The notes below the pieces were generated by a model. That model ran no database searches and had not been told where the DNA came from. It saw only the letters and a program-made list of their open reading frames with translations. The translations under genes were made by a program, and so were the position numbers. From the IMG/VR virus record IMGVR_UViG_3300020050_015720: 64,000 nucleotides of DNA; one strand, 5' to 3'. Below, piece by piece: positions 1-64,000 of the stretch (position 1 is its first letter; every line of letters starts with the position of its first letter). The DNA is from a virus (taxonomy: Duplodnaviria > Heunggongvirae > Uroviricota > Caudoviricetes).

Positions 1-21
1 GTTTCAAAGGAGAACTTTAGG

Positions 22-366
22 ATGATACTAAAACTCTACCACAACCTAATTTATCGAGAAATTGTTGCCGGAAGAATTGTTAAATTTCCACACGGAGCAG
101 GGCTCTTAGGACTATTTAAACGCCCCACAGGAAAGATAATAGACTATGGACATTACCAAAAGACAGGAGAAAAACGAATTAGAATAAATTTACATTCCGA
201 TGAGTATAGGATAGCCGCAAAGTGGTTCCACGTTAGCCCTGTCTATCTAAGAGGAGTAATGTCCTTCAAATTAAAAAGGCAACAAGCTCGCCGGCTAGCT
301 CAACACATAAAAACAGAGCCAGCAGTTTATAAATATAGAAGTTTAAATGAAAAGCATATCAATTAA
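22..366 (+). CDS. hypothetical protein (114 aa)
   Basis: ATG at 22 and TAA at 364-366. Its end overlaps the start of the next ORF. No recognisable motifs. Confidence 0.5.
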   Translation: MILKLYHNLIYREIVAGRIVKFPHGAGLLGLFKRPTGKIIDYGHYQKTGEKRIRINLHSDEYRIAAKWFHVSPVYLRGVMSFKLKRQQARRLAQHIKTEPAVYKYRSLNEKHIN

Positions 367-1048
367 ATCCGTACTTGCTGGCCTCAGTCTTTCCGTTGAT
401 GATCGTTATTGGAACGAAGCTGTCATGTTAGAGCATGCCGCAAAAGGATTTTTACAAATGAATCTGGAGAGTCGCTACGAAGCTAAGACAGCTATTGTTG
501 AGGTTGTTGAACACAAAGCAACAGCTCCAGAAGATTTAAAGTATATTGTACAAGTACTCGCCATTGATAACAACAAGACATATCGTATGCGCGCTTCTAC
601 AAATACATTTATAACAGGAATATGTGTTGACAGCACACTATGTCTTTGCAATAACTGTACCTATGAATTTCACCTTTCTCCTGGTGGTGTGTTTACTACC
701 AGCTTTAGAACAGGCCAATTGAATATAAGTTATTTAGCAGTACCTGTTGATGAAGATGGTGATATTCTTATCCCTGACGATGAGACTGTAAAAGAGGCCC
801 TTACTCATTATGTACTATATAAGTATTGGCTAGCTAAGGATCTTATGAAAGAAGAGGGAGCCACGCAGAGGGTCAGTTTCCATCTTAGTATGTGGTCAAC
901 TTTATCTAAGAAGGCCCTTAACTTAAATCTTCCTGAACTATCTGTGTTAGAAAATATAAAGAATCAACGTAATAGATTAGTCCCAAGAACACGTGCCTTT
1001 GATGGATTGTTTGGAGGACTAAGTAGTCAAGAAAACATAGGATTCTAA
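347..1048 (+). CDS. hypothetical protein (233 aa)
   Basis: Intact ORF. Its TAA stop overlaps the ATG of the next gene (TAATG at 1046-1050), which suggests translational coupling. Confidence 0.6.
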   Translation: MKSISIKSVLAGLSLSVDDRYWNEAVMLEHAAKGFLQMNLESRYEAKTAIVEVVEHKATAPEDLKYIVQVLAIDNNKTYRMRASTNTFITGICVDSTLCLCNNCTYEFHLSPGGVFTTSFRTGQLNISYLAVPVDEDGDILIPDDETVKEALTHYVLYKYWLAKDLMKEEGATQRVSFHLSMWSTLSKKALNLNLPELSVLENIKNQRNRLVPRTRAFDGLFGGLSSQENIGF

Positions 1049-4000
1049 TGGATAATTTATTTACAAAAGGCCTAAATACGGACTCTCACCCAAAATACCA
1101 AGAAGAAGGATCTTATAGGTTTGCTCTAAATGCGGTGTTAGAAACAACACAAGGCCATCTTCCTTCCATTTCTAGTGAGGGTGGCAACCAAACTTGTTCT
1201 ACAAATTTTACTGGCAACAAGAAGATAATAGGTTCTGTAGTTAACGAACATGATGATGTCATACTGTTTCTATATGATCCATTAGGTCAACACGAAATAG
1301 GAAAATTAAACTCAGCCACCTGCACTTACTCAACGATACTTGTTGCACCATGCCTTAATTTTTCTGATAAGTATCCTATTAATGCTCTGTATAAGCTAAG
1401 AAATGGGTGTGATCCTTATGTCTATTTTACTGATAATCTCAATACCTATAAAGTTCTAAATCTAAACGATCTAGCACAATACGAATTAGGAGGCAGTTAC
1501 TGGTGCCCAAAGATGGATTTCTCAAGAGATTACTTTATCCCTTGCTTTAATCTTTATAAAGGTACAAATAATTCCGGCATAGTTGAGAATGCTGGTGGAC
1601 AGCTGGAGATAGGTGTCTACTATTTTGCAGTTAGGTTTCTGGATAAATATCAGAATGCTACTCAATGGACCATTGTTACCAGACCAGTAGCAATAGCAGA
1701 TGAACCCTATAGTTATCATGGGAGCACAGCAACTGTACACATGTATGATGGGGGATCAAATGTTCCTGATTCAGACTCCTTTGTAAATAAGACCAATAAG
1801 GCCATCTCCTTTCTAATAACAGGTACAGACGATTTATTTGATTACTATCAAGTGGCTGTTATAAAGAGAACAAGCGATGAAGGAGAAATATCTGGTGTTG
1901 ATCTGCTCCATGCTCAGCCATGGATAAATGGTACAGCCGCTTTTCTGTACACAGGAACAGCTGACCAGATAAAAGGTAGTGTGACACTTGACGATATTTT
2001 AACTCCAACAGTTCAAATAAAGAAGATCGCTGCTCAGGCTTTCAACATGGACAAGCTGTTTTTAGCTAATTCATCCAAAGCTTACAAAGACTACACAAAG
2101 TACCAACAGTACGCTTCAAAAATAAAAACTGAATTTGTAAAGGTACCCATCAACTCTGATATAGATTATAAGAGCAAGATGGCTAGTTATTATTTTGGTG
2201 ACGGCTCTCTTATGGAAGATGAGGTCTACCCTTTCGGTATTGTGTATGTATTTAATACTGGCCAAGTTTCTCCTGTATTTTATACTGTAGGAAGAGCCGC
2301 TGATACAGACATTCCAGTAAATGGAGCTAACCCATATATAGGCACTGGGGGTGTTGCTACAGACGGCAATCCTTGGGATACTGGCATAAAGCAATATGGA
2401 GAGGGTACAGTCTATACTAGACGTTGGGGACAAATATCAACAGCTGTACAATATGGTGCCTCCTTAACAGGACTTCCTGGTTACCATGAATCAGATAATG
2501 CTACTTATCCTGACATACCAACTTGTGAGAATTTACCAGATGGTTACTGGGGAAGAGATTGGCACGGGAATCTTATAGTTCCAGGTGTTACCAAAATTCG
2601 TCATCATAGGATGCCAGGAGCCGAAATACGTGATGGGTCTGGCGCTGCTCATGCTTTTAGGACAGGTGTTAAGTTTTCTAATGTAGAATACCCACCAGAC
2701 GAAGACATCGTAGGGCACTACTTTGTTTATGGCGACAGAACCTTTGAGAGGCGAATACTAGCTAAAGGAGCATTTATTCCAATTCATGCAGCCTCAAGAC
2801 AAATACTTGATCCTTCAACAATATCTGCTACTGATTATGTGCCCACTCCACCACCAAATACAGGGATACTGAAAAATCTCTACGCCTTTATTAGCAGTGA
2901 TCTTTTACTAAATGAAAAGACAAGCAGAGGTGCATTTGTTAAGTTCGAGAAGATATATTGGGATGCAAATCAAATAGCAAATAATGCTTCTATTACAGAA
3001 AGCGCACTCCTCCCAGATCAGTTATTAGATCAAAATGATGACTATAAAGGAACAGTAGATGCTACCACACAATTTAGGTATTTCACTAAATATGCTAATC
3101 CCAGTGAAACTAATCTAGTGCATGGTATGCGTACCGACATCTTTTGTCCAAAGTCCTACCCTGGTGCACAAGAAGGCAATGAAGTGTATGAGCCCTTATC
3201 AAATACTACATTTATAAATAATAGTATTAATACAAATTTCCAGATAATTAGGCTCAATTCTGGCGCGGCAGACATACAAAATGCTGGCGGAAATTGGAGA
3301 GGAAAATTGTACTACGGGGCCATCTATCAATATTTAGATGTGTTCTCTAATTTATTTGAGGTGAAATTTAAACGCTTCAATAACTGCTTATCAAGAGAAG
3401 GTTCTCCTAGTACCTCATTTACTATGTATGGTGGAGACACAGCGGTTTCTCGGTTAACAATGGTTGACTTTAACTACCGTCAAACAGGCGTACCGGTATC
3501 AGGAGATAGTGATTCTGTGACTTTGGATTATGATACATATATGTTGTCTTTTCCGACACAAGATACTCTGCTTAATTATGGATTTAGACACGGTTCAAAA
3601 ACTAAAAGAGAATTCTCCTATTTCCAACCAAAGAATCCGCCTACGATGGCTGACAATCACCAGCATCTAAGGAATTACATGAAGCAGAAACTGTACAAGG
3701 TCGCAGACAAATCTTTCGCCTACTACCAAGAACGGTACCTATATAATAAATCTTATTCTTTCTTAGATGGGATAGTTTATGATTACCCAGTTCAATTTGC
3801 TTATCAATATTGTAATATGTGTATTGAAGATCACCCATATAGGGTATATGCTTCCCAAACAGATGACAATGAGAGTTTAGTTGATAAGAGTAGAATTATC
3901 TTACAGAACAATTATACGGATAAAATAGGGGGAACAACTGGACCAATAACTGACTTATTTGTAAATTTTGGACATCTGTATGCTACAACAACTAGATCAG

Positions 4001-5268
4001 TTTACAGATTACCAGTGCAAGCGCAAACGCTCCAAACTGATATAGATAATGTGTATCTAGGTACTGGGGAAGTTTTTAGTATTCCGCCAATGGAACTAAA
4101 GAACAGTAATCTTGCCTTTGCAGGTCAGGCTCATTTCTCATCTAGAATTCAAACGGAATATGGTGCTGCTTATATTGATTCCTTAGCAGGGCACCCGCTA
4201 TTATTAACAGATAAATTAAATGATTTATCCTTAACTGGAATACGTAATTTCTGGCAAGAAAATGGAGAACTTGAGTATCTAAAGCAATTTGAACAGTTAA
4301 CTAGCACAAAGTTTCCATATATATCTCACGCTTCACCTATAGGGGTTGGTTATAAAACAACCTATGATCCCAGGCATAAACGATTATTAGTGCATAAACG
4401 AGATTTCAAGTTGCTACCCCAGTGGACAAACAAGTTTGTTTACTACCCAACTGAATATGATCTTCCAGCACTGTATACTACGCCCGATAAGATATTCTTT
4501 AATGGTCACTCCTTTTACTATAATCCCCCAACAGGTACCGTTCAAAGTATTGATTTTGATAACATAACTTATTTTGAGAATAGGTCTTTCACGTTATCTT
4601 ATTCTTTTATAAATCAACACTGGACTTCTTTTCATTCGTATCTTCCAAACTATTTGTTTGCTAATTCAAATACCTTCTTTACACAAAATGGGTATAGTGA
4701 AATCTACAAACACTTCGATGGAAATTATCAGACTTTTTACGGGTCTAAGTATCCGCACATAATTGATCTCATAGCATTTAAGAATCCAAAAGAAGCGAAG
4801 GTAACCTCTTCAATAGACTACTCGGCTCTGGCTTTTGCAAAAAGTGCAAATACATTAGAAGAATATCCTACGAAAGAAACGTATAATACGGTAATATTCT
4901 ATAACAGCACCCAAAGCACAGGAGAACAACCACTTGTCCAGCCTTCTAATTTTCAGATGGATACTTTTAATACTCTATCCCTAGTCAAGAAGACCGATAG
5001 ACAGTGGCGAATAAACAACATACGCGACCTGACAATCGCACCTACGCAACCTATTTGGGATTCTTCTTGGGCAGCCAAAGCGTCCTCTCCGTTTTCCTAC
5101 ATAGATAAGACAGTTAATTTTTCAAATATAGATCCAGAAAAACCTTTATATGAAAGTGCCCGTTTTAGGGATTACTACTTAGGCGTAAGGTTGTTCTTTA
5201 ATCCAACAGAAGACAGTAAAATAACTTTAGACCTGCTTGGAACACAAATTCAAAATCGTAATCGATAA
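1048..5268 (+). CDS. large virion/tail-associated protein (1406 aa), function unknown
   Basis: 4.2-kb uninterrupted ORF in the structural-type block. TAA stop is fused to the next ATG (TAATG at 5266-5270). No catalytic motif recognised. Confidence 0.75.
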   Translation: MDNLFTKGLNTDSHPKYQEEGSYRFALNAVLETTQGHLPSISSEGGNQTCSTNFTGNKKIIGSVVNEHDDVILFLYDPLGQHEIGKLNSATCTYSTILVAPCLNFSDKYPINALYKLRNGCDPYVYFTDNLNTYKVLNLNDLAQYELGGSYWCPKMDFSRDYFIPCFNLYKGTNNSGIVENAGGQLEIGVYYFAVRFLDKYQNATQWTIVTRPVAIADEPYSYHGSTATVHMYDGGSNVPDSDSFVNKTNKAISFLITGTDDLFDYYQVAVIKRTSDEGEISGVDLLHAQPWINGTAAFLYTGTADQIKGSVTLDDILTPTVQIKKIAAQAFNMDKLFLANSSKAYKDYTKYQQYASKIKTEFVKVPINSDIDYKSKMASYYFGDGSLMEDEVYPFGIVYVFNTGQVSPVFYTVGRAADTDIPVNGANPYIGTGGVATDGNPWDTGIKQYGEGTVYTRRWGQISTAVQYGASLTGLPGYHESDNATYPDIPTCENLPDGYWGRDWHGNLIVPGVTKIRHHRMPGAEIRDGSGAAHAFRTGVKFSNVEYPPDEDIVGHYFVYGDRTFERRILAKGAFIPIHAASRQILDPSTISATDYVPTPPPNTGILKNLYAFISSDLLLNEKTSRGAFVKFEKIYWDANQIANNASITESALLPDQLLDQNDDYKGTVDATTQFRYFTKYANPSETNLVHGMRTDIFCPKSYPGAQEGNEVYEPLSNTTFINNSINTNFQIIRLNSGAADIQNAGGNWRGKLYYGAIYQYLDVFSNLFEVKFKRFNNCLSREGSPSTSFTMYGGDTAVSRLTMVDFNYRQTGVPVSGDSDSVTLDYDTYMLSFPTQDTLLNYGFRHGSKTKREFSYFQPKNPPTMADNHQHLRNYMKQKLYKVADKSFAYYQERYLYNKSYSFLDGIVYDYPVQFAYQYCNMCIEDHPYRVYASQTDDNESLVDKSRIILQNNYTDKIGGTTGPITDLFVNFGHLYATTTRSVYRLPVQAQTLQTDIDNVYLGTGEVFSIPPMELKNSNLAFAGQAHFSSRIQTEYGAAYIDSLAGHPLLLTDKLNDLSLTGIRNFWQENGELEYLKQFEQLTSTKFPYISHASPIGVGYKTTYDPRHKRLLVHKRDFKLLPQWTNKFVYYPTEYDLPALYTTPDKIFFNGHSFYYNPPTGTVQSIDFDNITYFENRSFTLSYSFINQHWTSFHSYLPNYLFANSNTFFTQNGYSEIYKHFDGNYQTFYGSKYPHIIDLIAFKNPKEAKVTSSIDYSALAFAKSANTLEEYPTKETYNTVIFYNSTQSTGEQPLVQPSNFQMDTFNTLSLVKKTDRQWRINNIRDLTIAPTQPIWDSSWAAKASSPFSYIDKTVNFSNIDPEKPLYESARFRDYYLGVRLFFNPTEDSKITLDLLGTQIQNRNR

Positions 5269-7604
5269 TGAAAACAAAATCCCAAAAAAAGTATTTTTCA
5301 GGCGGAGCCATTAGCTCTGTAGTTGGGCTAGCAACAAATGCGGCTCAACAATTATTAAGTGTAAGTAGCTATGAAGCTGACGCAACACAAGATCCCTATA
5401 AAGTGAATTGGGGTAATGTTGTGTCTTCTGGGGGTATAGGGCTAATCTCCGAACTTCTTAAAAAGAAGAAAGATGAAAGACAACGTGCTCAGATGGTGTT
5501 ATCAGCTACTCCAGGAGCATACGCAAATGGCGGCCCTGTTTATAGTCCCACTATCACCAATCCTCCCGTTTCAAATGTTACACCGACTGTTTTGCCTACG
5601 CAACAATTGAGTGTACTAAAAGCCTTAGCTGGCCAATTACAAGTACCAATAGTTAAAAAGGATGGTGTATCAGGACACAGTAAAAGTAAATCAACTTTTA
5701 GAGAAAGGGCATATGGAGGCACATTAGATCAGCAACTTTCTTCTTCGGCAGCTTTAGTTCAGGGGAATCCTCAACAAACTGATGGCAATTACTATCCTAA
5801 TCTAAATGCTAAATTAGACCATGGAGAGGTTGTAAAGAATAGATTTGTTTATTCAAATCAACTAACAGATCCAAAGACAAATCAATCATTTGCATCTTTG
5901 GCTAGATTATCAGAGATTGCTGCGGGTAAAGCAGAGAAAAGACTCAAGACAACTCCTTATGATAGTATTAGTCAGAATACTATCGAATTTGCAAACAAGG
6001 CTAATCAAAGTTTAGCTACCACTCAAGAAGGTGTGGCTACAAGATTAGGGCTAAGAGGAAACACTAATAGTTATGCTACTGGTGGCTCCATGGACCCAGG
6101 TGATCCAGAGTATCCTTATATGCTTGTGGAACAACAAAAAATGGGGTTATATACTGGAACGTATTATGATCCGTATAAGGATCGTTTTTTAAAACGGGAT
6201 AGAATGGGAGAATATTCAGTTATTAGTGATGCTGGCCCAGGATTACGCAATAAGCTTTCAAGAGAAGCGATTGAACAACACAAGCAACAATATCCCATTA
6301 ATGCTCAAACACAACAAGCAAACACACCAAGAATTCAAGAGACAGTAGATTTTGAAGATCCAATAGCCAATTTAAAGAATCAACTTTCTTTTCAGTTGAG
6401 AGAACCAAGTGGACCAACAACTCAATATTCAGCAAAAAATCCCGCTCCATATATGCTTTTAGAAAAACGTAATATGGGATTATATACTGGAAATTACTAT
6501 GATCCATATACAGACAGATTCTTAAAAAGAGATCGCATGGGTGAGTATACCGTTATAGAAGACGCAGGACCAGGGTTACGAAATAAATTAACCCGCGCAG
6601 CTATTGAACAACATAAGCGTAAGTATCCTATGGAGAACACCCAAACTCAATGGAAAGTGCCTGATGGAACGCCCCTGAGTAGCCAAGGGCAGATTATTCC
6701 TTACACTAAAGAGCCTGTAAGTCCTAATACTAAAGAGCCTGTAAGTCCTAATACTAAAGAGCCTGTAAAAGGGGCATTACCACCTACACAAAGTGCAGGG
6801 GTTCCACAATCAAGAGCAAGAACTGTAGCAGAAACTTCTCCAACGAATACTCTTGGAGTACTGCGCATGCCAGAAGATGGAAGTTTGGATAATAGTTTCG
6901 GTGTATTAGCTAATCAAGGATTGACTATGAAACCTTTTGAGCAACTGCCGATGACTAATAATAAAGTAGAGAGTATTAGAAAAACTACAGGAACAACTAG
7001 TCCTTCTGAGGCTTTAAAAGTTCTAAACAATACAACTGGACAACAGAGGACTGGTAGTGCGGAGAAATTTACAATAGGGGATGCTCTTCAGGGTGTTGAA
7101 GTATTGTCTAAATTTGGGCAATTGGCAGGAGGACCAGAAAGAGAAAAAGCTCAATATGACAATACTTCTATAACTAAAAGGATATTTGATCCTACGCAGG
7201 CTTTGTATCAAAGTCAAAGAAGTTTCGATAGCAGTCTTTCTAATTTAGAGGTTGGGTCTATAAATGCTCGTAGGGCTTTTGCTAATAGAATGCTAGCAAC
7301 AAAATTAAATGCTGACAGTCAGGTAGCAACTCAGTACGGACAAATGAATGCTGGAGCTCTAACTGAATATGAGGGAAGAATCTCCAATCAGAGGCGCTAC
7401 AATAATGCGCAAACACAAACAACAAATGAAATAAATGCTCAAAATAGAGCTGCCTATAAGGAAGCCGTAGATACAGCATTTAATTCTCTTGGTAATTTTG
7501 GACAGGCCTTAAATGCCAAGAAACAGGGATACGATCAAATTCAAATTCTAAAAAGTATGTATCCAGAAGTTTATAAAAGAATCCTAAACAGTTATGGCGG
7601 TTAA
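5268..7604 (+). CDS. 778-aa Ser/Thr/Gln/Asn-rich virion-associated protein with internal duplications
   Basis: Intact ORF with low-complexity composition. Contains a duplicated ~62-aa module and a PVSPNTKE tandem repeat. TAA stop. Confidence 0.75.
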   Translation: MKTKSQKKYFSGGAISSVVGLATNAAQQLLSVSSYEADATQDPYKVNWGNVVSSGGIGLISELLKKKKDERQRAQMVLSATPGAYANGGPVYSPTITNPPVSNVTPTVLPTQQLSVLKALAGQLQVPIVKKDGVSGHSKSKSTFRERAYGGTLDQQLSSSAALVQGNPQQTDGNYYPNLNAKLDHGEVVKNRFVYSNQLTDPKTNQSFASLARLSEIAAGKAEKRLKTTPYDSISQNTIEFANKANQSLATTQEGVATRLGLRGNTNSYATGGSMDPGDPEYPYMLVEQQKMGLYTGTYYDPYKDRFLKRDRMGEYSVISDAGPGLRNKLSREAIEQHKQQYPINAQTQQANTPRIQETVDFEDPIANLKNQLSFQLREPSGPTTQYSAKNPAPYMLLEKRNMGLYTGNYYDPYTDRFLKRDRMGEYTVIEDAGPGLRNKLTRAAIEQHKRKYPMENTQTQWKVPDGTPLSSQGQIIPYTKEPVSPNTKEPVSPNTKEPVKGALPPTQSAGVPQSRARTVAETSPTNTLGVLRMPEDGSLDNSFGVLANQGLTMKPFEQLPMTNNKVESIRKTTGTTSPSEALKVLNNTTGQQRTGSAEKFTIGDALQGVEVLSKFGQLAGGPEREKAQYDNTSITKRIFDPTQALYQSQRSFDSSLSNLEVGSINARRAFANRMLATKLNADSQVATQYGQMNAGALTEYEGRISNQRRYNNAQTQTTNEINAQNRAAYKEAVDTAFNSLGNFGQALNAKKQGYDQIQILKSMYPEVYKRILNSYGG
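6115..6637 (+). repeat. diverged tandem duplication of a ~62-aa module (PYML..MGLYTG.YYDPY.DRFLKRDRMGEY.VI.DAGPGLRNKL.R.AIEQHK..YP). Copies lie at about 6115-6300 and 6452-6637.
   Basis: The two peptide segments are roughly 75% identical when read directly from the translation of ORF 5268..7604. Confidence 0.7.
6704..6768 (+). repeat. 24-nt tandem repeat (tactaaagagcctgtaagtcctaa), about 2.7 copies, encoding (T)KEPVSPN repeats
   Basis: Near-perfect direct repeats visible in the sequence at 6704-6727, 6728-6751 and a partial copy at 6752-6768. Confidence 0.85.
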
Positions 7605-9492
7605 TAGATTTTATAAAGGAACACCCTATAAGGGATCATTATATGTTCCTCCTGTTGAGTTTGTTGCCGCAGCTTTGGAAACAGCTCAGAAGCAATACGA
7701 TGTTAACTTCGCTGAAAGTGAAGCATTAAGGAACAAATATGTAAAGGCACTTCCGCAAGATAGAGCCAGAGCTACAGAACTTGAAAAACAGCTTAGAGAT
7801 CGAATTGACCAGGTTGCGACTACTTACGGGGGTGATTATTCACAAGCAACAAAAGAACTGATTGCTTTAAAGAGGGAGGCAAATGATCTATTTTCACCTA
7901 ATGGTGAAGCAGGAGCTATTGAAAGAAACTACTCACAGGTAGAAGACTCCTTAGCCAGAGAAAGAAAACGACTAGCCTCTGGAGAGATAGATTCTGCGCA
8001 ACTTAATCTTCTTCAAAATTACTATGAGAAGCAGGGACCAACTACTTTTGATCCAAATACGCGAAGCTACTCTCAAGTACAAGTGAAGGATCTTCCAAAA
8101 ACTTATGACATTCACAAAGAATTTGAGGAGTATATGAGCAAGGTAAAGCCTAGAACTATGGAAATCTCTGTACTAACAGGGCAGAAAACTATCGATGGTT
8201 ATCACGAATTTAAAAAAGAGAAAGTAACAAAGATAGATCCAAGTGAAGCTGCTGCCGGCTGGAGAGGTAAATTAAATAACGATCTTCAGTTTCTAAGTTA
8301 CGCACAATCTCTTGCGGAATTGTCAGGAACAGACACTAATACCTTTATCGAGGGAGTTGCAAAGCAGTATGAACAGGACGTTATTCCCGCAAGAACAGGA
8401 ATCATAGAATACTCAGGAGCACTTGATTACAAAGAAGACTGGATTCAAAAAGAGAATCTTCGGTTTGCGCATAGTAAAACTTTGAAAGCTATTGAACACC
8501 GAAATGCTTTAAGTCGGATTGACTATAAACATAATCTGGATACGCAAGATCAAACAGAACTAACGCCTAGCGAGTTTACTTTAGGTAAACAGTTAGCACC
8601 TACTTATCCAGAATTAAGTAAAGAAGTGTATCAACCTGCTGGAGGAACATCCTATAGAGATATAGAGACAGGAAAGACAAGAGGCAAAACACAGCCTGCT
8701 ACGTATGCTTATTATATGTCTAATAAAAATACCAACGTTAACAAAGAGATGTTGAAGTCTATAAAAATTGCTAATCCAAATGCCTCGGATAGTGAACTTA
8801 TAGATATGTATAATGTAGCTAGAAAGGATACTAAGTATACTCGAATCCACTATTATCCTTTTAAAACAACTGCGGCACAACAAGAAGAAGCTAATAGATT
8901 ACTTCCTGGGTTAGCTGCTGGTACTTACAGAGTTTATAAGCAAGGCCCCTCAGGAGATATAGTAGAAGTAGAAAATCTTGAGGATAAGATAGAAATAGGC
9001 AGAAATTTGCGAGATAAGGATAATCCTCTAAAGTCAAAGTATCCAGCCGTAGGAAAAGCAATGGGCTTTACTGGTCACGTGCCTTCGGGCTCTACTATCC
9101 TACCCGCACAAGATGCTCTTGGAACTGTTTATTATGTAGCAGAACCAAAGACAAATATTGTACGAGCTAACGAAGAGTTAACTAAAAAGGCTTTTGGCTA
9201 TGTAAAAGACGGTCGTCAAACTGGTGACTATTTTGAAATAGGAGATAAAGCAACTGGAAAAGCTGTAGGACTAGTGGGGGTAACTCACTATGAAAACGGT
9301 GAACCTATGCGTATATTCTACGGGGCTAGAAAAGACGGCAAAGAAGTGAACTTCAATGATCCTCTAACTATTGATGGGCGCATAGCTGAACCACAAGATC
9401 TGGAGCGGCTTCTCTTTGATGATGAAACTATAAAGAAATTGTTTCCAATAAAAACTAAATCAGCTTATGAAGCTGAGTTTATAACACAATAA
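7594..9492 (+). CDS. hypothetical virion-associated protein (632 aa)
   Basis: Intact ORF whose ATG overlaps the end of the previous gene. TAA stop at 9490-9492. Next gene starts 3 nt downstream. Confidence 0.75.
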   Translation: MAVNRFYKGTPYKGSLYVPPVEFVAAALETAQKQYDVNFAESEALRNKYVKALPQDRARATELEKQLRDRIDQVATTYGGDYSQATKELIALKREANDLFSPNGEAGAIERNYSQVEDSLARERKRLASGEIDSAQLNLLQNYYEKQGPTTFDPNTRSYSQVQVKDLPKTYDIHKEFEEYMSKVKPRTMEISVLTGQKTIDGYHEFKKEKVTKIDPSEAAAGWRGKLNNDLQFLSYAQSLAELSGTDTNTFIEGVAKQYEQDVIPARTGIIEYSGALDYKEDWIQKENLRFAHSKTLKAIEHRNALSRIDYKHNLDTQDQTELTPSEFTLGKQLAPTYPELSKEVYQPAGGTSYRDIETGKTRGKTQPATYAYYMSNKNTNVNKEMLKSIKIANPNASDSELIDMYNVARKDTKYTRIHYYPFKTTAAQQEEANRLLPGLAAGTYRVYKQGPSGDIVEVENLEDKIEIGRNLRDKDNPLKSKYPAVGKAMGFTGHVPSGSTILPAQDALGTVYYVAEPKTNIVRANEELTKKAFGYVKDGRQTGDYFEIGDKATGKAVGLVGVTHYENGEPMRIFYGARKDGKEVNFNDPLTIDGRIAEPQDLERLLFDDETIKKLFPIKTKSAYEAEFITQ

Positions 9493-9494
9493 TT

Positions 9495-12400
9495 ATGCCA
9501 GATATAAGTCAATTAATTTCACCGGTCAAACACAAAGCCTATGCCAGACCTCGTAATGAGTTTGGCGGACAACCAATAGGTAGCGCTGACACCTATCTTG
9601 GTAGCTTGCTGGGGAATTACTACGATAAGGGCCTCTTGGATTATGAGAATCAAGCCAATGTCCGATATAATAATCAAGGCTATCCAACAGCAATTGCAAA
9701 CTTCTTAGGGGACTTAGGAGTAAAAACATTGTCTGGTGCACCAACAATAGTAGGCGCTTTTACAGGGCTTGTAGAAGGAAGTGCTAAAGCTCTTTCTGGT
9801 GGAGAGTTTGCTTCTGGATTTGAACATAACCCATTCTTGGATATGGGGAAGGCAATCAGTACCTGGGGTACTGAGCATTTTCCGCACTTTCAAGAGGCAA
9901 ACTTCCATGATAAAAGCTTTTGGGATCAACTATCTTCTCCTGGGCAACTAGCTACGGCTAATGTTGAAACAGTTTCTTTTTTAACTCAGAGCTTTGGATT
10001 AACAGGCTTGTTGGCAAAAGCAGCTACAGGCTCAAGGGTTATCAATGCTTTAGCAAAAGGAAAGTCATTTAGAGATGTCCTATTTAATTCGGGTAGTCAG
10101 AAGCTGGCCAAGATAGCTAGTAATATAGACGAGCTAACATTAAACACATTTTTAACTGTAAATGAATCTGCTCTTGAGGGAATTGATTCTAGGGATCAAG
10201 TAAAGAGGCAACTGGAGGTCGCAAGACAGCGTGGAGAAAATGAATTAACTGACGAACAAATAGCTGATAAAGCTAATCAGTCTTTAACCAATGTTTTTTG
10301 GTTGAACATGGCTACGGCTGGAGTTACAAACAACTTCTTCACAAAACTTGTGAAACCTATATTCAAACCTGGTGTTACTTCTACTAGGATGAATGACTTA
10401 GGACTAGGACTTGCAAAATCTTCGAGTAAGGTTGTTCAGGCCAAGGCTCCTTTGACTGCTGTTGAAAAGTTACTTTATGACCAAGGCAACTCCTATGCTA
10501 ATTTTGCAAAGTCAATTATCACTCAAACTTTTGGAGAGGGCTTAGAAGAAAATCTTCAGTACTCAATTCAAAAAGCAAATGATGCTACCCATAACCATAG
10601 TTCTTTTCTAGACGCTTCTAAAGCTTATATTAAAGATGTTTTAGAAATGGATTTCGCTGATCCAGACAGAGTAAAGGCCGCTGGTCTTGGAGCTATTATA
10701 GGTGGTGGCCAATCTATTGTTGCGGATCTAATTGGTGTAGGATCGGTCTCTCAATCTAGAAATTACCGTCAACGTCAAAAAGACGCCGAGACAAGGTTGA
10801 ATTCGGCTTATACTGATTTCTTCTCAACTGATGTTATAGAGCGTACGCCTGCAAAAAAAGGAAAGCTGGTAGCCAAGCCAAAAGAAGACGGAACACAAGA
10901 GTATTTTAATGAGATAGATGGACAGGTGCAGAAGATTGATGAAACACAGTACCAAGGATTGGCTGCTCAGTATGGAGCAGATCAGGATGGTAACTATGAA
11001 ATAGCTTCTTCTATAGTATTGGGAGATGATGGCCTACCTAAAAAGGATATGGCAAAAGCTTCCGCACTGGCCGCTGACATCACCTATCAAGGAGAATTAG
11101 ATAATTTATTTGATTTAGAAGCTGGCAGACCAAATCCTAATCCATTAAAACTAAAATATTTCCAGCTAGAAAAGTTAAACAATCTGGCCCAAACTGCCTT
11201 CAACTCTGGCACTACAGAACAGCTTATACAGAAGTTAGAAACTTTACAGCAAGCCACAGAAGAACAGGCCCAGGCAATGGGATTTTCAACAGCGAAGGAA
11301 CTACAAGAACAGGTAGATGGTTGGAAAGCACATATTGAAAGATTAGAGCAAAACTTTTTACAAGTAAATAATTCACTTCTATCGCCTACAGACGAGACTA
11401 CATTAAGAGGTTTAAAAGCTTACACAGCTAATGTTGGTGGTAGGATTGTAAATCTAAAAGCTTTATCCGAGGAAATTGGTAAAGAAATAAATGCAGTGTG
11501 GCAACAGGACCCAATTAGGGCTTCAGAAATAGCCACTGCTTTCAACGCTGGTGATATAGATGCTCTTGGTAAGTTTAAAACAAAGGATGCCCTCAATGAG
11601 CAACAGCTTGCTAATCTTCTAACCCAGCAAAAAGAAGCTGAAACAGCTTTGGAAGAACTGGGACAAGTTTATACGAAGCTAATAAAACCTAGCACAGGTT
11701 TTAAAGCCTATAAAGACGCTGTATCTAATAAAGATTTTAGTGGACTTCGAACAGTACGAGAAGGGCTAAAGACTTTATCTTTGGGGGAAGGAGCTACTGA
11801 CAAAACTGTTAATAGTTTCCTAGAGAAAAGGGCCACAGCTATTGAAACTGAAAAGAAGTTAAAGGTTGCAAAGACTTACTTTCAATCAGACGTATTAGCG
11901 GCAACAGTAAGGCTGTCAAATACAGGAAAGGATCTAGCTGATAAAATCGAATCTTTAAATAAAATAACTCAAACCCTTCAGGAAGAAGATCTTTCTATGT
12001 ACGGAGATGAGATAGACTTATTGAAGAATGAGATAGCAGAAGTGGCTGAAACTCTGCAAAAGGAAGAAGAAGCTATTTTAGCGAAACTACCAAATGGTAT
12101 CTCTGTTGAAGAGCTTCTAGAAATGGAAGCAGATGAACTACCTGATAGCATTTTAGCTTTGCTTGATGAATATGATAATATAAAAGCGTTACAGAGTTCT
12201 GCGGCACCTTTGATAAAGGACCAACAGAAAACTTTCGATACTCTTGACGCTAGAAAAACAAGTCCTGATTTCGTAGACAATATTGAAGCTAAGGAGCTCG
12301 CTGCAAAAGAAATAACTCAAGCGGCTGAACGGATTGTTGAGGTAAGTGAATTTGATGGTGAAAAGATATCAGAAGACTACACAGCACTAGAGGCAGTAAA

Positions 12401-15400
12401 GAAACAAATAGCTCATCTTGAAGCACTAGAGAAAATAAATCTTGATTCCCTTGGTAACAATGGTAAACTTATAAAAAGCAATGCTGCTATCCTACTTCCA
12501 AAACTAAGACTTATAAAAACTTTGGTTGAGGAGAATCTTAAGAACAAGGACTTAAAAAATACAAAGGAGAACTTATTCTACGCTGAGGCAACCAATGAAC
12601 TAACGCCAATCCTTACTGAAGATGTTCTAGATCCAGAATTAACTTCAATGGCGGTATTAGATACACTAGCTCAAGAACCTAAGAAAGCTATTGAAATTCA
12701 AGAGGCTTATAGGAAAAAGGCTGAAGAATTCTTACGTTCTATGAAGTTGCTTTGGACAACAGGACTTGGGCCAAGATTAACTGATGAATCTCTTGTTAGA
12801 ATATTAGACAATCCTAGTCGCGGATTTTTAGAAGTACTACGTATATTAGAGGCTAAGGAGAAATTAAATCCTCTACCAAAGCAGAATATAGATCCCTTAG
12901 TCAATTTTAATAAAAACTATGATATTGTTGATTTTAATACTGCTCTTGGTAACTATGTTGGTAACGCAACGAAGGAAGAACTAGCTGCTCTTGTAAAACT
13001 ACAGGCGCAGTTAACAGCTCTGCAACATATTCAATTGGCCGCTGAAGGTGGATTTAACCATGTTGAATTTCTTTCAAAGATCAGGAAGTTCATAAAGAAC
13101 AATCCGCTACTTCCACTACCTTCTTCAGCACAAATCAGGGTTGCTAGGGAATTGGCTACTTTCTTCTCTACCCCAAAAAATTCAGGAAAATTATATTCTG
13201 CTGGCGCAGCTTTAAGAGCTCCAGCGGGAGCAGGAAAATCCTTAGTAGTATCTAAGTTGTTGAAGCACGTGCTAGGCCTAAAGGATGAGGAAATTATTTC
13301 AGCGGCTCCATATCAACTAGCTGCCGAGAACATTGCAGAAAGTCTTGGTAATCCTGACAACACCAACACTATTGAACAAATAATAGCTAAACTAGAGTCC
13401 GATACTCTAGGTAAGGTGAGAACCATCATCATAGACGAAGCTGGGGGTCTTACTATTGAAACCATAAACAAGTTTGCTTCTGCTGTTGCTAAGTACAATA
13501 CTCTAAACGAAGAGGCACAGGTTAAGTATTTGTTTCTATATGACCCAAACCAAGTAACACCAGGAAACGTCGGTAGACCAGCACTAGATCTTGAATTTTA
13601 TGATAACTTTTCAGCTACTGAAACTGAGTATCATAATGGGGATAAAGCGGTAAAAGAGGCATTTGAGACAGGAAGAAGGCCAATAACAGCTGTTACGGGA
13701 TTACCTTTAGTAGAGAACTTGCTACAAATATCACCCTTATCGGCTACTTACAGAGCAGACTTAGATGAGTTAATAGATCTTCAGAATCAATACAAAAGTA
13801 AGGAAGAAGTAGTTGAACATAATTCATCTTCTTCAAAGGATATCTCCTTATCAGCTGAAGAGATAGAGGGCTCATTTGCAGAAACAGGCAACTCTATTGT
13901 AGATAGTTACAAACGTTCTGTAAGAAGCAATCCGGCTAGGACAAGGATTATACTGGTTGGAAGTAAAGCAAAGCAAGCTCAATATCAAGCTTCTCTTCCG
14001 GATGCTACTGTTCTGATGGTACCGGAAGCAGCAGGTATTGTTAGAGACGAGGTTTATGTGGACATTACTAAAGGGGATCAGGTAAATTTTGAGAACGTAG
14101 AAGTATATAATCAGTGGGTATATACAGCTTTATCAAGAGCAAGAAAATATGCACATCTGTCTAATGTCCCAAAGGCTTCCCACATAGTTGACCCAACTAT
14201 AGCAGCACAACCAAAAACTACAAGAACAGCTGAAGAAGTCTTAAAGCTTTTAGATGAACGCATAAAGATTTTAGAAGCATTAACTGATGTTGCTGTTCCT
14301 TCTGAAGAAGCTCCAGTACCAGAAAGTAAGCCTAAAAAGGAGAAAGAAGAAGAGGAAGAAGATATAACTTGGGAAGAAGATATTCCTATAGATACTCCAC
14401 CACAGCAGCCCGTTGTGCAAGGAGCCCATAGACTTCTTCATCCAACTAATGCAACATTTAAGCATGACCAAGGTAGAGACGGCATTAACCCACTAGTTCC
14501 TGGAGAAGTGCTTCAAATCGCCTTAGACCGTACTCCAAAAAAGGATGGTACACCAGCAAGTAGATACGTTATTCTACGAAAACTTGGAGGTGATCTTTTT
14601 GAAAGAATAGCAGTATTAGGAGAATCTGAAAATAGGAGGTTAGAGGAAAATTTAGGGATTTCCCTACAAACACTCCAACCCTCAACACTTTCTTCTACAG
14701 CTACTCCAGGTGTATTTAGGTCTCCTGGTCTTGATAGTATAGAGATCATAAACCAAGCCAGCAGTGCACCTCTCCAATACCTGTACGGTGAAGAGCCAAC
14801 GGAAGATTTTTCCTCTCTTGCAAGAGATGCTAATAGTGGAAAGATAACAGATATCCCTCTTCTGAGAAAGTATTTGAATGAGATGTGGGGTCCTAGTGGT
14901 GATGAGCAATTAGAGAACTATTCAGAAATACTAGCCAATCCTGCAAAGCATGTCACTATAGGCGTGTTTAAGTCTGCAAAGGATCTTGATAGATGGTTTC
15001 CGGATGCTACCTCAATAGAGGATAGACCTCAAATAGGTCCTCCTTATATGATGATACACGGACTACGAACTACAACTGGTAAGGTTGTAAAGACACAGTT
15101 CATTCGTCTCGCTCCAACAGTCTTAAATACAAAGACCACAAATATAGAGCCCCTTGTAAAATTCATAAAGACACTAGAACAATTTGAGAAAGCGTTGGCA
15201 AGTAGTAAATTACCAGGAGCTTACTCTACATTAAAACTAGGGGGCATGGTGGATATTGCTGGGGAGAAGTATTTTCCTTTTCACGAGCTTATCACACACC
15301 TTTCTAATACACACACGGCTCTTGTTGAAGGTAAGGAGGCTACATTGAAATTATCTCCTGCGCCGGCTCTAAATAAGTTGTTTCCCGATGTTGATGGGAA

Positions 15401-18400
15401 GAAGATTCCTAAGAAACTACTAGAGCTTGCATCCGAGTTAGATTTCTTGGTGCATGGTAATATTGAAGCTGGTAAGAGAAGATCCTATAAAGGAGAAGCT
15501 CAACTAATAATGGACTCCATTGGTAGTCAGAATTTAGTAATTACAACACATAATGGTAAGAATATAATTCTAAGAGACTACAAAGTATTAGATGAAGAGA
15601 AGGACGTAAAAGATACCAAGGGTATCAGTTTGCTTGGTCCTATTAAATTTACTAGGAAGAAAGGATTAGCCTATAATCCAAAAATAAACTCTGCGCTACT
15701 AAACCGATTAGAAGCTTATAGGGGTTCTTTAGTAAGAAGGGGAAAAGCCGGCACACCAAGATTTCATTTCATAAATGAGCTCTTAGAGACTCCAGGAAAT
15801 AAACACCTTTCTCCAATAAGCTTAGAGGACTTAAAGGATGTGTTCTTAGAAGGACAGGATAAAACAGGCACCTTTAGTAATATTTCAGAAGGATTTGGAT
15901 TGAGAACTCCTCTACCAAAGAGTTTTGATGTGAGCGCTGAGACAGCCTTAGAGAATCTACCCTTAGAGTTGGTGACTACACATTTTACAGGAGTACGCCA
16001 CACCGTCATAGATGTTGCCTTAGAAGCTGGAGTAACAAGTCCACTTGAGCAAGAACAACAAAGAGTAGAGCGCTCTGAACTAATTCGATTGAAAAGAAGG
16101 ATTGAGGAGTTTTCTAAGGAAACAAGCACTAAAACTATTGAACAAGCCATAACAAAAGAATTTAGCCAGAAGGCTACTGGGGAATTTGTTAGCGGTTTGG
16201 GAGCTATTTCGCTAATTGAAGCTGTCGAAAAATATAGAGAGGCTCACGCTCAAAGCCAATTATATGTAACACAAAATGTTGCTATAATCACTGCCCTAAA
16301 GGACGTCGCAAAACAAGAAAGCACTGCTCTCGATAATATTAAAGCAGATCTTGAAACATCCTTAGATGTCAAAGATACAGGACGAAACCAAGGCGACGTT
16401 GCTTCTAGAGACTTCATTAGAGCTTCTGTTCTTACGAGAATTTTGAATGCTATTAATGAACAAGAGGTATTTACGATTGCAGACTTTGCACGGACGGACT
16501 ATTATTCAGGTAAGAAGTTTGATAGAGCTAGATTTGATAATGACTTAGAAAGCTTGATTTATGAGTTTGAAGCTGACGAAGCTATTGTAAGACAAAAATT
16601 ACAAGAAGTTATAAATCACTACAACACACTTGCACAGCAGGCTGGATTAACCGAGCGTATAACCTATACAGAGCTAGAAGATCTCTACGACATCTTTGAC
16701 CAGTTAATACCTATTAGCTCTGCTCTTAGAAAAAAAGCAAGAGAAGGTTCTGCCTTACCAACTGTGCAGGCTTTTGATGCTGAAAGTTTAGATGTTCCTA
16801 CTGGATTCTCGGATTACTTAGAGAAGTTGGTGGCATTATCTGATTCACCAGCTGAAGAGTTCGAAGATGTATTCCAATCTAATTTCGAATATAGAGATAA
16901 GGTGCTTTCGATAAATCCTGATGATCCCATGGAAGGGGTCACAAAGTTATTGGAAGCAATTCATACTGAACGTTCAAAGAGATTCTTAGGTGAAAATCTT
17001 GGTGAAGAGTTTTCCGACGTAGATGTTGATAATTACGTGGGTAGATTCACAGGAAAAACACCTATTCAATTCTTGAAAAGCCTCTTCTCTAACAAGAAAG
17101 GAGAATTATATCAAATATTGGAATACGGGCAACTTGTCAATGCTAGAGGGGAAACTGTCTGGGGGCTCTATAAAAACGGGATAACTAGCTTTGCTAGATT
17201 AGCAAATGGTAAGATCTCTTCTAGAGTTGTAAGACACGAATTATTTCACAAAGTATTTTGGGAATACCTTACTCCAGCTGAACAGGTGCAGGCTTTAAAT
17301 CTTGCTCGTGAGGTTTATGGGGAATTAGGGGTTGTAGAATTAGAAGAGAAATTAGCCGAGAGTTTTGAGACATTTGTCAAAACAAAGACATCTAATATCT
17401 TTGAGATTCTTTGGAATAAGTTGAAACGTCTTTTAGGATTTACCTATAATAATCTAAGCAGCGTAGAGAATTTCTTTAATCTGATAGATAACAAGGCTTT
17501 CTATTTTAAGCAACGAGAGACACCATTAGTTGAAAGAGCTGCGATGAATCTGCGCTCAGAATTTAATTCTTACACAGAATATCATCAAGCAAAAACATTT
17601 ATTTTAGCTGCTTATTCTGAAATTCAAAGGAATCGGCCGACTACTCGAGTATTGAGTCAAAGTGAAATTCTTGAGTCTGTAGTAGAACGAATGAAGGATT
17701 TTGTAGAAAGTCCTAGTAAGTTTTCAGCAGGCATTACTTATACGCAGGAAGAAGCTGCTCAGCTTAGAGCCACGCTCGCAAAGATCTTAAAAAATGGAGG
17801 TCTTTGGAGAAAGCTTGTAAATCACTACTTTGGACAAACACAAACTAGAGGAGCTGTTCTGAAAGTACTGGATGCAATTAAATTAAAGGATATAGAAGAG
17901 AAAGAAGCTAAACTAGCCGCTCTCTTAGAAGGCGCTCCAGCAGAAGTAGAAGAAGGTAACGAAGAAAATGTTGACACACCAGAGTCGCTAACTTCTGAAC
18001 TTGATGCCCTACGAGCCGAGACATTTGACTCTATGCTTGTTGATCCTCACGTAAAATTAACGGGCGCAATAAAGCAAAGGTTAATCACAATAAAGTACTG
18101 GAAAAACGGTAAAGAAGATTATGCAGACTTAAACAGGGCCTATTCATTTTTGCTAGAACGTATTGCTTCAATTCCTAAGCATTCTATAAGAGGGGCATTG
18201 GAAGCTTTGAAACACAACTTTAAAGAATTCCAAGGAATAAGAAGTAAACCTAATATCCGTTGGGCTACAGGAAACGCTATGTTGAATTTGTTTCACGACA
18301 TAGAGACAAAGTTAGATGCTCCGAACAGACTAAAGAATATTTCTTTTAGAAAAGACGCAACCTTTAAGGGGGTGTATGCGATTTACTCTTTAGATGGTTC

Positions 18401-21400
18401 GTCTGTTGAAGAAGTAACCTTACATACAGCAAAGCAATTTCCTACAAAGTATGGTGTTGAACATCAACAAAGCACTACACACAGCTTCATTGAGCTCTTA
18501 GCTAATAAGGTACGAGTCCCATATAGTTCAGTAGGACAAGCATACTACTTGTTTGAAGATATGGACTTTTTAAAGAGCTTACTGGCAGCTGTAGCATCCT
18601 TGAGAAAAAGTAAGCCATTAGCCTTCATTGAGCGTTGGGATTTTGGTATTTATAAAGTAATAAACTACATAATAAAAGCAGGTGGAGGTAAAAGAGCCCA
18701 TGAAGCTAATCTCCGCTTCTTCTTTAATAAATATGTAGAAACCCGTCTTGAGGCCAAGGAAAAGAAACTCTTTCCTCAGGAATTCATGGACAAACTTTAT
18801 AATACAAATGTAAAAACAATAGAAGAGAAAAGAAGCCTTATAAAGGAGTTTCTTAATCTTATAGATGTCCATAAAAGAATAACAGATGCTTCTGCTAGGA
18901 GTGTTGAGTTATTTTTTGAACGTTTAAAACTTGTTGCTCCAAAATTGCAGGCTGGTTATGCAACAGAGAAGACAGACTACGAAACTGAAGAAGAATATCA
19001 AGAAGCTAGAAGTGGTGAAACTCTGTTAGAAAATGAGGGAAGCTTTATTGATGAATTAACAGATATGTTGAATTCCCACTTTGCTTTAGGTGAAACTCAC
19101 TCCTATACAAGAGGCGACGGTAAAAAAGCTTTTGGATGGATTGATTCTTCCTACCAGACAGATCTACTGACAAGTCTCGAAAATGCTTTACAGGGACGAC
19201 CAGCCAAGAGTTTTGATACTTTTTCTGTACAAAATGGAAAAGTGAAAAGCACCGATCCATTCCTATCTTCTAATATTTTCTTTAACGGTCTAAACACGCT
19301 GTTCTCGTATAATGAACATGATTCATGGAAACAAAAAGGGAATGAGCGCTTCGCTAAATTCCTTCGCAAAGAAAATTTAAATGACTTTAGAAAGCGCCAC
19401 ATAGTAGGTAATTTTATTTCTAGAGTAGCGGCTTCAAGAGGAAAATACTATCAAGCTCTGCCTATTCCATCAAATAGAACGACCATTGCTAATGTAGAGG
19501 TTTCAGTATTAAAAGGAGCACAGATAGATAAAGCTTTACTAGCTATTATCAACGCTCAAAAAAATAGACCTGATCCAAAGTTACTTGGAAATAATCCAAC
19601 ATATGCTAAGAATTACCAATCTTGGAGATTTGCGGGACTGACTGGTTCAACAAAAGATCTTTCAACTACTGAAGCTATTGAGGCAGTAAAGAAACACGTA
19701 ACTACTAAGGTAGCAGAACTATTGCCTGCTTTCATCAGATTACCAGAGAAAAATGCTAAGGTACCTATTTCCGACAAGGATTTAAAAGCTGCGGCTAGCA
19801 TACTGAATATTGGAACTGCTCCCGAATGGAAACGTAACATGAGTGATGAAGAATTAAATAATTATTTTGAAAAAAGAAATCAAATAGTTGAAAAACTAAT
19901 AGAAAGTTTCTACTTTAATTTCATAATAAACCAGTATTCTTTATCTCAAATTATTTATGGTGACGAGGCTTTCTTCGCTAACAAGGAAGAACAAACAAAA
20001 CGTATTCAGATAGTAACTGCTACTGGGGACACTATGCTAATAGATGCTGTACACGGGCTCCCTAAAGAATCCAAAGTATTGGTTGTCGAAGACTTAGTAA
20101 GAGAGATTCCAGAAGACCTAGAAGCTGCTATCAATGCTTCCTACGGAGCTGACTACGAAGCTTCAGATGCTGAAGGATTTATGCTACCAGAGTTCTATGA
20201 AAAGATTGCTTCTGCTTATGGAGCTGATGCTCTTGTTGATACAGTATTAAAGCCCGTATATTTCTCCATAGAAAAGGGTGTTCCAACAGCCGTAAAATAT
20301 TCTGTTAAAGTCTTGACTGACGAACTTGTTGCTGCCTTTCCTCATCTTGCCACCTATAGAGAGGCCATGCGTAATGCGAAAGCAGATCAGATGGTTTTCA
20401 AATCTGGTGTAAAGATTGGTAGACCTGCTAGTCCAGCCAAACTTGGAGAGGATGGTCGAATACATACGAATAGTATATCAGAAGGATCTTTCATTACATT
20501 AAACAATGAGAATCTACGTTTCCAGTTGAACCCAGCCCACAGTGTAGAAACAAGCGTAGCAGCCCCTTCACAGGCTACCGCTATGCAGGACACAAACGGA
20601 GAGAATACACATGAAATTTATGATCTACACTTAGCAAGTGCTACAATCATAGATAATGGTGTTAGGCAAGTCTCAAGAGATTTAAGGCTAACTAGCAAGG
20701 GCACTTTAACAGCTGCTTCTGAAAACTTATTAAGGGCAAAGTTAATTGAAAACCTAGACGGTCTTGATGGAGCAAAGGATGTTTATGAAATTCTAAAAAC
20801 AGAATCCAAAAAACAAAAAGCTTCTTTCAATCTCCCGTTAATAGCTGATCGTGTAGTTTCTAGTATAGGTTCCATGATAACAGCCGCAACAACAGGATTC
20901 AGATTTAAAGGCTCAAAGTTAGTTTTACAAGCGGATCTTGGACCAGTCGAAATTACTAATCCAGACGGTTCGAAAGAAATGCGTAATCTAAAGTGGCGCG
21001 ACTCAGAGGGTTACTGCGAAGTAATCTTACCTGAAGAGTATGCTGCTTATATGACTGTTGGTGATGTTCTTGGGCTCTCTAATGGCTTAGTTGGTTTTAG
21101 GATTCCTACTACTAACTATCACTCATTATTACCAATGAAGGTAGTTGGTTTTTATCCTAAGTCTGCGGCTTCTCAAGGAAACATTATAATCGCCCCTTCT
21201 CTTATAGTATACTACCATGGTTCTGACTATGACGTAGACAGTTTGTTTGTTATTAGAAAAGACTACAATGATATGAAGGAAGCGCTAGATTTAAATACTA
21301 TTTTAAGTAGCGTTGATCCTTCCCATGTTTATAATCCTGATCTTGTAACTCCAGTAGGGGAAGCCTATGGTTACCTAAATGGAAAACCTATCACTATTGA

Positions 21401-21782
21401 AGGAGCAAAATTGCGTGACTATTTGACGTCTAAAGTAGTATCTATCAGTCAACAAATCAATCTGTTAACAAGTCAGATGGCGGGGGCTACCTATGCAGAA
21501 CGAAGCCAGCTGAATGCCAAATTAAAGGATTTAAATGATAAGCTTTCAAAACTAAATGCAACAACTGAAACAGTTGCCAAAAATGACATTGTTCATAACT
21601 TTGCAACTAATCTTCTTGAGATGAAAAATAGAAAGGATCTTTTAACTCCTATCTCATTTGAAGATGTTGTGCGCAATAGGCATAGAATGCAAAAAGAGCT
21701 TTCCAACTTATTAACTGATGATATTAATTCTTCATTCTATAAGAAACTCGCAGAGTCCGGTTTAATTAAAATAAAATGCTAG
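9495..21782 (+). CDS. giant 4095-aa multidomain virion protein. It carries an SF1 helicase-like module, an HExxH motif and a DxDxD motif, and is a candidate virion-packaged RNA polymerase / ejected cargo protein.
   Basis: 12.3-kb ORF with no stop in the standard code. Motifs read from the translation: Walker A APAGAGKS, Walker B IIIDEAGG, YDPNQVTPG (helicase motif III-like) and YTALSRAR (motif VI-like); HELFH; DYDVD near the C-terminus. TAG stop overlaps the next ATG (ATGCTAG). Confidence 0.85.
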   Translation: MPDISQLISPVKHKAYARPRNEFGGQPIGSADTYLGSLLGNYYDKGLLDYENQANVRYNNQGYPTAIANFLGDLGVKTLSGAPTIVGAFTGLVEGSAKALSGGEFASGFEHNPFLDMGKAISTWGTEHFPHFQEANFHDKSFWDQLSSPGQLATANVETVSFLTQSFGLTGLLAKAATGSRVINALAKGKSFRDVLFNSGSQKLAKIASNIDELTLNTFLTVNESALEGIDSRDQVKRQLEVARQRGENELTDEQIADKANQSLTNVFWLNMATAGVTNNFFTKLVKPIFKPGVTSTRMNDLGLGLAKSSSKVVQAKAPLTAVEKLLYDQGNSYANFAKSIITQTFGEGLEENLQYSIQKANDATHNHSSFLDASKAYIKDVLEMDFADPDRVKAAGLGAIIGGGQSIVADLIGVGSVSQSRNYRQRQKDAETRLNSAYTDFFSTDVIERTPAKKGKLVAKPKEDGTQEYFNEIDGQVQKIDETQYQGLAAQYGADQDGNYEIASSIVLGDDGLPKKDMAKASALAADITYQGELDNLFDLEAGRPNPNPLKLKYFQLEKLNNLAQTAFNSGTTEQLIQKLETLQQATEEQAQAMGFSTAKELQEQVDGWKAHIERLEQNFLQVNNSLLSPTDETTLRGLKAYTANVGGRIVNLKALSEEIGKEINAVWQQDPIRASEIATAFNAGDIDALGKFKTKDALNEQQLANLLTQQKEAETALEELGQVYTKLIKPSTGFKAYKDAVSNKDFSGLRTVREGLKTLSLGEGATDKTVNSFLEKRATAIETEKKLKVAKTYFQSDVLAATVRLSNTGKDLADKIESLNKITQTLQEEDLSMYGDEIDLLKNEIAEVAETLQKEEEAILAKLPNGISVEELLEMEADELPDSILALLDEYDNIKALQSSAAPLIKDQQKTFDTLDARKTSPDFVDNIEAKELAAKEITQAAERIVEVSEFDGEKISEDYTALEAVKKQIAHLEALEKINLDSLGNNGKLIKSNAAILLPKLRLIKTLVEENLKNKDLKNTKENLFYAEATNELTPILTEDVLDPELTSMAVLDTLAQEPKKAIEIQEAYRKKAEEFLRSMKLLWTTGLGPRLTDESLVRILDNPSRGFLEVLRILEAKEKLNPLPKQNIDPLVNFNKNYDIVDFNTALGNYVGNATKEELAALVKLQAQLTALQHIQLAAEGGFNHVEFLSKIRKFIKNNPLLPLPSSAQIRVARELATFFSTPKNSGKLYSAGAALRAPAGAGKSLVVSKLLKHVLGLKDEEIISAAPYQLAAENIAESLGNPDNTNTIEQIIAKLESDTLGKVRTIIIDEAGGLTIETINKFASAVAKYNTLNEEAQVKYLFLYDPNQVTPGNVGRPALDLEFYDNFSATETEYHNGDKAVKEAFETGRRPITAVTGLPLVENLLQISPLSATYRADLDELIDLQNQYKSKEEVVEHNSSSSKDISLSAEEIEGSFAETGNSIVDSYKRSVRSNPARTRIILVGSKAKQAQYQASLPDATVLMVPEAAGIVRDEVYVDITKGDQVNFENVEVYNQWVYTALSRARKYAHLSNVPKASHIVDPTIAAQPKTTRTAEEVLKLLDERIKILEALTDVAVPSEEAPVPESKPKKEKEEEEEDITWEEDIPIDTPPQQPVVQGAHRLLHPTNATFKHDQGRDGINPLVPGEVLQIALDRTPKKDGTPASRYVILRKLGGDLFERIAVLGESENRRLEENLGISLQTLQPSTLSSTATPGVFRSPGLDSIEIINQASSAPLQYLYGEEPTEDFSSLARDANSGKITDIPLLRKYLNEMWGPSGDEQLENYSEILANPAKHVTIGVFKSAKDLDRWFPDATSIEDRPQIGPPYMMIHGLRTTTGKVVKTQFIRLAPTVLNTKTTNIEPLVKFIKTLEQFEKALASSKLPGAYSTLKLGGMVDIAGEKYFPFHELITHLSNTHTALVEGKEATLKLSPAPALNKLFPDVDGKKIPKKLLELASELDFLVHGNIEAGKRRSYKGEAQLIMDSIGSQNLVITTHNGKNIILRDYKVLDEEKDVKDTKGISLLGPIKFTRKKGLAYNPKINSALLNRLEAYRGSLVRRGKAGTPRFHFINELLETPGNKHLSPISLEDLKDVFLEGQDKTGTFSNISEGFGLRTPLPKSFDVSAETALENLPLELVTTHFTGVRHTVIDVALEAGVTSPLEQEQQRVERSELIRLKRRIEEFSKETSTKTIEQAITKEFSQKATGEFVSGLGAISLIEAVEKYREAHAQSQLYVTQNVAIITALKDVAKQESTALDNIKADLETSLDVKDTGRNQGDVASRDFIRASVLTRILNAINEQEVFTIADFARTDYYSGKKFDRARFDNDLESLIYEFEADEAIVRQKLQEVINHYNTLAQQAGLTERITYTELEDLYDIFDQLIPISSALRKKAREGSALPTVQAFDAESLDVPTGFSDYLEKLVALSDSPAEEFEDVFQSNFEYRDKVLSINPDDPMEGVTKLLEAIHTERSKRFLGENLGEEFSDVDVDNYVGRFTGKTPIQFLKSLFSNKKGELYQILEYGQLVNARGETVWGLYKNGITSFARLANGKISSRVVRHELFHKVFWEYLTPAEQVQALNLAREVYGELGVVELEEKLAESFETFVKTKTSNIFEILWNKLKRLLGFTYNNLSSVENFFNLIDNKAFYFKQRETPLVERAAMNLRSEFNSYTEYHQAKTFILAAYSEIQRNRPTTRVLSQSEILESVVERMKDFVESPSKFSAGITYTQEEAAQLRATLAKILKNGGLWRKLVNHYFGQTQTRGAVLKVLDAIKLKDIEEKEAKLAALLEGAPAEVEEGNEENVDTPESLTSELDALRAETFDSMLVDPHVKLTGAIKQRLITIKYWKNGKEDYADLNRAYSFLLERIASIPKHSIRGALEALKHNFKEFQGIRSKPNIRWATGNAMLNLFHDIETKLDAPNRLKNISFRKDATFKGVYAIYSLDGSSVEEVTLHTAKQFPTKYGVEHQQSTTHSFIELLANKVRVPYSSVGQAYYLFEDMDFLKSLLAAVASLRKSKPLAFIERWDFGIYKVINYIIKAGGGKRAHEANLRFFFNKYVETRLEAKEKKLFPQEFMDKLYNTNVKTIEEKRSLIKEFLNLIDVHKRITDASARSVELFFERLKLVAPKLQAGYATEKTDYETEEEYQEARSGETLLENEGSFIDELTDMLNSHFALGETHSYTRGDGKKAFGWIDSSYQTDLLTSLENALQGRPAKSFDTFSVQNGKVKSTDPFLSSNIFFNGLNTLFSYNEHDSWKQKGNERFAKFLRKENLNDFRKRHIVGNFISRVAASRGKYYQALPIPSNRTTIANVEVSVLKGAQIDKALLAIINAQKNRPDPKLLGNNPTYAKNYQSWRFAGLTGSTKDLSTTEAIEAVKKHVTTKVAELLPAFIRLPEKNAKVPISDKDLKAAASILNIGTAPEWKRNMSDEELNNYFEKRNQIVEKLIESFYFNFIINQYSLSQIIYGDEAFFANKEEQTKRIQIVTATGDTMLIDAVHGLPKESKVLVVEDLVREIPEDLEAAINASYGADYEASDAEGFMLPEFYEKIASAYGADALVDTVLKPVYFSIEKGVPTAVKYSVKVLTDELVAAFPHLATYREAMRNAKADQMVFKSGVKIGRPASPAKLGEDGRIHTNSISEGSFITLNNENLRFQLNPAHSVETSVAAPSQATAMQDTNGENTHEIYDLHLASATIIDNGVRQVSRDLRLTSKGTLTAASENLLRAKLIENLDGLDGAKDVYEILKTESKKQKASFNLPLIADRVVSSIGSMITAATTGFRFKGSKLVLQADLGPVEITNPDGSKEMRNLKWRDSEGYCEVILPEEYAAYMTVGDVLGLSNGLVGFRIPTTNYHSLLPMKVVGFYPKSAASQGNIIIAPSLIVYYHGSDYDVDSLFVIRKDYNDMKEALDLNTILSSVDPSHVYNPDLVTPVGEAYGYLNGKPITIEGAKLRDYLTSKVVSISQQINLLTSQMAGATYAERSQLNAKLKDLNDKLSKLNATTETVAKNDIVHNFATNLLEMKNRKDLLTPISFEDVVRNRHRMQKELSNLLTDDINSSFYKKLAESGLIKIKC
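13214..14160 (+). other. SF1 (Dda/RecD/Pif1-like) helicase domain embedded in the giant ORF
   Basis: Ordered motifs: GAGKS (about 13220-13243), DEAGG (about 13435-13450), DPNQVTPG (about 13540-13565) and TALSRAR (about 14124-14145). Confidence 0.6.
17235..17249 (+). other. HExxH (HELFH) zincin-like motif inside the giant ORF
   Basis: Single short motif (cac gaa tta ttt cac). No supporting third ligand was identified, so this is weak evidence. Confidence 0.25.
21225..21239 (+). other. DYDVD (DxDxD) motif. Candidate metal-binding catalytic motif of a crAss-type virion RNA polymerase.
   Basis: The sequence 'gac tat gac gta gac' in the context YYHGSDYDVDSLFVIRKDY. DxDxD / DxDGD motifs mark the two-barrel RNAPs (YonO, QDE-1, crAss-like virion RNAP). 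This is inference from the motif alone. Confidence 0.4.
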
Positions 21783-24700
21783 ATTGTAAAATAATTGTAA
21801 ACGAAAAAGAATTCTCTGTAGAGGAATTTAGGGCGTTTGTTTTCGAGAATGGATTAGGGGGCTTAAGTACTGAGCCCCTTTCTCCTCTTGCTGAAACACT
21901 AATAGAACGGTATGATCCATACGCTCAAGAACCTTCTTTATCAGAAGTTTGGGCTGCTCTTGAAAGCCAAAAAAATAACAAAGAAGTTAGGGCTTTTCAA
22001 AGTCAAGAAGAAGTTGATGCCGCTTTAACAGCACAAGGACAATTAACAGACTTCAGTGCTCAAGAACAGATAAGATATAATACCTATTCTGGTATCTCTC
22101 TTACTGGTATTGCGGCCAACTTTGGTAAGATGTTTTCATATCTTCTAAGTACAACTCCAATAGAATCTGTAATTGGTCCTGATAACTTTGTCTATATGGC
22201 AGGCAGTACCGAATTAAATAAGGTTTTAGTAGCAAATAAAGCAGCTACTATAGAAGGCCTAATACAAAAAAATATTGGGTTCAGGATTCAAAAACGAGAA
22301 GCTGTTAGACTAAAAGATATCTTTAAGACCACCGTAAATGGAACAACTATATCTGGATTTTCCAGACTTGATGAAAAACAGAAGAATGTATTTGAAACCA
22401 TAGATACAATAATCAACTTGGCTATTGACAACGTTAAGATGCAAAAACTGCACATATTAGGTATTACTAATAATAATGCTAATTTGTTCTTAACATTTCT
22501 TGGATTTGGCTTTCCGTTGAATACTGTTTCTAGAATATTTAAAACTCCAGCAGTAACTGCCCTAAGTGAGGGTGGGCGTTGGACTTCAGAGAAATTAAGA
22601 AAAGAACTCGTTAAGCTTACGGATGAGCTTATAAAAGATGATAATTGGCAAAACCGCCTTTATGAATTATACCCTGAGCAAGCGGATAAGCTCATAGGAG
22701 CCGTTCAGAAACAGAAGGGCATAAGCATGGCTTTCGGTCGATTATCGATTGAAACCTCAACACTTGATTCCATATACATAGGTAAAACAAGAGGAATCGA
22801 TAGACTTATTTCAGATCTAGTTGTACTTTCAAACCTAAGGAAACTTATCCCAGTAGGAGAAGAATTGTTTACTCATAGCCAGGTGTATAGTTCTTTGCGA
22901 GGATTACCAAACAAACGTTGGAAAGTAGATTCTGTAATAGGAAAGATTGAAAGATATACCAAGTTCGCAGATGAAAGTAACAGGGGTGCTGAACTACAAA
23001 AGGTACTTGTGGAAACACTAGCAGAAACCTTTAGGGAATCAGCAGAATATAAGGCTGCTCTTGAAGAATCAGAGGAAACAGCTGAAAAGCTACTTAAAGA
23101 GAGACTAGATAAGTATAAGGAAAATCCAGATCTATCAGATTTCTATTTTGCTCAGATCAGGGCCACTTTTGTAAACAAAATTCTTAGGAGAAGTTTATCA
23201 AGAAAGATAAAGCCTTCTGATAATTCTGCCTTTGAAAATTCTACACCTCTTAGGCTTCCACACGTGTTAGCCGCTTATAGAGCACTACTTCTTTACAAGA
23301 AGATCTTAGAAAACAGTTTCTTTGTCTATAATCCGATAGTGCAAGGATTTATAAATCGTTTTCTAAATGAGACTAATATATTCACACCGTTCGATCAACT
23401 AGAGAAGACAGATGAGGTTTCAAAAGAATTAATCAAATATCTTAGTGCTGATTTAGACTTTGATGTAAATGGTGTCCCATTCTCCACAAGCGTTCCATCT
23501 GATACTGTTTATCACACAGATAAAAAATCTTATTATGGGAAAGAAGCTTGGGGACAAAAGTTTATTTCTTCAGCCGGTAAGGTCCTGAGTATTGACTCTA
23601 GCAATGAGTTCTTAAATGCCCTAGAGATTATAACAAATAGAGATAAAGTTACAAAACTTCAAATCGTAGCAGACAAGGTAAGTGATGAGGAGATGCTAGA
23701 ACTTATAAGGGAAGACTTTGAAAAGCTTATACATAATAAAGAGGTAATACCAGGAACAGAAACATCTTGGGCTGATTTTGCTCGTGATCTATTTAAATAT
23801 TCGCTTATAAGCGACGGGATGTATTTTGAACGCACTGGATTATCACTTGTATTCCCTGCCGAATGGTCTATTGGTTATTCAAATGCTCAGGACGCAAGAC
23901 TAGAAGCAGTCATACCTAAAGACGATGCTAGAAGTGGTATTAATCTATCTCTTCTAAAAGATGCCTTTACATTTCAAATGCTTCGATCTAGACCCGATTT
24001 GGTTAGGCGCAATGATACTGCTCCAATGACTATTGCAAATGTAAAGATGTCATGGGGAAATAAGAAGATATTCCATGGAACTGCAAATTACGCCGACAAG
24101 AAGATACACTTTGACTTAAAATTTAATGTTCCTTTCTCAGATAATTCTCCTAGATTTATCCGTTTATATGGTAATGAAGTCTACATGTTAAAAAACACTC
24201 CTGGAAGTGAGTACACATACTATGTGCAACTAACAGAGCCAGGGGGTTCTCCTCACTATAGATTTTCTATAAATGATATAGATACTGCCTTTAGTTTGGA
24301 TAAATTAGAGTTTAATGGAAGAATAGTAAATAGATCTAATATACAAGGTAGCACTTTGACCGAAGCTATCGATGGTTACATTCTTGAAAAAGGAGATACA
24401 GTAGCCGCTTTTAATAGGCAAGACGCATCCGGCACAGAATTAACTATCTATGAAGTTACGCACGCAAGGCAGACCGATACTGAATACAGGTACACACTCC
24501 GATTTAAATCGAAGGTTCCATTAACAAAAACCGAGGTAGCTCCAGCTATCAGAAGTCTGGCTGGATCTTTCACATCAAGTAGAACTGGAACAACCGTTGT
24601 TGTAGATAAGATAAAGGAAATAAGGGAGAAGGCACTAAAACGGAATAATGTAATAGTCTCAACTTCAGAAATAGAAGAGGGTATAGTACTACCACTATCC

Positions 24701-25222
24701 CACATTACGAAGGATTCAACTCCTGAAGAAGTTCAAGCTGCGGTAAATAAGTCTATAACGTTATTAAATGAAATTCCTTCTAGTGCTAATGTTTACGTAG
24801 AAAAAGAATTACTAGAACCTCTAACTACTTGGCCTAATGCAAGAAGAGCTCTTGCTAGGCTTGTTTACAAAAAGACAGGTTTTTCTGATAGATACCTACC
24901 AGCAACATTGAATCACGACACTAGATTTAGTGAAGCTCAAAGAAGAGTTGAGTTGAATATACCAAGAGCTCTTGGTAGTGTGGAGGTAACATTCAACGAG
25001 GAAACAAAAGAACATACCATTCCTAGTCTTAGGGAATTTTCGGACGTAGAAGTAGGCCAAGTGGTGTATCTAAAAGAGAACACTTATGGCTACATAACAG
25101 ATGTTTCATCTCAAACCTTCTCTGTTTTAATGTTTGATTCAAAGACATTTTCAGCAATAGAAGATGGAAAATTAACCATGGAAGAATTCACTGAAGCTTA
25201 TAAAAAAATAAATAACTGCTAA
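21776..25222 (+). CDS. hypothetical virion-associated protein (1148 aa)
   Basis: Intact ORF with TAA stop. Confidence 0.75.
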   Translation: MLDCKIIVNEKEFSVEEFRAFVFENGLGGLSTEPLSPLAETLIERYDPYAQEPSLSEVWAALESQKNNKEVRAFQSQEEVDAALTAQGQLTDFSAQEQIRYNTYSGISLTGIAANFGKMFSYLLSTTPIESVIGPDNFVYMAGSTELNKVLVANKAATIEGLIQKNIGFRIQKREAVRLKDIFKTTVNGTTISGFSRLDEKQKNVFETIDTIINLAIDNVKMQKLHILGITNNNANLFLTFLGFGFPLNTVSRIFKTPAVTALSEGGRWTSEKLRKELVKLTDELIKDDNWQNRLYELYPEQADKLIGAVQKQKGISMAFGRLSIETSTLDSIYIGKTRGIDRLISDLVVLSNLRKLIPVGEELFTHSQVYSSLRGLPNKRWKVDSVIGKIERYTKFADESNRGAELQKVLVETLAETFRESAEYKAALEESEETAEKLLKERLDKYKENPDLSDFYFAQIRATFVNKILRRSLSRKIKPSDNSAFENSTPLRLPHVLAAYRALLLYKKILENSFFVYNPIVQGFINRFLNETNIFTPFDQLEKTDEVSKELIKYLSADLDFDVNGVPFSTSVPSDTVYHTDKKSYYGKEAWGQKFISSAGKVLSIDSSNEFLNALEIITNRDKVTKLQIVADKVSDEEMLELIREDFEKLIHNKEVIPGTETSWADFARDLFKYSLISDGMYFERTGLSLVFPAEWSIGYSNAQDARLEAVIPKDDARSGINLSLLKDAFTFQMLRSRPDLVRRNDTAPMTIANVKMSWGNKKIFHGTANYADKKIHFDLKFNVPFSDNSPRFIRLYGNEVYMLKNTPGSEYTYYVQLTEPGGSPHYRFSINDIDTAFSLDKLEFNGRIVNRSNIQGSTLTEAIDGYILEKGDTVAAFNRQDASGTELTIYEVTHARQTDTEYRYTLRFKSKVPLTKTEVAPAIRSLAGSFTSSRTGTTVVVDKIKEIREKALKRNNVIVSTSEIEEGIVLPLSHITKDSTPEEVQAAVNKSITLLNEIPSSANVYVEKELLEPLTTWPNARRALARLVYKKTGFSDRYLPATLNHDTRFSEAQRRVELNIPRALGSVEVTFNEETKEHTIPSLREFSDVEVGQVVYLKENTYGYITDVSSQTFSVLMFDSKTFSAIEDGKLTMEEFTEAYKKINNC

Positions 25223-25410
25223 TGATTTGTCCAAATAAAAATAGTGCGGAATGAAAAGAACTAGTAGCAAAATATGGAGAAGATCTAGCGCTAATTAAAT
25301 TTCATCAACAGCCCACCGAAATAGTCTCCCCCATAAGAGATAAAATTGCAAATGAGGTTGGAAGAGATCTTGAATATTATACTAAAAAGTATACTGACTA
25401 TTTAGGTGAT

Positions 25411-28400
25411 GTGGCAGATTTCTCTGGTGTTGTAGATCTTTTTGCGGCCAGATTTGACGGCTTAGATGCTAAGATAGATGGAGACATCGTACGCACGTCT
25501 AGTGGTACAATGGCTTTATTTCCTCCAACAAAAGAAGAGATAATTGCTACAACCGCCTTTTCCACTGGGTACACAAAAGAAGATCTAGAGAACGTACTTG
25601 TTAATTTATCAAAGAAGTTTGGATTTCCTTTTGAAACTATAAATGCCCCAGCGATAAAATGGAAAGGTAAATTCGTTCAGAGAAACGGTCAAATGTTAGT
25701 AATGGTAAACACTGCCCATGCTACAAAGGATACGCCTTTTCACGAATATTATCACCCCTTTGTAAATCTTTTGAGATTACAGAAGCCAGAAACATTTAAG
25801 GTTATATTAGATTCGGCTAATTCAAGAGATACTTCAAATCCTGAAGAAGTTGTTACAGATTATCTTGCTAGACTAGCAGTAAAGAACCCAACTTCTTTTT
25901 ATCTCAGTTATTTTCTACAATTTGTTAGAGATCTTCTTGGATTAAAAAATTCTTTAACTGCTTATTCAACCGTAGCGGATTTAAGGGGAAGAGCCCCAAT
26001 AGATGTAAGTGCTAGCGAACTTCCAGAGGCTTATCAGAGATTAGATGAAGTGGCTGATATGATGAAGAAGAAGTTTCCTGGGCAAGCTTCAGAAACACCT
26101 GACTACATTGCGGAACTATTAAAAGAATCAGCTAAGTATTCAACATCTGACACTAGTTCTTTTTACCAAGATGAGAGTGGTACTGATATTGCTAAACGTC
26201 TCACTGCCTTTATAGGCGACAAGTTATTTGGAGAATTCTCTAAGAAAGCAAGACGGTTCATGGATACTCCGGCTGAAGGGGCAGCTAAGAATTTCTATAA
26301 ACAGCGCGGAATAAACATTGATAAAATTGCTCCTAAAGATGTAACCCAATCTATAACTATCGGAGGAAATACCTATTCGTTTACAGAGATTGTTGCAGGA
26401 TTTGAAGAACGTTTTAAAGGAGCTAGATTAATTGGTAAATTAGTTCACGCATATATCTATTACAGACTGGAAGATAATGCGACCGAGAAGGCTAAAATTA
26501 AGCAACTTGCTGTTGGATATGCTCAAGAATTAGGTGAACCTTATACTACACTAGAAGCTCATCCACGCCTAAGTAAGATCCACGATAATTTTCAAAACAT
26601 ATTGGACGCTTCTGGTGTTATGATAGATACTACAGGTACAAAGGGCATTCCAAGATCTAAGCAGGACAAAGCTGCTCCAGAGATTGGTTTGGTATCAAAG
26701 TATCTAACTGATGCAGATGGAAATAAGTTGGGAACCACAGCGGATGGATTATTTGTCCATCAAAATGGAGATGTTACACTTCTTGACTGGAAAACCGGTA
26801 ATCTTACTAGTGATATGAGCACACCATATCTTATGGATTATGGTGATAAGTATGGTATAAATGATTCTAAATTATCAAAGGGTTATTTGGAACTAACCTA
26901 CCGTGCTATCATGTTAAAGGAAAAATTTCCTAACATGAAGTTTAGATCTATAAAGCTCGTGAAGGTAGACTACAAGGGGAAAGCAACTATAATGGAGCTA
27001 GACATCCAGCCGTATTTGTACACTATAGGAGACTACTACAAGCAAACTAATCCGGAGATTTATAACAAGTTAAAGGAAGCTAAGTTGTTAGAGGCGTCTT
27101 CCTATAAGGGTGAGGCTACCAGTATAATTGAGCTTCAGGATAGTATTTCTCATTTATCCACAAAGGAGAAACACCTTTATTTAAAAGAGAAATTAGGCAT
27201 CTTGCATGAGGGGAAGACAAAATCTGAAATTCAGAGTGATCCTAATATTAGAGTGCTGTCAAAGAAATATAGTGACGCCATACTCGAGCTAGAAAAGGAC
27301 GCCGCAACAGATCTGAACAGTAAATCAGAGGATCTCTCGTCTTTCTGGCAATTTAAGAACTTTTCAGATATTTCTAATCCAAAAGTCCAGACACTTCATA
27401 AGATAATTATGGATGCTAAGGCAAAGACACAGAAATATCTATTAGGAATAGAATCAGAACATGATAAGCTGTACCAAGCTGCCCTTAATAAAGAAGACCA
27501 AAGTTTACTCAAGAAGATACTTCTTGGTGGAGCAGCTGTTGCTAATGTGTATGGACTTTTCACATTTTCTCCACTATGGTTTGTCGGTAGTATTATTTCC
27601 CATAAGCTCTTATCAAGAGCCATGAACACCACAACAAAGAATCACTTTGCATTTATGTGGAGAGAATCTTCCGACTTAGAGCGTGGTGGGTACTATCTAA
27701 ATTTGCAGGATACTTATTTGAAAGATGGTGTAGAAGTGCCGCTTACACAGGCTCAAAAAAATTATAGGAGTTTTGTGTATTCTACTATGAAAAATGAGTA
27801 TGATAACTTTGCAAATACAGTAGTAGGATATAAGTTTGATAATCCATCGGTTCCATTATTCAGATATGAAAAGTTGGGCATACCTCAAACATTACCAGAA
27901 GATTTCCTGCCTAGGATACCAAAGCCTTTGGCTGAACTTCGTGAAGAAGAGGCTTTCTATGCTGGCGGTTTTGGATTTAAAACTGTTGTAGGACAGAGCG
28001 TAAAAAGAAACCTAACTAATTTCTTGGAGGATGCTTACACAAAAGAATCAGATGGTCTACCTCTGAAGTATTTTAAACATAGCGGGTCCTCTATAGTCAG
28101 TGATGTAAACCATAGTTGGAATGTTGATGCTTCTTTTAAGTATTTCATGGCTTCTTTGAAGGCGAAGGAGAGTTTGGATCCGGTATACGATATTGCGATG
28201 GGCGTCTATAATGGTCTTCAAGAAGATAAGGACGAGGCAGGAAAACCTCGTTATGATCGACTGGTAAAATGGTTAGATTCTCAAATTACTTTACAGGTTC
28301 TAGGGGATACAACTAAGGATAGTGTTTCTGCTAAAAAGATTACTCTAAAGGCTAATAAACTTACAGAAAAACTCACGGACATCCCCGAAGGGACGCCCAT

Positions 28401-29745
28401 AGTAGTGTCTCAGGATAGAATACTCCGAGCACTAAAGACTTCTGTAACATACTCTGTGCTTTCTTTTAAAGTGTGGTCTCCTATTCGTAACGCAGTTATG
28501 ATTGCAGCAGCCAATACTACGCAATCAACTAGGGGACTTGTTAACAAACTTATGTCCAACATCTTAGGAGTTCCACCAGAGTCATTTGAAACCATCAATA
28601 TAGATGGGGGAAGAGTAGCCTTAAGAGATTACATGAAAGCAAAGCTTTTAGGACAAGAAGATGACTCAAAACTCTGGAACATAGCAAAGAACTTTGATTG
28701 GTTGCCAGACAATTATCCATTTGAAGTAAACGATGATAGACTAGTTCACCAAATATCAAAGCTAAATGGTACAACTAACGCCTTCTTGTTCTACCAAGTT
28801 GGTGAAACATTTGGTGCTCTTTGGCAGCTAGCTGGGTTAATGAAGTCTATTAAAGTAAAAGATGCTTCAGGTAAAGAAGTCACATTGTGGGATGCCTACG
28901 ATAACAAAGGTAATTGGACCATAGGAGAACGAGGACAAGTCCTTCAAGCTGATGGTAGCTATGCTTCCCTAAAGGAATTAACTTCACTTGAAGTTAAGTC
29001 TCTAAAAAGAGCCTATGAGAAACTGAATGGTTCTTATCGTAAAGAAGAAAAGACAGCAATAGAAGTAAGCGTACTTGGTGATTTTGTTATGCAGTTTCAC
29101 AAGTATTTTTACCAGTACCTAAAGGTTTTATTTGCTGCTCCATACAAAGACATCACTGTGGGTAAGTATGTACTGACGGGCCAAAAACCTGATGGTATGC
29201 CTGTCTATCAATGGCACTCTGAAGTTATGGAAGGTCAATTACGTGTTCTTGTAGCTTCTATCTTTGCAGCTCTATCTGGAAAAGGTAAACAGTATCTAAC
29301 GGAAGAGAATCTTGGAGAAAATACATTGAAAGGGCACAGAGCTAGAGCTTTAGCTGGACTTTTGAATACATTTGGATGGTTTACGCTACTACTAGTACTA
29401 TTCAAGGTTGGATTAGACGACGATGAAGAAAAGTCTTATGTTGGCAGGTCTATAAAAAGAACTATTTTAGATTTAACTCGTGGAGCTCATTTAACTGATC
29501 TTGTAGATACAGCTTTAAAGCCAATTGTGGCCATTGACAAAATGGGTAAGACATCTATTGCTCTGTTTGACTTAATGGCTTCACCAGTTACTGGGAACAC
29601 TGATAGAGACGGTTGGCCCCAAGGCTTAAAGACAGTTGCTAGAGCAGTGCCATTTACTGCCGGATCACTACAGATAGCAGACGTTCTTTCTAAGGATGCT
29701 GAAGACAGTGAATATTTATTTGGGATAATACCCGTGCGCCCATAG
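25411..29745 (+). CDS. hypothetical large virion protein (1444 aa) with a C-terminal hydrophobic segment
   Basis: The ORF begins with GTG at 25411 (first ATG is at about 25507). TAG stop at 29743-29745. The segment LLNTFGWFTLLLVLFKV is hydrophobic. This is the last gene of the plus block. Confidence 0.7.
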   Translation: MADFSGVVDLFAARFDGLDAKIDGDIVRTSSGTMALFPPTKEEIIATTAFSTGYTKEDLENVLVNLSKKFGFPFETINAPAIKWKGKFVQRNGQMLVMVNTAHATKDTPFHEYYHPFVNLLRLQKPETFKVILDSANSRDTSNPEEVVTDYLARLAVKNPTSFYLSYFLQFVRDLLGLKNSLTAYSTVADLRGRAPIDVSASELPEAYQRLDEVADMMKKKFPGQASETPDYIAELLKESAKYSTSDTSSFYQDESGTDIAKRLTAFIGDKLFGEFSKKARRFMDTPAEGAAKNFYKQRGINIDKIAPKDVTQSITIGGNTYSFTEIVAGFEERFKGARLIGKLVHAYIYYRLEDNATEKAKIKQLAVGYAQELGEPYTTLEAHPRLSKIHDNFQNILDASGVMIDTTGTKGIPRSKQDKAAPEIGLVSKYLTDADGNKLGTTADGLFVHQNGDVTLLDWKTGNLTSDMSTPYLMDYGDKYGINDSKLSKGYLELTYRAIMLKEKFPNMKFRSIKLVKVDYKGKATIMELDIQPYLYTIGDYYKQTNPEIYNKLKEAKLLEASSYKGEATSIIELQDSISHLSTKEKHLYLKEKLGILHEGKTKSEIQSDPNIRVLSKKYSDAILELEKDAATDLNSKSEDLSSFWQFKNFSDISNPKVQTLHKIIMDAKAKTQKYLLGIESEHDKLYQAALNKEDQSLLKKILLGGAAVANVYGLFTFSPLWFVGSIISHKLLSRAMNTTTKNHFAFMWRESSDLERGGYYLNLQDTYLKDGVEVPLTQAQKNYRSFVYSTMKNEYDNFANTVVGYKFDNPSVPLFRYEKLGIPQTLPEDFLPRIPKPLAELREEEAFYAGGFGFKTVVGQSVKRNLTNFLEDAYTKESDGLPLKYFKHSGSSIVSDVNHSWNVDASFKYFMASLKAKESLDPVYDIAMGVYNGLQEDKDEAGKPRYDRLVKWLDSQITLQVLGDTTKDSVSAKKITLKANKLTEKLTDIPEGTPIVVSQDRILRALKTSVTYSVLSFKVWSPIRNAVMIAAANTTQSTRGLVNKLMSNILGVPPESFETINIDGGRVALRDYMKAKLLGQEDDSKLWNIAKNFDWLPDNYPFEVNDDRLVHQISKLNGTTNAFLFYQVGETFGALWQLAGLMKSIKVKDASGKEVTLWDAYDNKGNWTIGERGQVLQADGSYASLKELTSLEVKSLKRAYEKLNGSYRKEEKTAIEVSVLGDFVMQFHKYFYQYLKVLFAAPYKDITVGKYVLTGQKPDGMPVYQWHSEVMEGQLRVLVASIFAALSGKGKQYLTEENLGENTLKGHRARALAGLLNTFGWFTLLLVLFKVGLDDDEEKSYVGRSIKRTILDLTRGAHLTDLVDTALKPIVAIDKMGKTSIALFDLMASPVTGNTDRDGWPQGLKTVARAVPFTAGSLQIADVLSKDAEDSEYLFGIIPVRP

Positions 29746-29762
29746 ACGCGCAGAAAAAGTTA

Positions 29763-29800
29763 GGCCCCTTCCCACCATAACGGTGAGGAGGGGCTTTTTT
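29763..29800. terminator. imperfect hairpin with flanking A/T tracts between the convergent gene blocks, possibly a bidirectional intrinsic terminator
   Basis: The sequence aaaaag ggccccttcccacc ataac ggtgaggaggggc tttttt. The stem is GC-rich and imperfect (~10 of 13 positions pair), and A/T tracts lie on both sides. Confidence 0.6.
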
Positions 29801-30528
29801 CATTCTTCATATTTTTTGCACGCTTCTTTTAGTGAGAAGTTGTGGATGGCCTCTTGAATCTCCTTTTGATTGTAGAAAGCGGTTCCTTTTAATCGTACGA
29901 ACAATGTGTCGGCATATTCTGCCTCTGCATTCGCTTCAAGCGTGGCCAGTGTAGGTCCAAACTGCCTCACTATTTTTTCTTCAGTTATACATAGCGCGCG
30001 ATTTCGAAAATCTTGCAGGCAATCTGGGTGGATTTGGTTTACAATGTGACAATGAAAAGGTCCATCGATGTCACAGAGAGCAAGAGCCTCAAAGAGCTCC
30101 TCCATCTGTTTTAATGAAAGCTTAAAAGTTTTGGAGGATACTTTTTCAAATGTAACGATTAATTGTGTTACACCACACACATCGGGTAACTCTGTGATAT
30201 TTGAGACTACGAGATTTTGAGATAGACGGTACCTGATTGATTGAGATTTCCAATAAGTATATACGTCTTTTCCATATTGGACAGAGGCACCTAGCAAATT
30301 GGCAATTTCTTCAGGCCCAACAAAAATTGTTGTGTACAGGTCGTCATATACTGGTAGTGCTTCAAGGGGCTCGTCAGCTGGTAACACTTCTTCATATATC
30401 GGGTGCACCTCTTCAGGATATTCTGTAACTGGTGTTTTTTCAGGGACTACAGGGGATGCCCCATCAATAATTTTATCAATAGCAGCGTGACTGGTTGTGG
30501 TGTCAAAATCAATAGGATAATGTGGCAT
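29800..30528 (-). CDS. hypothetical protein (242 aa, acidic)
   Basis: ORF ending in TGA that abuts the terminator. If TGA is read through it would extend 28 codons into the hairpin, up to TAA at 29716. Confidence 0.5.
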   Translation of the reverse strand: MPHYPIDFDTTTSHAAIDKIIDGASPVVPEKTPVTEYPEEVHPIYEEVLPADEPLEALPVYDDLYTTIFVGPEEIANLLGASVQYGKDVYTYWKSQSIRYRLSQNLVVSNITELPDVCGVTQLIVTFEKVSSKTFKLSLKQMEELFEALALCDIDGPFHCHIVNQIHPDCLQDFRNRALCITEEKIVRQFGPTLATLEANAEAEYADTLFVRLKGTAFYNQKEIQEAIHNFSLKEACKKYEE

Positions 30529-31083
30529 GAATTAGTTATTTAAAAGTGAAAAAAATACCTCCCCCATTACACTTTTGTAACGAGAGAGGTTGGGAAAGAA
30601 TATTTCGACCTTAGTTCTTTAAGAGAGGTTCCTAACTCTTTTGCTAAGAATACCTCTCAATTCTGGATTAGTTGCTATGGTACCTAATATTATAACTTTG
30701 GAGGATTAAAACGGCCAAATTCAAGCCAGTATAAAATCTCTGATCGAAAGATTAGCAAGCAAAGCAATATGGTAGCTCCAATAAATCCAAAGACCTTTAG
30801 GGTAGTGAAATGAAAAGCTACCAAAACGAGTACCAGACAAAAAAGTAGGAGAATTAGTCCTCTTGAAAAGACTCTAAGCATAGTAATGTGTGTTTGCGAT
30901 TGATATGCTGGATAGAAACCTTTACTGGAGTTATGACCAAGATCACGTAAAGAAATAAAGCCGAATCTCTATCTAATAATTCAACCGTGGGTGAATGAAA
31001 ATGTGTTAAAAAATGTTGAATAAATTTAGGAGCGTCTTCTGGATTTCCTAATTTGAGGTTTGTGAGTAAGTCCGTTACAAGAT

Positions 31084-31392
31084 TCATATAACAGGCTTTA
31101 AAGATTCTTGGTACTTTTCCTCCCAAAGTTGGAGGTAGTTAAATTCGTATTCTTCCCAGAAAGCATCAATACGCTCAAGGGCTTCCATGAAATTTCCTTC
31201 AATCACAAGTACTCGAGTCAAGTATCCCAACAGAATATGTTTGAATACAAGTATATTAGTGACTGCGGGATTCTTTTTGCGCCAAGCCATGTAAAGATTC
31301 TCGGCATAATTTACGTGTTTTTGGATTTCCTCACTTAGAGATTTGGGTGGAGCAGGATTACTCCAACTAGCGATGGTAGATGAGTTTTGCAT
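31084..31392 (-). CDS. hypothetical protein (102 aa)
   Basis: ORF ending in TGA. No motifs. Confidence 0.35.
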   Translation of the reverse strand: MQNSSTIASWSNPAPPKSLSEEIQKHVNYAENLYMAWRKKNPAVTNILVFKHILLGYLTRVLVIEGNFMEALERIDAFWEEYEFNYLQLWEEKYQESLKPVI

Positions 31393-31450
31393 AAATTAAT
31401 AATTGGGAGACTCCGAAGAATCTCCCATCCTCAACATTCTGTGTGAAAAC

Positions 31451-32428
31451 TTATTGGCTAAGCAAGAAATTATTTAGCGACCCTTGCACAAAGACTTTGT
31501 TTGGGGAATTTGCTAGAGCTATCCAAGCATTGTAGGAATAGTCCAACTCCAACTTTTTTAAAAACTGCGGCGAATAAGCTTGAGATTCCAGATCAATTTT
31601 CTGCTTAGTAAGTTTCATAAGCTCAATTTCGGCCTTGGTATTTTCCATTGCAGCGACAGTCTTTTTTGTCTTCTCCTGTTCTAATAGCCTAGCATTTATG
31701 GCTGCTTGAAGTGTTGGATCAACGGAGATTTCAACGGAAAATTGTTTTAACTCCGTACCGTAAACATCGTCTATCCTCTTACGAAGACGCTCCTCCATGA
31801 TAGAGTAATAGTGTCCTCGATTTGATAGTAAAGTATCAGATACAGTGTTTTGTACTATTTGGCGACAAGACTCAACTGTTTCTTTTAGAATTGTCTGCGC
31901 CAAGGCTTCTTGGAAGTCTCTCCCATCCTTGTAGGCACTGAATTGAAGAGCAAACTTCTTACAGGCCTCGTCCGATCGAATTAATGCACAAAGAACACTT
32001 GGATCAACAAAAACTCCTACACCATCTTTACAGTACATTTGAATTGGCTCTACATGAACAGGAAAATTAGTTGCAGGAAACTGCAATGACCAGCTGGATT
32101 TTGAAAACCAATCAATAGGAAATTTACCCATAACTAATGAATAGTCGTCTATGCTTTTCCCGTAGTTTTCTACCCACACACCAATCTTGTCAGATGCCAC
32201 ATAGTCACAACTTTGCATGCAAAGAAGAAAGATTGGTAGCATGATCCAAGCTTTGATTTCACGGTAATATCGAATGATAAGTCCAATAAAAACAATGCCC
32301 AGAAGATGAGGCAAATAAGCAGCTATACCATAGAATTCAGGTGAAACTGCCATCCTTTGCCAGATCATCACGAGAATAAACCCAAGGAAGAAGACAGTGA
32401 AAAGTTTAAATAATGATTTTGGTTGCAT
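31451..32428 (-). CDS. membrane-anchored protein with an SPFH/band-7-like region and a coiled-coil tail (about 325 aa)
   Basis: Likely start is MQPKSLFKLFTVFFLGFILVMIW (ATG at 32426-32428), which looks like an N-terminal TM segment. The C-terminal half is rich in coiled-coil and resembles the stomatin/HflK family. TAA stop. Confidence 0.4.
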   Translation of the reverse strand: MQPKSLFKLFTVFFLGFILVMIWQRMAVSPEFYGIAAYLPHLLGIVFIGLIIRYYREIKAWIMLPIFLLCMQSCDYVASDKIGVWVENYGKSIDDYSLVMGKFPIDWFSKSSWSLQFPATNFPVHVEPIQMYCKDGVGVFVDPSVLCALIRSDEACKKFALQFSAYKDGRDFQEALAQTILKETVESCRQIVQNTVSDTLLSNRGHYYSIMEERLRKRIDDVYGTELKQFSVEISVDPTLQAAINARLLEQEKTKKTVAAMENTKAEIELMKLTKQKIDLESQAYSPQFLKKLELDYSYNAWIALANSPNKVFVQGSLNNFLLSQ

Positions 32429-32487
32429 AATAGTATGATTTTGAATGTTGAAGAAATTGAAAATAATGTATCTCCCCAAAGTGTTGC

Positions 32488-32805
32488 CTACAACTCTGGC
32501 TTTGATTCGATGGTTAAGGCGTACTCCATAGGGACAGCCTCGTTCCAATTAGAAACACGCTCATCTAGGTCTGCCTTTTCTTCGGCGGTTAGTTGATGAT
32601 AGGGCAGCTCGCGCGGAGTTAGTTCAAAAAGTTTTCCAGAAGGACGATGGAGCATAATCATGCGATCTAACCGCTTCCCATTCTTCATCTGGTATCGGCA
32701 ATTTGTCACGGTGATAGCATCGAATTGTTCATCAAACCCCAACTGGTCTTCTGTATATTCCATTTCGGAATTCAAATCACTGATTATTTCAGATGGTATA
32801 TTCAT
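32488..32805 (-). CDS. hypothetical protein (105 aa)
   Basis: Intact ORF with TAG stop. Confidence 0.5.
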   Translation of the reverse strand: MNIPSEIISDLNSEMEYTEDQLGFDEQFDAITVTNCRYQMKNGKRLDRMIMLHRPSGKLFELTPRELPYHQLTAEEKADLDERVSNWNEAVPMEYALTIESKPEL

Positions 32806-32825
32806 TTTATTTGTTGTGAGAAGTT

Positions 32826-32864
32826 AATAAAAAACCCCCAACCCAGTGTTACCTAGATTGGGGG
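32826..32864 (-). terminator. hairpin-plus-T-tract candidate intrinsic terminator for minus-strand transcripts
   Basis: A 7-bp stem (CCCCCAA / TTGGGGG) with a 16-nt loop. On the minus strand it is followed by TTTTTTATT. Confidence 0.55.
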
Positions 32865-32941
32865 CATGTTTTTCGTTCAATTGCAGACTAGACTGTCTAT
32901 CAACAACAGCACTACAATGTTTATTTGGTGAATGAGACCTC

Positions 32942-33400
32942 CTATCTTGTAGATTTGTTATGGGAGTTTTTAGATAATAAGTAAAGATCTACATTTATAG
33001 ACGCAAGGTCATCCGCTGTTAAAGTTTCGGGTTTCCATGTTGACATCTTTTGCTTCATCTTTTCAAGGATAATAGCCTTATTATCAGCATCTACAGCTGT
33101 TGATTTTTTGTGGTCCTCATAATAAGTGTAGGCCTGGGTTAGAAATCTTCCGAAGGACGGTGAAGAATGAGCAATTGCTCTACGAATAACTTCGCGTCTT
33201 CCCAACGTCTTTTCTTCCTCGATTCTTGTGAGGTCTGTTTCTGTAATACCTAGGACCTTTAAAGCCTCTTCCCTTTGAGATTGGGTTTGGCTAATTAGCG
33301 CTCAGCGCTCAGGACTGAAGAAACGCTGAAGTATCCCTATATATTTTGCTCCTTCGCTATAAAGAGACCTTAGCACTTCTTTGTTTTGTTTCTGGTACAT
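32942..33400 (-). CDS. hypothetical protein (about 152 aa) with one in-frame TGA (33302-33304)
   Basis: ORFs 33302..33499 and 32942..33205 are in the same frame and separated only by TGA. The likely ATG is at 33398-33400. TAG stop. Confidence 0.45.
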
Positions 33401-33911
33401 AACCGTATAATTCATTTCTGGCAAATGGTTTCGAATACACTTCTGCATCTTCAGGGAGAGAGACACCCTTTTTCTCCCACTCTTGTCGCCAAAGCTCACT
33501 CTTATCGAAAATTAACCGATTCCCGTAGAGTGAGTGACTAGGATCTGCTGGGAAGTATTTGTTCACCACTTTTCTATCCGCTTCTGAATACTTACCTTCC
33601 AAAATTTTAAAGGTGTATCCCTCTTTAACCTCCTTCGGTAACCGAAATACGAAGATACGTTTGGCCTTCTGCGGCTCGTACATCTCCACAAAGCTAGGGT
33701 GGCTCTGAAAGTATTCGGTTAGGGTTTGCGGAATTGTTTCGTTGTATTCGAGCAGAATAAAATCTCCGCTCTTTCAGTTCTTGTATTCCTCTCTATGACT
33801 GTCTCCAGAGTATGTGCTAAGGTAATATGCCGGATCATACATGTTTATTGGCGCCTTTTGCTTTAGCCCTAAGACAGGAGTGAGGAATAATGCTGTTATA
33901 GTGTGTTTCAT
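33357..33911 (-). CDS. secreted protein with signal peptide (about 184 aa), one in-frame TGA (33774-33776)
   Basis: Reading upstream of ORF 33357..33689 through the TGA gives an N-terminus MKHTITALFLTPVLGL, which is signal-peptide-like. TAG stop. Confidence 0.5.
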
Positions 33912-33912
33912 G

Positions 33913-34938
33913 CTAATTAGCAAAGACCTTTAGTGGTATTTGCCCATTATTTTCGTGAATTTCTTTTGGATATACCCATAGGTCATTTTTACTGTACCAT
34001 AGGTAATCATCTAACAATTGATATATTCCTTTGTAGTATTTTCCATCGACGAAACCACCCTCTAATCCACAATTTCTTTCATGCTGAGTGGTTGTATATA
34101 TTAATGCAGGACTTGTGGATGATGTCTTTGTTTCTGCAACAATGAATACAAAATCCTTTATAATGTAACCCTCATCAATATACTGAAGAACAGGACTCTC
34201 TTTTGTCCTTATAGCAAGATCGTAAAGAGCTGCTTGAGTGTAGTAACCAAAAGTTAAGTAACTTTGTGGAAAGTCATAAACAGATTTTCCAGTTGTCTTT
34301 AAGTCAAATGGTTCTATTGTCCTGTTTTTATGGTTTAGTCTTATCCCGTCAAGCAAGGCCTTGAATTCCTGGCCTTCAAGTTCAAAATAGATAGGAACCT
34401 GATGTAATAGTTCCTCTGTTATTCCGGATTTTACAAAATAAGGCTTTGCAAAAGGAGAGGCCAGTATTAACTCTGTCGCTTTAATTGCGGCCTCGTGCTC
34501 GTCTTTTGAGAGCACTGTTATATCCTTAGGATCAGACTGAGTGTAGTAGTACTCAACAGCGTCTGGTGTACTTCAAAACTTTTTTATCACCCAATCTCTA
34601 GACATTTTATATCCAGATGCCCAATAAGCCATCTCATAATCCTCGGCCGGAGAGTCCACTTGTATCCCCTTTGGTAAAGCTTCCACAAAACTTCCCATGA
34701 ATCCATAGGGCTTGTTTATAGTGAGGACCTTGAAACGTTTCTCCCAAGAGGTAGGATCGGTAAGTAAACAGTCAACGGCTGAACCTATTCTCAGTGCTGG
34801 GCTGTTTCACTCATATAGTTCTGGATTATCCCTTTTTAATTTTGCTGCTCTTGGATTTTGAAGGCTTTTTAGCAGACTGTTGGAAATCCTTGGTGATTTG
34901 TAATATTCTTCTATAGGATCTTTGATCTCGTTTTCCAT
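33913..34938 (-). CDS. PD-(D/E)XK family exonuclease (RecB/Cas4-like fold, QxxxY motif), about 341 aa, two in-frame TGA (34573-34575 and 34807-34809)
   Basis: ORF 33913..34515 continues in-frame upstream to an ATG at 34936-34938 if TGA is translated. Motifs: an N-terminal ISNSLLKSL segment, DLK and GYYTQAALY (QxxxY). Confidence 0.7.
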
Positions 34939-34972
34939 TTAATCATTCTTTTATAATTTCCACACAAACAGC

Positions 34973-35311
34973 TACTTGAGCTTGATTGCCAGGCATTAGG
35001 AGTATTATTTTCTTGTTTCTATATAAATACTTAAAGAGCTTTCATCTCAAATCAAAGTCAGGTCTTCTTAGTCCTTTCGTTTCTATTACTCAATCCTCAC
35101 CCATAAAGTCTGGGCTGTATATGATGTTCTTGTAGGATGATTTCTTTTCAACAAGGCCTTTTTTTGTTTTTTCAATGTTTAGACCTTTGAAAAGGAAAGC
35201 AGGCACTAATTCGATCGCTCTTTCGTAATCAAACTGAATACCTGCCTCCTCTAATAGCACTCAACAATATTTTTCAAGGTCATTTCTGCCCTTCTGATTA
35301 TTTTTTTCCAT
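34973..35311 (-). CDS. small PD-(D/E)XK nuclease-like protein (about 112 aa) with three in-frame TGA (35042, 35090, 35261)
   Basis: This region has no standard-code ORF. Read with TGA as sense it forms a single frame: MEKNNQKGRNDLEKYC*VLLEEAGIQFDYERAIELVPAFLFKGLNIEKTKKGLVEKKSSYKNIITAPDFMGED*VIETKGLRRPDFDLR*KLFKYLYENKKIILLMPGNQAQ (* = TGA). It carries a PD...(E)xK-like core. TAG stop at 34973. Confidence 0.5.
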
Positions 35312-36026
35312 TCAATGCTTTGTTTAGCATGTCTGCATAGCCCCTTATAGCAATAATGTCGCTGGGGCGAAGCATGGTTTCAATGTTGGCTATCAGCATT
35401 TCTTCTTTCGGCGTCTGAATCAAGGTCACATGACCATAATCCAATCCAATTTCATCAACACTGTTTTTGGCCATAGCAAAGGCGGCATCCCTGTCCCAAG
35501 CAGACGGAATACTATGTGATAGCACACCATTGGATGTCTGTTTTGTTCCCAGATTTAATGCTCTACCAGCCGCGTTTGGGATAACGTGCACTTGCGCACT
35601 TTGGTATCCCTGTGGAAGCTTCAACAAGGATCCCCCCGGAAGTTCTGCTGCTCCTATAAGAGCCAGAATTTCTGCGTAGTCCCCAATCTCTTTTGCCAAA
35701 GACTCGGCTATTTCCATAATGATGAAATCTTCCAAAGACTCATAGAATTCCTCAAAAGAAGAAAGATCGAACATTCCATCAGTAATGAAGGCTGTTTTTG
35801 GTGCATGATCTGGGACAACGTATCCTTCTGCTGCTAAATGGAGAAGTAGCGCCTCTTTGTCTTGAGTAAGGCGAACACTTGGTGGCGGATTAATGTGGAC
35901 TTTTTGAATGTGCTCTGGAGGAAATCGTGAGTCCTCAAAACAGCCACTTATGTTGTAAGCAGGGTTGAGCATCTGCTGGTTGATGTTCGGGTACTTTGCC
36001 CGTGTTTTCTGATCGAATTTTACCAT
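35298..36026 (-). CDS. hypothetical protein (242 aa), possibly a Rossmann-like nucleotide-processing enzyme
   Basis: Intact ORF with TAA stop. Its ATG overlaps the stop of the uracil-DNA glycosylase gene. No confident family assignment. Confidence 0.55.
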   Translation of the reverse strand: MVKFDQKTRAKYPNINQQMLNPAYNISGCFEDSRFPPEHIQKVHINPPPSVRLTQDKEALLLHLAAEGYVVPDHAPKTAFITDGMFDLSSFEEFYESLEDFIIMEIAESLAKEIGDYAEILALIGAAELPGGSLLKLPQGYQSAQVHVIPNAAGRALNLGTKQTSNGVLSHSIPSAWDRDAAFAMAKNSVDEIGLDYGHVTLIQTPKEEMLIANIETMLRPSDIIAIRGYADMLNKALNGKK

Positions 36027-36721
36027 CGTATTTTATTTTTTAAACTTGAATTAATTATTTCAAAAAACCTCTTGTCCTTGAATAGATGGTAAGAGAAAGG
36101 AGATGGGTGGGCTCCCTTCACTATGACATGGCGTGGATTTATCTTTGGTTCAAAGGCGTGAGCTTTTGTCCCCCAAAGTACCCATACGATCTGGTCACGC
36201 TTATTTAGTACCTTTATGACTTCCTCGGTAAAGGGAGCCCATATAGGCACATGACTCAAGGGTTCCTTGCTTACAACAGTTAATGCTGTGTTTAAAAGGA
36301 GCACCCCCTGTGAAGGAAGGTGCTCCAAATAACTCAACACATTCTCTGTAGCCTGGGTTTCCCCGCAATCCTTCACTATCTCCTTCAGAATATTCCTAAG
36401 AGATGGGGAGGGACGTTTCGTTTTTGAATTGTCGAAAGCTATTCCTGTAGCGGAACCATCGTGGTAAGGATCTTGGCCAATAATAACTACTCTAACGGTA
36501 TTGTATGGGGTCTCTTTGAAAGCCCTGAAAACGTTTGATAGAGTAGAAGGATATATAGTCTGTTTTTTGCTCTCCGGTGATTCCAGGTTACGTATTTCCA
36601 GCCTTTCCTTTTCGGCCTTTAGATAAGGGATGATTTTCTCCTTGAAGTAATCGAAAGCCCCACTTAAAGGTGTTAACCAAGACTCCCCAACAAAATTGGA
36701 GAGATTGTCGTGCTTTGTCAT
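36020..36721 (-). CDS. ung: uracil-DNA glycosylase (family 1)
   Basis: Carries the diagnostic GQDPYH motif (IIGQDPYHDGSATGIAF) and a C-terminal HPSP motif (KGAHPSPFSY). ATG and TAA are intact. Confidence 0.9.
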   Translation of the reverse strand: MTKHDNLSNFVGESWLTPLSGAFDYFKEKIIPYLKAEKERLEIRNLESPESKKQTIYPSTLSNVFRAFKETPYNTVRVVIIGQDPYHDGSATGIAFDNSKTKRPSPSLRNILKEIVKDCGETQATENVLSYLEHLPSQGVLLLNTALTVVSKEPLSHVPIWAPFTEEVIKVLNKRDQIVWVLWGTKAHAFEPKINPRHVIVKGAHPSPFSYHLFKDKRFFEIINSSLKNKIRW

Positions 36722-37099
36722 TTATTGGTAAAGTATCGAATCTACTATGATTCGTTGTGAATAAGGGGTCTCTTCAATTAACATTATGATGGTACTGTCC
36801 GGGCAATCCATCTCATCACAGGTTGTAAAGCACTGTGTTTTAAAGTGTTTCTTCGCTTCTTCTAAGTTCACTGTCTCAATATGGTTTGAAAAACTCATAC
36901 TAATTGAGTCCTTCGCAAATTCTACAATATCTATTCGATATGATTTTGGACTGCTTCTAACCACTTCTTGCAATTCTTCGATGGCTTTGGTTGTTTTCGC
37001 TATTTCAGGTACTAGTGCGGCCACTCCGATAGACAGACCTACGCAGAGGGTAATAATTACCAGGTTCAATTTTTCAAGTCTACTTAAGTTCTTAAGCAT
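36722..37099 (-). CDS. small membrane protein (125 aa)
   Basis: N-terminal hydrophobic segment LVIITLCVGLSIGVAALV. TAA stop. Confidence 0.5.
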   Translation of the reverse strand: MLKNLSRLEKLNLVIITLCVGLSIGVAALVPEIAKTTKAIEELQEVVRSSPKSYRIDIVEFAKDSISMSFSNHIETVNLEEAKKHFKTQCFTTCDEMDCPDSTIIMLIEETPYSQRIIVDSILYQ

Positions 37100-38037
37100 T
37101 TGGATAATAGTTTTTTTATTTTTCTGTTTGTTTGGACAACTCCAAAGTGTTTTTGGTAATCCGAAATATCCTTAAACACTGGATCTAAGTGTATGTTTGG
37201 AAGCTTCAGACGAAGCGATAATTTATTTGCAAACGTCACTCCGGCCGCGTCTCCGTCTAGGAAGATAACGATCTTTTTGAACCGTTTTCTTAGACCCGTT
37301 ATGTACGGAGCAATGGTTTCGTAGGAATCAGAACTAAGACCATACCCTTCCCCGTTTAGGGCCACAGCATTAAAACCATGCTGCTTTAAGACCATTATAT
37401 CCTTTATAGAAGATGTGATAAACAGTAGTTGTCCTCTCTGAGGTAATTGGTACAATCCTCCAATATCTTCCGCTGTGGCATTTCCACCTCATTTCTTTTG
37501 CTTATCAGGGCTGAGTGGTCGGTAAAGTTTTATTCTACCAGAAATGAACTTATAGGCAAAGAGAGGATTTTGTTTACTGCTACGTCCTACAAACGATTCA
37601 TTTTTATAGAGACTCTTTACTATAAAGCAGTATTTTGCTACTATTGTTTTTGGTATTCTGTACCTTTTCCAATAGTGCATACCATCCTCAATATCCCCAG
37701 GAATAAAGGAGAATACAGGTTTCTCGGGTTTATCTTCGACCTCTTGATCTTGGAACAAATGGGCATCCTTTTCAATCTTGGCAATTGCTTCGGAATAAGA
37801 TAGTCCAAATTTTTCTTTAACAAAATCAATTAGCGTATATTTTTTTCCAGTGCCAAAGTCTACAAATAGCGGAGTATTTGAATTTCCAATTCAAAATGAA
37901 CATGTTGGATTCTTGTCTCCTCTTAGCGGATTCTTATAATGTCGACCAAAGACTATTTCTGAATTCAAATAATACCCAAAAGCACCTAGGACACTAATCC
38001 TTTGAAGTATGTTCGTGTGTTCCTTTGCCTTTAGCAT
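37084..38037 (-). CDS. DNA primase (CHC2-like zinc-binding region plus Toprim domain), about 317 aa, two in-frame TGA (37489-37491 and 37891-37893)
   Basis: ORFs 37084..37455 and 37489..37758, plus the upstream region to an ATG at 38035, lie in one frame separated only by TGA. Motifs: KNPLRGDKNPTCSF*IGNSN (zinc-finger-like) and the Toprim motif VIFLDGDAAG. TAA stop. Confidence 0.7.
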
Positions 38038-38377
38038 CTCTATGAATTGTGACTTTTGTGATTGTTTTCGCCTTGTAAACTTCGATTAAATAGCATTCAA
38101 TCTGACTATGTGCATCGAGCCTAAAGGTTTTATTGAAAGCTACGTGTTGACGACTTACGTAACACCGCTCATTTTTTTCGTTGATAAAATCAGCTGAAAA
38201 TTCAGCAACCATAACCTCTTCTAGGAGATCAGGTGAAGAAGCAAGTACTGCCTGCAATTTGGCAAGATGCTTGAAATAGTATTCTAGTGTTAACATAAGA
38301 TAAATAAAAAAAGGGGTAGCAGATTGTAGCCTACTACCCCTAGATTTTAGCTCTGTAAAAACCTCATTTCTACCCAA
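37994..38377 (-). CDS. hypothetical protein (127 aa)
   Basis: Intact ORF with TAG stop. Overlaps the primase start. Confidence 0.45.
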   Translation of the reverse strand: MGRNEVFTELKSRGSRLQSATPFFIYLMLTLEYYFKHLAKLQAVLASSPDLLEEVMVAEFSADFINEKNERCYVSRQHVAFNKTFRLDAHSQIECYLIEVYKAKTITKVTIHRDAKGKGTHEHTSKD

Positions 38378-38414
38378 CCACGCCTAACGGTGGTAATTGT
38401 GATTAGTGAGCTAC

Positions 38415-39005
38415 TTAGACCAATGACTCTAAGTCCTCTGAAGAGGCACTGCCTGCGGCGTTCGACTTGGCAGCACGCTTCATTTCCATTTCGGAGATTG
38501 CCGCATTATCATCCTTTGATAACTTTAGGCCTGTTTCACTCCCTGGGTTGTGCCGCTCTACATACCTTGAGTAAGGCAACTCGGGATACATTTTCTCCTT
38601 ATAGTCTGGAATTACTTTCAGATTAACAGGTACATTTTTATGTGCACCTAAAAGAAGAGCTGCTTTCGCAACAAACTCCTTATAATCTGTAGCCTCGAAG
38701 GTCTCGACGATCTCTGGTCCGAGAAATACTAGCATCAAATCAGTGATTTGACCTAGGTTACGTTTTTGCTCCCTGTTATATGCGTCCTGAATAGTTTCGC
38801 CATCCTTCGGCTTACTACCAGTAGGCATGAACAGCCTTTTGTGGATTGCTCTCCCAGTGGTTGGCTCGGAGAACAGGATATCTGTCCAAGTTTGATCTGT
38901 GACAAGGCCACTGAAAACTACGGTTCCTTCGTGAATTCCTACTGGAATCTTTGTGCCACCTGTGCCGTTGTCACTGTTCAAAAATAGTTTTGCTTGTAAA
39001 CTCAT
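38415..39005 (-). CDS. hypothetical protein (196 aa) with an acidic C-terminal tail, possibly DNA-binding
   Basis: Intact ORF with TAA stop. C-terminus ends ...SASSEDLESLV. No confident family assignment. Confidence 0.5.
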   Translation of the reverse strand: MSLQAKLFLNSDNGTGGTKIPVGIHEGTVVFSGLVTDQTWTDILFSEPTTGRAIHKRLFMPTGSKPKDGETIQDAYNREQKRNLGQITDLMLVFLGPEIVETFEATDYKEFVAKAALLLGAHKNVPVNLKVIPDYKEKMYPELPYSRYVERHNPGSETGLKLSKDDNAAISEMEMKRAAKSNAAGSASSEDLESLV

Positions 39006-39010
39006 TTCGT

Positions 39011-39358
39011 TTAATTTTCTGCTGCAATTACAGCGGTTCGAACATTCTCTAGATTATTTTCAATTTTGCTTGGAAACACGTCCATAACTGAACGAGCTTC
39101 ATTGGTACCATCACTTTTGGTTATCAACTCATAGTTGAAATTACCATCAGCTCCAGCACTTATCTTTGTGTATAAATTATAAGATAGAAAGGCATTCAAG
39201 TTAATCTTTGAAAGCTTCTTTCCATTGACCATAGTACGATAATGGGTAATACCATTTACGTCATAGGCCTCGCAATGCGCTAATACGAATACTACAAAAT
39301 CATCACGCTTAATTTCACGTATTAACTTATATAGATTTCATACTTCTACAGCTAGCAC
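39011..39358 (-). CDS. hypothetical protein with one in-frame TGA (39338-39340); start uncertain
   Basis: ORF 39011..39232 extends upstream in-frame through the TGA. There is no ATG before the TAG at 39401, so GTG at 39356 is a possible start. Confidence 0.35.
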
Positions 39359-39658
39359 TATTCCCCATATTTCTATGGGGCGTGGATCATATCTTCTTTG
39401 CTAAGATTCTGCGCTTATACTAGTATCTTTTAGTGTGTAAACACAATTGCAAAGTCCTGCCATTTCGGGCTTTAAAAGTCGCCCTACTCCCCTTCGGAGG
39501 GATGATCTCTGAACGTTCCCCTGTTCGGGGCTTCGCTGCTGATTGTCCAATTCTATTATTTTTTAACTTATCAAGCTTGCCTTTATTTCAAAGCTACTTT
39601 GTAGTATAATAAACTCTAAGGATATTCCAGCAATTAGACAGGTACCGGACCTAACCTA

Positions 39659-39976
39659 TTGATCCGCCCACTTATCTCTTGAAGGAGATTCTAGGATAGC
39701 CATCTCTTCTGTTGTCATCATAGCATTTATAGTGTCTATAACAATACAGTTGATATCTTGGCGTGTCTCACTAACAGCCTTTACCACTTTATATATTGTT
39801 GTGGGATCGGCCGTCTTCGCGTAGTTTTTATTTTCCGCATTATAAGCGTTCTTTCATCCTTTCCAAGAGAGACCTTTTCCATCCGCATCAATGTAGTAAG
39901 TGCTCTTCGGGTCTAAGAAACGTGCTCCTGTAGTTTTACCTGTTGCAGGTAGTCCTGTTATTTGTACTAAGTTCAT
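39659..39976 (-). CDS. small P-loop NTPase / nucleotide-kinase-like protein (about 105 aa) with one in-frame TGA (39854-39856)
   Basis: Not in the ORF track. Hand translation: MNLVQITGLPATGKTTGARFLDPKSTYYIDADGKGLSWKG*KNAYN...DKWADQ with TAG stop at 39656. Walker A is GLPATGKT. The ATG lies 2 nt after the TAA of the upstream gene. Confidence 0.5.
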
Positions 39977-39978
39977 AA

Positions 39979-40977
39979 TTATAAATCTACTTCTTCTAGT
40001 TTATAGTGTGCAAAATTCTCAGCCAAAGCAATTACCCCAGGCTTTCCGAATCTTTCTTTTATGAGGTGCCAATAGACCATGTGTCTACTAGGCTCCTTTG
40101 GGTATACTAATGGTCAGCCATTTGGAAACTGAGTTCTTGGGGGCCCGTAACCTTTTTCTACACCATTTATGGTTCGCTTCATACCATTTACTGTTATAGG
40201 TCTATGGGACACTAAAACATAGTCTGACGTATGGTAAACAGACGAAGCAGCAAATATGTCATTTCTATTTGGGAAATGGTATAACGGATTTTCTACACGT
40301 TCAACCCGTTCGATATCCCTGTTTAATTGGCCCAAACTAATAATGAGGCAACGTAGGCCTATATGAGCACAATATTTTTTTATATCATTCAAGACATCCA
40401 TCAAAGCATCTACAATCTCTTTCTCGTTGTCACCTGTTCTACCTTTTGTCAAAAGTATGTGGTCAATTGTGATTACTAATCCTAGATTCTTTGAGAGCAA
40501 CTGCCTCTCTGATATAAAGGTTAGAATAGTTTCCTGTATTTGGGATGGTGTGCCAGGATTGTCAACGTAATAAACTGGAACAGAATTTCGCTTCTCTAAC
40601 GCTTTTTCTACCTCATCAAATGCTTCTTTAGACAATGGGCTAGCCGCAGAATACAATTCCTTTATAGTGTACTTTCCTAAAGAAGACACATAACGAGCTA
40701 GCTGATCTTCAATTAGCATCTCAAATTCAAAGGAAAGAATCTCAAAATCAGGTTTATTAAGATCAATAAAATCTTTCTTTAGTTGCTCAAGGATTGTAGA
40801 TTTTCCAGAGCCCGACTGCCCCACAATCGTAAATATTCTTCCTCAGTCAATGCCTCCCATAAGCACAGAGTTCAGTTTAGAAAATGAAGTCTTCAAGGAT
40901 TTTATCTCGCCACTCTGTCTCTTCTTTATGTATTCTAAGGTTGAGTTAACTCCATAACTAATGTGTCTATATTCCAT
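39979..40977 (-). CDS. DnaB-like replicative helicase (RecA-fold C-terminal domain), about 332 aa, two in-frame TGA (40114-40116 and 40843-40845)
   Basis: ORF 40114..40824 starts directly at Walker A (GQSGSGKST). The upstream in-frame extension through TGA reaches an ATG at 40975. Walker B is LVITIDH, and a DnaB-like C-terminal motif (NDIFAASSVYHTSDYVL) is present. Downstream read-through of the TGA at 40114 adds 45 protein-like codons to TAA at 39979. Confidence 0.65.
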
Positions 40978-41534
40978 TATAACAATCCATTATCTTCTTC
41001 TAAAGTATATACAGGAAAAACTATGTTTTCATATTCCTTATCTCTTAACCAATTGACTGAAGCTTTCATGTATTTAAAAGGGTTGGAAAGAGATGGAGAC
41101 TCTTTCTTATTTTTTATCTCTATTTCAAGAGCTTCCTGTAGTTCAGGAGCAGACAGACTATTTAATGCTAACAAATATTGCGCATAGGTTTCCTTTTTGT
41201 TCTGCCTTAATTTTCTTGTTTCTCCAAATCGATCTCACTTATCGGACGCTGGGAAGGTTTTCCAGAACAACTCAAAATCTTCTGTGTAAGTAGCTGTGGC
41301 TTCGTTAGGCAGGAGGGTTAAGTAGCGTGAGAGAAAAACGTGACCAGCATCCAACAAGTGTGTTTCTGTGCAAAGTTTTTGGGAGATTAGATTTTCTATT
41401 ATCAAGTTTTCTTCGATACTCGGTTGTGTTAACTCTCCCGTGCTTAGGTACCACAGCACGAGGTATGATTCGACCGAGATCCTGTCTTCTTTCAATTGCC
41501 TGTATATAGGCAGCGTTAAGGGTAATTGAGACAT
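40977..41534 (-). CDS. hypothetical protein (about 185 aa) upstream of the helicase; possible replisome organiser/loader. One in-frame TGA (41235-41237).
   Basis: ORFs 41235..41534 and 40977..41174 share a frame across the TGA. The joined product reads ...ASDK*DRFGETRKLRQNKKETYAQYLLALNSLSAPELQEALE... Confidence 0.45.
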
Positions 41535-41820
41535 AATTTAAAATATGTTTTGAGTAGTGTATCTGCTTTGTGTCTGCATATTCCTCATTGACTTCTAAGG
41601 ACATTTCTGTGCTATCAAAGTATTCCTGTATCCGCTCCATTAATTGGGTTGCATCCCAAATACATTGAAAATAAGATAAATAAGGAAAGGAATGCAATAG
41701 TAGATGTGACCGCCCCTTTTGAGTGTAACGAATAGAGAAAATAACGCTATAAGAGTCTGCCCAAAAGGTTGTTTGCAGGTCTTTTGTTTTTAGTGTGCCG
41801 GAGAATATTCGTTTTTCCAT
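41305..41820 (-). CDS. hypothetical protein (171 aa) overlapping the previous gene by about 230 nt in another frame
   Basis: Standard ORF from ATG at 41818 to TAA at 41305. The long overlap suggests either a frameshift (real or error) or an overlapping gene. Confidence 0.35.
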   Translation of the reverse strand: MEKRIFSGTLKTKDLQTTFWADSYSVIFSIRYTQKGRSHLLLHSFPYLSYFQCIWDATQLMERIQEYFDSTEMSLEVNEEYADTKQIHYSKHILNYVSITLNAAYIQAIERRQDLGRIIPRAVVPKHGRVNTTEYRRKLDNRKSNLPKTLHRNTLVGCWSRFSLTLLNPPA

Positions 41821-42122
41821 TATTCTGTAGTAGGGTATGTTCCACTAGAGCTGCTACACATAAAGATAGCTTCACAATCTTGTTCTTGAAATAATCTGTA
41901 CAGCGCCCTTATACTTGATTTTAGAAGTACGTGGTAGTCATAGGAACGCTGACCTTCAAAAGCTATTGTTTCACCAGCAAAGTAATATAAGGTAATTGAA
42001 GCACGAAATAATTCCTCCTCTTCTTCTATCTCTACTAATCCGCCAATCTTTCCATAGGCGTTTCTATAGTGCATGACCATCCGAAAGTATTCATTGGGAA
42101 TTTTATTGTTTGTCTTCAGCAT
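41820..42122 (-). CDS. hypothetical protein (about 100 aa)
   Basis: ATG at 42120-42122 and TAA at 41820. Confidence 0.45.
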   Translation of the reverse strand: MLKTNNKIPNEYFRMVMHYRNAYGKIGGLVEIEEEEELFRASITLYYFAGETIAFEGQRSYDYHVLLKSSIRALYRLFQEQDCEAIFMCSSSSGTYPTTE

Positions 42123-42351
42123 ATGCAAGGGCTTTTTCGATTAGATCAAACAAAGATAACATAGGCCCAAAGGTTTTACTATGATAATACGAATTATTTT
42201 TATTCCGTAAAGAGAGTTTTGCTCCGTAACGCTGTAGCCCGTCTGCGGCCCTAGTCCTGGTTTTATACAGAGACAATTTCGCATATACTTCACCATGCGC
42301 CTTTGTTAGCTCTATCTGGGCTAAAAATCTATGAGATTTGTCCGTCGGCAT
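42103..42351 (-). CDS. hypothetical protein (82 aa)
   Basis: Intact ORF from ATG to TAA. Confidence 0.45.
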   Translation of the reverse strand: MPTDKSHRFLAQIELTKAHGEVYAKLSLYKTRTRAADGLQRYGAKLSLRNKNNSYYHSKTFGPMLSLFDLIEKALAYAEDKQ

Positions 42352-42553
42352 AGCTATGAAATTTTCTTATGACGTCGAGTAAAGTAGTGTGCATGTTATG
42401 GGTTACCACTAATTTTTGGCGCTCCAGCACACGATCGTTCTGTAATATGATATAATATAAGTGAATCTCTTTCCCACTAGACTCAAATATATGCAACTTT
42501 AAATCAAAATTTCCAGAAGAGTGTATCCCTTTATACATCAAGGTTCCCATCAA
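42329..42553 (-). CDS. hypothetical protein (74 aa)
   Basis: Intact ORF with TAG stop. Confidence 0.4.
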   Translation of the reverse strand: MMGTLMYKGIHSSGNFDLKLHIFESSGKEIHLYYIILQNDRVLERQKLVVTHNMHTTLLDVIRKFHSYADGQIS

Positions 42554-43700
42554 TTAAACTGGTTGAAGGTAAAAGAGCAAAAAGTTCTTGCTTGGCTATT
42601 TCTGGCGACACGTTTTCTCTTACAGAAAGAACCTTTGAGTCCCCAGTTGACCAATATACCAGGGTAAATTTTCCAGTATCGTCCTTATAAAAGCGTAGGG
42701 TGTGTGCCTCGAGTTTCATAACTAACGGTGGATATCCCCCACCATATTTTGAACAGCATTCACAAATGTAATTACTGTCCGTGTCGAAATACTGTGCCAC
42801 TACATATTCTGGAATCAATGTAAGATCAATAAGAATGTACTGTCCACAAGATTCACATATCTCTTCCTTATGACGAATAACCGCTGTATTAGCTTCAAAA
42901 TTATCAGTACGCGCCTTATATAGTTGGCGCATATCGTGTCCAGCATAATGGAGTTTTCGTGAATCACTTGTTAACAGATCATACGTGCAAGCTCCACACA
43001 TATGCTTAAATAAGGTACCATTTTGCGTCCTAACTTCGTCTTCAAAGTTTGTAATCAAATAGTTTCCATCGCAAACAGGACAAATAGCTACTTCTGTAAA
43101 TGTTTCTACGTAGTCCTCGATAGTTCCTACTCTGAATTGCTTCAATTCATCCTCAATGAGTTTTACACAAGACAAGCATATAAGCACCTTACCACCATCA
43201 AGCCAATTTTGAGTGGCTCCCATAGGAGTATCTATCTCGTGACAAAACTCCTTCGTGTAAGGATCAGATACATTTATACGTTGTTGCACCTTACAGAAAA
43301 TACAAGCTAATTTTTTTTCCTTTGCGTTTGGCTCAATCTCCTCATTTAGGTGTTGATAATGCTCATAAGTGTGGTCAGGGAAAACCCCCTGCGACACAAA
43401 TGTTTGTATGTCATTAAACAGACCTATGGTTTTCGTATTTGTGCCACTTCTTAGTTTTGCTTCGATTTTATTATCACAATCATCACAGATAAATACTCCT
43501 GGAACACGTTCTGGTGTTTCACCACCACCTAAAGGGTAATGAAATAAAGGAATATAAGTATGCTGATTTAAACAAAAAACACATTGCTCTTCACAAGCCT
43601 GACCTACTCGGTGTTCGTCGAGTTGGCTCGGAAGCAATGCTCCCCTCATCCTTATATACTGCGTAAGCCGGTTTGCACCTCGGCCAAATGGTTTAGCCAT
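42531..43700 (-). CDS. Cys-rich multi-zinc-ribbon protein (389 aa)
   Basis: At least eight CxxC pairs are spread across the protein (CEEQC, CDDC, CIFC, CLSC, CPVC, CGAC, CESC, CECC). ATG and TAA are intact. Confidence 0.6.
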   Translation of the reverse strand: MAKPFGRGANRLTQYIRMRGALLPSQLDEHRVGQACEEQCVFCLNQHTYIPLFHYPLGGGETPERVPGVFICDDCDNKIEAKLRSGTNTKTIGLFNDIQTFVSQGVFPDHTYEHYQHLNEEIEPNAKEKKLACIFCKVQQRINVSDPYTKEFCHEIDTPMGATQNWLDGGKVLICLSCVKLIEDELKQFRVGTIEDYVETFTEVAICPVCDGNYLITNFEDEVRTQNGTLFKHMCGACTYDLLTSDSRKLHYAGHDMRQLYKARTDNFEANTAVIRHKEEICESCGQYILIDLTLIPEYVVAQYFDTDSNYICECCSKYGGGYPPLVMKLEAHTLRFYKDDTGKFTLVYWSTGDSKVLSVRENVSPEIAKQELFALLPSTSLIDGNLDV

Positions 43701-44836
43701 ATTGGTGTTAATTTAGAATTGATGAATTTTTTCTCTATCCAAGTCTTCTCCACAGTTCCGATCGTGTACAAATTAAAAAATATAGGCGTTTTACCTTCTT
43801 CAGGGCGAATAATCCTGCTTAGCTGTTGACGATTTGTTAATAACGTTGATACTCCTGAAGCACAGATTCCGCCAAATACTCTTGGCACATCTAAGCCTTC
43901 ATTTAAAGCGTCAACAGCAATTAATCTTGTTTTATCCCCAGCACTAAAAGCCTTTAAAACTTGTTCTCTTTGGGATGTTTTTTGCTTTGAATGGTACACA
44001 ACACTGTTTGGTACTTGTGTAGCTATTTTCTCCGCAAAGGCAGTTGTTTTTGTGAAAATGATCCACTTTGCACTCGGGGGATATTTCTCCAATATTGAAA
44101 TTACTGCGCCTATTTTTGCAGGGTTTTCGTACAAGACTTGCTTGCGCATAGTCATACTTGCCCAGTAAGCATTACAGGCCATTTGCACCTCTTTTTCAAA
44201 GTTTCGATGTTGAGCTGCTCTGGCTAATTCAAATATAGATGAATACTCTCTAAGATGAAATTGCTCACTCCTAAATCGAGTAAGTTTTATTATGCTCTGA
44301 GTGAATTTACTGTCAAAAACTTTATACTTTCCAGCAACTTCTTTACTAAGGGGAACAGCAAGATTGTATATTTGAGCCTTTGGTGCAAGGCCCTCATCAA
44401 TAGCGCCAGATAACTCTTTTTCGTACACAGTTGGGGCAATCCTCTCCAAAAAGCTAACGTATTCTGGGTCTTCTGGTAGTGTGGCGGTTAAACACAAAAG
44501 AGCCCTTGTCTTTATATTTGTGAACAATCTTCTGTACTCTTTTGAAAGAGCCCGATGCACCTCATCTACTATAACTAAATCATACTCACCTTCATGGAGA
44601 TAAGCACTCTTTAAGCACATGTATGTGACATCGGGCCCAACAACAACATTTTTTCACTGGTCCAATATTGGTCTACGAGAAGTAACTATCAATGTTCGTG
44701 GTGTTCCTAAAGCTTCAAAAGCCATAAGTCCACAACGAGTTTTGCCGCCTCCCGTATAAATTAATATGGTTCCCCAGTTATTTGCATCTTTTCAGGCCTG
44801 AACAGCTTCAGCCTGCATCTTATCTCTCTTATCCAT
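43652..44836 (-). CDS. SF2 helicase (DEVH-box; UvsW / type III Res-like), about 394 aa, two in-frame TGA (44654-44656 and 44792-44794)
   Basis: ORF 43652..44620 contains VIVDEVH (motif II) and later motifs. The upstream in-frame region through two TGA contains motif I (LIYTGGGKTRCG) and an ATG at 44834. TAA stop. Confidence 0.7.
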
Positions 44837-45446
44837 TATCTACTTGACATTTTGTGCACCAACCGTGGTTATCTGCAACAAGTGTGTTTTCAGAACAATT
44901 TGTACAAACTCCTCGCTCTAAATTTATTTTACATTTATGGCAGAATGAATCATATTGGCTCGCAGTTGACAGTGTTTGACCACAGCCGTGGCACACTCTT
45001 TGTGTACGTCTTGAAGCTAAGCTAACACATTCATCACAAAAAGCGGCTCCCCGTATGACAGGTTTTCCACAAGACTTGCAGCGTTTTGGTGGTTGCACGT
45101 TGTACCTGTTAAAACAATTCATGCAGAGACCCTCATTGTTAAGGTGAGACAGAATTCCGCATTCCAGGCATTTTTGCACTTTTGTGCTAGCAGGACGAAA
45201 TACTTCAAGATTTTTACAGTCTTCACAAAGTAAACTATTGTTAGCATATTCTTCAATCACCGAAGAACAATTACTGCATGTCTTCTTTAAGTTTCTAGTC
45301 TCAAAGCATCGTGCACATATTCTCGTTACTATCTTTTCTGGTTTTTCTATTCTGTAATAGCAGCTTTCACAACAAGCGTACTTATCACGAACAAAACCAA
45401 GCCAGGTTATTGTATGACAAATCTGGCATTCGTCTTGTAATCCCAC
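44829..45446 (-). CDS. multi-zinc-ribbon protein (205 aa)
   Basis: About ten CxxC pairs. TAA stop. Confidence 0.6.
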   Translation of the reverse strand: MGLQDECQICHTITWLGFVRDKYACCESCYYRIEKPEKIVTRICARCFETRNLKKTCSNCSSVIEEYANNSLLCEDCKNLEVFRPASTKVQKCLECGILSHLNNEGLCMNCFNRYNVQPPKRCKSCGKPVIRGAAFCDECVSLASRRTQRVCHGCGQTLSTASQYDSFCHKCKINLERGVCTNCSENTLVADNHGWCTKCQVDNG

Positions 45447-45538
45447 AAGCCAAGGAGGGCGTGAGAAGGTGTGGATTAATTCAAGGCCAATATTGCCGTG
45501 TATTCCCCCACACCACTCACAACTAGGTTCTCCTCGGC

Positions 45539-46636
45539 TTACATCTTTTTTGCTGCTTTAGGCAGAGTTAAGCCGCCCTTAGTCCATTTAGTAACCAAGG
45601 CTTGAAATTGAGTACGTAAACCAGCCTTAGCTTGAGGAGACGAGTTTCTTGCTGATTCATATTTCACGAGCAAATCCATAGCTTCCGCTAAGTTAGCAAC
45701 CGTATTTTGTTGGGTGCTTTTGTCATGAATATACGGAAACAGTTTCTCAGAAAATGAAGCAACAACATCTTTATCAAGTTCAGCATAAGTCAACAGTTTA
45801 CCTATCAAATCTTTTGCTTTCCTTGCTTCTTCAGTTATGTCATCTTTTGGCTTCTTGTCCTTTGCGTCATCTTTTGCTTTTGAATCCTTAGCGGGTGCAT
45901 CAACAACCAAATCAAATAAGTTGCCTAGCAAAGCATGATTTACACCTTTATGGGTTAGAGCCAGCATTAATACCGTTAGGATTTCCCAGAAGGTAATTAG
46001 GATGTGAAAGGCTGTCAAACCTAATGAAGTCACCATACCCGTTTTAAGGGAATCATATGGGGCATAGTTAGCCGGAAGCTTATTCAACGCTATCACATAG
46101 TCTAAGTACGCTTGAGGTTTAAATCCCAAACCAACTTGAAAACTTGCCCACCATACTTCAAGTTGAACTCCCTGATGAAGAGCATTTGTCATAGCCATAA
46201 GATTGTAGATAGGCGATCCAATGGTCAAAACCAAACTTACACCACTCAGCATAAAAGTTGTGCTAGCCAAGCCCAGCCAAATGCCTAGGGGTCTTTTTGT
46301 TGTTATTACGGATATGAAACTTCCAAAGTATTTTGTCATGGCGAAGGCACCAAAAGCGCCTACCATTGCCATTGCTATGTGACTGCCCATACGAGCAGCT
46401 ACGTTCATGTTTTCTTCTTGAACTGAACCCAGGAGAGCTGCTTCTGCAAGCATAGCTGAAGCCTGGAAAACAATAAAGTATGTCAGAGAATATTTAATAA
46501 AGGAACGAACAAGAATTACTCCTGGTTCAAGCCCCGCATTTTCAGGATCTTTTTTTGCTTTTTGATATCCAAAGTAGCTTACGACGCCAAGTAATCCGGC
46601 GACCATAATGTAAATAAACGTGGCTTCTAATGTCAT
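45539..46636 (-). CDS. polytopic inner-membrane protein (365 aa)
   Basis: Several hydrophobic helices and a Lys/Asp-rich loop. ATG at 46634, TAA at 45539. Confidence 0.6.
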   Translation of the reverse strand: MTLEATFIYIMVAGLLGVVSYFGYQKAKKDPENAGLEPGVILVRSFIKYSLTYFIVFQASAMLAEAALLGSVQEENMNVAARMGSHIAMAMVGAFGAFAMTKYFGSFISVITTKRPLGIWLGLASTTFMLSGVSLVLTIGSPIYNLMAMTNALHQGVQLEVWWASFQVGLGFKPQAYLDYVIALNKLPANYAPYDSLKTGMVTSLGLTAFHILITFWEILTVLMLALTHKGVNHALLGNLFDLVVDAPAKDSKAKDDAKDKKPKDDITEEARKAKDLIGKLLTYAELDKDVVASFSEKLFPYIHDKSTQQNTVANLAEAMDLLVKYESARNSSPQAKAGLRTQFQALVTKWTKGGLTLPKAAKKM

Positions 46637-46644
46637 TATTTTTT

Positions 46645-48522
46645 TCAGTGTGTACTATCTTCCGCAACAGCGGGAACAGCTATGGTTAAGAATTTGTTAA
46701 CAGCCTCGCTGCAAGAGCGCTCTAGCGCTAAACTTACAGCCTTTTTCTTCCACTCTGCACATTCCACTACATATTCATCGTGCGCAAATATCACAATATC
46801 GAATCCAATCTTTTTTGAGCGTTGCCTTAAATATATTCCGGCTTGCTTTGCTACGTCAGCAGCAGTAGCTTGGATCGGTATGTTCTGTGCCCAACGTTGA
46901 ATTTTTGCCTCTAACATTCTACAATCTCGTACCACATGTGGATGTGGTTCCCAACCTCTCCGTGTAAAGGTCTCTATATGGGCCTTCATGGTTTTATACT
47001 TATCAAAGAAAGGAATATAACTTCTTCTCTTAGTTAATTCGTTTGCCACTATGTACCCATTCTCTTTTGCGAGTTGCCCTTGTCTATCGAAATAGGGTCT
47101 TAGCTTTGGAAATCCCTTATAAACCTTCTCTATCAGCTCTTTTCCTCGTTTCAAAGGAATCCTATACTTTTCGTAAAGTGTTCCAGCACCACCCCCATAG
47201 GCAATACTGAAGTTAATATTCTTAGCTAACCTTCGTTCTTCTGAATCCTTCTGTAAGGTTGGATCTTCAAAGGCCAATCTGGCGGTCGCTAAGTGGTAGT
47301 CTCCATCATTATCAAAGGCAGCTCTAAAGTTTACATCTCCACATTTATCAGCTAGAATTCTTGCTTCAATGTTTGAGAAGTCGGCCCCAACAAATACATT
47401 TCCCTCTTCAGCTTGGAAAGCGGAGCGGTAAATTGCGCCGCGCTTTATATTCTGGATATTCGGATTTGTAGAGGATGTCCTACCCGTACGCATTATCTGC
47501 ATAAAAGAAGAATGAACCCTATTGGATATGGGATTTACATGCTTTAAAAACATTTCCCCATATACAGACGACTCTTTCGCGGACTCCTTATAAGATAGGT
47601 AACTACCAATTATGGGATCTTTCTTTATCTGCTTTTCTAATACTTGTCTAGCAACAGATTCCTTTATCGCGCCCGTCTTTTTGTCTATGATGGATGTGTC
47701 CACCCCGAAAGACTGCATTATTGGTAGAACTTGTCTCCAACTATTTCAGTTTACGGGGGCATAAGCAGAAAGCATTTCTCTAAGCTTTTCAGTAGCAAGC
47801 AATGTTTGACGATAATTGTCTAACCATTGCTTCTGATTTAGAAACACACCAACTAATTCCATATCTCCCAGAACCTTCAAATATTCATTTTCTAACTCGA
47901 TTGTCGCTTCGAGATTATCCTTGGTTATTTGTACTTGTTGAGCCAGATATGTTCTGTATGTGGCCTCAACGTCGAGAGCCGCATATAATAATTGAGCTAA
48001 GCTAAACGGGGTGTCACCTTGTTTTGTAAATGATTTTTGTAGCTCTTTTGTTATCGTAGGGAGAAATAAATTCCCTTGGCTACTATAAAAATCTATGCCA
48101 ACGCGCCTATGAGAAACTTGGGCTAGTCCATACCAGCCTTTTCGTATGCCCTCAAAACTTCCGCAGTCCAAGACTTGCTCTGCTAGCATAGTATCAAATA
48201 CATCACTCAGTTCCACCCCATAGTTCTGCTTTATGACCTGGTAATCATACTTCAGGTTGTGCCCAATAATGGGTCTTTTTATTATTTCTTTTAGGAGCTT
48301 GGTGGGATCTTTTACACGTGTGTCAATAAGATACTGCACATGCGCATTTCCGAACTGTAGTAATACTACCTTTTGAGCTAAGATGTTATCTAATCCTCCG
48401 GTAGTCTCGGTGTCTAGAGCAATAGGGCCAGTTCATTCCCGTATTGCCTTAGTAATATCTAGCCCTGAGCAAGGAGAGATTTTACTATCTCTCACGACTC
48501 ACATAGACGGCCGTATATCCAT
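46645..48522 (-). CDS. polA: family A DNA polymerase with 3'-5' exonuclease domain (about 625 aa), three in-frame TGA (47746-47748, 48433-48435, 48499-48501)
   Basis: Exo I motif (ALDTETTGG) appears only after read-through of the TGA at 48433. Exo III motif is YAALD. Polymerase motifs are A (GADFSNIEARILA), B (RRLAKNINFSIAYG) and C (VIFAHDEYVV). The exo and pol ORFs (47746..48339 and 46645..47718) are in the same frame and separated by a single TGA. The protein ends in His at TGA 46645. Confidence 0.8.
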
Positions 48523-49706
48523 TTTTCGTTCTTTTTATGCCTGTTTGAACTAGTTCTCCAGCACTTGGTTCCCCAGAAGGTGCTTTTTTTTCTTGTACCG
48601 TGGTTACGGGTTCTTGTGTCAATGTTTTTAGAGACCGGACAATCTTTGGAAAGTTATCAACGGTTCTCGTTACGATGGCCCCAATAAGAGCCGAAAAGAT
48701 TACAGTTATCATAAGTTGGAATTAGGGAGAAGTATTACCCTCTCCCAATCCCGTTAAATATTCATGTGGATGTGGTCACCCGTTGCGTTCTTATTAAAGA
48801 AGCAATATTGTGCTGCTTGAGGATGATCTAGGTACTTTCGGACCTTTTTACTTCCTGGAGCCCCTTCAATATAAAGGGTAATATCGTGTTCGGTTAACCA
48901 TCTTGTACCTTCTTCTGATATCAAAAAAGCAATTAACTCTTCATCTCAAGCTAAATCAATAGCCTTGCCGTGATAGTGGCGAGACGATGAGTCATTGTAT
49001 CTTTTTACACTTGTTACCTTAGCTTTTGGCCCAGAATATGTTGAAAGTACGTAAGCAAAATCTTTACTTATGGTTGTATCAACAGGGGTGTAAAGTAGAA
49101 ATCCAAAGAAGTTGCCTTGCGTACAAAGGCCTGTTTTCCGATTCTTTCACTTACGCGATTGATACGGATGGGTTTCTCTCAATCGAATTATTTCTTCCTG
49201 TAAGGAATCGACTTTTTGAGAAAGAGAATCAGCCCGCACAGTTTGTATGGTTTGCTCTGTTTTTAAAATCTCGATTTGTGTGTTATTTTTCACAAACAAA
49301 AATCCACAGAGACTCATAAAACCAATTATAGCAAGGCTTTTAAGTATTGTTTCCAAAATAAATATATTAATGTGAAAAGACCGGTCACTTAGAGGTTCCG
49401 GGTAGTAGCCTATTTAGTAGCAAAGCCGCAAAGCTTTGTCTAAACACCTCAATTCGGCTCTTTGAAGAGTTAAGTTGTTGTGTTCCATAGGATCAAACAA
49501 CTCGTAATAAACCTCTTCAGATGGAGACAAGTCCCCAATAATCTTACCATTAGAGATAATGGCTTTTTTAAAAAAGAGGGCCTTTCCTAGCCTATTACTA
49601 GACCATTTAAGTCCTTCTATTGTATACGAAACATTCAGAGGCTGTTTGTCTTTGACTCTTCTAAGTACTCAGAAGCGGTCTCTAACATATGCCGCTAGCG
49701 ATTTGT

Positions 49707-50261
49707 TCATACTAAAACAAGGGCCGGTTCTACTTCCTCTCCGCCATCCGGCCTTGGCAAGAGAGCCTCTGCAAATTCACAAAGGTCTTCATTTATACTA
49801 AAATTCAATAAACCACCACAATAGGGGCCCACGAAGTTGTTAGTATTTGTATCTACATTTGGGAGTTTAGTGGCTCCCCAGGATAATCCGTCAGCTCCAA
49901 AGATTAGGTTTCCCTTACAGACCTCAGCAAAGATAAGAAAACTTGAAGTCCCTATGCCGAGAATGGGCATTTTCTTCTTTACATAGTAATGCAAAAAATT
50001 TAACCTAAAGTACTCAAGGCCTGGATCTTGTGGCGGGAATATAGGAGGAAACTTTGTTTTCACATACTCCATGTTCACATTCAACCCAGCAGTATCTGGA
50101 ATAAGTATCACCGCATTCGGGTTATATATCTTCGTGTAGGGCTGCAGTTTTTCTACATACCATTCTTCCCTTTGAAATAGGGTCTTTATTTGGTGAACCT
50201 GCGTTAAATATTGGCTTCCGCTAGGTTCAAAGAGTAATAACGTTTTAGAAGTCGATAGCAT
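49707..50261 (-). CDS. hypothetical protein (184 aa)
   Basis: ATG at 50259. Ends at TGA, and read-through adds 3 codons before TAG. Confidence 0.5.
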   Translation of the reverse strand: MLSTSKTLLLFEPSGSQYLTQVHQIKTLFQREEWYVEKLQPYTKIYNPNAVILIPDTAGLNVNMEYVKTKFPPIFPPQDPGLEYFRLNFLHYYVKKKMPILGIGTSSFLIFAEVCKGNLIFGADGLSWGATKLPNVDTNTNNFVGPYCGGLLNFSINEDLCEFAEALLPRPDGGEEVEPALVLV

Positions 50262-50822
50262 TTACGCAACGCTTTTTTATAGGCTTCAGATCGATTTGCG
50301 TCATATACGACACATAACCCCAAAGTTGCCTGGTGTAATTCTACCCGATGAATGATCTTGCGATTACAGACGATAGTCTCGGATATGCGGATTCGCAAGG
50401 TACTCGAGAGCTTGTCGACGAATTCGCCGTATGTCCTCCAACCTTGGTTTTGGTACGGGAATGGAATATCTTTCCACTCGGTAATGGATGGGAGACCCAA
50501 TTTCACGATGGCCTTTTCGCTTATTTCCATTCTTGACTTGTTTTCTGAGGAGTTTTAGTTTGTACAGATCTTTGGTGTATAGATCAGTGGCACAAATTAA
50601 GGCCAATTTTTCTTTTGTAGAGAGTTGAATAGAAAAATTCTTTCTCGTCTTGTTGTTGTAAACACTATCAAGCAATTGGTTGTAGGCTTGTTTCTCAAGA
50701 CGTGTCATCTCTCTCTTACTTCTCCTTTGCTTCTCTTCAGGGGTCCCCGAGTAATAGTCCTCTATTCCTTCTGGGTCTGGGTAACGCCAGCGGACATACT
50801 GAGCCATAGCTATTCGCTTCAT
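50204..50822 (-). CDS. hypothetical gene region where two overlapping frames (50364..50822 and 50204..50530) suggest a frameshift
   Basis: Two protein-like ORFs overlap by 167 nt in different frames. The junction is unresolved. Confidence 0.3.
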
Positions 50823-51172
50823 TTTTTCTTAACGGCTGGTTTAGGTTTAACTACTGGTTTCACTGGAGCTTTCTTAGCTACTGTGGGTATTGTGGGGTTA
50901 CACTGTTGTGTGACTGTGTAACTATGCAACGAATCCCCTTTTATCAGTACTTCAAGCACTATTCGCAAATTCTCACAATGCGGTTTTGCGTTTAGCTCTG
51001 GGAGGCGCAAACTTAGTACACTATGGTCCCAAGTAACCGTTTGTGAGGGTTCAATCTCGATTGTTGGGATGGTGTCTGTTGGACGAATTGGAAGCTCATA
51101 AGCTTCGTCGCCAGGATCTCCGCATGAGAGTGCAAAGATACTAAATAATAACGCGATTGTCAAGTATTTCAT
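50819..51172 (-). CDS. putative lipoprotein (117 aa)
   Basis: Signal peptide with a lipobox-like LSC (MKYLTIALLFSIFALSCGD) and a Pro/Lys-rich C-terminal tail. Confidence 0.5.
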   Translation of the reverse strand: MKYLTIALLFSIFALSCGDPGDEAYELPIRPTDTIPTIEIEPSQTVTWDHSVLSLRLPELNAKPHCENLRIVLEVLIKGDSLHSYTVTQQCNPTIPTVAKKAPVKPVVKPKPAVKKK

Positions 51173-51668
51173 TAAAAAATTTTAGTTTAGAAATATCTTT
51201 TTGTGGGATTGGTAATCTAGCTCTCCAATGAGGAGCGAGTGATTTTTTACGACTTTTGGTTATAGGGGAATAATCTTTTGCTAAAATTTGTCTCTTTTCT
51301 GTGCTAGAGAACAAAGCAAAAGCTTCAGTTCTTTGATATAGATGTGGATGTAACCAATCAAAATAATCTTCAAGACTCCAAGTGCATGCACTGTGAGAAG
51401 GCAGGCTTGGGTCAAATATATCTATGGGTAAGGACAATGCAGCCGCGTTTGTTTTAATTAATTCGTTTACTACATTAAATATTGTCTCAATATTATGTAT
51501 GCCAAGCAGTACATACTGCTTTTCTGTTGTCTCGGTTATCAGTTTTATTGCCGGCTCAGGATTTCCTGACGTTAGTTCGTATCCCCAGTCAATAATAGCT
51601 TCTTTAGCGTGCAGGGTTTTTATACGTTGGTTTCCATCATTTGATAGATGGTGGATCGTTAATTTCAT
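51141..51668 (-). CDS. hypothetical protein (175 aa)
   Basis: Intact ORF. Confidence 0.5.
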   Translation of the reverse strand: MKLTIHHLSNDGNQRIKTLHAKEAIIDWGYELTSGNPEPAIKLITETTEKQYVLLGIHNIETIFNVVNELIKTNAAALSLPIDIFDPSLPSHSACTWSLEDYFDWLHPHLYQRTEAFALFSSTEKRQILAKDYSPITKSRKKSLAPHWRARLPIPQKDISKLKFFNEILDNRVII

Positions 51669-52480
51669 GGCTTCTCTATTAAATAAGTTGGAAAGTACGC
51701 TAAAGTAAGGTCCTCAAACACTACTATAACGTATGCTTCTTTCTGAATCTGCCTAGCGTCGTTGTTTGGTAAAATTAGAGATGATACGTATCTTCCAATA
51801 TTTTCAGTATCAAATGTATCGTAAAGAATAAATCCACGAATACGCCCTTTCCCGCAGAGAGTAGAGCCTTTTAAGGATTCTAAATGAGCTAAAAATTCTC
51901 TATAGTTATCACCCCATTTTTGACTTGTAAAAGTTCTAGTTTCTTCTTTACCATTAATAGGCGTAAGAGTGTATTCACCATTAGCGTAAAAATTTTCAGC
52001 TATGCGTAATCTGCACTTCTCTCCTGAAAGCCTATGAGTACAAAGTTGTGTGGCCTGAAGTCCAACTATACAGCCAGGATGACTAAATGGAAGATGTTCC
52101 GGCCGCATATAACTACGTTCACCCAAAGCTCCTAGGCCTAGGGGATAATAAGAAAAATCTAGAATAAGGTGGCTATGATTTAGGTATTCATTAGTTTTTA
52201 ACCAAATTTTTCCTCCTTTTGTTTCGTATTGTGTAAAAACTCCCGTATTTATATAAGCAACCGCTTGGGTTACAAACGACTGCTCTGTATTTGTGTCTGG
52301 GAATCTTCTAGTCCTTTTTGTGCCCATCGGAGCACCAACATCTATTGGGTCTCCAGCTTTTAATGTCATAGCAGAAAAAATTAGGAGAAGAGGGTTGAGC
52401 TCTTCTCCTAGGTGATAACCAAAAAGTTGTATAAAATATGGTCTTTTACAGCGACAAAGCTTTCTCCAGCTTTTCGGCAA
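51665..52480 (-). CDS. hypothetical protein (271 aa)
   Basis: Intact ORF. No confident motif. Any resemblance to thymidylate synthase was weak and is not asserted. Confidence 0.5.
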   Translation of the reverse strand: MPKSWRKLCRCKRPYFIQLFGYHLGEELNPLLLIFSAMTLKAGDPIDVGAPMGTKRTRRFPDTNTEQSFVTQAVAYINTGVFTQYETKGGKIWLKTNEYLNHSHLILDFSYYPLGLGALGERSYMRPEHLPFSHPGCIVGLQATQLCTHRLSGEKCRLRIAENFYANGEYTLTPINGKEETRTFTSQKWGDNYREFLAHLESLKGSTLCGKGRIRGFILYDTFDTENIGRYVSSLILPNNDARQIQKEAYVIVVFEDLTLAYFPTYLIEKP

Positions 52481-53843
52481 ATTGGAGTTTCTTACCTAGA
52501 CCAAAAACTCCTCCCAAAGTCATGGATTCTCCCTCTTTCAAAGGATCCCATTTCAAATCAGGATACTTAGCAACCAGTGCGTTGTATAATTTCGCAGTTT
52601 GTTCGACCGACAGAAGACCAATTTCAACGGTTAGGTCCATACGACCTTGGCGTACAAGTGTTTCGTCAACCACGTGACCAGAGTCAATTGTGCCCGCAAG
52701 GACGAAAGACAACTGAGGTTGGTCCACAATGCCTTCAATTGCGCTGTTTAAGTCCGCAATGAGTTTTGCCGGAATGCCGGATACCTCATCAATGAACACA
52801 ACAACCCCTCCTTTGTCGGAGTTTCGAACCAAGTCAGCAAAGGGTGCTGACGAAGTCTCCAACAACTTCTCTAGGGCACCTACGGTAACGGTTGCTACCT
52901 TTTGACCACATTCATTGGCCTTGTGCGCTAACAGTCGAAGGAGACGGCTCTTACCAGTACCAGCTTTACCTAAAAAGGCAATACGCACAGGAACATTTTC
53001 TTTCCACTGTTGTCCAATGGTTTCTAGTAGCCTGCGCACCGGAACCAACTTTGGCGTTGTCTCTTTGGTTTGTAGGACAGGATAACATAAATCCAGTATT
53101 GGTGCCTCCACGGGAACAACTGGCATCGTGCCATAGGTCCACGTTTTGCTTTTGTCATTGTACGACCACACAGCCATCATGCTTTTGTCAAATACCTTTG
53201 GCAGGTACTTTACACGCAGTTCGGCAGAATTGGCCACACGCTGACAAAGAGCCATTGTGTCAAGCGGGCAATCTCCCTGGCAGTCCTTCGGTGTGTAAAT
53301 CTTGAGACCCTTAATTACTGATACAAAATCTTTGTCCCTGGCATAAGGGACAAATTTTTCTGAATCTTCGATAGCTGAAAGCGGAGCCCAATCAGTAATA
53401 AATTCTAAGATTACCGTGTCCGAGAGATTTTCGGTTCCCGACGCAGTTTCGATTTTGAATAATTGCGAACGTCCACTGTCATCGGCAAATGGATCTTCCG
53501 GTGATTCGTGCAGTATCTCTTCGGTTATCTGCCCGTTGGTAGTTTTCAAGAATTCAAGGAGAAATAATTCCAGTGGGACGTTTCTGGCGTTCGATAGGAT
53601 GAGTGTGTTCCAAATTTCCATTTTCAGTAACGAGCTGACTGCCGCTTCTTTTCTGGAAAACCTTGCGCCAAGTTTTTTGATGAGTTCCTCCAACAATGAA
53701 TTTGTTTCCTGGTGTAAGGCCGTTGTGACTTCTTGATGAATGGTCGTCGATTCATTTACCTTTAAGGTAATTTTGTAATAGAGGACCATCAAAATAATAA
53801 TAACGGCAACCGTTATCATAATCAGCCATAGCATAAGTTGCAT
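52446..53843 (-). CDS. membrane-anchored classical AAA+ ATPase (465 aa)
   Basis: N-terminal TM helix (LWLIMITVAVIIILMVLYY), Walker A (GKAGTGKS), Walker B (VVVFIDEV) and an arginine-finger region VRQGRMD, comparable to the AAA RPGRFD motif. Confidence 0.7.
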   Translation of the reverse strand: MQLMLWLIMITVAVIIILMVLYYKITLKVNESTTIHQEVTTALHQETNSLLEELIKKLGARFSRKEAAVSSLLKMEIWNTLILSNARNVPLELFLLEFLKTTNGQITEEILHESPEDPFADDSGRSQLFKIETASGTENLSDTVILEFITDWAPLSAIEDSEKFVPYARDKDFVSVIKGLKIYTPKDCQGDCPLDTMALCQRVANSAELRVKYLPKVFDKSMMAVWSYNDKSKTWTYGTMPVVPVEAPILDLCYPVLQTKETTPKLVPVRRLLETIGQQWKENVPVRIAFLGKAGTGKSRLLRLLAHKANECGQKVATVTVGALEKLLETSSAPFADLVRNSDKGGVVVFIDEVSGIPAKLIADLNSAIEGIVDQPQLSFVLAGTIDSGHVVDETLVRQGRMDLTVEIGLLSVEQTAKLYNALVAKYPDLKWDPLKEGESMTLGGVFGLGKKLQFAEKLEKALSL

Positions 53844-53869
53844 ATAGATTTTAGTTTAATTGTTAACAA

Positions 53870-54065
53870 AAATTCCCTCCCCGTCCTAAGGCGGTACCAG
53901 TCCTTACTACTTATCCCGAGAATACCAGGTCCCAGCCGCTGATGGAGCAGCCAGAAAGATATGTGGGGACCTTTGCGAGGATCCGCGCGGTCAGGCCAAA
54001 TTCGGGGGAAGGGAACACTCCCAGTGAAGCAAAACCCTAGAGACGGGAGACATCCCACGGGGCAG
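53870..54065 (-). ncRNA. GC-rich (about 58-60%) structured island, candidate small RNA or regulatory element upstream of the AAA+ gene
   Basis: Sharp local GC excess against the AT-rich background, with several short G/C runs that could pair. The only ORF across it (53822..54058, 78 aa) looks like a translation artefact. No known RNA family was recognised. Confidence 0.3.
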
Positions 54066-54068
54066 ATC

Positions 54069-54569
54069 TTAATTTAGGTCGCGAGCAATAATAGCTCGTA
54101 ATTTCGTCGTGTAAAGAGGATCTTCAGCATATCTACAACCCTTGCAGTGTGGCAAGTGATCTAGTAACCATAAGTAATCATCCTCTGTCTCGATTTTGTA
54201 TTTTTTACGAGCCAAACGGAGAATCATTTTTTGGTACTTCAAGTATTCTGCCAAAGACAGTGCTGCATTTTTGTAAGCCGAATGCCCTGCGCGCACCTCT
54301 GTAGAATAGGTCCTATCTTTTCTCTTCTTCATACCAAAAACATTTTTATTATGTTGGTAAATATCAGAAGTAAAAGAACCTGTTTCTAGGATCATCTGAC
54401 TTATCACTACTCTTGGGAATTCAAATCCTTGGGACTCCATTTTTCTAAAGAGATTCTCCCAACTTGTTTCGCCATAAGCACTGAATTGTGCAGGCTCTTC
54501 ACTAGTTCTTCCAAAAAGTAAAATGGCGGCGAGAAAAACTAGCCCCACTCGAAATACGAACTTGAGCAT
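54069..54569 (-). CDS. secreted glucosaminidase-domain protein (peptidoglycan hydrolase family, 166 aa)
   Basis: Signal peptide followed by SQMILETGSFTSDIYQHNKNVFGMK, which resembles the mannosyl-glycoprotein endo-beta-N-acetylglucosaminidase / FlgJ-type motif. Confidence 0.55.
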   Translation of the reverse strand: MLKFVFRVGLVFLAAILLFGRTSEEPAQFSAYGETSWENLFRKMESQGFEFPRVVISQMILETGSFTSDIYQHNKNVFGMKKRKDRTYSTEVRAGHSAYKNAALSLAEYLKYQKMILRLARKKYKIETEDDYLWLLDHLPHCKGCRYAEDPLYTTKLRAIIARDLN

Positions 54570-54854
54570 TTACTTTCCGATTTAAATTTTTTAAACGTGA
54601 GAGCCCAGTTGCTATTTGCACTAAGGAAAATATTTCTAGCTCTATAATTATAGAACCAAAATATTCCCCCTTGCTAGAGGACTCTAGGTTAAACCGTCTA
54701 AGTCTCTCACCTGTATGCAGCATGGCCTGTATTGTTTCCTTTAACTCGTCTTGATTTGTGATTGCCCTTGACTGGTTATCACTAACAGGAATTTTAAGAA
54801 TCAGCACACTTCTGTTTGCCCCCGTTTGCAGCTGTAACTTACCATGCAGTAATA

Positions 54855-55478
54855 TCATAGCACCGGTGTATTGGTGAAGGCAATAATTTTTTGCTGCAAG
54901 ATTTCAGCATCATACACCGCAAGAGCAGCTTTGGGCAGTACTGTCTTGTGATCGATCCGTACATCCTTGCCGGTTCTGGAAGCGAGTTTGATCTCATTTA
55001 CCAAGATGCCGGCAGTGCAAATAGCCGTAGCACTCTGCGTATAGTAAACCTCCCCATTCCGCAAGATTTGCATTTTCAAATCTTGCATGTAGACAATCTG
55101 TAGTACGCTGCGCTCAATGGATTCTCCCCCTATAACGATGGAGACACGTTGCTCGATAACTTGTACGCTTTTTTCAAATGAAATATTGCGTACCCAAATC
55201 TCACCATTATGGAAATACAGTTCGCCGGTAGCGCACCATTCCCCATTCTTTGCGCTGGAGGCCTCGACAAAAACAGCCAATTCAGCTGAATCAGCTTTTA
55301 CGGCTATTACTTTTTCCTCCAATTTGGCTCCAGCACCACGATGAGTACACCGCATAGTTAGATATGGATTATTATCACCAATGCCAACTCGTAGCGCGCT
55401 GGGTATGTAGTAGGATTTGTCATCAGAAAATTGAATCTGATTTTGGCCCCACTCTGTGGTTAACATTTTTAAACTCAT
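54855..55478 (-). CDS. hypothetical protein (207 aa)
   Basis: Intact ORF. Confidence 0.5.
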   Translation of the reverse strand: MSLKMLTTEWGQNQIQFSDDKSYYIPSALRVGIGDNNPYLTMRCTHRGAGAKLEEKVIAVKADSAELAVFVEASSAKNGEWCATGELYFHNGEIWVRNISFEKSVQVIEQRVSIVIGGESIERSVLQIVYMQDLKMQILRNGEVYYTQSATAICTAGILVNEIKLASRTGKDVRIDHKTVLPKAALAVYDAEILQQKIIAFTNTPVL

Positions 55479-55542
55479 TTTTAATTGGTTGAAGGGGGCA
55501 GAGGGTTACTCCGCCCCCATGAACAATAATGTTTCGTTTCTT

Positions 55543-56265
55543 CTACACCTCAACGGCAATTTCTGCCTCTTCGATGGCTGCTGGGATTTCAGCTTCGACA
55601 GAATTTGCCTTCAAAATGGTGTCAGCAATGGCAAGGGTAGCGTTTACCAAAGCTTCAGCTTGAGCATCAGCTGCCTCCCGAGCTTGATCCAACGCAGTTC
55701 GAAGGTTTTTGGAATGTTCCAGGGCAGTTTTGGCACTTACCAGTGCATCATTCATTTGCGCTGGTAACACATTCACTGGTGTTTTCGCAGCAACAATGGC
55801 GTTATCCGCCGGTACAGGCGTTTGTTCAGGTACGGCCTCTTCTTCGGTAACTTCTGGGGCATCTTGAGATTCTTCAGTTACCAGGGTTTGGAGTTCTTCT
55901 TCCGTTGCAGGTACTGGTGCCTCATAAGTGAGGCCGGCTTCACGAAGAGTGGAAATAGCAAGCTCCTGAGCTTCTGGACTTTTGTCTTCGTGATACATGG
56001 TCACGGCGTCCTGAATTTCTTTCAGGTTATCCACAGTAATCTCTGGGGTACCAGAAAATGGCATTTCTGTCAAATCACTTTGCAGCACCAGGGAGGCAAA
56101 CTTGTGGCGGATGGTAGGCCAGTTGGCCAGTGCGTAATAGGGCTTGTCTACTTCCGTTGGTATGCCTGCACGCTCATTGTTTAGCGCAGCGATAACAACT
56201 GGAAGATTGGCTTCAGGAGAGAGGCCTAGCTCTTCTCGGGTAAATTCATACTTTTTGGTACTCAT
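55543..56265 (-). CDS. acidic Ala/Glu-rich protein (240 aa)
   Basis: Intact ORF with a low-complexity acidic C-terminal half. Confidence 0.5.
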   Translation of the reverse strand: MSTKKYEFTREELGLSPEANLPVVIAALNNERAGIPTEVDKPYYALANWPTIRHKFASLVLQSDLTEMPFSGTPEITVDNLKEIQDAVTMYHEDKSPEAQELAISTLREAGLTYEAPVPATEEELQTLVTEESQDAPEVTEEEAVPEQTPVPADNAIVAAKTPVNVLPAQMNDALVSAKTALEHSKNLRTALDQAREAADAQAEALVNATLAIADTILKANSVEAEIPAAIEEAEIAVEV

Positions 56266-56544
56266 TTATATTGTTGTTTAATAGTGAAAAATCGATTTTT
56301 AATATTCCACCAGAAATATTATTATATCTGGCAGCTTTTTGGTTTTCGGCTGGGGTTAGGTACAGAGTTTCGGTTTTTGGTTTAAAATGCTCGCTTTCAA
56401 TTAATGAGGCTTCAACTAATATTGTTGGCACACCTTCGGTCGGTTGTGTGTGGGTTAATACCCATAAAACACCGTCAGGAGTACGAAATCCAGGACGATA
56501 CTTGGCACAAGAACTGAAGGTGTTCAGATATGTGAACAGTTCAA

Positions 56545-57675
56545 TCATGTTATAGATTTATACATGGTATAATCCCCGCCACTAGCTTTACAAAGAACAC
56601 TCAAGTCTTTGTTGAATTCACCCAAACTTAATGCATGAACTGGAGCAGCGGGTTTCATTTCTCCAGGGGGATCCTCACCATCATTTATTATGAGTATGCG
56701 TGTGTCCACAGGAACTTTAAAGGTTCCAAACATTCCTTTTTGCAAATCAGTAATGACTTTGGGTAGTATGTGATTTAGATAAGTGTTTCCACCAGAACCA
56801 TCTGTCACAATTTTTTTAAACTCATTAACGCTATGGGCATTTTTTAGTTCAAAGGCCGGACCAAGTGAATACTCAAATGGAGCGATTAATAACCTTAAGC
56901 TTTCTTTTTCAACCTCTTTAAATAGCGACTCTAAAATAGCAGTTAGTTTTGGCACACGTGTGTCAGCACTCATAGAGCCAGAATCATCTAACAAAATAAC
57001 CATTGTTTTGAGATCTTGTTTTGAGCGCAGAGGAAATTTACCAATCAATTGTCTTTGAGCAAGCATTAACTCAAACACGTCGTCATCAACACACAGCTGT
57101 TTAGGGATTACGCGAGCAATCTCCTCTAGTCTGCGGATTCTTCTAAAGTGAACGGCACTCTTGGGTTTACCCTCAACTTTTTTACTATTCGTTTGTTGTT
57201 TAGCAAACACCATGGCTCCACTTTGCTTGATGTATTCTGGAACCTCGTCTACAGCGCCAAAAGGAAGAGAATAACCCTGAAAAAAGTTTCTGATACTTTC
57301 TCCACCCTTATGTCCCCCAGGAAGCATCATTTCTTTTTCAGCTTCGGCTTCCTCAATGGCCTCTTTTACAGCTTTTTCAAATTCTTCTTGAGAAGAATCT
57401 TTATGCTGCTTTATCATATACTGTTCTGCAAGAACTCTTGCTAGTGTATAGACATCTCCTTTTACCTTACTTCCAGCAATAGCCATATCGAGTGCCATGC
57501 TTTTCGTAGACTTCCCACCGCTTACCTGCATTGCTACTGAATATGGATCATTATCCATTGTTAAATGACTCGCAACAGCAGCTGCCGTGGTCAGATAACC
57601 TGTGGAAATGTAATGGTTGGCCTTTTCTGCAGCTTTTTTTAGGAGCTCAGGATCTAGGTTATAAGCTTGGTTCAT
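56545..57675 (-). CDS. von Willebrand factor A (VWA) domain protein (376 aa), partner of the upstream MoxR-like ATPase
   Basis: MIDAS motif DxSxS (VILLDDSGSMSADTR) with downstream T and D ligands. Its ATG overlaps the stop of the AAA gene (ATGA). Confidence 0.7.
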   Translation of the reverse strand: MNQAYNLDPELLKKAAEKANHYISTGYLTTAAAVASHLTMDNDPYSVAMQVSGGKSTKSMALDMAIAGSKVKGDVYTLARVLAEQYMIKQHKDSSQEEFEKAVKEAIEEAEAEKEMMLPGGHKGGESIRNFFQGYSLPFGAVDEVPEYIKQSGAMVFAKQQTNSKKVEGKPKSAVHFRRIRRLEEIARVIPKQLCVDDDVFELMLAQRQLIGKFPLRSKQDLKTMVILLDDSGSMSADTRVPKLTAILESLFKEVEKESLRLLIAPFEYSLGPAFELKNAHSVNEFKKIVTDGSGGNTYLNHILPKVITDLQKGMFGTFKVPVDTRILIINDGEDPPGEMKPAAPVHALSLGEFNKDLSVLCKASGGDYTMYKSIT

Positions 57676-58709
57676 AATTTTGGGATTTCTGTTGCATTTG
57701 CAACTTTTTGAACGTGGTCCTTTAACAGCTGTGAAAGATTCATGGCTGTATTTCGCATACGGTCAGTGTAGACACCCGTTGTTGGGATCCCCTTTATGTT
57801 TTCAAGAGCGCTCTTAGCCTTTCCAAAATGAGCAATAAAATTTGGATCGTTTCGTTCGAAGGCAAATTTTGCTTGAAGAGCTAGACTTTCGGCTTCTTCC
57901 AAGTCTCTTACAAAAGGAACCAAAGCCATCATCTTCTTTAGCTCCTCATACACTTCTGGCTTCTCATGCATGTCATCGAAAGTCTCAACACCACTTAAAC
58001 CTTCAAACTTGATAAGGTCTTGGAAGGCTAGCGCTTCCCTCGGTGCCATTGGGTAATTCATTTGATGGCATTTTTCAAGCATAGCCGCCACAAGTTTGTC
58101 AGGTCGACCTAAATGGGTTAAATAAGCATCCCAGGTGGTAATGTCATACTTGCTCCATTCTACATGAGCTCTGTGTGGAAAACGTTTCAAAAGCGCTTTG
58201 TAACTGTCGACCTCACCCGCCCATTCAACTGGATTGTGATTTGTGCAGATGAACATCGACTGTAATTTTACTGGGGAACAAACATTGTTGATGCAAAGTA
58301 CTTTTGACATCAATGGCTGCTTCATGGTTTCGAGCACGTACGGGGGAGCGTCCAAGCCTTCCTCCAATATGGCGTACTCCTTCTCCATATATATCGTATG
58401 CTCCAATTGGTAGTTGATAGTACCGTCTTCTCGGTACCGTTTCAAGTCCAAGGCACCAACAAAGGGTTCTGTAGGCATTTCCATGCCGCCGTTTGTCTGG
58501 TACACCTGCTGGTAGAACGCAACCTCACCCAAATAGAGTTTCAGGGCCGTTTCGACAATACCAGATTTTGCATGGCCAGGTGGACCATACAGAATACAGT
58601 TTTGTTTTAGTGCCAAGGCACGTATGACCGCATTTATGGCAGGGTCACTTTGGAAGTACCTCTGCTGTAATTCAGCTTTCACTTCCGTTAATTCCATGTT
58701 TATCTTCAT
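57672..58709 (-). CDS. MoxR-like AAA+ ATPase (345 aa)
   Basis: Walker A ILYGPPGHAKSG, a Walker B/DExx-like region (AILEEGLDAPP), and FICTNHNP, which resembles the MoxR 'ATQNP' sensor motif. Confidence 0.7.
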   Translation of the reverse strand: MKINMELTEVKAELQQRYFQSDPAINAVIRALALKQNCILYGPPGHAKSGIVETALKLYLGEVAFYQQVYQTNGGMEMPTEPFVGALDLKRYREDGTINYQLEHTIYMEKEYAILEEGLDAPPYVLETMKQPLMSKVLCINNVCSPVKLQSMFICTNHNPVEWAGEVDSYKALLKRFPHRAHVEWSKYDITTWDAYLTHLGRPDKLVAAMLEKCHQMNYPMAPREALAFQDLIKFEGLSGVETFDDMHEKPEVYEELKKMMALVPFVRDLEEAESLALQAKFAFERNDPNFIAHFGKAKSALENIKGIPTTGVYTDRMRNTAMNLSQLLKDHVQKVANATEIPKL

Positions 58710-58723
58710 GTTTTAAAATTTAG

Positions 58724-58789
58724 GGGTGTGGGACGGATTCGAACCTTCTATAAGTATATAATACCTATAATCACCATTAGAACCACACC
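58724..58789 (-). tRNA. tRNA-like element (about 66 nt) with canonical T-arm and acceptor stem but a compressed D/anticodon region
   Basis: Minus strand reads GGTGTGG...GAAGG TTCGAAT CCGTC CCACACC C. The acceptor halves are perfectly complementary. The middle 32 nt are AT-rich, and the only 5-bp stem I could place gives an anticodon loop ATTATAT (UAU?). No UCA anticodon is present. Confidence 0.35.
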
Positions 58790-58808
58790 TTAGGGGGATT
58801 TTGTAAGC

Positions 58809-59612
58809 CTAATCATACTTAGTTAGGTTATACCGTTTGATTACACTAATTAGTGTATTAGCATAACTTTTATCCGTTGCATAACCTACTTGCTTTAATC
58901 CTTGGGCCCAACGAACGTAGTCGCGTCCGTATTTCTTTAATTTTGCATATCGTCCCGATGACAACAGCTTTGAATGGGCTTCCCAGCTTTGTGCAGGAGA
59001 TTTGAACTTCAAAAAGAAGTCTTTGTGGGTATCGTCCTTATGATTGGTACAATGCCCCTTACCACACTTTTTTGAAAAACACTTCATGCCAAAATGATTG
59101 TTGTTTTGCACCGCTAATTTACTAGTTCCTGCTCTCGATTCAATCAGACCTTGTGCTAAACTGATACTTGCGGGTACTCCATGTTTTCTCCAACCAGCCT
59201 GTGCCGCAGCTTTGTACTTCTGAATATACGCCTGCGCCTGCGTTTTGTAAGCGGTTAAATTCTTTGCCGGAGCTGGTTCTGGTGGATTTTCATCCAGAGT
59301 TTCTTTCTCTCCTACAAATACCGAAGTTTGCGGAATTTCGGGTACAATCTCTTCTTCTGCGTCAGCCTTCTCACTTGAAGCTTGAACGACAGGTACAATG
59401 ATTGTTTTTGGTGGGTTGGTATTTATACTCACCCAAGCACCTATGGTCATAGCGCACATAAGGGTTAATCCAAGGAACACGCCAACGTTGGCCTTTTGAA
59501 TGCCCGACAATCTTTGAAAGATTGCAACAGTAGCATACAACCAATGGACAAACGTCGGTACTGCCTTTTCTTCGGTTGATTTCGACGACGTAATTTTGAT
59601 AATTTGTTTCAT
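58809..59612 (-). CDS. membrane-anchored glucosaminidase-family peptidoglycan hydrolase (267 aa)
   Basis: N-terminal TM segment, an Ala/Pro-rich linker, and a C-terminal domain with LAQGLIESRAGTSKLAVQNNNHFGMK plus a Cys/His cluster. TAG stop. Confidence 0.65.
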   Translation of the reverse strand: MKQIIKITSSKSTEEKAVPTFVHWLYATVAIFQRLSGIQKANVGVFLGLTLMCAMTIGAWVSINTNPPKTIIVPVVQASSEKADAEEEIVPEIPQTSVFVGEKETLDENPPEPAPAKNLTAYKTQAQAYIQKYKAAAQAGWRKHGVPASISLAQGLIESRAGTSKLAVQNNNHFGMKCFSKKCGKGHCTNHKDDTHKDFFLKFKSPAQSWEAHSKLLSSGRYAKLKKYGRDYVRWAQGLKQVGYATDKSYANTLISVIKRYNLTKYD

Positions 59613-59760
59613 ATGTAAAATTTAAAGATGAAAAGAATGAGTAGACTCAAGAACTTCCCTAGTGTGGACAAAACTAGCGCCGAAGTAAATTAAGTACTAC
59701 CCTAAGAACACAAACATCTTTATGCTTGAATTCTCGATAGTCCGGTTGATTACAGTATTT

Positions 59761-60045
59761 TTAACTTCCAAGTTTATCCACCGCCTCTTCTTTCTCGAGG
59801 GCCTTTAGTAACTCAAGGTAATTTTGGTAACGGTCATATGCCGCCTCCACAGAGGACAGAAAGGTGGATTTGTTTTGGTCGAGGGCAATCTCTAGTTGAT
59901 AGAGCGCCTTCTTTTTTGCCAATTGTTTTTTCGTGAGACGAGGCCTCAGTCCTCTAAGGATAAGCGTAATTCCAACAACAAAACAAACGGCAAGAATGCC
60001 GACCATGGCGGGATTTTCAATTATTGTCTGTGGAATCTGTTCCAT
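59761..60045 (-). CDS. small single-pass membrane protein (94 aa), possibly holin/spanin-like
   Basis: N-terminal TM helix (MVGILAVCFVVGITLIL) followed by a charged coiled-coil tail. Sits next to the hydrolase. Confidence 0.35.
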   Translation of the reverse strand: MEQIPQTIIENPAMVGILAVCFVVGITLILRGLRPRLTKKQLAKKKALYQLEIALDQNKSTFLSSVEAAYDRYQNYLELLKALEKEEAVDKLGS

Positions 60046-60475
60046 AGTTGAAATTTAGACCGAACCGTGTCACCTCGATGAGGGCGGTTAAGCCGGTTAA
60101 AAGATCGAATTTACCGCTGGGAGCGTAAAAAGCTACCCAGGCATCAATGACATCAGCGTGTTCACTCTCAGGAAAGTATTTTCCTACGGTGATGAATTCT
60201 TCGGCAGGTGCAGCCAAAATCCTGGCTTTTACCTCAGAAACCTCGTCAATGAGGTCTTGCATTTGGCGGGGTACGCGTACTGCGAGCGAGTTTAACTCTT
60301 TTTTTGCCTCATTTATCGCTTTAGACACGTCTTTTGTGCACGTTCTGTTTGCGCAGGCATATTGAATGTTAAGCACCAAACGATTACGCAGATACGTAAT
60401 GTTTCTGAGTGGTTCTTGAATGAAGTTTTGGGGTTGCTTAGCTCCCCAAGCTGTTATGAGGCTTGTCTCATACAT
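60017..60475 (-). CDS. hypothetical protein (152 aa)
   Basis: Intact ORF. Confidence 0.45.
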   Translation of the reverse strand: MYETSLITAWGAKQPQNFIQEPLRNITYLRNRLVLNIQYACANRTCTKDVSKAINEAKKELNSLAVRVPRQMQDLIDEVSEVKARILAAPAEEFITVGKYFPESEHADVIDAWVAFYAPSGKFDLLTGLTALIEVTRFGLNFNYGTDSTDNN

Positions 60476-60896
60476 GGTAGTAGATTTACGGTGTAAAGGT
60501 TAAAAGTTGAAAATTTGGCAACACCTCAATTTATTTCGTATCTTTGTGTATTGGCCAGGAAAGAGAGCAATCCTGGATCAGCCAAGCAGTAGGTTTGAAT
60601 AGCCTAACACGAGGTGGCTCAGAAGTCGGATTTCTCTTTTTTTGAGGTTTTCTCCGATACCAATAAGAACTAGATAAAGAATATAAATTTGTAGTGATCT
60701 GTAGAAGAGGTAGGTTGTATTACCTAAAAACTCTCCTAGTACGTATTCAATCGTGGCGTTCAGCTGTCTTACGATAAAGCAGTTTCCTTCTACAGTGGGT
60801 TTACTATCGCACTGCTACAAAAACAAATCTTTATTATGAAACAAACAGTCAATCCGACAGGTAGCCTTGGAATGGGCTAGGGGATTGGTATGCACA

Positions 60897-61244
60897 TCAG
60901 GCAACTGATAGGTTCAACACCTTATCAGCATAATCTACCGCAGCTTCGCGGTCTATAGCATAGAATGATTTTGGGTTTGACCAACTAGTGTTAATCAATA
61001 CCTCCTCAGTCGTAATACACCAAAAATTATAGTCAGCTCCATTAGAAGCTTCAAATTTCCGCTGTAGTTGGTCAAAGTCAATCAAGATACCCTTGTCTAG
61101 CCAGTAATGGATAGAGTTCCAGATTAACCTGGAAGCTGCGTCATTCATCATTTTTAGCACTACAATAGCGCCAAGAACAGTGAATGTATTCTTCTGGTAG
61201 ATCTGGCTTAAAGCTTCGGTTCTGACTTTTTGTAGGGCATCCAT
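60897..61244 (-). CDS. hypothetical protein (115 aa)
   Basis: Intact ORF. Confidence 0.45.
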   Translation of the reverse strand: MDALQKVRTEALSQIYQKNTFTVLGAIVVLKMMNDAASRLIWNSIHYWLDKGILIDFDQLQRKFEASNGADYNFWCITTEEVLINTSWSNPKSFYAIDREAAVDYADKVLNLSVA

Positions 61245-61900
61245 AGTACATTAGTGTATAGGCGTGAAATTTGTTGGAGGATGTCTACAGCGTAAGGGTT
61301 ATCAGAGCCCCTTAATTCGCGTTCTAAGACACTTTTATAGGTGGCAAGGGTATCTACCGCTGAATAGTCCAAAAGTAGCTCAGAAACGAAACTACGCATC
61401 TCTGGAGTGAAATTAGCAATGAGTTGTACCCTGGTAACTGTAAAAGCATATTTGGCGGCCCTAATATTGAAGTTTAGGTGCTTATTTGCGAAGCGTTCAA
61501 GCGTCACAACATCCTTATTAAAAGGAGATTTGGTACTTTCTCGAATATAGGTATCGAGTAGATTATACCGTAAATCCTCCATTTTAATGAAGGCAGCTTC
61601 AGATGTTAGTGTTGCATACAGAAGACCTCCAGTACCTTCTGGATAGCTTATGTACAAGTACGGAGCTGGTTGCCCATTTACTGTTGTGTACAACTTAGGT
61701 AGCCGGATGTAACCAGAAGGTACTGAGGTTGTGGCTAAGTTATACAGCATGTAGATGGCAAAGGGCATGAATGGGATGAGTATTATTAATATTGTGCTCA
61801 TAAGTTGTTCAAATATTTGCGGTAATTGAAAAGAAATCTTCCTAGAACACTGGCGTAATGATGCCCAAAAGGATACGTTCCAAACGCTTGGGATGCCCAT
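61208..61900 (-). CDS. hypothetical protein (230 aa)
   Basis: Intact ORF. Its 5' end overlaps the next ORF, so the start is probably internal. Confidence 0.4.
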   Translation of the reverse strand: MGIPSVWNVSFWASLRQCSRKISFQLPQIFEQLMSTILIILIPFMPFAIYMLYNLATTSVPSGYIRLPKLYTTVNGQPAPYLYISYPEGTGGLLYATLTSEAAFIKMEDLRYNLLDTYIRESTKSPFNKDVVTLERFANKHLNFNIRAAKYAFTVTRVQLIANFTPEMRSFVSELLLDYSAVDTLATYKSVLERELRGSDNPYAVDILQQISRLYTNVLWMPYKKSEPKL

Positions 61901-62541
61901 TCAGCATAAGTTGCCCTAGTACCAGACATCTGGACACGATGCTTTCGCATAATATGTACCAGATGTACGCGATCTTTTGGATCAAATAACTCTGGAAGTT
62001 GAAGAGCATCCATAGACCAGTCGAAAAATGGTCGGTTCGCATCAGGCTTAAAGGCAGTGTCTTTAAACAATCCAAAGATCGCAAAACGTTTTGGTAGAAC
62101 CGTGTTATAATAGTACATGTCTAGAATTAGTACTTTTACTTCGGTTGGAAGCATCCCCCTGAGTACTTTGTTCCGTTTATTGTATAGGTAGTGCCCATTA
62201 GGCCCTTGTGCAATATAACGTGTTTCATCCAGTTTTATCCACTTATGATAATCGTTTGCGTAACGATCAACAAGTAATTGGAAAATCCAGAAGAAGCTAA
62301 TTACTGGCCAAAGCAGCAATAGTATAGTTGCGCCAGCAATATCTGAAATGGCAAATGGCTTGTAGAACCAATTTGCTCCGAAATTCAGAATTGCCTCCTT
62401 GTACAATCGGGCGAAATTCACAAAGCTTTCACCAGGACATCTTAGAGTAGGGTCGTGTATTCTGTCACCTATTACAACAAGAGAGGCCATCAGTAATAGA
62501 CCAAATGACGCGTATACTAACAATATCAGTGCTAAAATCAT
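61798..62541 (-). CDS. integral membrane protein (247 aa)
   Basis: Two to three hydrophobic helices at the N-terminus. Confidence 0.5.
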   Translation of the reverse strand: MILALILLVYASFGLLLMASLVVIGDRIHDPTLRCPGESFVNFARLYKEAILNFGANWFYKPFAISDIAGATILLLLWPVISFFWIFQLLVDRYANDYHKWIKLDETRYIAQGPNGHYLYNKRNKVLRGMLPTEVKVLILDMYYYNTVLPKRFAIFGLFKDTAFKPDANRPFFDWSMDALQLPELFDPKDRVHLVHIMRKHRVQMSGTRATYAEWASQAFGTYPFGHHYASVLGRFLFNYRKYLNNL

Positions 62542-62559
62542 TTTAAAGAATTTAAAAGG

Positions 62560-62802
62560 TTAACTCAAAAATCTCCAGAGAACATAAAGCGCAAATACAG
62601 CCAATAAAATTACAAGAAAGGATACTTTTCCTTGATTTTGTTGATTCGCGTAATGTGTCTTTGGATCTCTTGAGCCTGAATTGATTGTGTTTCGCATGTA
62701 CCCTCGGGTTCTTAGCCTATACGAGTGATAGGCTAAGAAAACACCGAAAGAAAGGAACAATGCTAAAACACCGACAGCAAATGCGTCAGGTTGTTGTTCC
62801 AT
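62560..62802 (-). CDS. small membrane protein (80 aa)
   Basis: Two hydrophobic helices. Confidence 0.4.
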   Translation of the reverse strand: MEQQPDAFAVGVLALFLSFGVFLAYHSYRLRTRGYMRNTINSGSRDPKTHYANQQNQGKVSFLVILLAVFALYVLWRFLS

Positions 62803-63257
62803 GGTTCAAAAGCGATTTTTAAGTATGGATTACCCATCGAAAGGATGGTGTTTCCGCACTGGGTGACAGTAAGATGGTATTCTCCAAGCCTTTCATAGCA
62901 AACAACTTGGTACTCTGGTGAATTATCACACGATCCATAATTGTACCAGTACTTATGAATACCAATGGCACGATCATATGCTTCACCGAGCAATGATGGC
63001 TCGGCGATGGAAGTCTTGTACAGGTACAGATCCATTGAACCTGTCTGTACGTCGAGTGCAAACAAGGTATTTTGGATGACAGGTTGTGGAAGATTCGCAG
63101 CACGCTGCGTCCATGGAATACGGTAGGCTTCCCGCAGAGAACTTTGTTCTGGATTCATTCCGGTAATTGAATAGTCCACCGAATAGGTGAGACTTTGTGC
63201 GGGCAGGAAGGCAGTGAGCATTAGGCCCAATAGGCAAAAGATGAATTTTTGTTGCAT
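62763..63257 (-). CDS. secreted protein with signal peptide (164 aa)
   Basis: Signal-peptide-like N-terminus MQQKFIFCLLGLMLTAFLPAQS. Its ATG overlaps the TAA of the upstream gene. Confidence 0.5.
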   Translation of the reverse strand: MQQKFIFCLLGLMLTAFLPAQSLTYSVDYSITGMNPEQSSLREAYRIPWTQRAANLPQPVIQNTLFALDVQTGSMDLYLYKTSIAEPSLLGEAYDRAIGIHKYWYNYGSCDNSPEYQVVCYERLGEYHLTVTQCGNTILSMGNPYLKIAFEPWNNNLTHLLSVF

Positions 63258-63646
63258 TATAAGGATGGTTGTGATTTGTACTTCTTCACCAAGGCTTCTG
63301 CCTCAGTGGTAAGTTGTTTGATTGTTTGCTGTTCTTTGAACTGTTTTTCTCTTTGGGCCTTTCGGCGTTTACGAGCGGCATTTCTGTCAGCTCGTTCAGT
63401 GGAGGATAGTCTTTTCAGACTTCGGCGCTTTTGTTCAGCTTGCTGTAAGATTACAGCGTTTTCACAGGTATTTCTCGCTTCTAAAGCTTTTTCAGCCTTA
63501 GCTTTGAGAGTCGTAACCAGGTCTGCAATCTCAAGTTGAGAGACACGCTTTCCTTTTGATAACGGAAGGACGACTTTATTGTAATAAACACTCTCCGCGT
63601 CCTTTTGCAGGAGAGGGCATTTTGAAAACTTTGGGTATTTAATCAT
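63257..63646 (-). CDS. basic coiled-coil protein (129 aa)
   Basis: Lys/Arg-rich helical C-terminal half. TAA stop. Confidence 0.5.
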   Translation of the reverse strand: MIKYPKFSKCPLLQKDAESVYYNKVVLPLSKGKRVSQLEIADLVTTLKAKAEKALEARNTCENAVILQQAEQKRRSLKRLSSTERADRNAARKRRKAQREKQFKEQQTIKQLTTEAEALVKKYKSQPSL

Positions 63647-63661
63647 TGATGTGTTGTTTAC

Positions 63662-63698
63662 AAAGAAAAAGAGGCCCTATCATTGCGACAGAGCCTCT
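63662..63698 (-). terminator. candidate intrinsic terminator (minus strand)
   Basis: A 6-bp stem (AGAGGC / GCCTCT) with a 17-nt loop. On the minus strand it is followed by TTTTTCTTTG. Confidence 0.5.
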
Positions 63699-63724
63699 AA
63701 ACATGACCACCTTCAATTTTTCAA

Positions 63725-63940
63725 TCACTTTTTTGGGCCTCCTCGTTTCTTAGCTTTTGGAGATCGCAGGTGTTTTCGGTTTGTGTTTTTCCAAGCTTCT
63801 CGCAGTTCTAATCGAACCATGTTTTTGGCAATATTAGCTTGAAATTTACGATTAGCCTGTTGTTCCCAAGCTTCAATTGCTTCCTGGGTCTGTTCAATTC
63901 TTGGGTTTTCCCAAATAGCTCTGTAGCGGAGATCGCGCAT
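63725..63940 (-). CDS. small basic protein (71 aa)
   Basis: Ends at TGA immediately before the terminator hairpin. Lys/Arg-rich C-terminus. Confidence 0.45.
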   Translation of the reverse strand: MRDLRYRAIWENPRIEQTQEAIEAWEQQANRKFQANIAKNMVRLELREAWKNTNRKHLRSPKAKKRGGPKK

Positions 63941-64000
63941 ATCATGTTTCGTTAAAGGTTAAAGAAAAATCCTGGGCAAGTTTCCCTACCCAGGAAGTGT

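Follow-up and report, generated by a model that had tools for sequence, protein, structure and literature searches.

A tRNA-like element between peptidoglycan hydrolase and MoxR ATPase genes of a crAss-like phage is, by position and sequence, an ortholog of widespread phage minihelices

The DNA analysed here, hereafter the window, is a stretch of 64,000 nucleotides from a crAss-like phage. Within it, a 99-nt gap separates two minus-strand genes and holds an element of 66 bases on the same strand (58724–58789), which the initial annotation had described as a compressed tRNA-like element between a MoxR ATPase and a peptidoglycan hydrolase; both its position and its sequence were exact. The upstream gene (ORF at 58809–59612, minus strand) encodes a peptidoglycan hydrolase with a glucosaminidase domain (Pfam PF01832, E = 1e-31), and its TAG stop codon stands 19 nt ahead of the element. 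The downstream gene (ORF at 57672–58709, minus strand) encodes a bpMoxR AAA+ ATPase (Pfam PF20030 and PF07728), whose ATG follows 14 nt past a discriminator-like C at 58724. A CCCCCT run (58792–58797, minus strand) lies just 5′ of the element.

Read 5′ to 3′ on the minus strand, the element begins with one strand of an outer, acceptor-like stem (GGTGTGG, 58783–58789), which pairs with CCACACC (58725–58731) through seven Watson–Crick pairs, the perfect acceptor complement reported before. Then come a linker, TTCTAATGGTGAT (58770–58782), which includes an A-Y-G-G-U motif as AATGGT, and an AT-rich hairpin, TATAGGTATTATATACTTATA (58749–58769), built as TATAGGTAT-TAT-ATACTTATA, which is unique in the window and had been read as the anticodon arm. 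The following T-arm mimic, GAAGG-TTCGAAT-CCGTC (58732–58748), has a 5-bp stem and a 7-nt T-loop-like loop; its core, GGTTCGAATCC, and its T-loop sequence are exact, and the core occurs once in 64 kb; one A.G mismatch interrupts the stem. The 3′ strand of the outer stem directly abuts the T-stem, giving a stack of 7 + 5 = 12 bp, and is followed by an unpaired tail, C-CTAA (58720–58724), which consists of the discriminator-like base and a conserved CUAA and has no encoded CCA. The acceptor strand and the T-arm are 34 nt apart, which less positions 8–9 matches the 32 nt counted previously for D and anticodon arms. The description as tRNA-like and compressed holds, with an acceptor-like stem, a T-arm bearing a T-loop and a linker containing GG. 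No further copy was found in the 64-kb window by exact motif, hairpin sequence, structural descriptor or family model R1 (filters off), and no canonical intrinsic terminator lies at the element, where there is no U-run and the terminator scan lists no site.

ARAGORN found 0 tRNAs and no tmRNA in the window, and the Rfam tRNA model (RF00005) had no match in it at the gathering threshold. On the element this model aligned end to end, but its score of 17.6 bits lies below the gathering score of 29 (E = 0.39 for the 301 nt searched). The 7-bp acceptor stem and the 5-bp T-stem of a tRNA are found, the latter with its one A.G mismatch and a loop, TTCGAAT, that fits UUCRANY; the combination of a D-arm, an anticodon arm (5-bp stem, 7-nt loop) and a variable region of ≥4 nt is not found, with ≤3 D-stem pairs possible and a variable region of 0–2 nt. 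The fold proposed before, with a 3-bp D-stem and a UAU-bearing loop, is drawable, but the minimum free energy (MFE) fold prefers a ∼10-bp hairpin with a 3-nt loop. In that fold the inserted hairpin is paired and the T-arm is left unformed, with an energy z-score of −1.1, and folding energies ranged from z = −1.1 to −1.6, which is not significant. Moreover, a loose descriptor of acceptor stem plus T-arm yielded 4 sites in the window against a mean of 2.8 in shuffled windows. Thus a tRNA-like shape in a single sequence is within chance, and it is conservation, rather than shape, that establishes the element as real.

The premise that TGA is recoded in this phage is plausible. In-frame TGA codons occur inside the Pfam domains of PolA, of a DnaB-like helicase and of a PD-(D/E)XK nuclease, and the primase reading frame contains two. 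The view that no suppressor tRNA is encoded in the window was borne out by ARAGORN and Rfam alike; ARAGORN also found no tRNA in 10 kb of sequence lying upstream of the glucosaminidase gene and reaching ∼5.6 kb beyond the right end of the window. The element itself contains no TCA and is no TGA decoder, which removes it from the candidates that might decode the apparently recoded codons.

An identical element is present in two independent JGI assemblies. The copy in the close relative L001 is 97% identical and differs at 2 of 66 positions; since this equals the 97% genome-wide identity, the comparison gives no sign of extra constraint on this timescale. The L001 substitution in the inserted hairpin is a single A to G, which keeps the pair as U.G, and the T-stem mismatch is A.G in the window and A.A in L001.

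Two sister phages, L002 and L003, whose MoxR proteins are ∼50% identical to that of the window, carry a homologous element at the same site, and the regions of all three lie between the glucosaminidase stop codon and the next ATG. Alignment of the intergenic region with that of the window gave z = 9.0 for L003 and z = 7.6 for L002, scores reached by 0 of 500 shuffles, as compared with z ∼1.5 for relatives that carry a plain hairpin. In the sister copies the A-Y-G-G-U linker joins the outer stem to a T-like hairpin, the two stack to 12–13 bp, and the anticodon arm is absent; the inserted hairpin is confined to the window, L339, L340 and L001. Due to the fact that MAFFT misaligned expanded and short forms, covariation between window and orthologs was read by hand. 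For the outer stem, L003 has (T)GGTGTG and L002 has AGTGTG; one pair has changed on both sides, from G-C to A-U, and another from U-A to U.G, and one T-stem pair goes from A-U to G-C in both sister phages. The T-loop sequence is YTCGAMT in all orthologs, and the upstream CCCCCT run, the ATGGT of the linker and the CTAA after the stem are invariant in the window, L001, L002 and L003. Between L002 and L003, whose MoxR proteins are 65% identical, the elements are strongly conserved although neither has an anticodon arm, which argues that the acceptor/T-arm minihelix, not the anticodon, is under selection. Gene content immediately 3′ of the element varies, with an extra 103-aa ORF in L001, a different 116-aa ORF in L002 and none in the window or L003.

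Pairing of the CCCCCT run with AGGGG of the T-stem is possible in L002 and L003 and impossible in the window. The conserved ATG within ATGGT was considered as the start of a short upstream ORF and rejected as such, since the reading frame of the T-loop differs between L002 and L003, the window frame stops within the hairpin, and other copies have ACGGT.

Exactly this position is occupied in ∼15 related phage contigs by a plain hairpin with a purine and a pyrimidine strand (GGGAGG...CCTCCC), and these hairpin-only relatives share the flanks CCCC-ACAx-T-TAAC-ATG; the C5 run recurs in the hairpins of more distant relatives. More distant relatives have at this site a plain GC hairpin and nothing else; a generic hairpin of the intergenic region may be the ancestor of the ‘T-arm’. 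The 4 kb around the element had no match in INPHARED phages at the nucleotide level, and neither a single-protein MoxR search nor an exact 21-mer search returned anything from IMG/VR. The pattern CCCCCT..GTGTG..GGYTCGAMTCC matched nothing in IMG/VR beyond the L002 phage, already known, and one true tRNA-Arg; for CCCCCT...ATGGT...GGYTCGAMTCC in metagenomes, genuine tRNA-Gln genes predominate among the matches listed.

A pattern scan of viral contigs combined with model searches produced 33 hits at E ≤ 1e-6. L002 (57.4 bits, E = 2e-14) and L003 (45.6 bits, E = 6e-11) each match over their full length a covariance model built without them. This model found ∼35 further copies, some in uncultured viral contigs and others in phages of Mycobacterium, Gordonia, Streptomyces and Bacteroides. 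A member of this family, ∼45 nt long, comprises an outer stem of 5–7 bp, a linker of ∼10 nt with A-Y-G-G-U, a 5–7-bp hairpin closed by the loop UUCGACU or UUCGAAU, and the 3′ strand of the outer stem. In the alignment of 27 family sequences A(T/C)GGT is invariant or nearly so. Across the family the T-stem is 93.5% paired, a percentage that is biased upward because the alignment was seeded with a pattern forcing ATGGT and the loop and because candidates were selected for stems. Both-sided changes occur at 6 of 7 T-stem pairs and at 6/6 pairs of the outer stem; the covariation score is 0.66 versus 0.17 in shuffles (0/500) and drops when the partners are slid. Where the T-stem of a pattern hit has ≥5 bp, an adjacent outer stem of ≥5 bp is present in 25% of cases, versus 6.6% after flank shuffling. 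Several loci hold two or three family copies each. Second copies in the L290, L218, L292, L326 and L320 loci were found by the model, the DNA pattern not having required them; they have the same outer stem and a different T-stem that is fully compensated. The stack measures 11–13 bp in 35 of the 36 copies measured, mostly 12, and 12 bp is the length of the acceptor/T limb of tRNA. The 3′ tail often starts with A-C, like a discriminator followed by C74, and AT-rich members have CTAAC or TTAAC after the stem.

Every copy checked lies between co-directional genes, on the strand of both neighbours. Copies start either ≤4 nt inside the upstream stop codon, so that in some members the outer stem overlaps it, or up to ∼50 nt past it, with one exception at ∼115 nt (Bacteroides phage BF1-TP2), and they end ∼15–60 nt ahead of the next start codon, except for three (−4, 76 and 167 nt). 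In cultured phages they occupy unannotated gaps, as in Mycobacterium phages HINdeR and Konstantine (3 copies), Gordonia phage Morgana, Streptomyces phage Dagobah and BF1-TP2, and multiple copies per genome sit in early-type regions rich in small genes. The HINdeR copy spans 50,602–50,645 and that of BF1-TP2 872–921, and the three of Konstantine follow gp48, gp50 and gp53 at ∼40.08–42.2 kb. For ten family loci, Rfam gave no family at gathering thresholds and, at E ≤ 10, nothing beyond a local match to the T-arm of tmRNA (11 bits). We found no description of the family in the literature searched, which covered a minority of subscription journals, so that an earlier description is possible.

Membership of the window element in a large family, by orthology, had been missed by the initial annotation. 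The window copy has the 12-bp stack with contiguous 3′ strands that falls within the 11–13 bp of the family, the loop TTCGAAT and the linker motif AATGGT, lies between co-directional genes, and aligns at a syntenic site with the accepted members L003 and L002. Its linker measures 34 nt, against ∼10 in the family, because of insertions. Model R1 matched the T-loop alone (10.1 bits, E ∼1) and gave no full-length match, and the window-type copies of L001 and L339 were undetected by model R2. By position and sequence, then, the window element is an ortholog of members of a widespread phage minihelix family. The window copy itself could be a decaying derivative, given that it fails both the tRNA and the family models, has a mismatched T-stem and loses its T-arm in the MFE fold.

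From what is directly established, namely sequence, conservation, covariation, genomic placement and strand, we infer transcription, cleavage and its consequence as follows. We give roughly even weight to the reading that the element is a transcribed, cis-encoded tRNA mimic, likely a processing signal for RNase P and RNase Z and not a decoding tRNA. It is probably not a working tRNA, and the structures of the family probably recruit host tRNA-cutting enzymes. The window lineage would have gained the 21-nt AT-rich hairpin and 6 extra bases in its linker, and these insertions make the element resemble a whole compressed tRNA. Co-transcribed with its flanking genes, it would present its acceptor/T-arm limb to the tRNA-maturation enzymes of the host, with RNase P acting on its 5′ side and RNase Z, or an equivalent, on its 3′ side. 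Their cuts would separate the glucosaminidase cistron from the MoxR cistron in the polycistronic RNA, which would uncouple the stability and translation of the neighbouring genes and release a small tRNA-like RNA. For bacterial RNase P an acceptor/T-arm minihelix suffices as a substrate, and the limb is also read by RNase Z and the CCA-adding enzyme; the window element has the corresponding geometry, a 12-bp acceptor/T limb with a T-loop. Moreover, the presence of the family in phages of both Actinobacteria and Bacteroidota, hosts that differ widely, implies a universal partner. Members whose stem overlaps the stop codon sit uneasily with a simple punctuation model, since a cut by RNase P there would yield a non-stop mRNA.

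Among known systems, mascRNA (from the 3′ end of MALAT1 and MEN-beta) and the t-elements of plant mitochondria are tRNA-shaped modules in longer RNAs, which are recognised by RNase P and RNase Z and define the ends of the neighbouring RNA, the anticodon being irrelevant. By analogy, they are probably the closest parallel to how the element would work. They are, however, eukaryotic nuclear or organellar and mostly cloverleaves, whereas the phage family is carried by phages in bacterial hosts, its common form is an acceptor/T limb with a 10-nt linker, and its cleavage is a prediction. The C4 antisense RNA of P1/P7 and the CI RNA of P4 are phage non-tRNA substrates of host RNase P that are matured through a tRNA-like limb; unlike the present family, they are antisense regulators with sequence families of their own (the c4 families in Rfam), and the Rfam search of the family loci showed no similarity of this type.

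With tRNA itself (RF00005) the element shares the 7-bp acceptor-type stem abutting a 5-bp T-stem, the T-loop UUCGAAU, a GG-containing segment at the place of the D-loop and one unpaired base after the stem; it differs in its sub-threshold score, the lack of an ARAGORN call, and the absence of a proper D-stem and a conserved anticodon arm. The tRNA-like domain of tmRNA (RF00023) likewise has an acceptor stem, a T-arm and a reduced D-loop and no anticodon, but the element has no mRNA-like domain, pseudoknots, G3:U70 pair or encoded CCA: its third pair is U-A, its tail is C-CUAA and its insert is a 21-nt hairpin. Furthermore, tmRNA is ∼360 nt long, as against 45–66 nt for the family, whose members lie inside operons. 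The bacterial Y-RNA YrlA, a non-coding RNA of more than 100 nt with a Ro60-binding helix, has a domain mimicking the acceptor/T/D region of tRNA and is encoded beside rsr (PMC4201824). What it has in common with the element is that a tRNA-mimicking domain sits in a non-coding RNA of bacteria and phages; no Ro60 gene was found among the ORFs scanned, and no YrlA-type match in Rfam.

A cis-acting RNA structure that tRNA enzymes leave uncut, descended from the GC hairpin that all relatives carry at the site, is an unlikely alternative to the processing signal. Such a structure might stabilise the 3′ or 5′ end of an mRNA, couple or insulate translation, or act as an atypical terminator or antiterminator, and its likeness to tRNA would be incidental or would serve only a compact, stable fold. 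The T-loop is a general structural motif of RNA, and the ∼15 contigs with a plain hairpin at the exact position and shared flanks speak for this alternative, as does the placement of the element, always right after a stop codon and shortly ahead of a start, with a stem that sometimes overlaps the stop codon. A generic hairpin, however, leaves unexplained the invariant YUCGAMU loop and A-Y-G-G-U linker, the gapless junction of outer stem and hairpin, and the 12-bp total across unrelated hosts; for a terminator, a U-run is absent, whereas canonical terminators of a hairpin and U-run occur elsewhere in this phage.

It is a shade less probable, and again unlikely, that the released minihelix is the functional product, an abundant trans-acting tRNA mimic made from early operons, processing being merely its biogenesis. 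It might titrate or misdirect host factors that read the acceptor/T-arm limb, with as candidates tRNA-targeting defence toxins that modify or cleave the acceptor end, the CCA-adding enzyme, EF-Tu or modification enzymes. That phage-encoded tRNAs counter host defences directed at tRNA is established, and the several copies per genome in early-type regions, the selection on tRNA-specific features and not on any helix, and the frequent A-C of the 3′ tail, like discriminator and C74, would suit a decoy. Against it, CCA is absent, no protein gene is associated with the element, the copy in the window is the only one there and is degenerate, and a product acting in trans would not need strict placement between cistrons.

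The element might also be a non-functional relic, a decaying phage tRNA gene or minihelix kept because little time has elapsed or because the gap needs spacing; this we consider improbable. Failure of both covariance models, the T-stem mismatch that differs again in L001 (A.G versus A.A), the AT-rich insertion and a divergence from L001 equal to the genome average all fit decay. But a perfect 7-bp outer stem, the exact 11-nt T-loop core, ATGGT and CTAA are kept against relatives of ∼50% protein identity, where neutral DNA would be randomised and the alignments nevertheless reach z = 7.6 and 9.0, and the L001 change within the inserted hairpin preserves its pair. The earlier suggestion of a degenerate tRNA may therefore describe the origin of the element, but conservation argues against junk.

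A working reduced tRNA with a 3-bp D-stem or none and anticodon UAU reading AUA, a form of the noncanonical tRNA suggested before, is very improbable. A loop AUUAUAU with U33, A37 and a 5-bp flanking stem can be drawn beside the 7-bp acceptor stem and 5-bp T-arm, and the Rfam tRNA model aligned end to end, but ARAGORN was negative, 17.6 bits fall below the threshold of 29, the variable region is 0–2 nt, the T-stem is mismatched, the MFE loop has 3 nt, and the orthologs are conserved with no anticodon arm at all. Least credible of all is the earlier idea of a tRNA-derived attP core, or any other DNA-level recombination site: T-arm and acceptor segments are classic att cores, as for P22 in thrW (PMC8022706), and gene content directly 3′ differs among the window and its three relatives, but the 21-nt T-arm/acceptor 3′ end is absent from bacterial tRNAs in genomes of 185,579 species, one genome each, no integrase is found among the scanned ORFs, the 5′ acceptor strand that an attP core does not need is present, covariation keeps pairing and not sequence, orientation always follows transcription, and other phages have loci with two or three relatives of the element. 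In bacterial genomes, the pattern GGTTCGAATCCNNNCCACACC matched only tRNA-Asp, -Cys, -Phe and others with different T-stems. Literature matches to GGTTCGACTCC include phage att sites in tRNA genes.

Returning to the tRNA-mimicking processing signal, we propose tentatively, as a possibility short of an even chance, that phages of Actinobacteria, Bacteroidota and others share undescribed anticodon-less tRNA mimics, which punctuate early operons and would be excised by the host tRNA-maturation machinery. In the lineage of the window, on the same tentative reading, the minihelix would have re-grown an arm and so approached the shape of a whole tRNA. Excised minihelices might also be decoys for those defence systems or enzymes by which the acceptor/T-arm limb of tRNA is recognised.

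If this is true, many phages, including the well-studied SEA-PHAGES actinobacteriophages, Bacteroides phages and crAss-like phages, would have their polycistronic early transcripts cut by host RNase P and RNase Z at tRNA-shaped signals dedicated to this purpose. The unannotated gaps of ∼80–100 nt that recur between small early genes would then be explained. A structured-RNA family would be added to those that Rfam has, and annotators would gain a feature that tRNA finders miss. It would also raise the question of whether excised tRNA mimics interfere with host defences directed at tRNA. Such elements would be a counterpart, in viruses of bacteria, of the tRNA punctuation of mitochondria.

The tRNA-like element of the initial annotation has exact coordinates (58724-58789) and is read on the minus strand. 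Two minus-strand genes flank it, and it takes up most of the 99 nt that separate them, one of few non-coding gaps in the window: a glucosaminidase-domain hydrolase gene (58809-59612) lies upstream, and a bpMoxR AAA+ ATPase gene (57672-58709), followed by that of a VWA protein, lies downstream. The window is from a crAss-like phage and has crAss tail-ring and cargo-protein domains, a 4095-aa plus-strand ORF and a minus-strand replication module. Read on the minus strand, the element consists of the outer-stem 5′ strand GGTGTGG (58789-58783), a linker TTCTAATGGTGAT (58782-58770), a hairpin TATAGGTAT-TAT-ATACTTATA (58769-58749), a T-arm GAAGG-TTCGAAT-CCGTC (58748-58732), the outer-stem 3′ strand CCACACC (58731-58725), and a 3′ tail of C and then CTAA-3′. 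GGTTCGAATCC occurs once in the window, and two independent JGI assemblies contain the same element sequence. On the same strand, ∼4 kb downstream of this glucosaminidase-domain gene, is a second, shorter ORF with such a domain (54069-54569, Pfam PF01832, E = 5e-14). The gene strand also bears two strong canonical intrinsic terminators (63670-63698 and 63970-63995, minus), with 11-13-bp stems and then T-runs, thus the phage does employ ordinary terminators elsewhere.

Judged from its own sequence alone, the element is not more than chance. ARAGORN found no tRNA in the entire window, and the Rfam tRNA model aligned to the element from end to end at 17.6 bits, compared with a gathering score of 29. 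Folding energy was unremarkable (z = -1.1), the T-arm is absent from the minimum-energy fold, and a loose descriptor of acceptor plus T-arm matched four window sites against a mean of 2.8 in shuffled copies. It is conservation, as read from related sequences, that decides the element is real.

The window MoxR protein has only six relatives among 5.8 billion proteins; their contigs, together with contigs reached via glucosaminidase, gave ∼15 related phage loci of the same gene order. In locus L001, at 97% DNA identity, the same element differs by two substitutions: in one case a hairpin pair is retained (U-A to U.G), in the second the T-stem mismatch A.G becomes A.A. At ∼50% MoxR identity to the window, and 65% to each other, loci L003 and L002 have a shorter, obviously related element immediately 3′ of the glucosaminidase stop, TGGTGTG-ATGGTCTTTA-GGGGAGG-CTCGAAT-CCTCCCC-GCACCA-CTAAC in L003 and AGTGTG-ATGGTCGCA-GGGGAGG-TTCGACT-CCTCCCC-ACACT-TCTAAC in L002. 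Alignment of the window intergenic region gave z = 9.0 (L003) and 7.6 (L002), reached in 0 of 500 shuffles, and z ∼1.5 for other relatives. The blocks common to window, L003 and L002 are CCCCCT, GTGTG, ATGGT, GG-YTCGAMT-CC, CACAC and CTAA, and stem changes among the orthologs include two double ones, G-C to A-U and A-U to G-C, besides U-A to U.G. Both sister elements are entirely without an anticodon arm, hence it is the acceptor/T-arm limb, not a decoder, that is preserved across this depth. In all other relatives the site is occupied by just a GC-rich purine/pyrimidine hairpin that lacks T-loop sequence.

Several further features were seen around this site. The CCCCCT run 5′ of the element (window 58792-58797, minus) is conserved in L001, L002 and L003, where in the latter two it could pair with T-stem AGGGG as an alternative structure, and the C5 run is seen again in more distant relatives, whose plain hairpins carry it in the loop or the 3′ arm (L004 ∼2966-2971; L209 ∼2322-2326). 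Directly downstream there is cassette flux: L001 has an extra 103-aa ORF (250-561) exactly at the MoxR start and L002 an unrelated 116-aa ORF (2637-2987) at the same place, while the window (∼58709) and L003 have none. Related contigs with the same glucosaminidase gene contain isolated T-arm-like hairpins, (G)GGTTCGACTCC(C), at L005 284-298 and L145 360-376; ARAGORN does not call them, an outer stem is not recognisable, and they may be other degenerate tRNA-like elements.

The architecture of L002 and L003 extends well beyond this locus. In IMG/VR, at least 120 loci matched the pattern ATGGT, 3-12 nt, GGYTCGAMTCC, whose spacing leaves no room for a real tRNA. The 133 listed matches comprised 69 genuine tRNAs and 64 others, and among these listed non-tRNA matches ∼30 of 64 had the architecture: an outer stem of 5-8 bp, a linker (R)ATGGT(C)NNAG, a hairpin of 5-7 bp with loop TTCGACT or TTCGAAT, and an outer-stem 3′ strand abutting the hairpin without gap. 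Of the pattern hits whose T-stem is ≥5 bp, 25% had an adjoining outer stem of ≥5 bp, compared with 6.6% after flank shuffling. Covariance model R1 of this minihelix family recovered additional copies beyond those demanded by the pattern; in several ACGGT replaces ATGGT, and several are second copies one gene off, which share the outer stem and have a different, fully compensated T-stem. In 33 hits (E ≤ 1e-6), the T-stem was 93.5% paired, with both-sided change in six of seven pairs, and the outer stem, under-counted because of one-base register shifts in the alignment, had both-sided change in all six pairs. The covariation score was 0.66 versus 0.17 shuffled and collapsed on sliding partners. 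Both stems together stack to 11-13 bp in 35 of 36 measured copies, with a mode of 12, as long as the tRNA acceptor/T limb, and most have a linker of 10-11 nt. Model R2, from which L002 and L003 were left out, scored them at 57.4 and 45.6 bits, so that these positional orthologs of the window element count as bona fide family members. On a 130-kb viral contig (L234 1490-2409), eight tandem pattern-matching copies with a period of ∼125 nt, each weak under R1 (22.5 bits), may be a tRNA-like repeat array.

BLAST with two 50-nt family members found the minihelix in cultured phages of Mycobacterium (HINdeR, SWU2, Journey13, Sheen, Konstantine and relatives), Gordonia (Morgana, VanLee, MakoManhole and others), Streptomyces (Dagobah, Endor1), Corynebacterium (StAB) and Bacteroides (BF1-TP2), and almost all listed records have no annotation under the match. 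In the five records examined it lies in an unannotated gap and shares its strand with the co-directional genes on either side; the gaps mostly measure ∼80-100 nt, with two larger ones of ∼180 and ∼250 nt. A stretch of 2.2 kb in Konstantine contains three full copies (L337, Konstantine 38351-43381, at 1734-1783, 2493-2542 and 3809-3857). The published cultured phages (L334-L338) carry one to three copies between small early genes, and Konstantine and Dagobah have several more gaps of ∼90 nt. Among 21 metagenomic copies, the closest stop on the upstream side ends from 4 nt inside the element to 50 nt before it, and the next start is mostly 14-60 nt downstream. Rfam 15 has no family for the minihelix: ten loci gave nothing at gathering thresholds, and at E ≤ 10 the sole match was a local tmRNA T-arm. 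A literature search of incomplete coverage, by which novelty is not proven, found no description. The family is large and apparently undescribed.

The window copy stands apart. R1 matched its T-loop alone (10.1 bits), and an R2 search detected neither the L001 copy nor the window-identical copy of L339, another JGI assembly. This failure is due to six extra bases before ATGG, a 21-nt AT-rich hairpin inserted in the linker, stems of 7 and 5 bp (5-6 and 6-7 in the family) and the T-stem mismatch, and we accordingly class the window copy as a diverged, expanded ortholog and not a demonstrated member. It retains the family-wide 12-bp stack, loop, A-Y-G-G-U, tail and placement, and may be degenerating.

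A premise of the initial annotation, TGA recoding, looks right, as in-frame TGAs occur in apparently intact early genes, all on the minus strand: PolA at the exonuclease/polymerase junction (46636-48534), a DnaB-like helicase (39979-40989) and a PD-(D/E)XK DUF3799 protein (33913-34938), in each of which a Pfam domain spans the TGA, and a Toprim primase (37084-38085). A fifth minus-strand frame (48754-49413) also has two in-frame TGAs, and Pfam found no family for it. Among the large plus-strand virion genes there is no in-frame TGA, and the pattern suggests that some of the genes read TGA as sense. That no suppressor tRNA is visible in the window was borne out by ARAGORN and Rfam; the element contains no TCA, and ARAGORN found no tRNA in the flanking sequence added by L339. 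The decoder must come from another part of the genome or from the host. The replication module also holds a group I intron (39363-39691, minus; Rfam RF00028, full-length model match, 64.4 bits, threshold 50) adjoining the helicase frame.

Of the readings first proposed, a tRNA-like element stands, through its conservation in relatives, as a tRNA mimic, most likely with an RNA processing signal as its function. The features conserved in the family are those of the acceptor/T-arm limb, and its unrelated hosts point to a universal host partner. An acceptor/T-arm minihelix is sufficient for bacterial RNase P, and the same limb is read by RNase Z and the CCA-adding enzyme. Against simple punctuation, overlap with the upstream stop codon is seen in some members, CCA is not encoded, and the window copy is possibly degenerating. 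It is unlikely that the element is a cis structure that derives from the family-wide hairpin and is not cleaved; somewhat less probable is a trans-acting decoy, which is compatible with processing. We doubt more strongly that the element is a relic. A true reduced tRNA-Ile(UAU), given sisters lacking an anticodon arm, is very improbable. Least credible of all, the att core fails because the window 21-mer is in no host tRNA (185,579 species, one genome each), no integrase was found among the ORFs scanned, the 5′ strand is present, and the family shows both covariation and several copies per locus.

For the processing signal, tRNA-style punctuation is the simplest model. Close mechanistic analogues are mascRNA/MALAT1, plant-mitochondrial t-elements, and the RNase P-matured C4 RNA of P1/P7 and CI RNA of P4; for the phage element, cleavage is a proposal from sequence. 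The element would be transcribed together with its neighbouring genes, and its excision would split the upstream from the downstream cistron and set free a small tRNA mimic.
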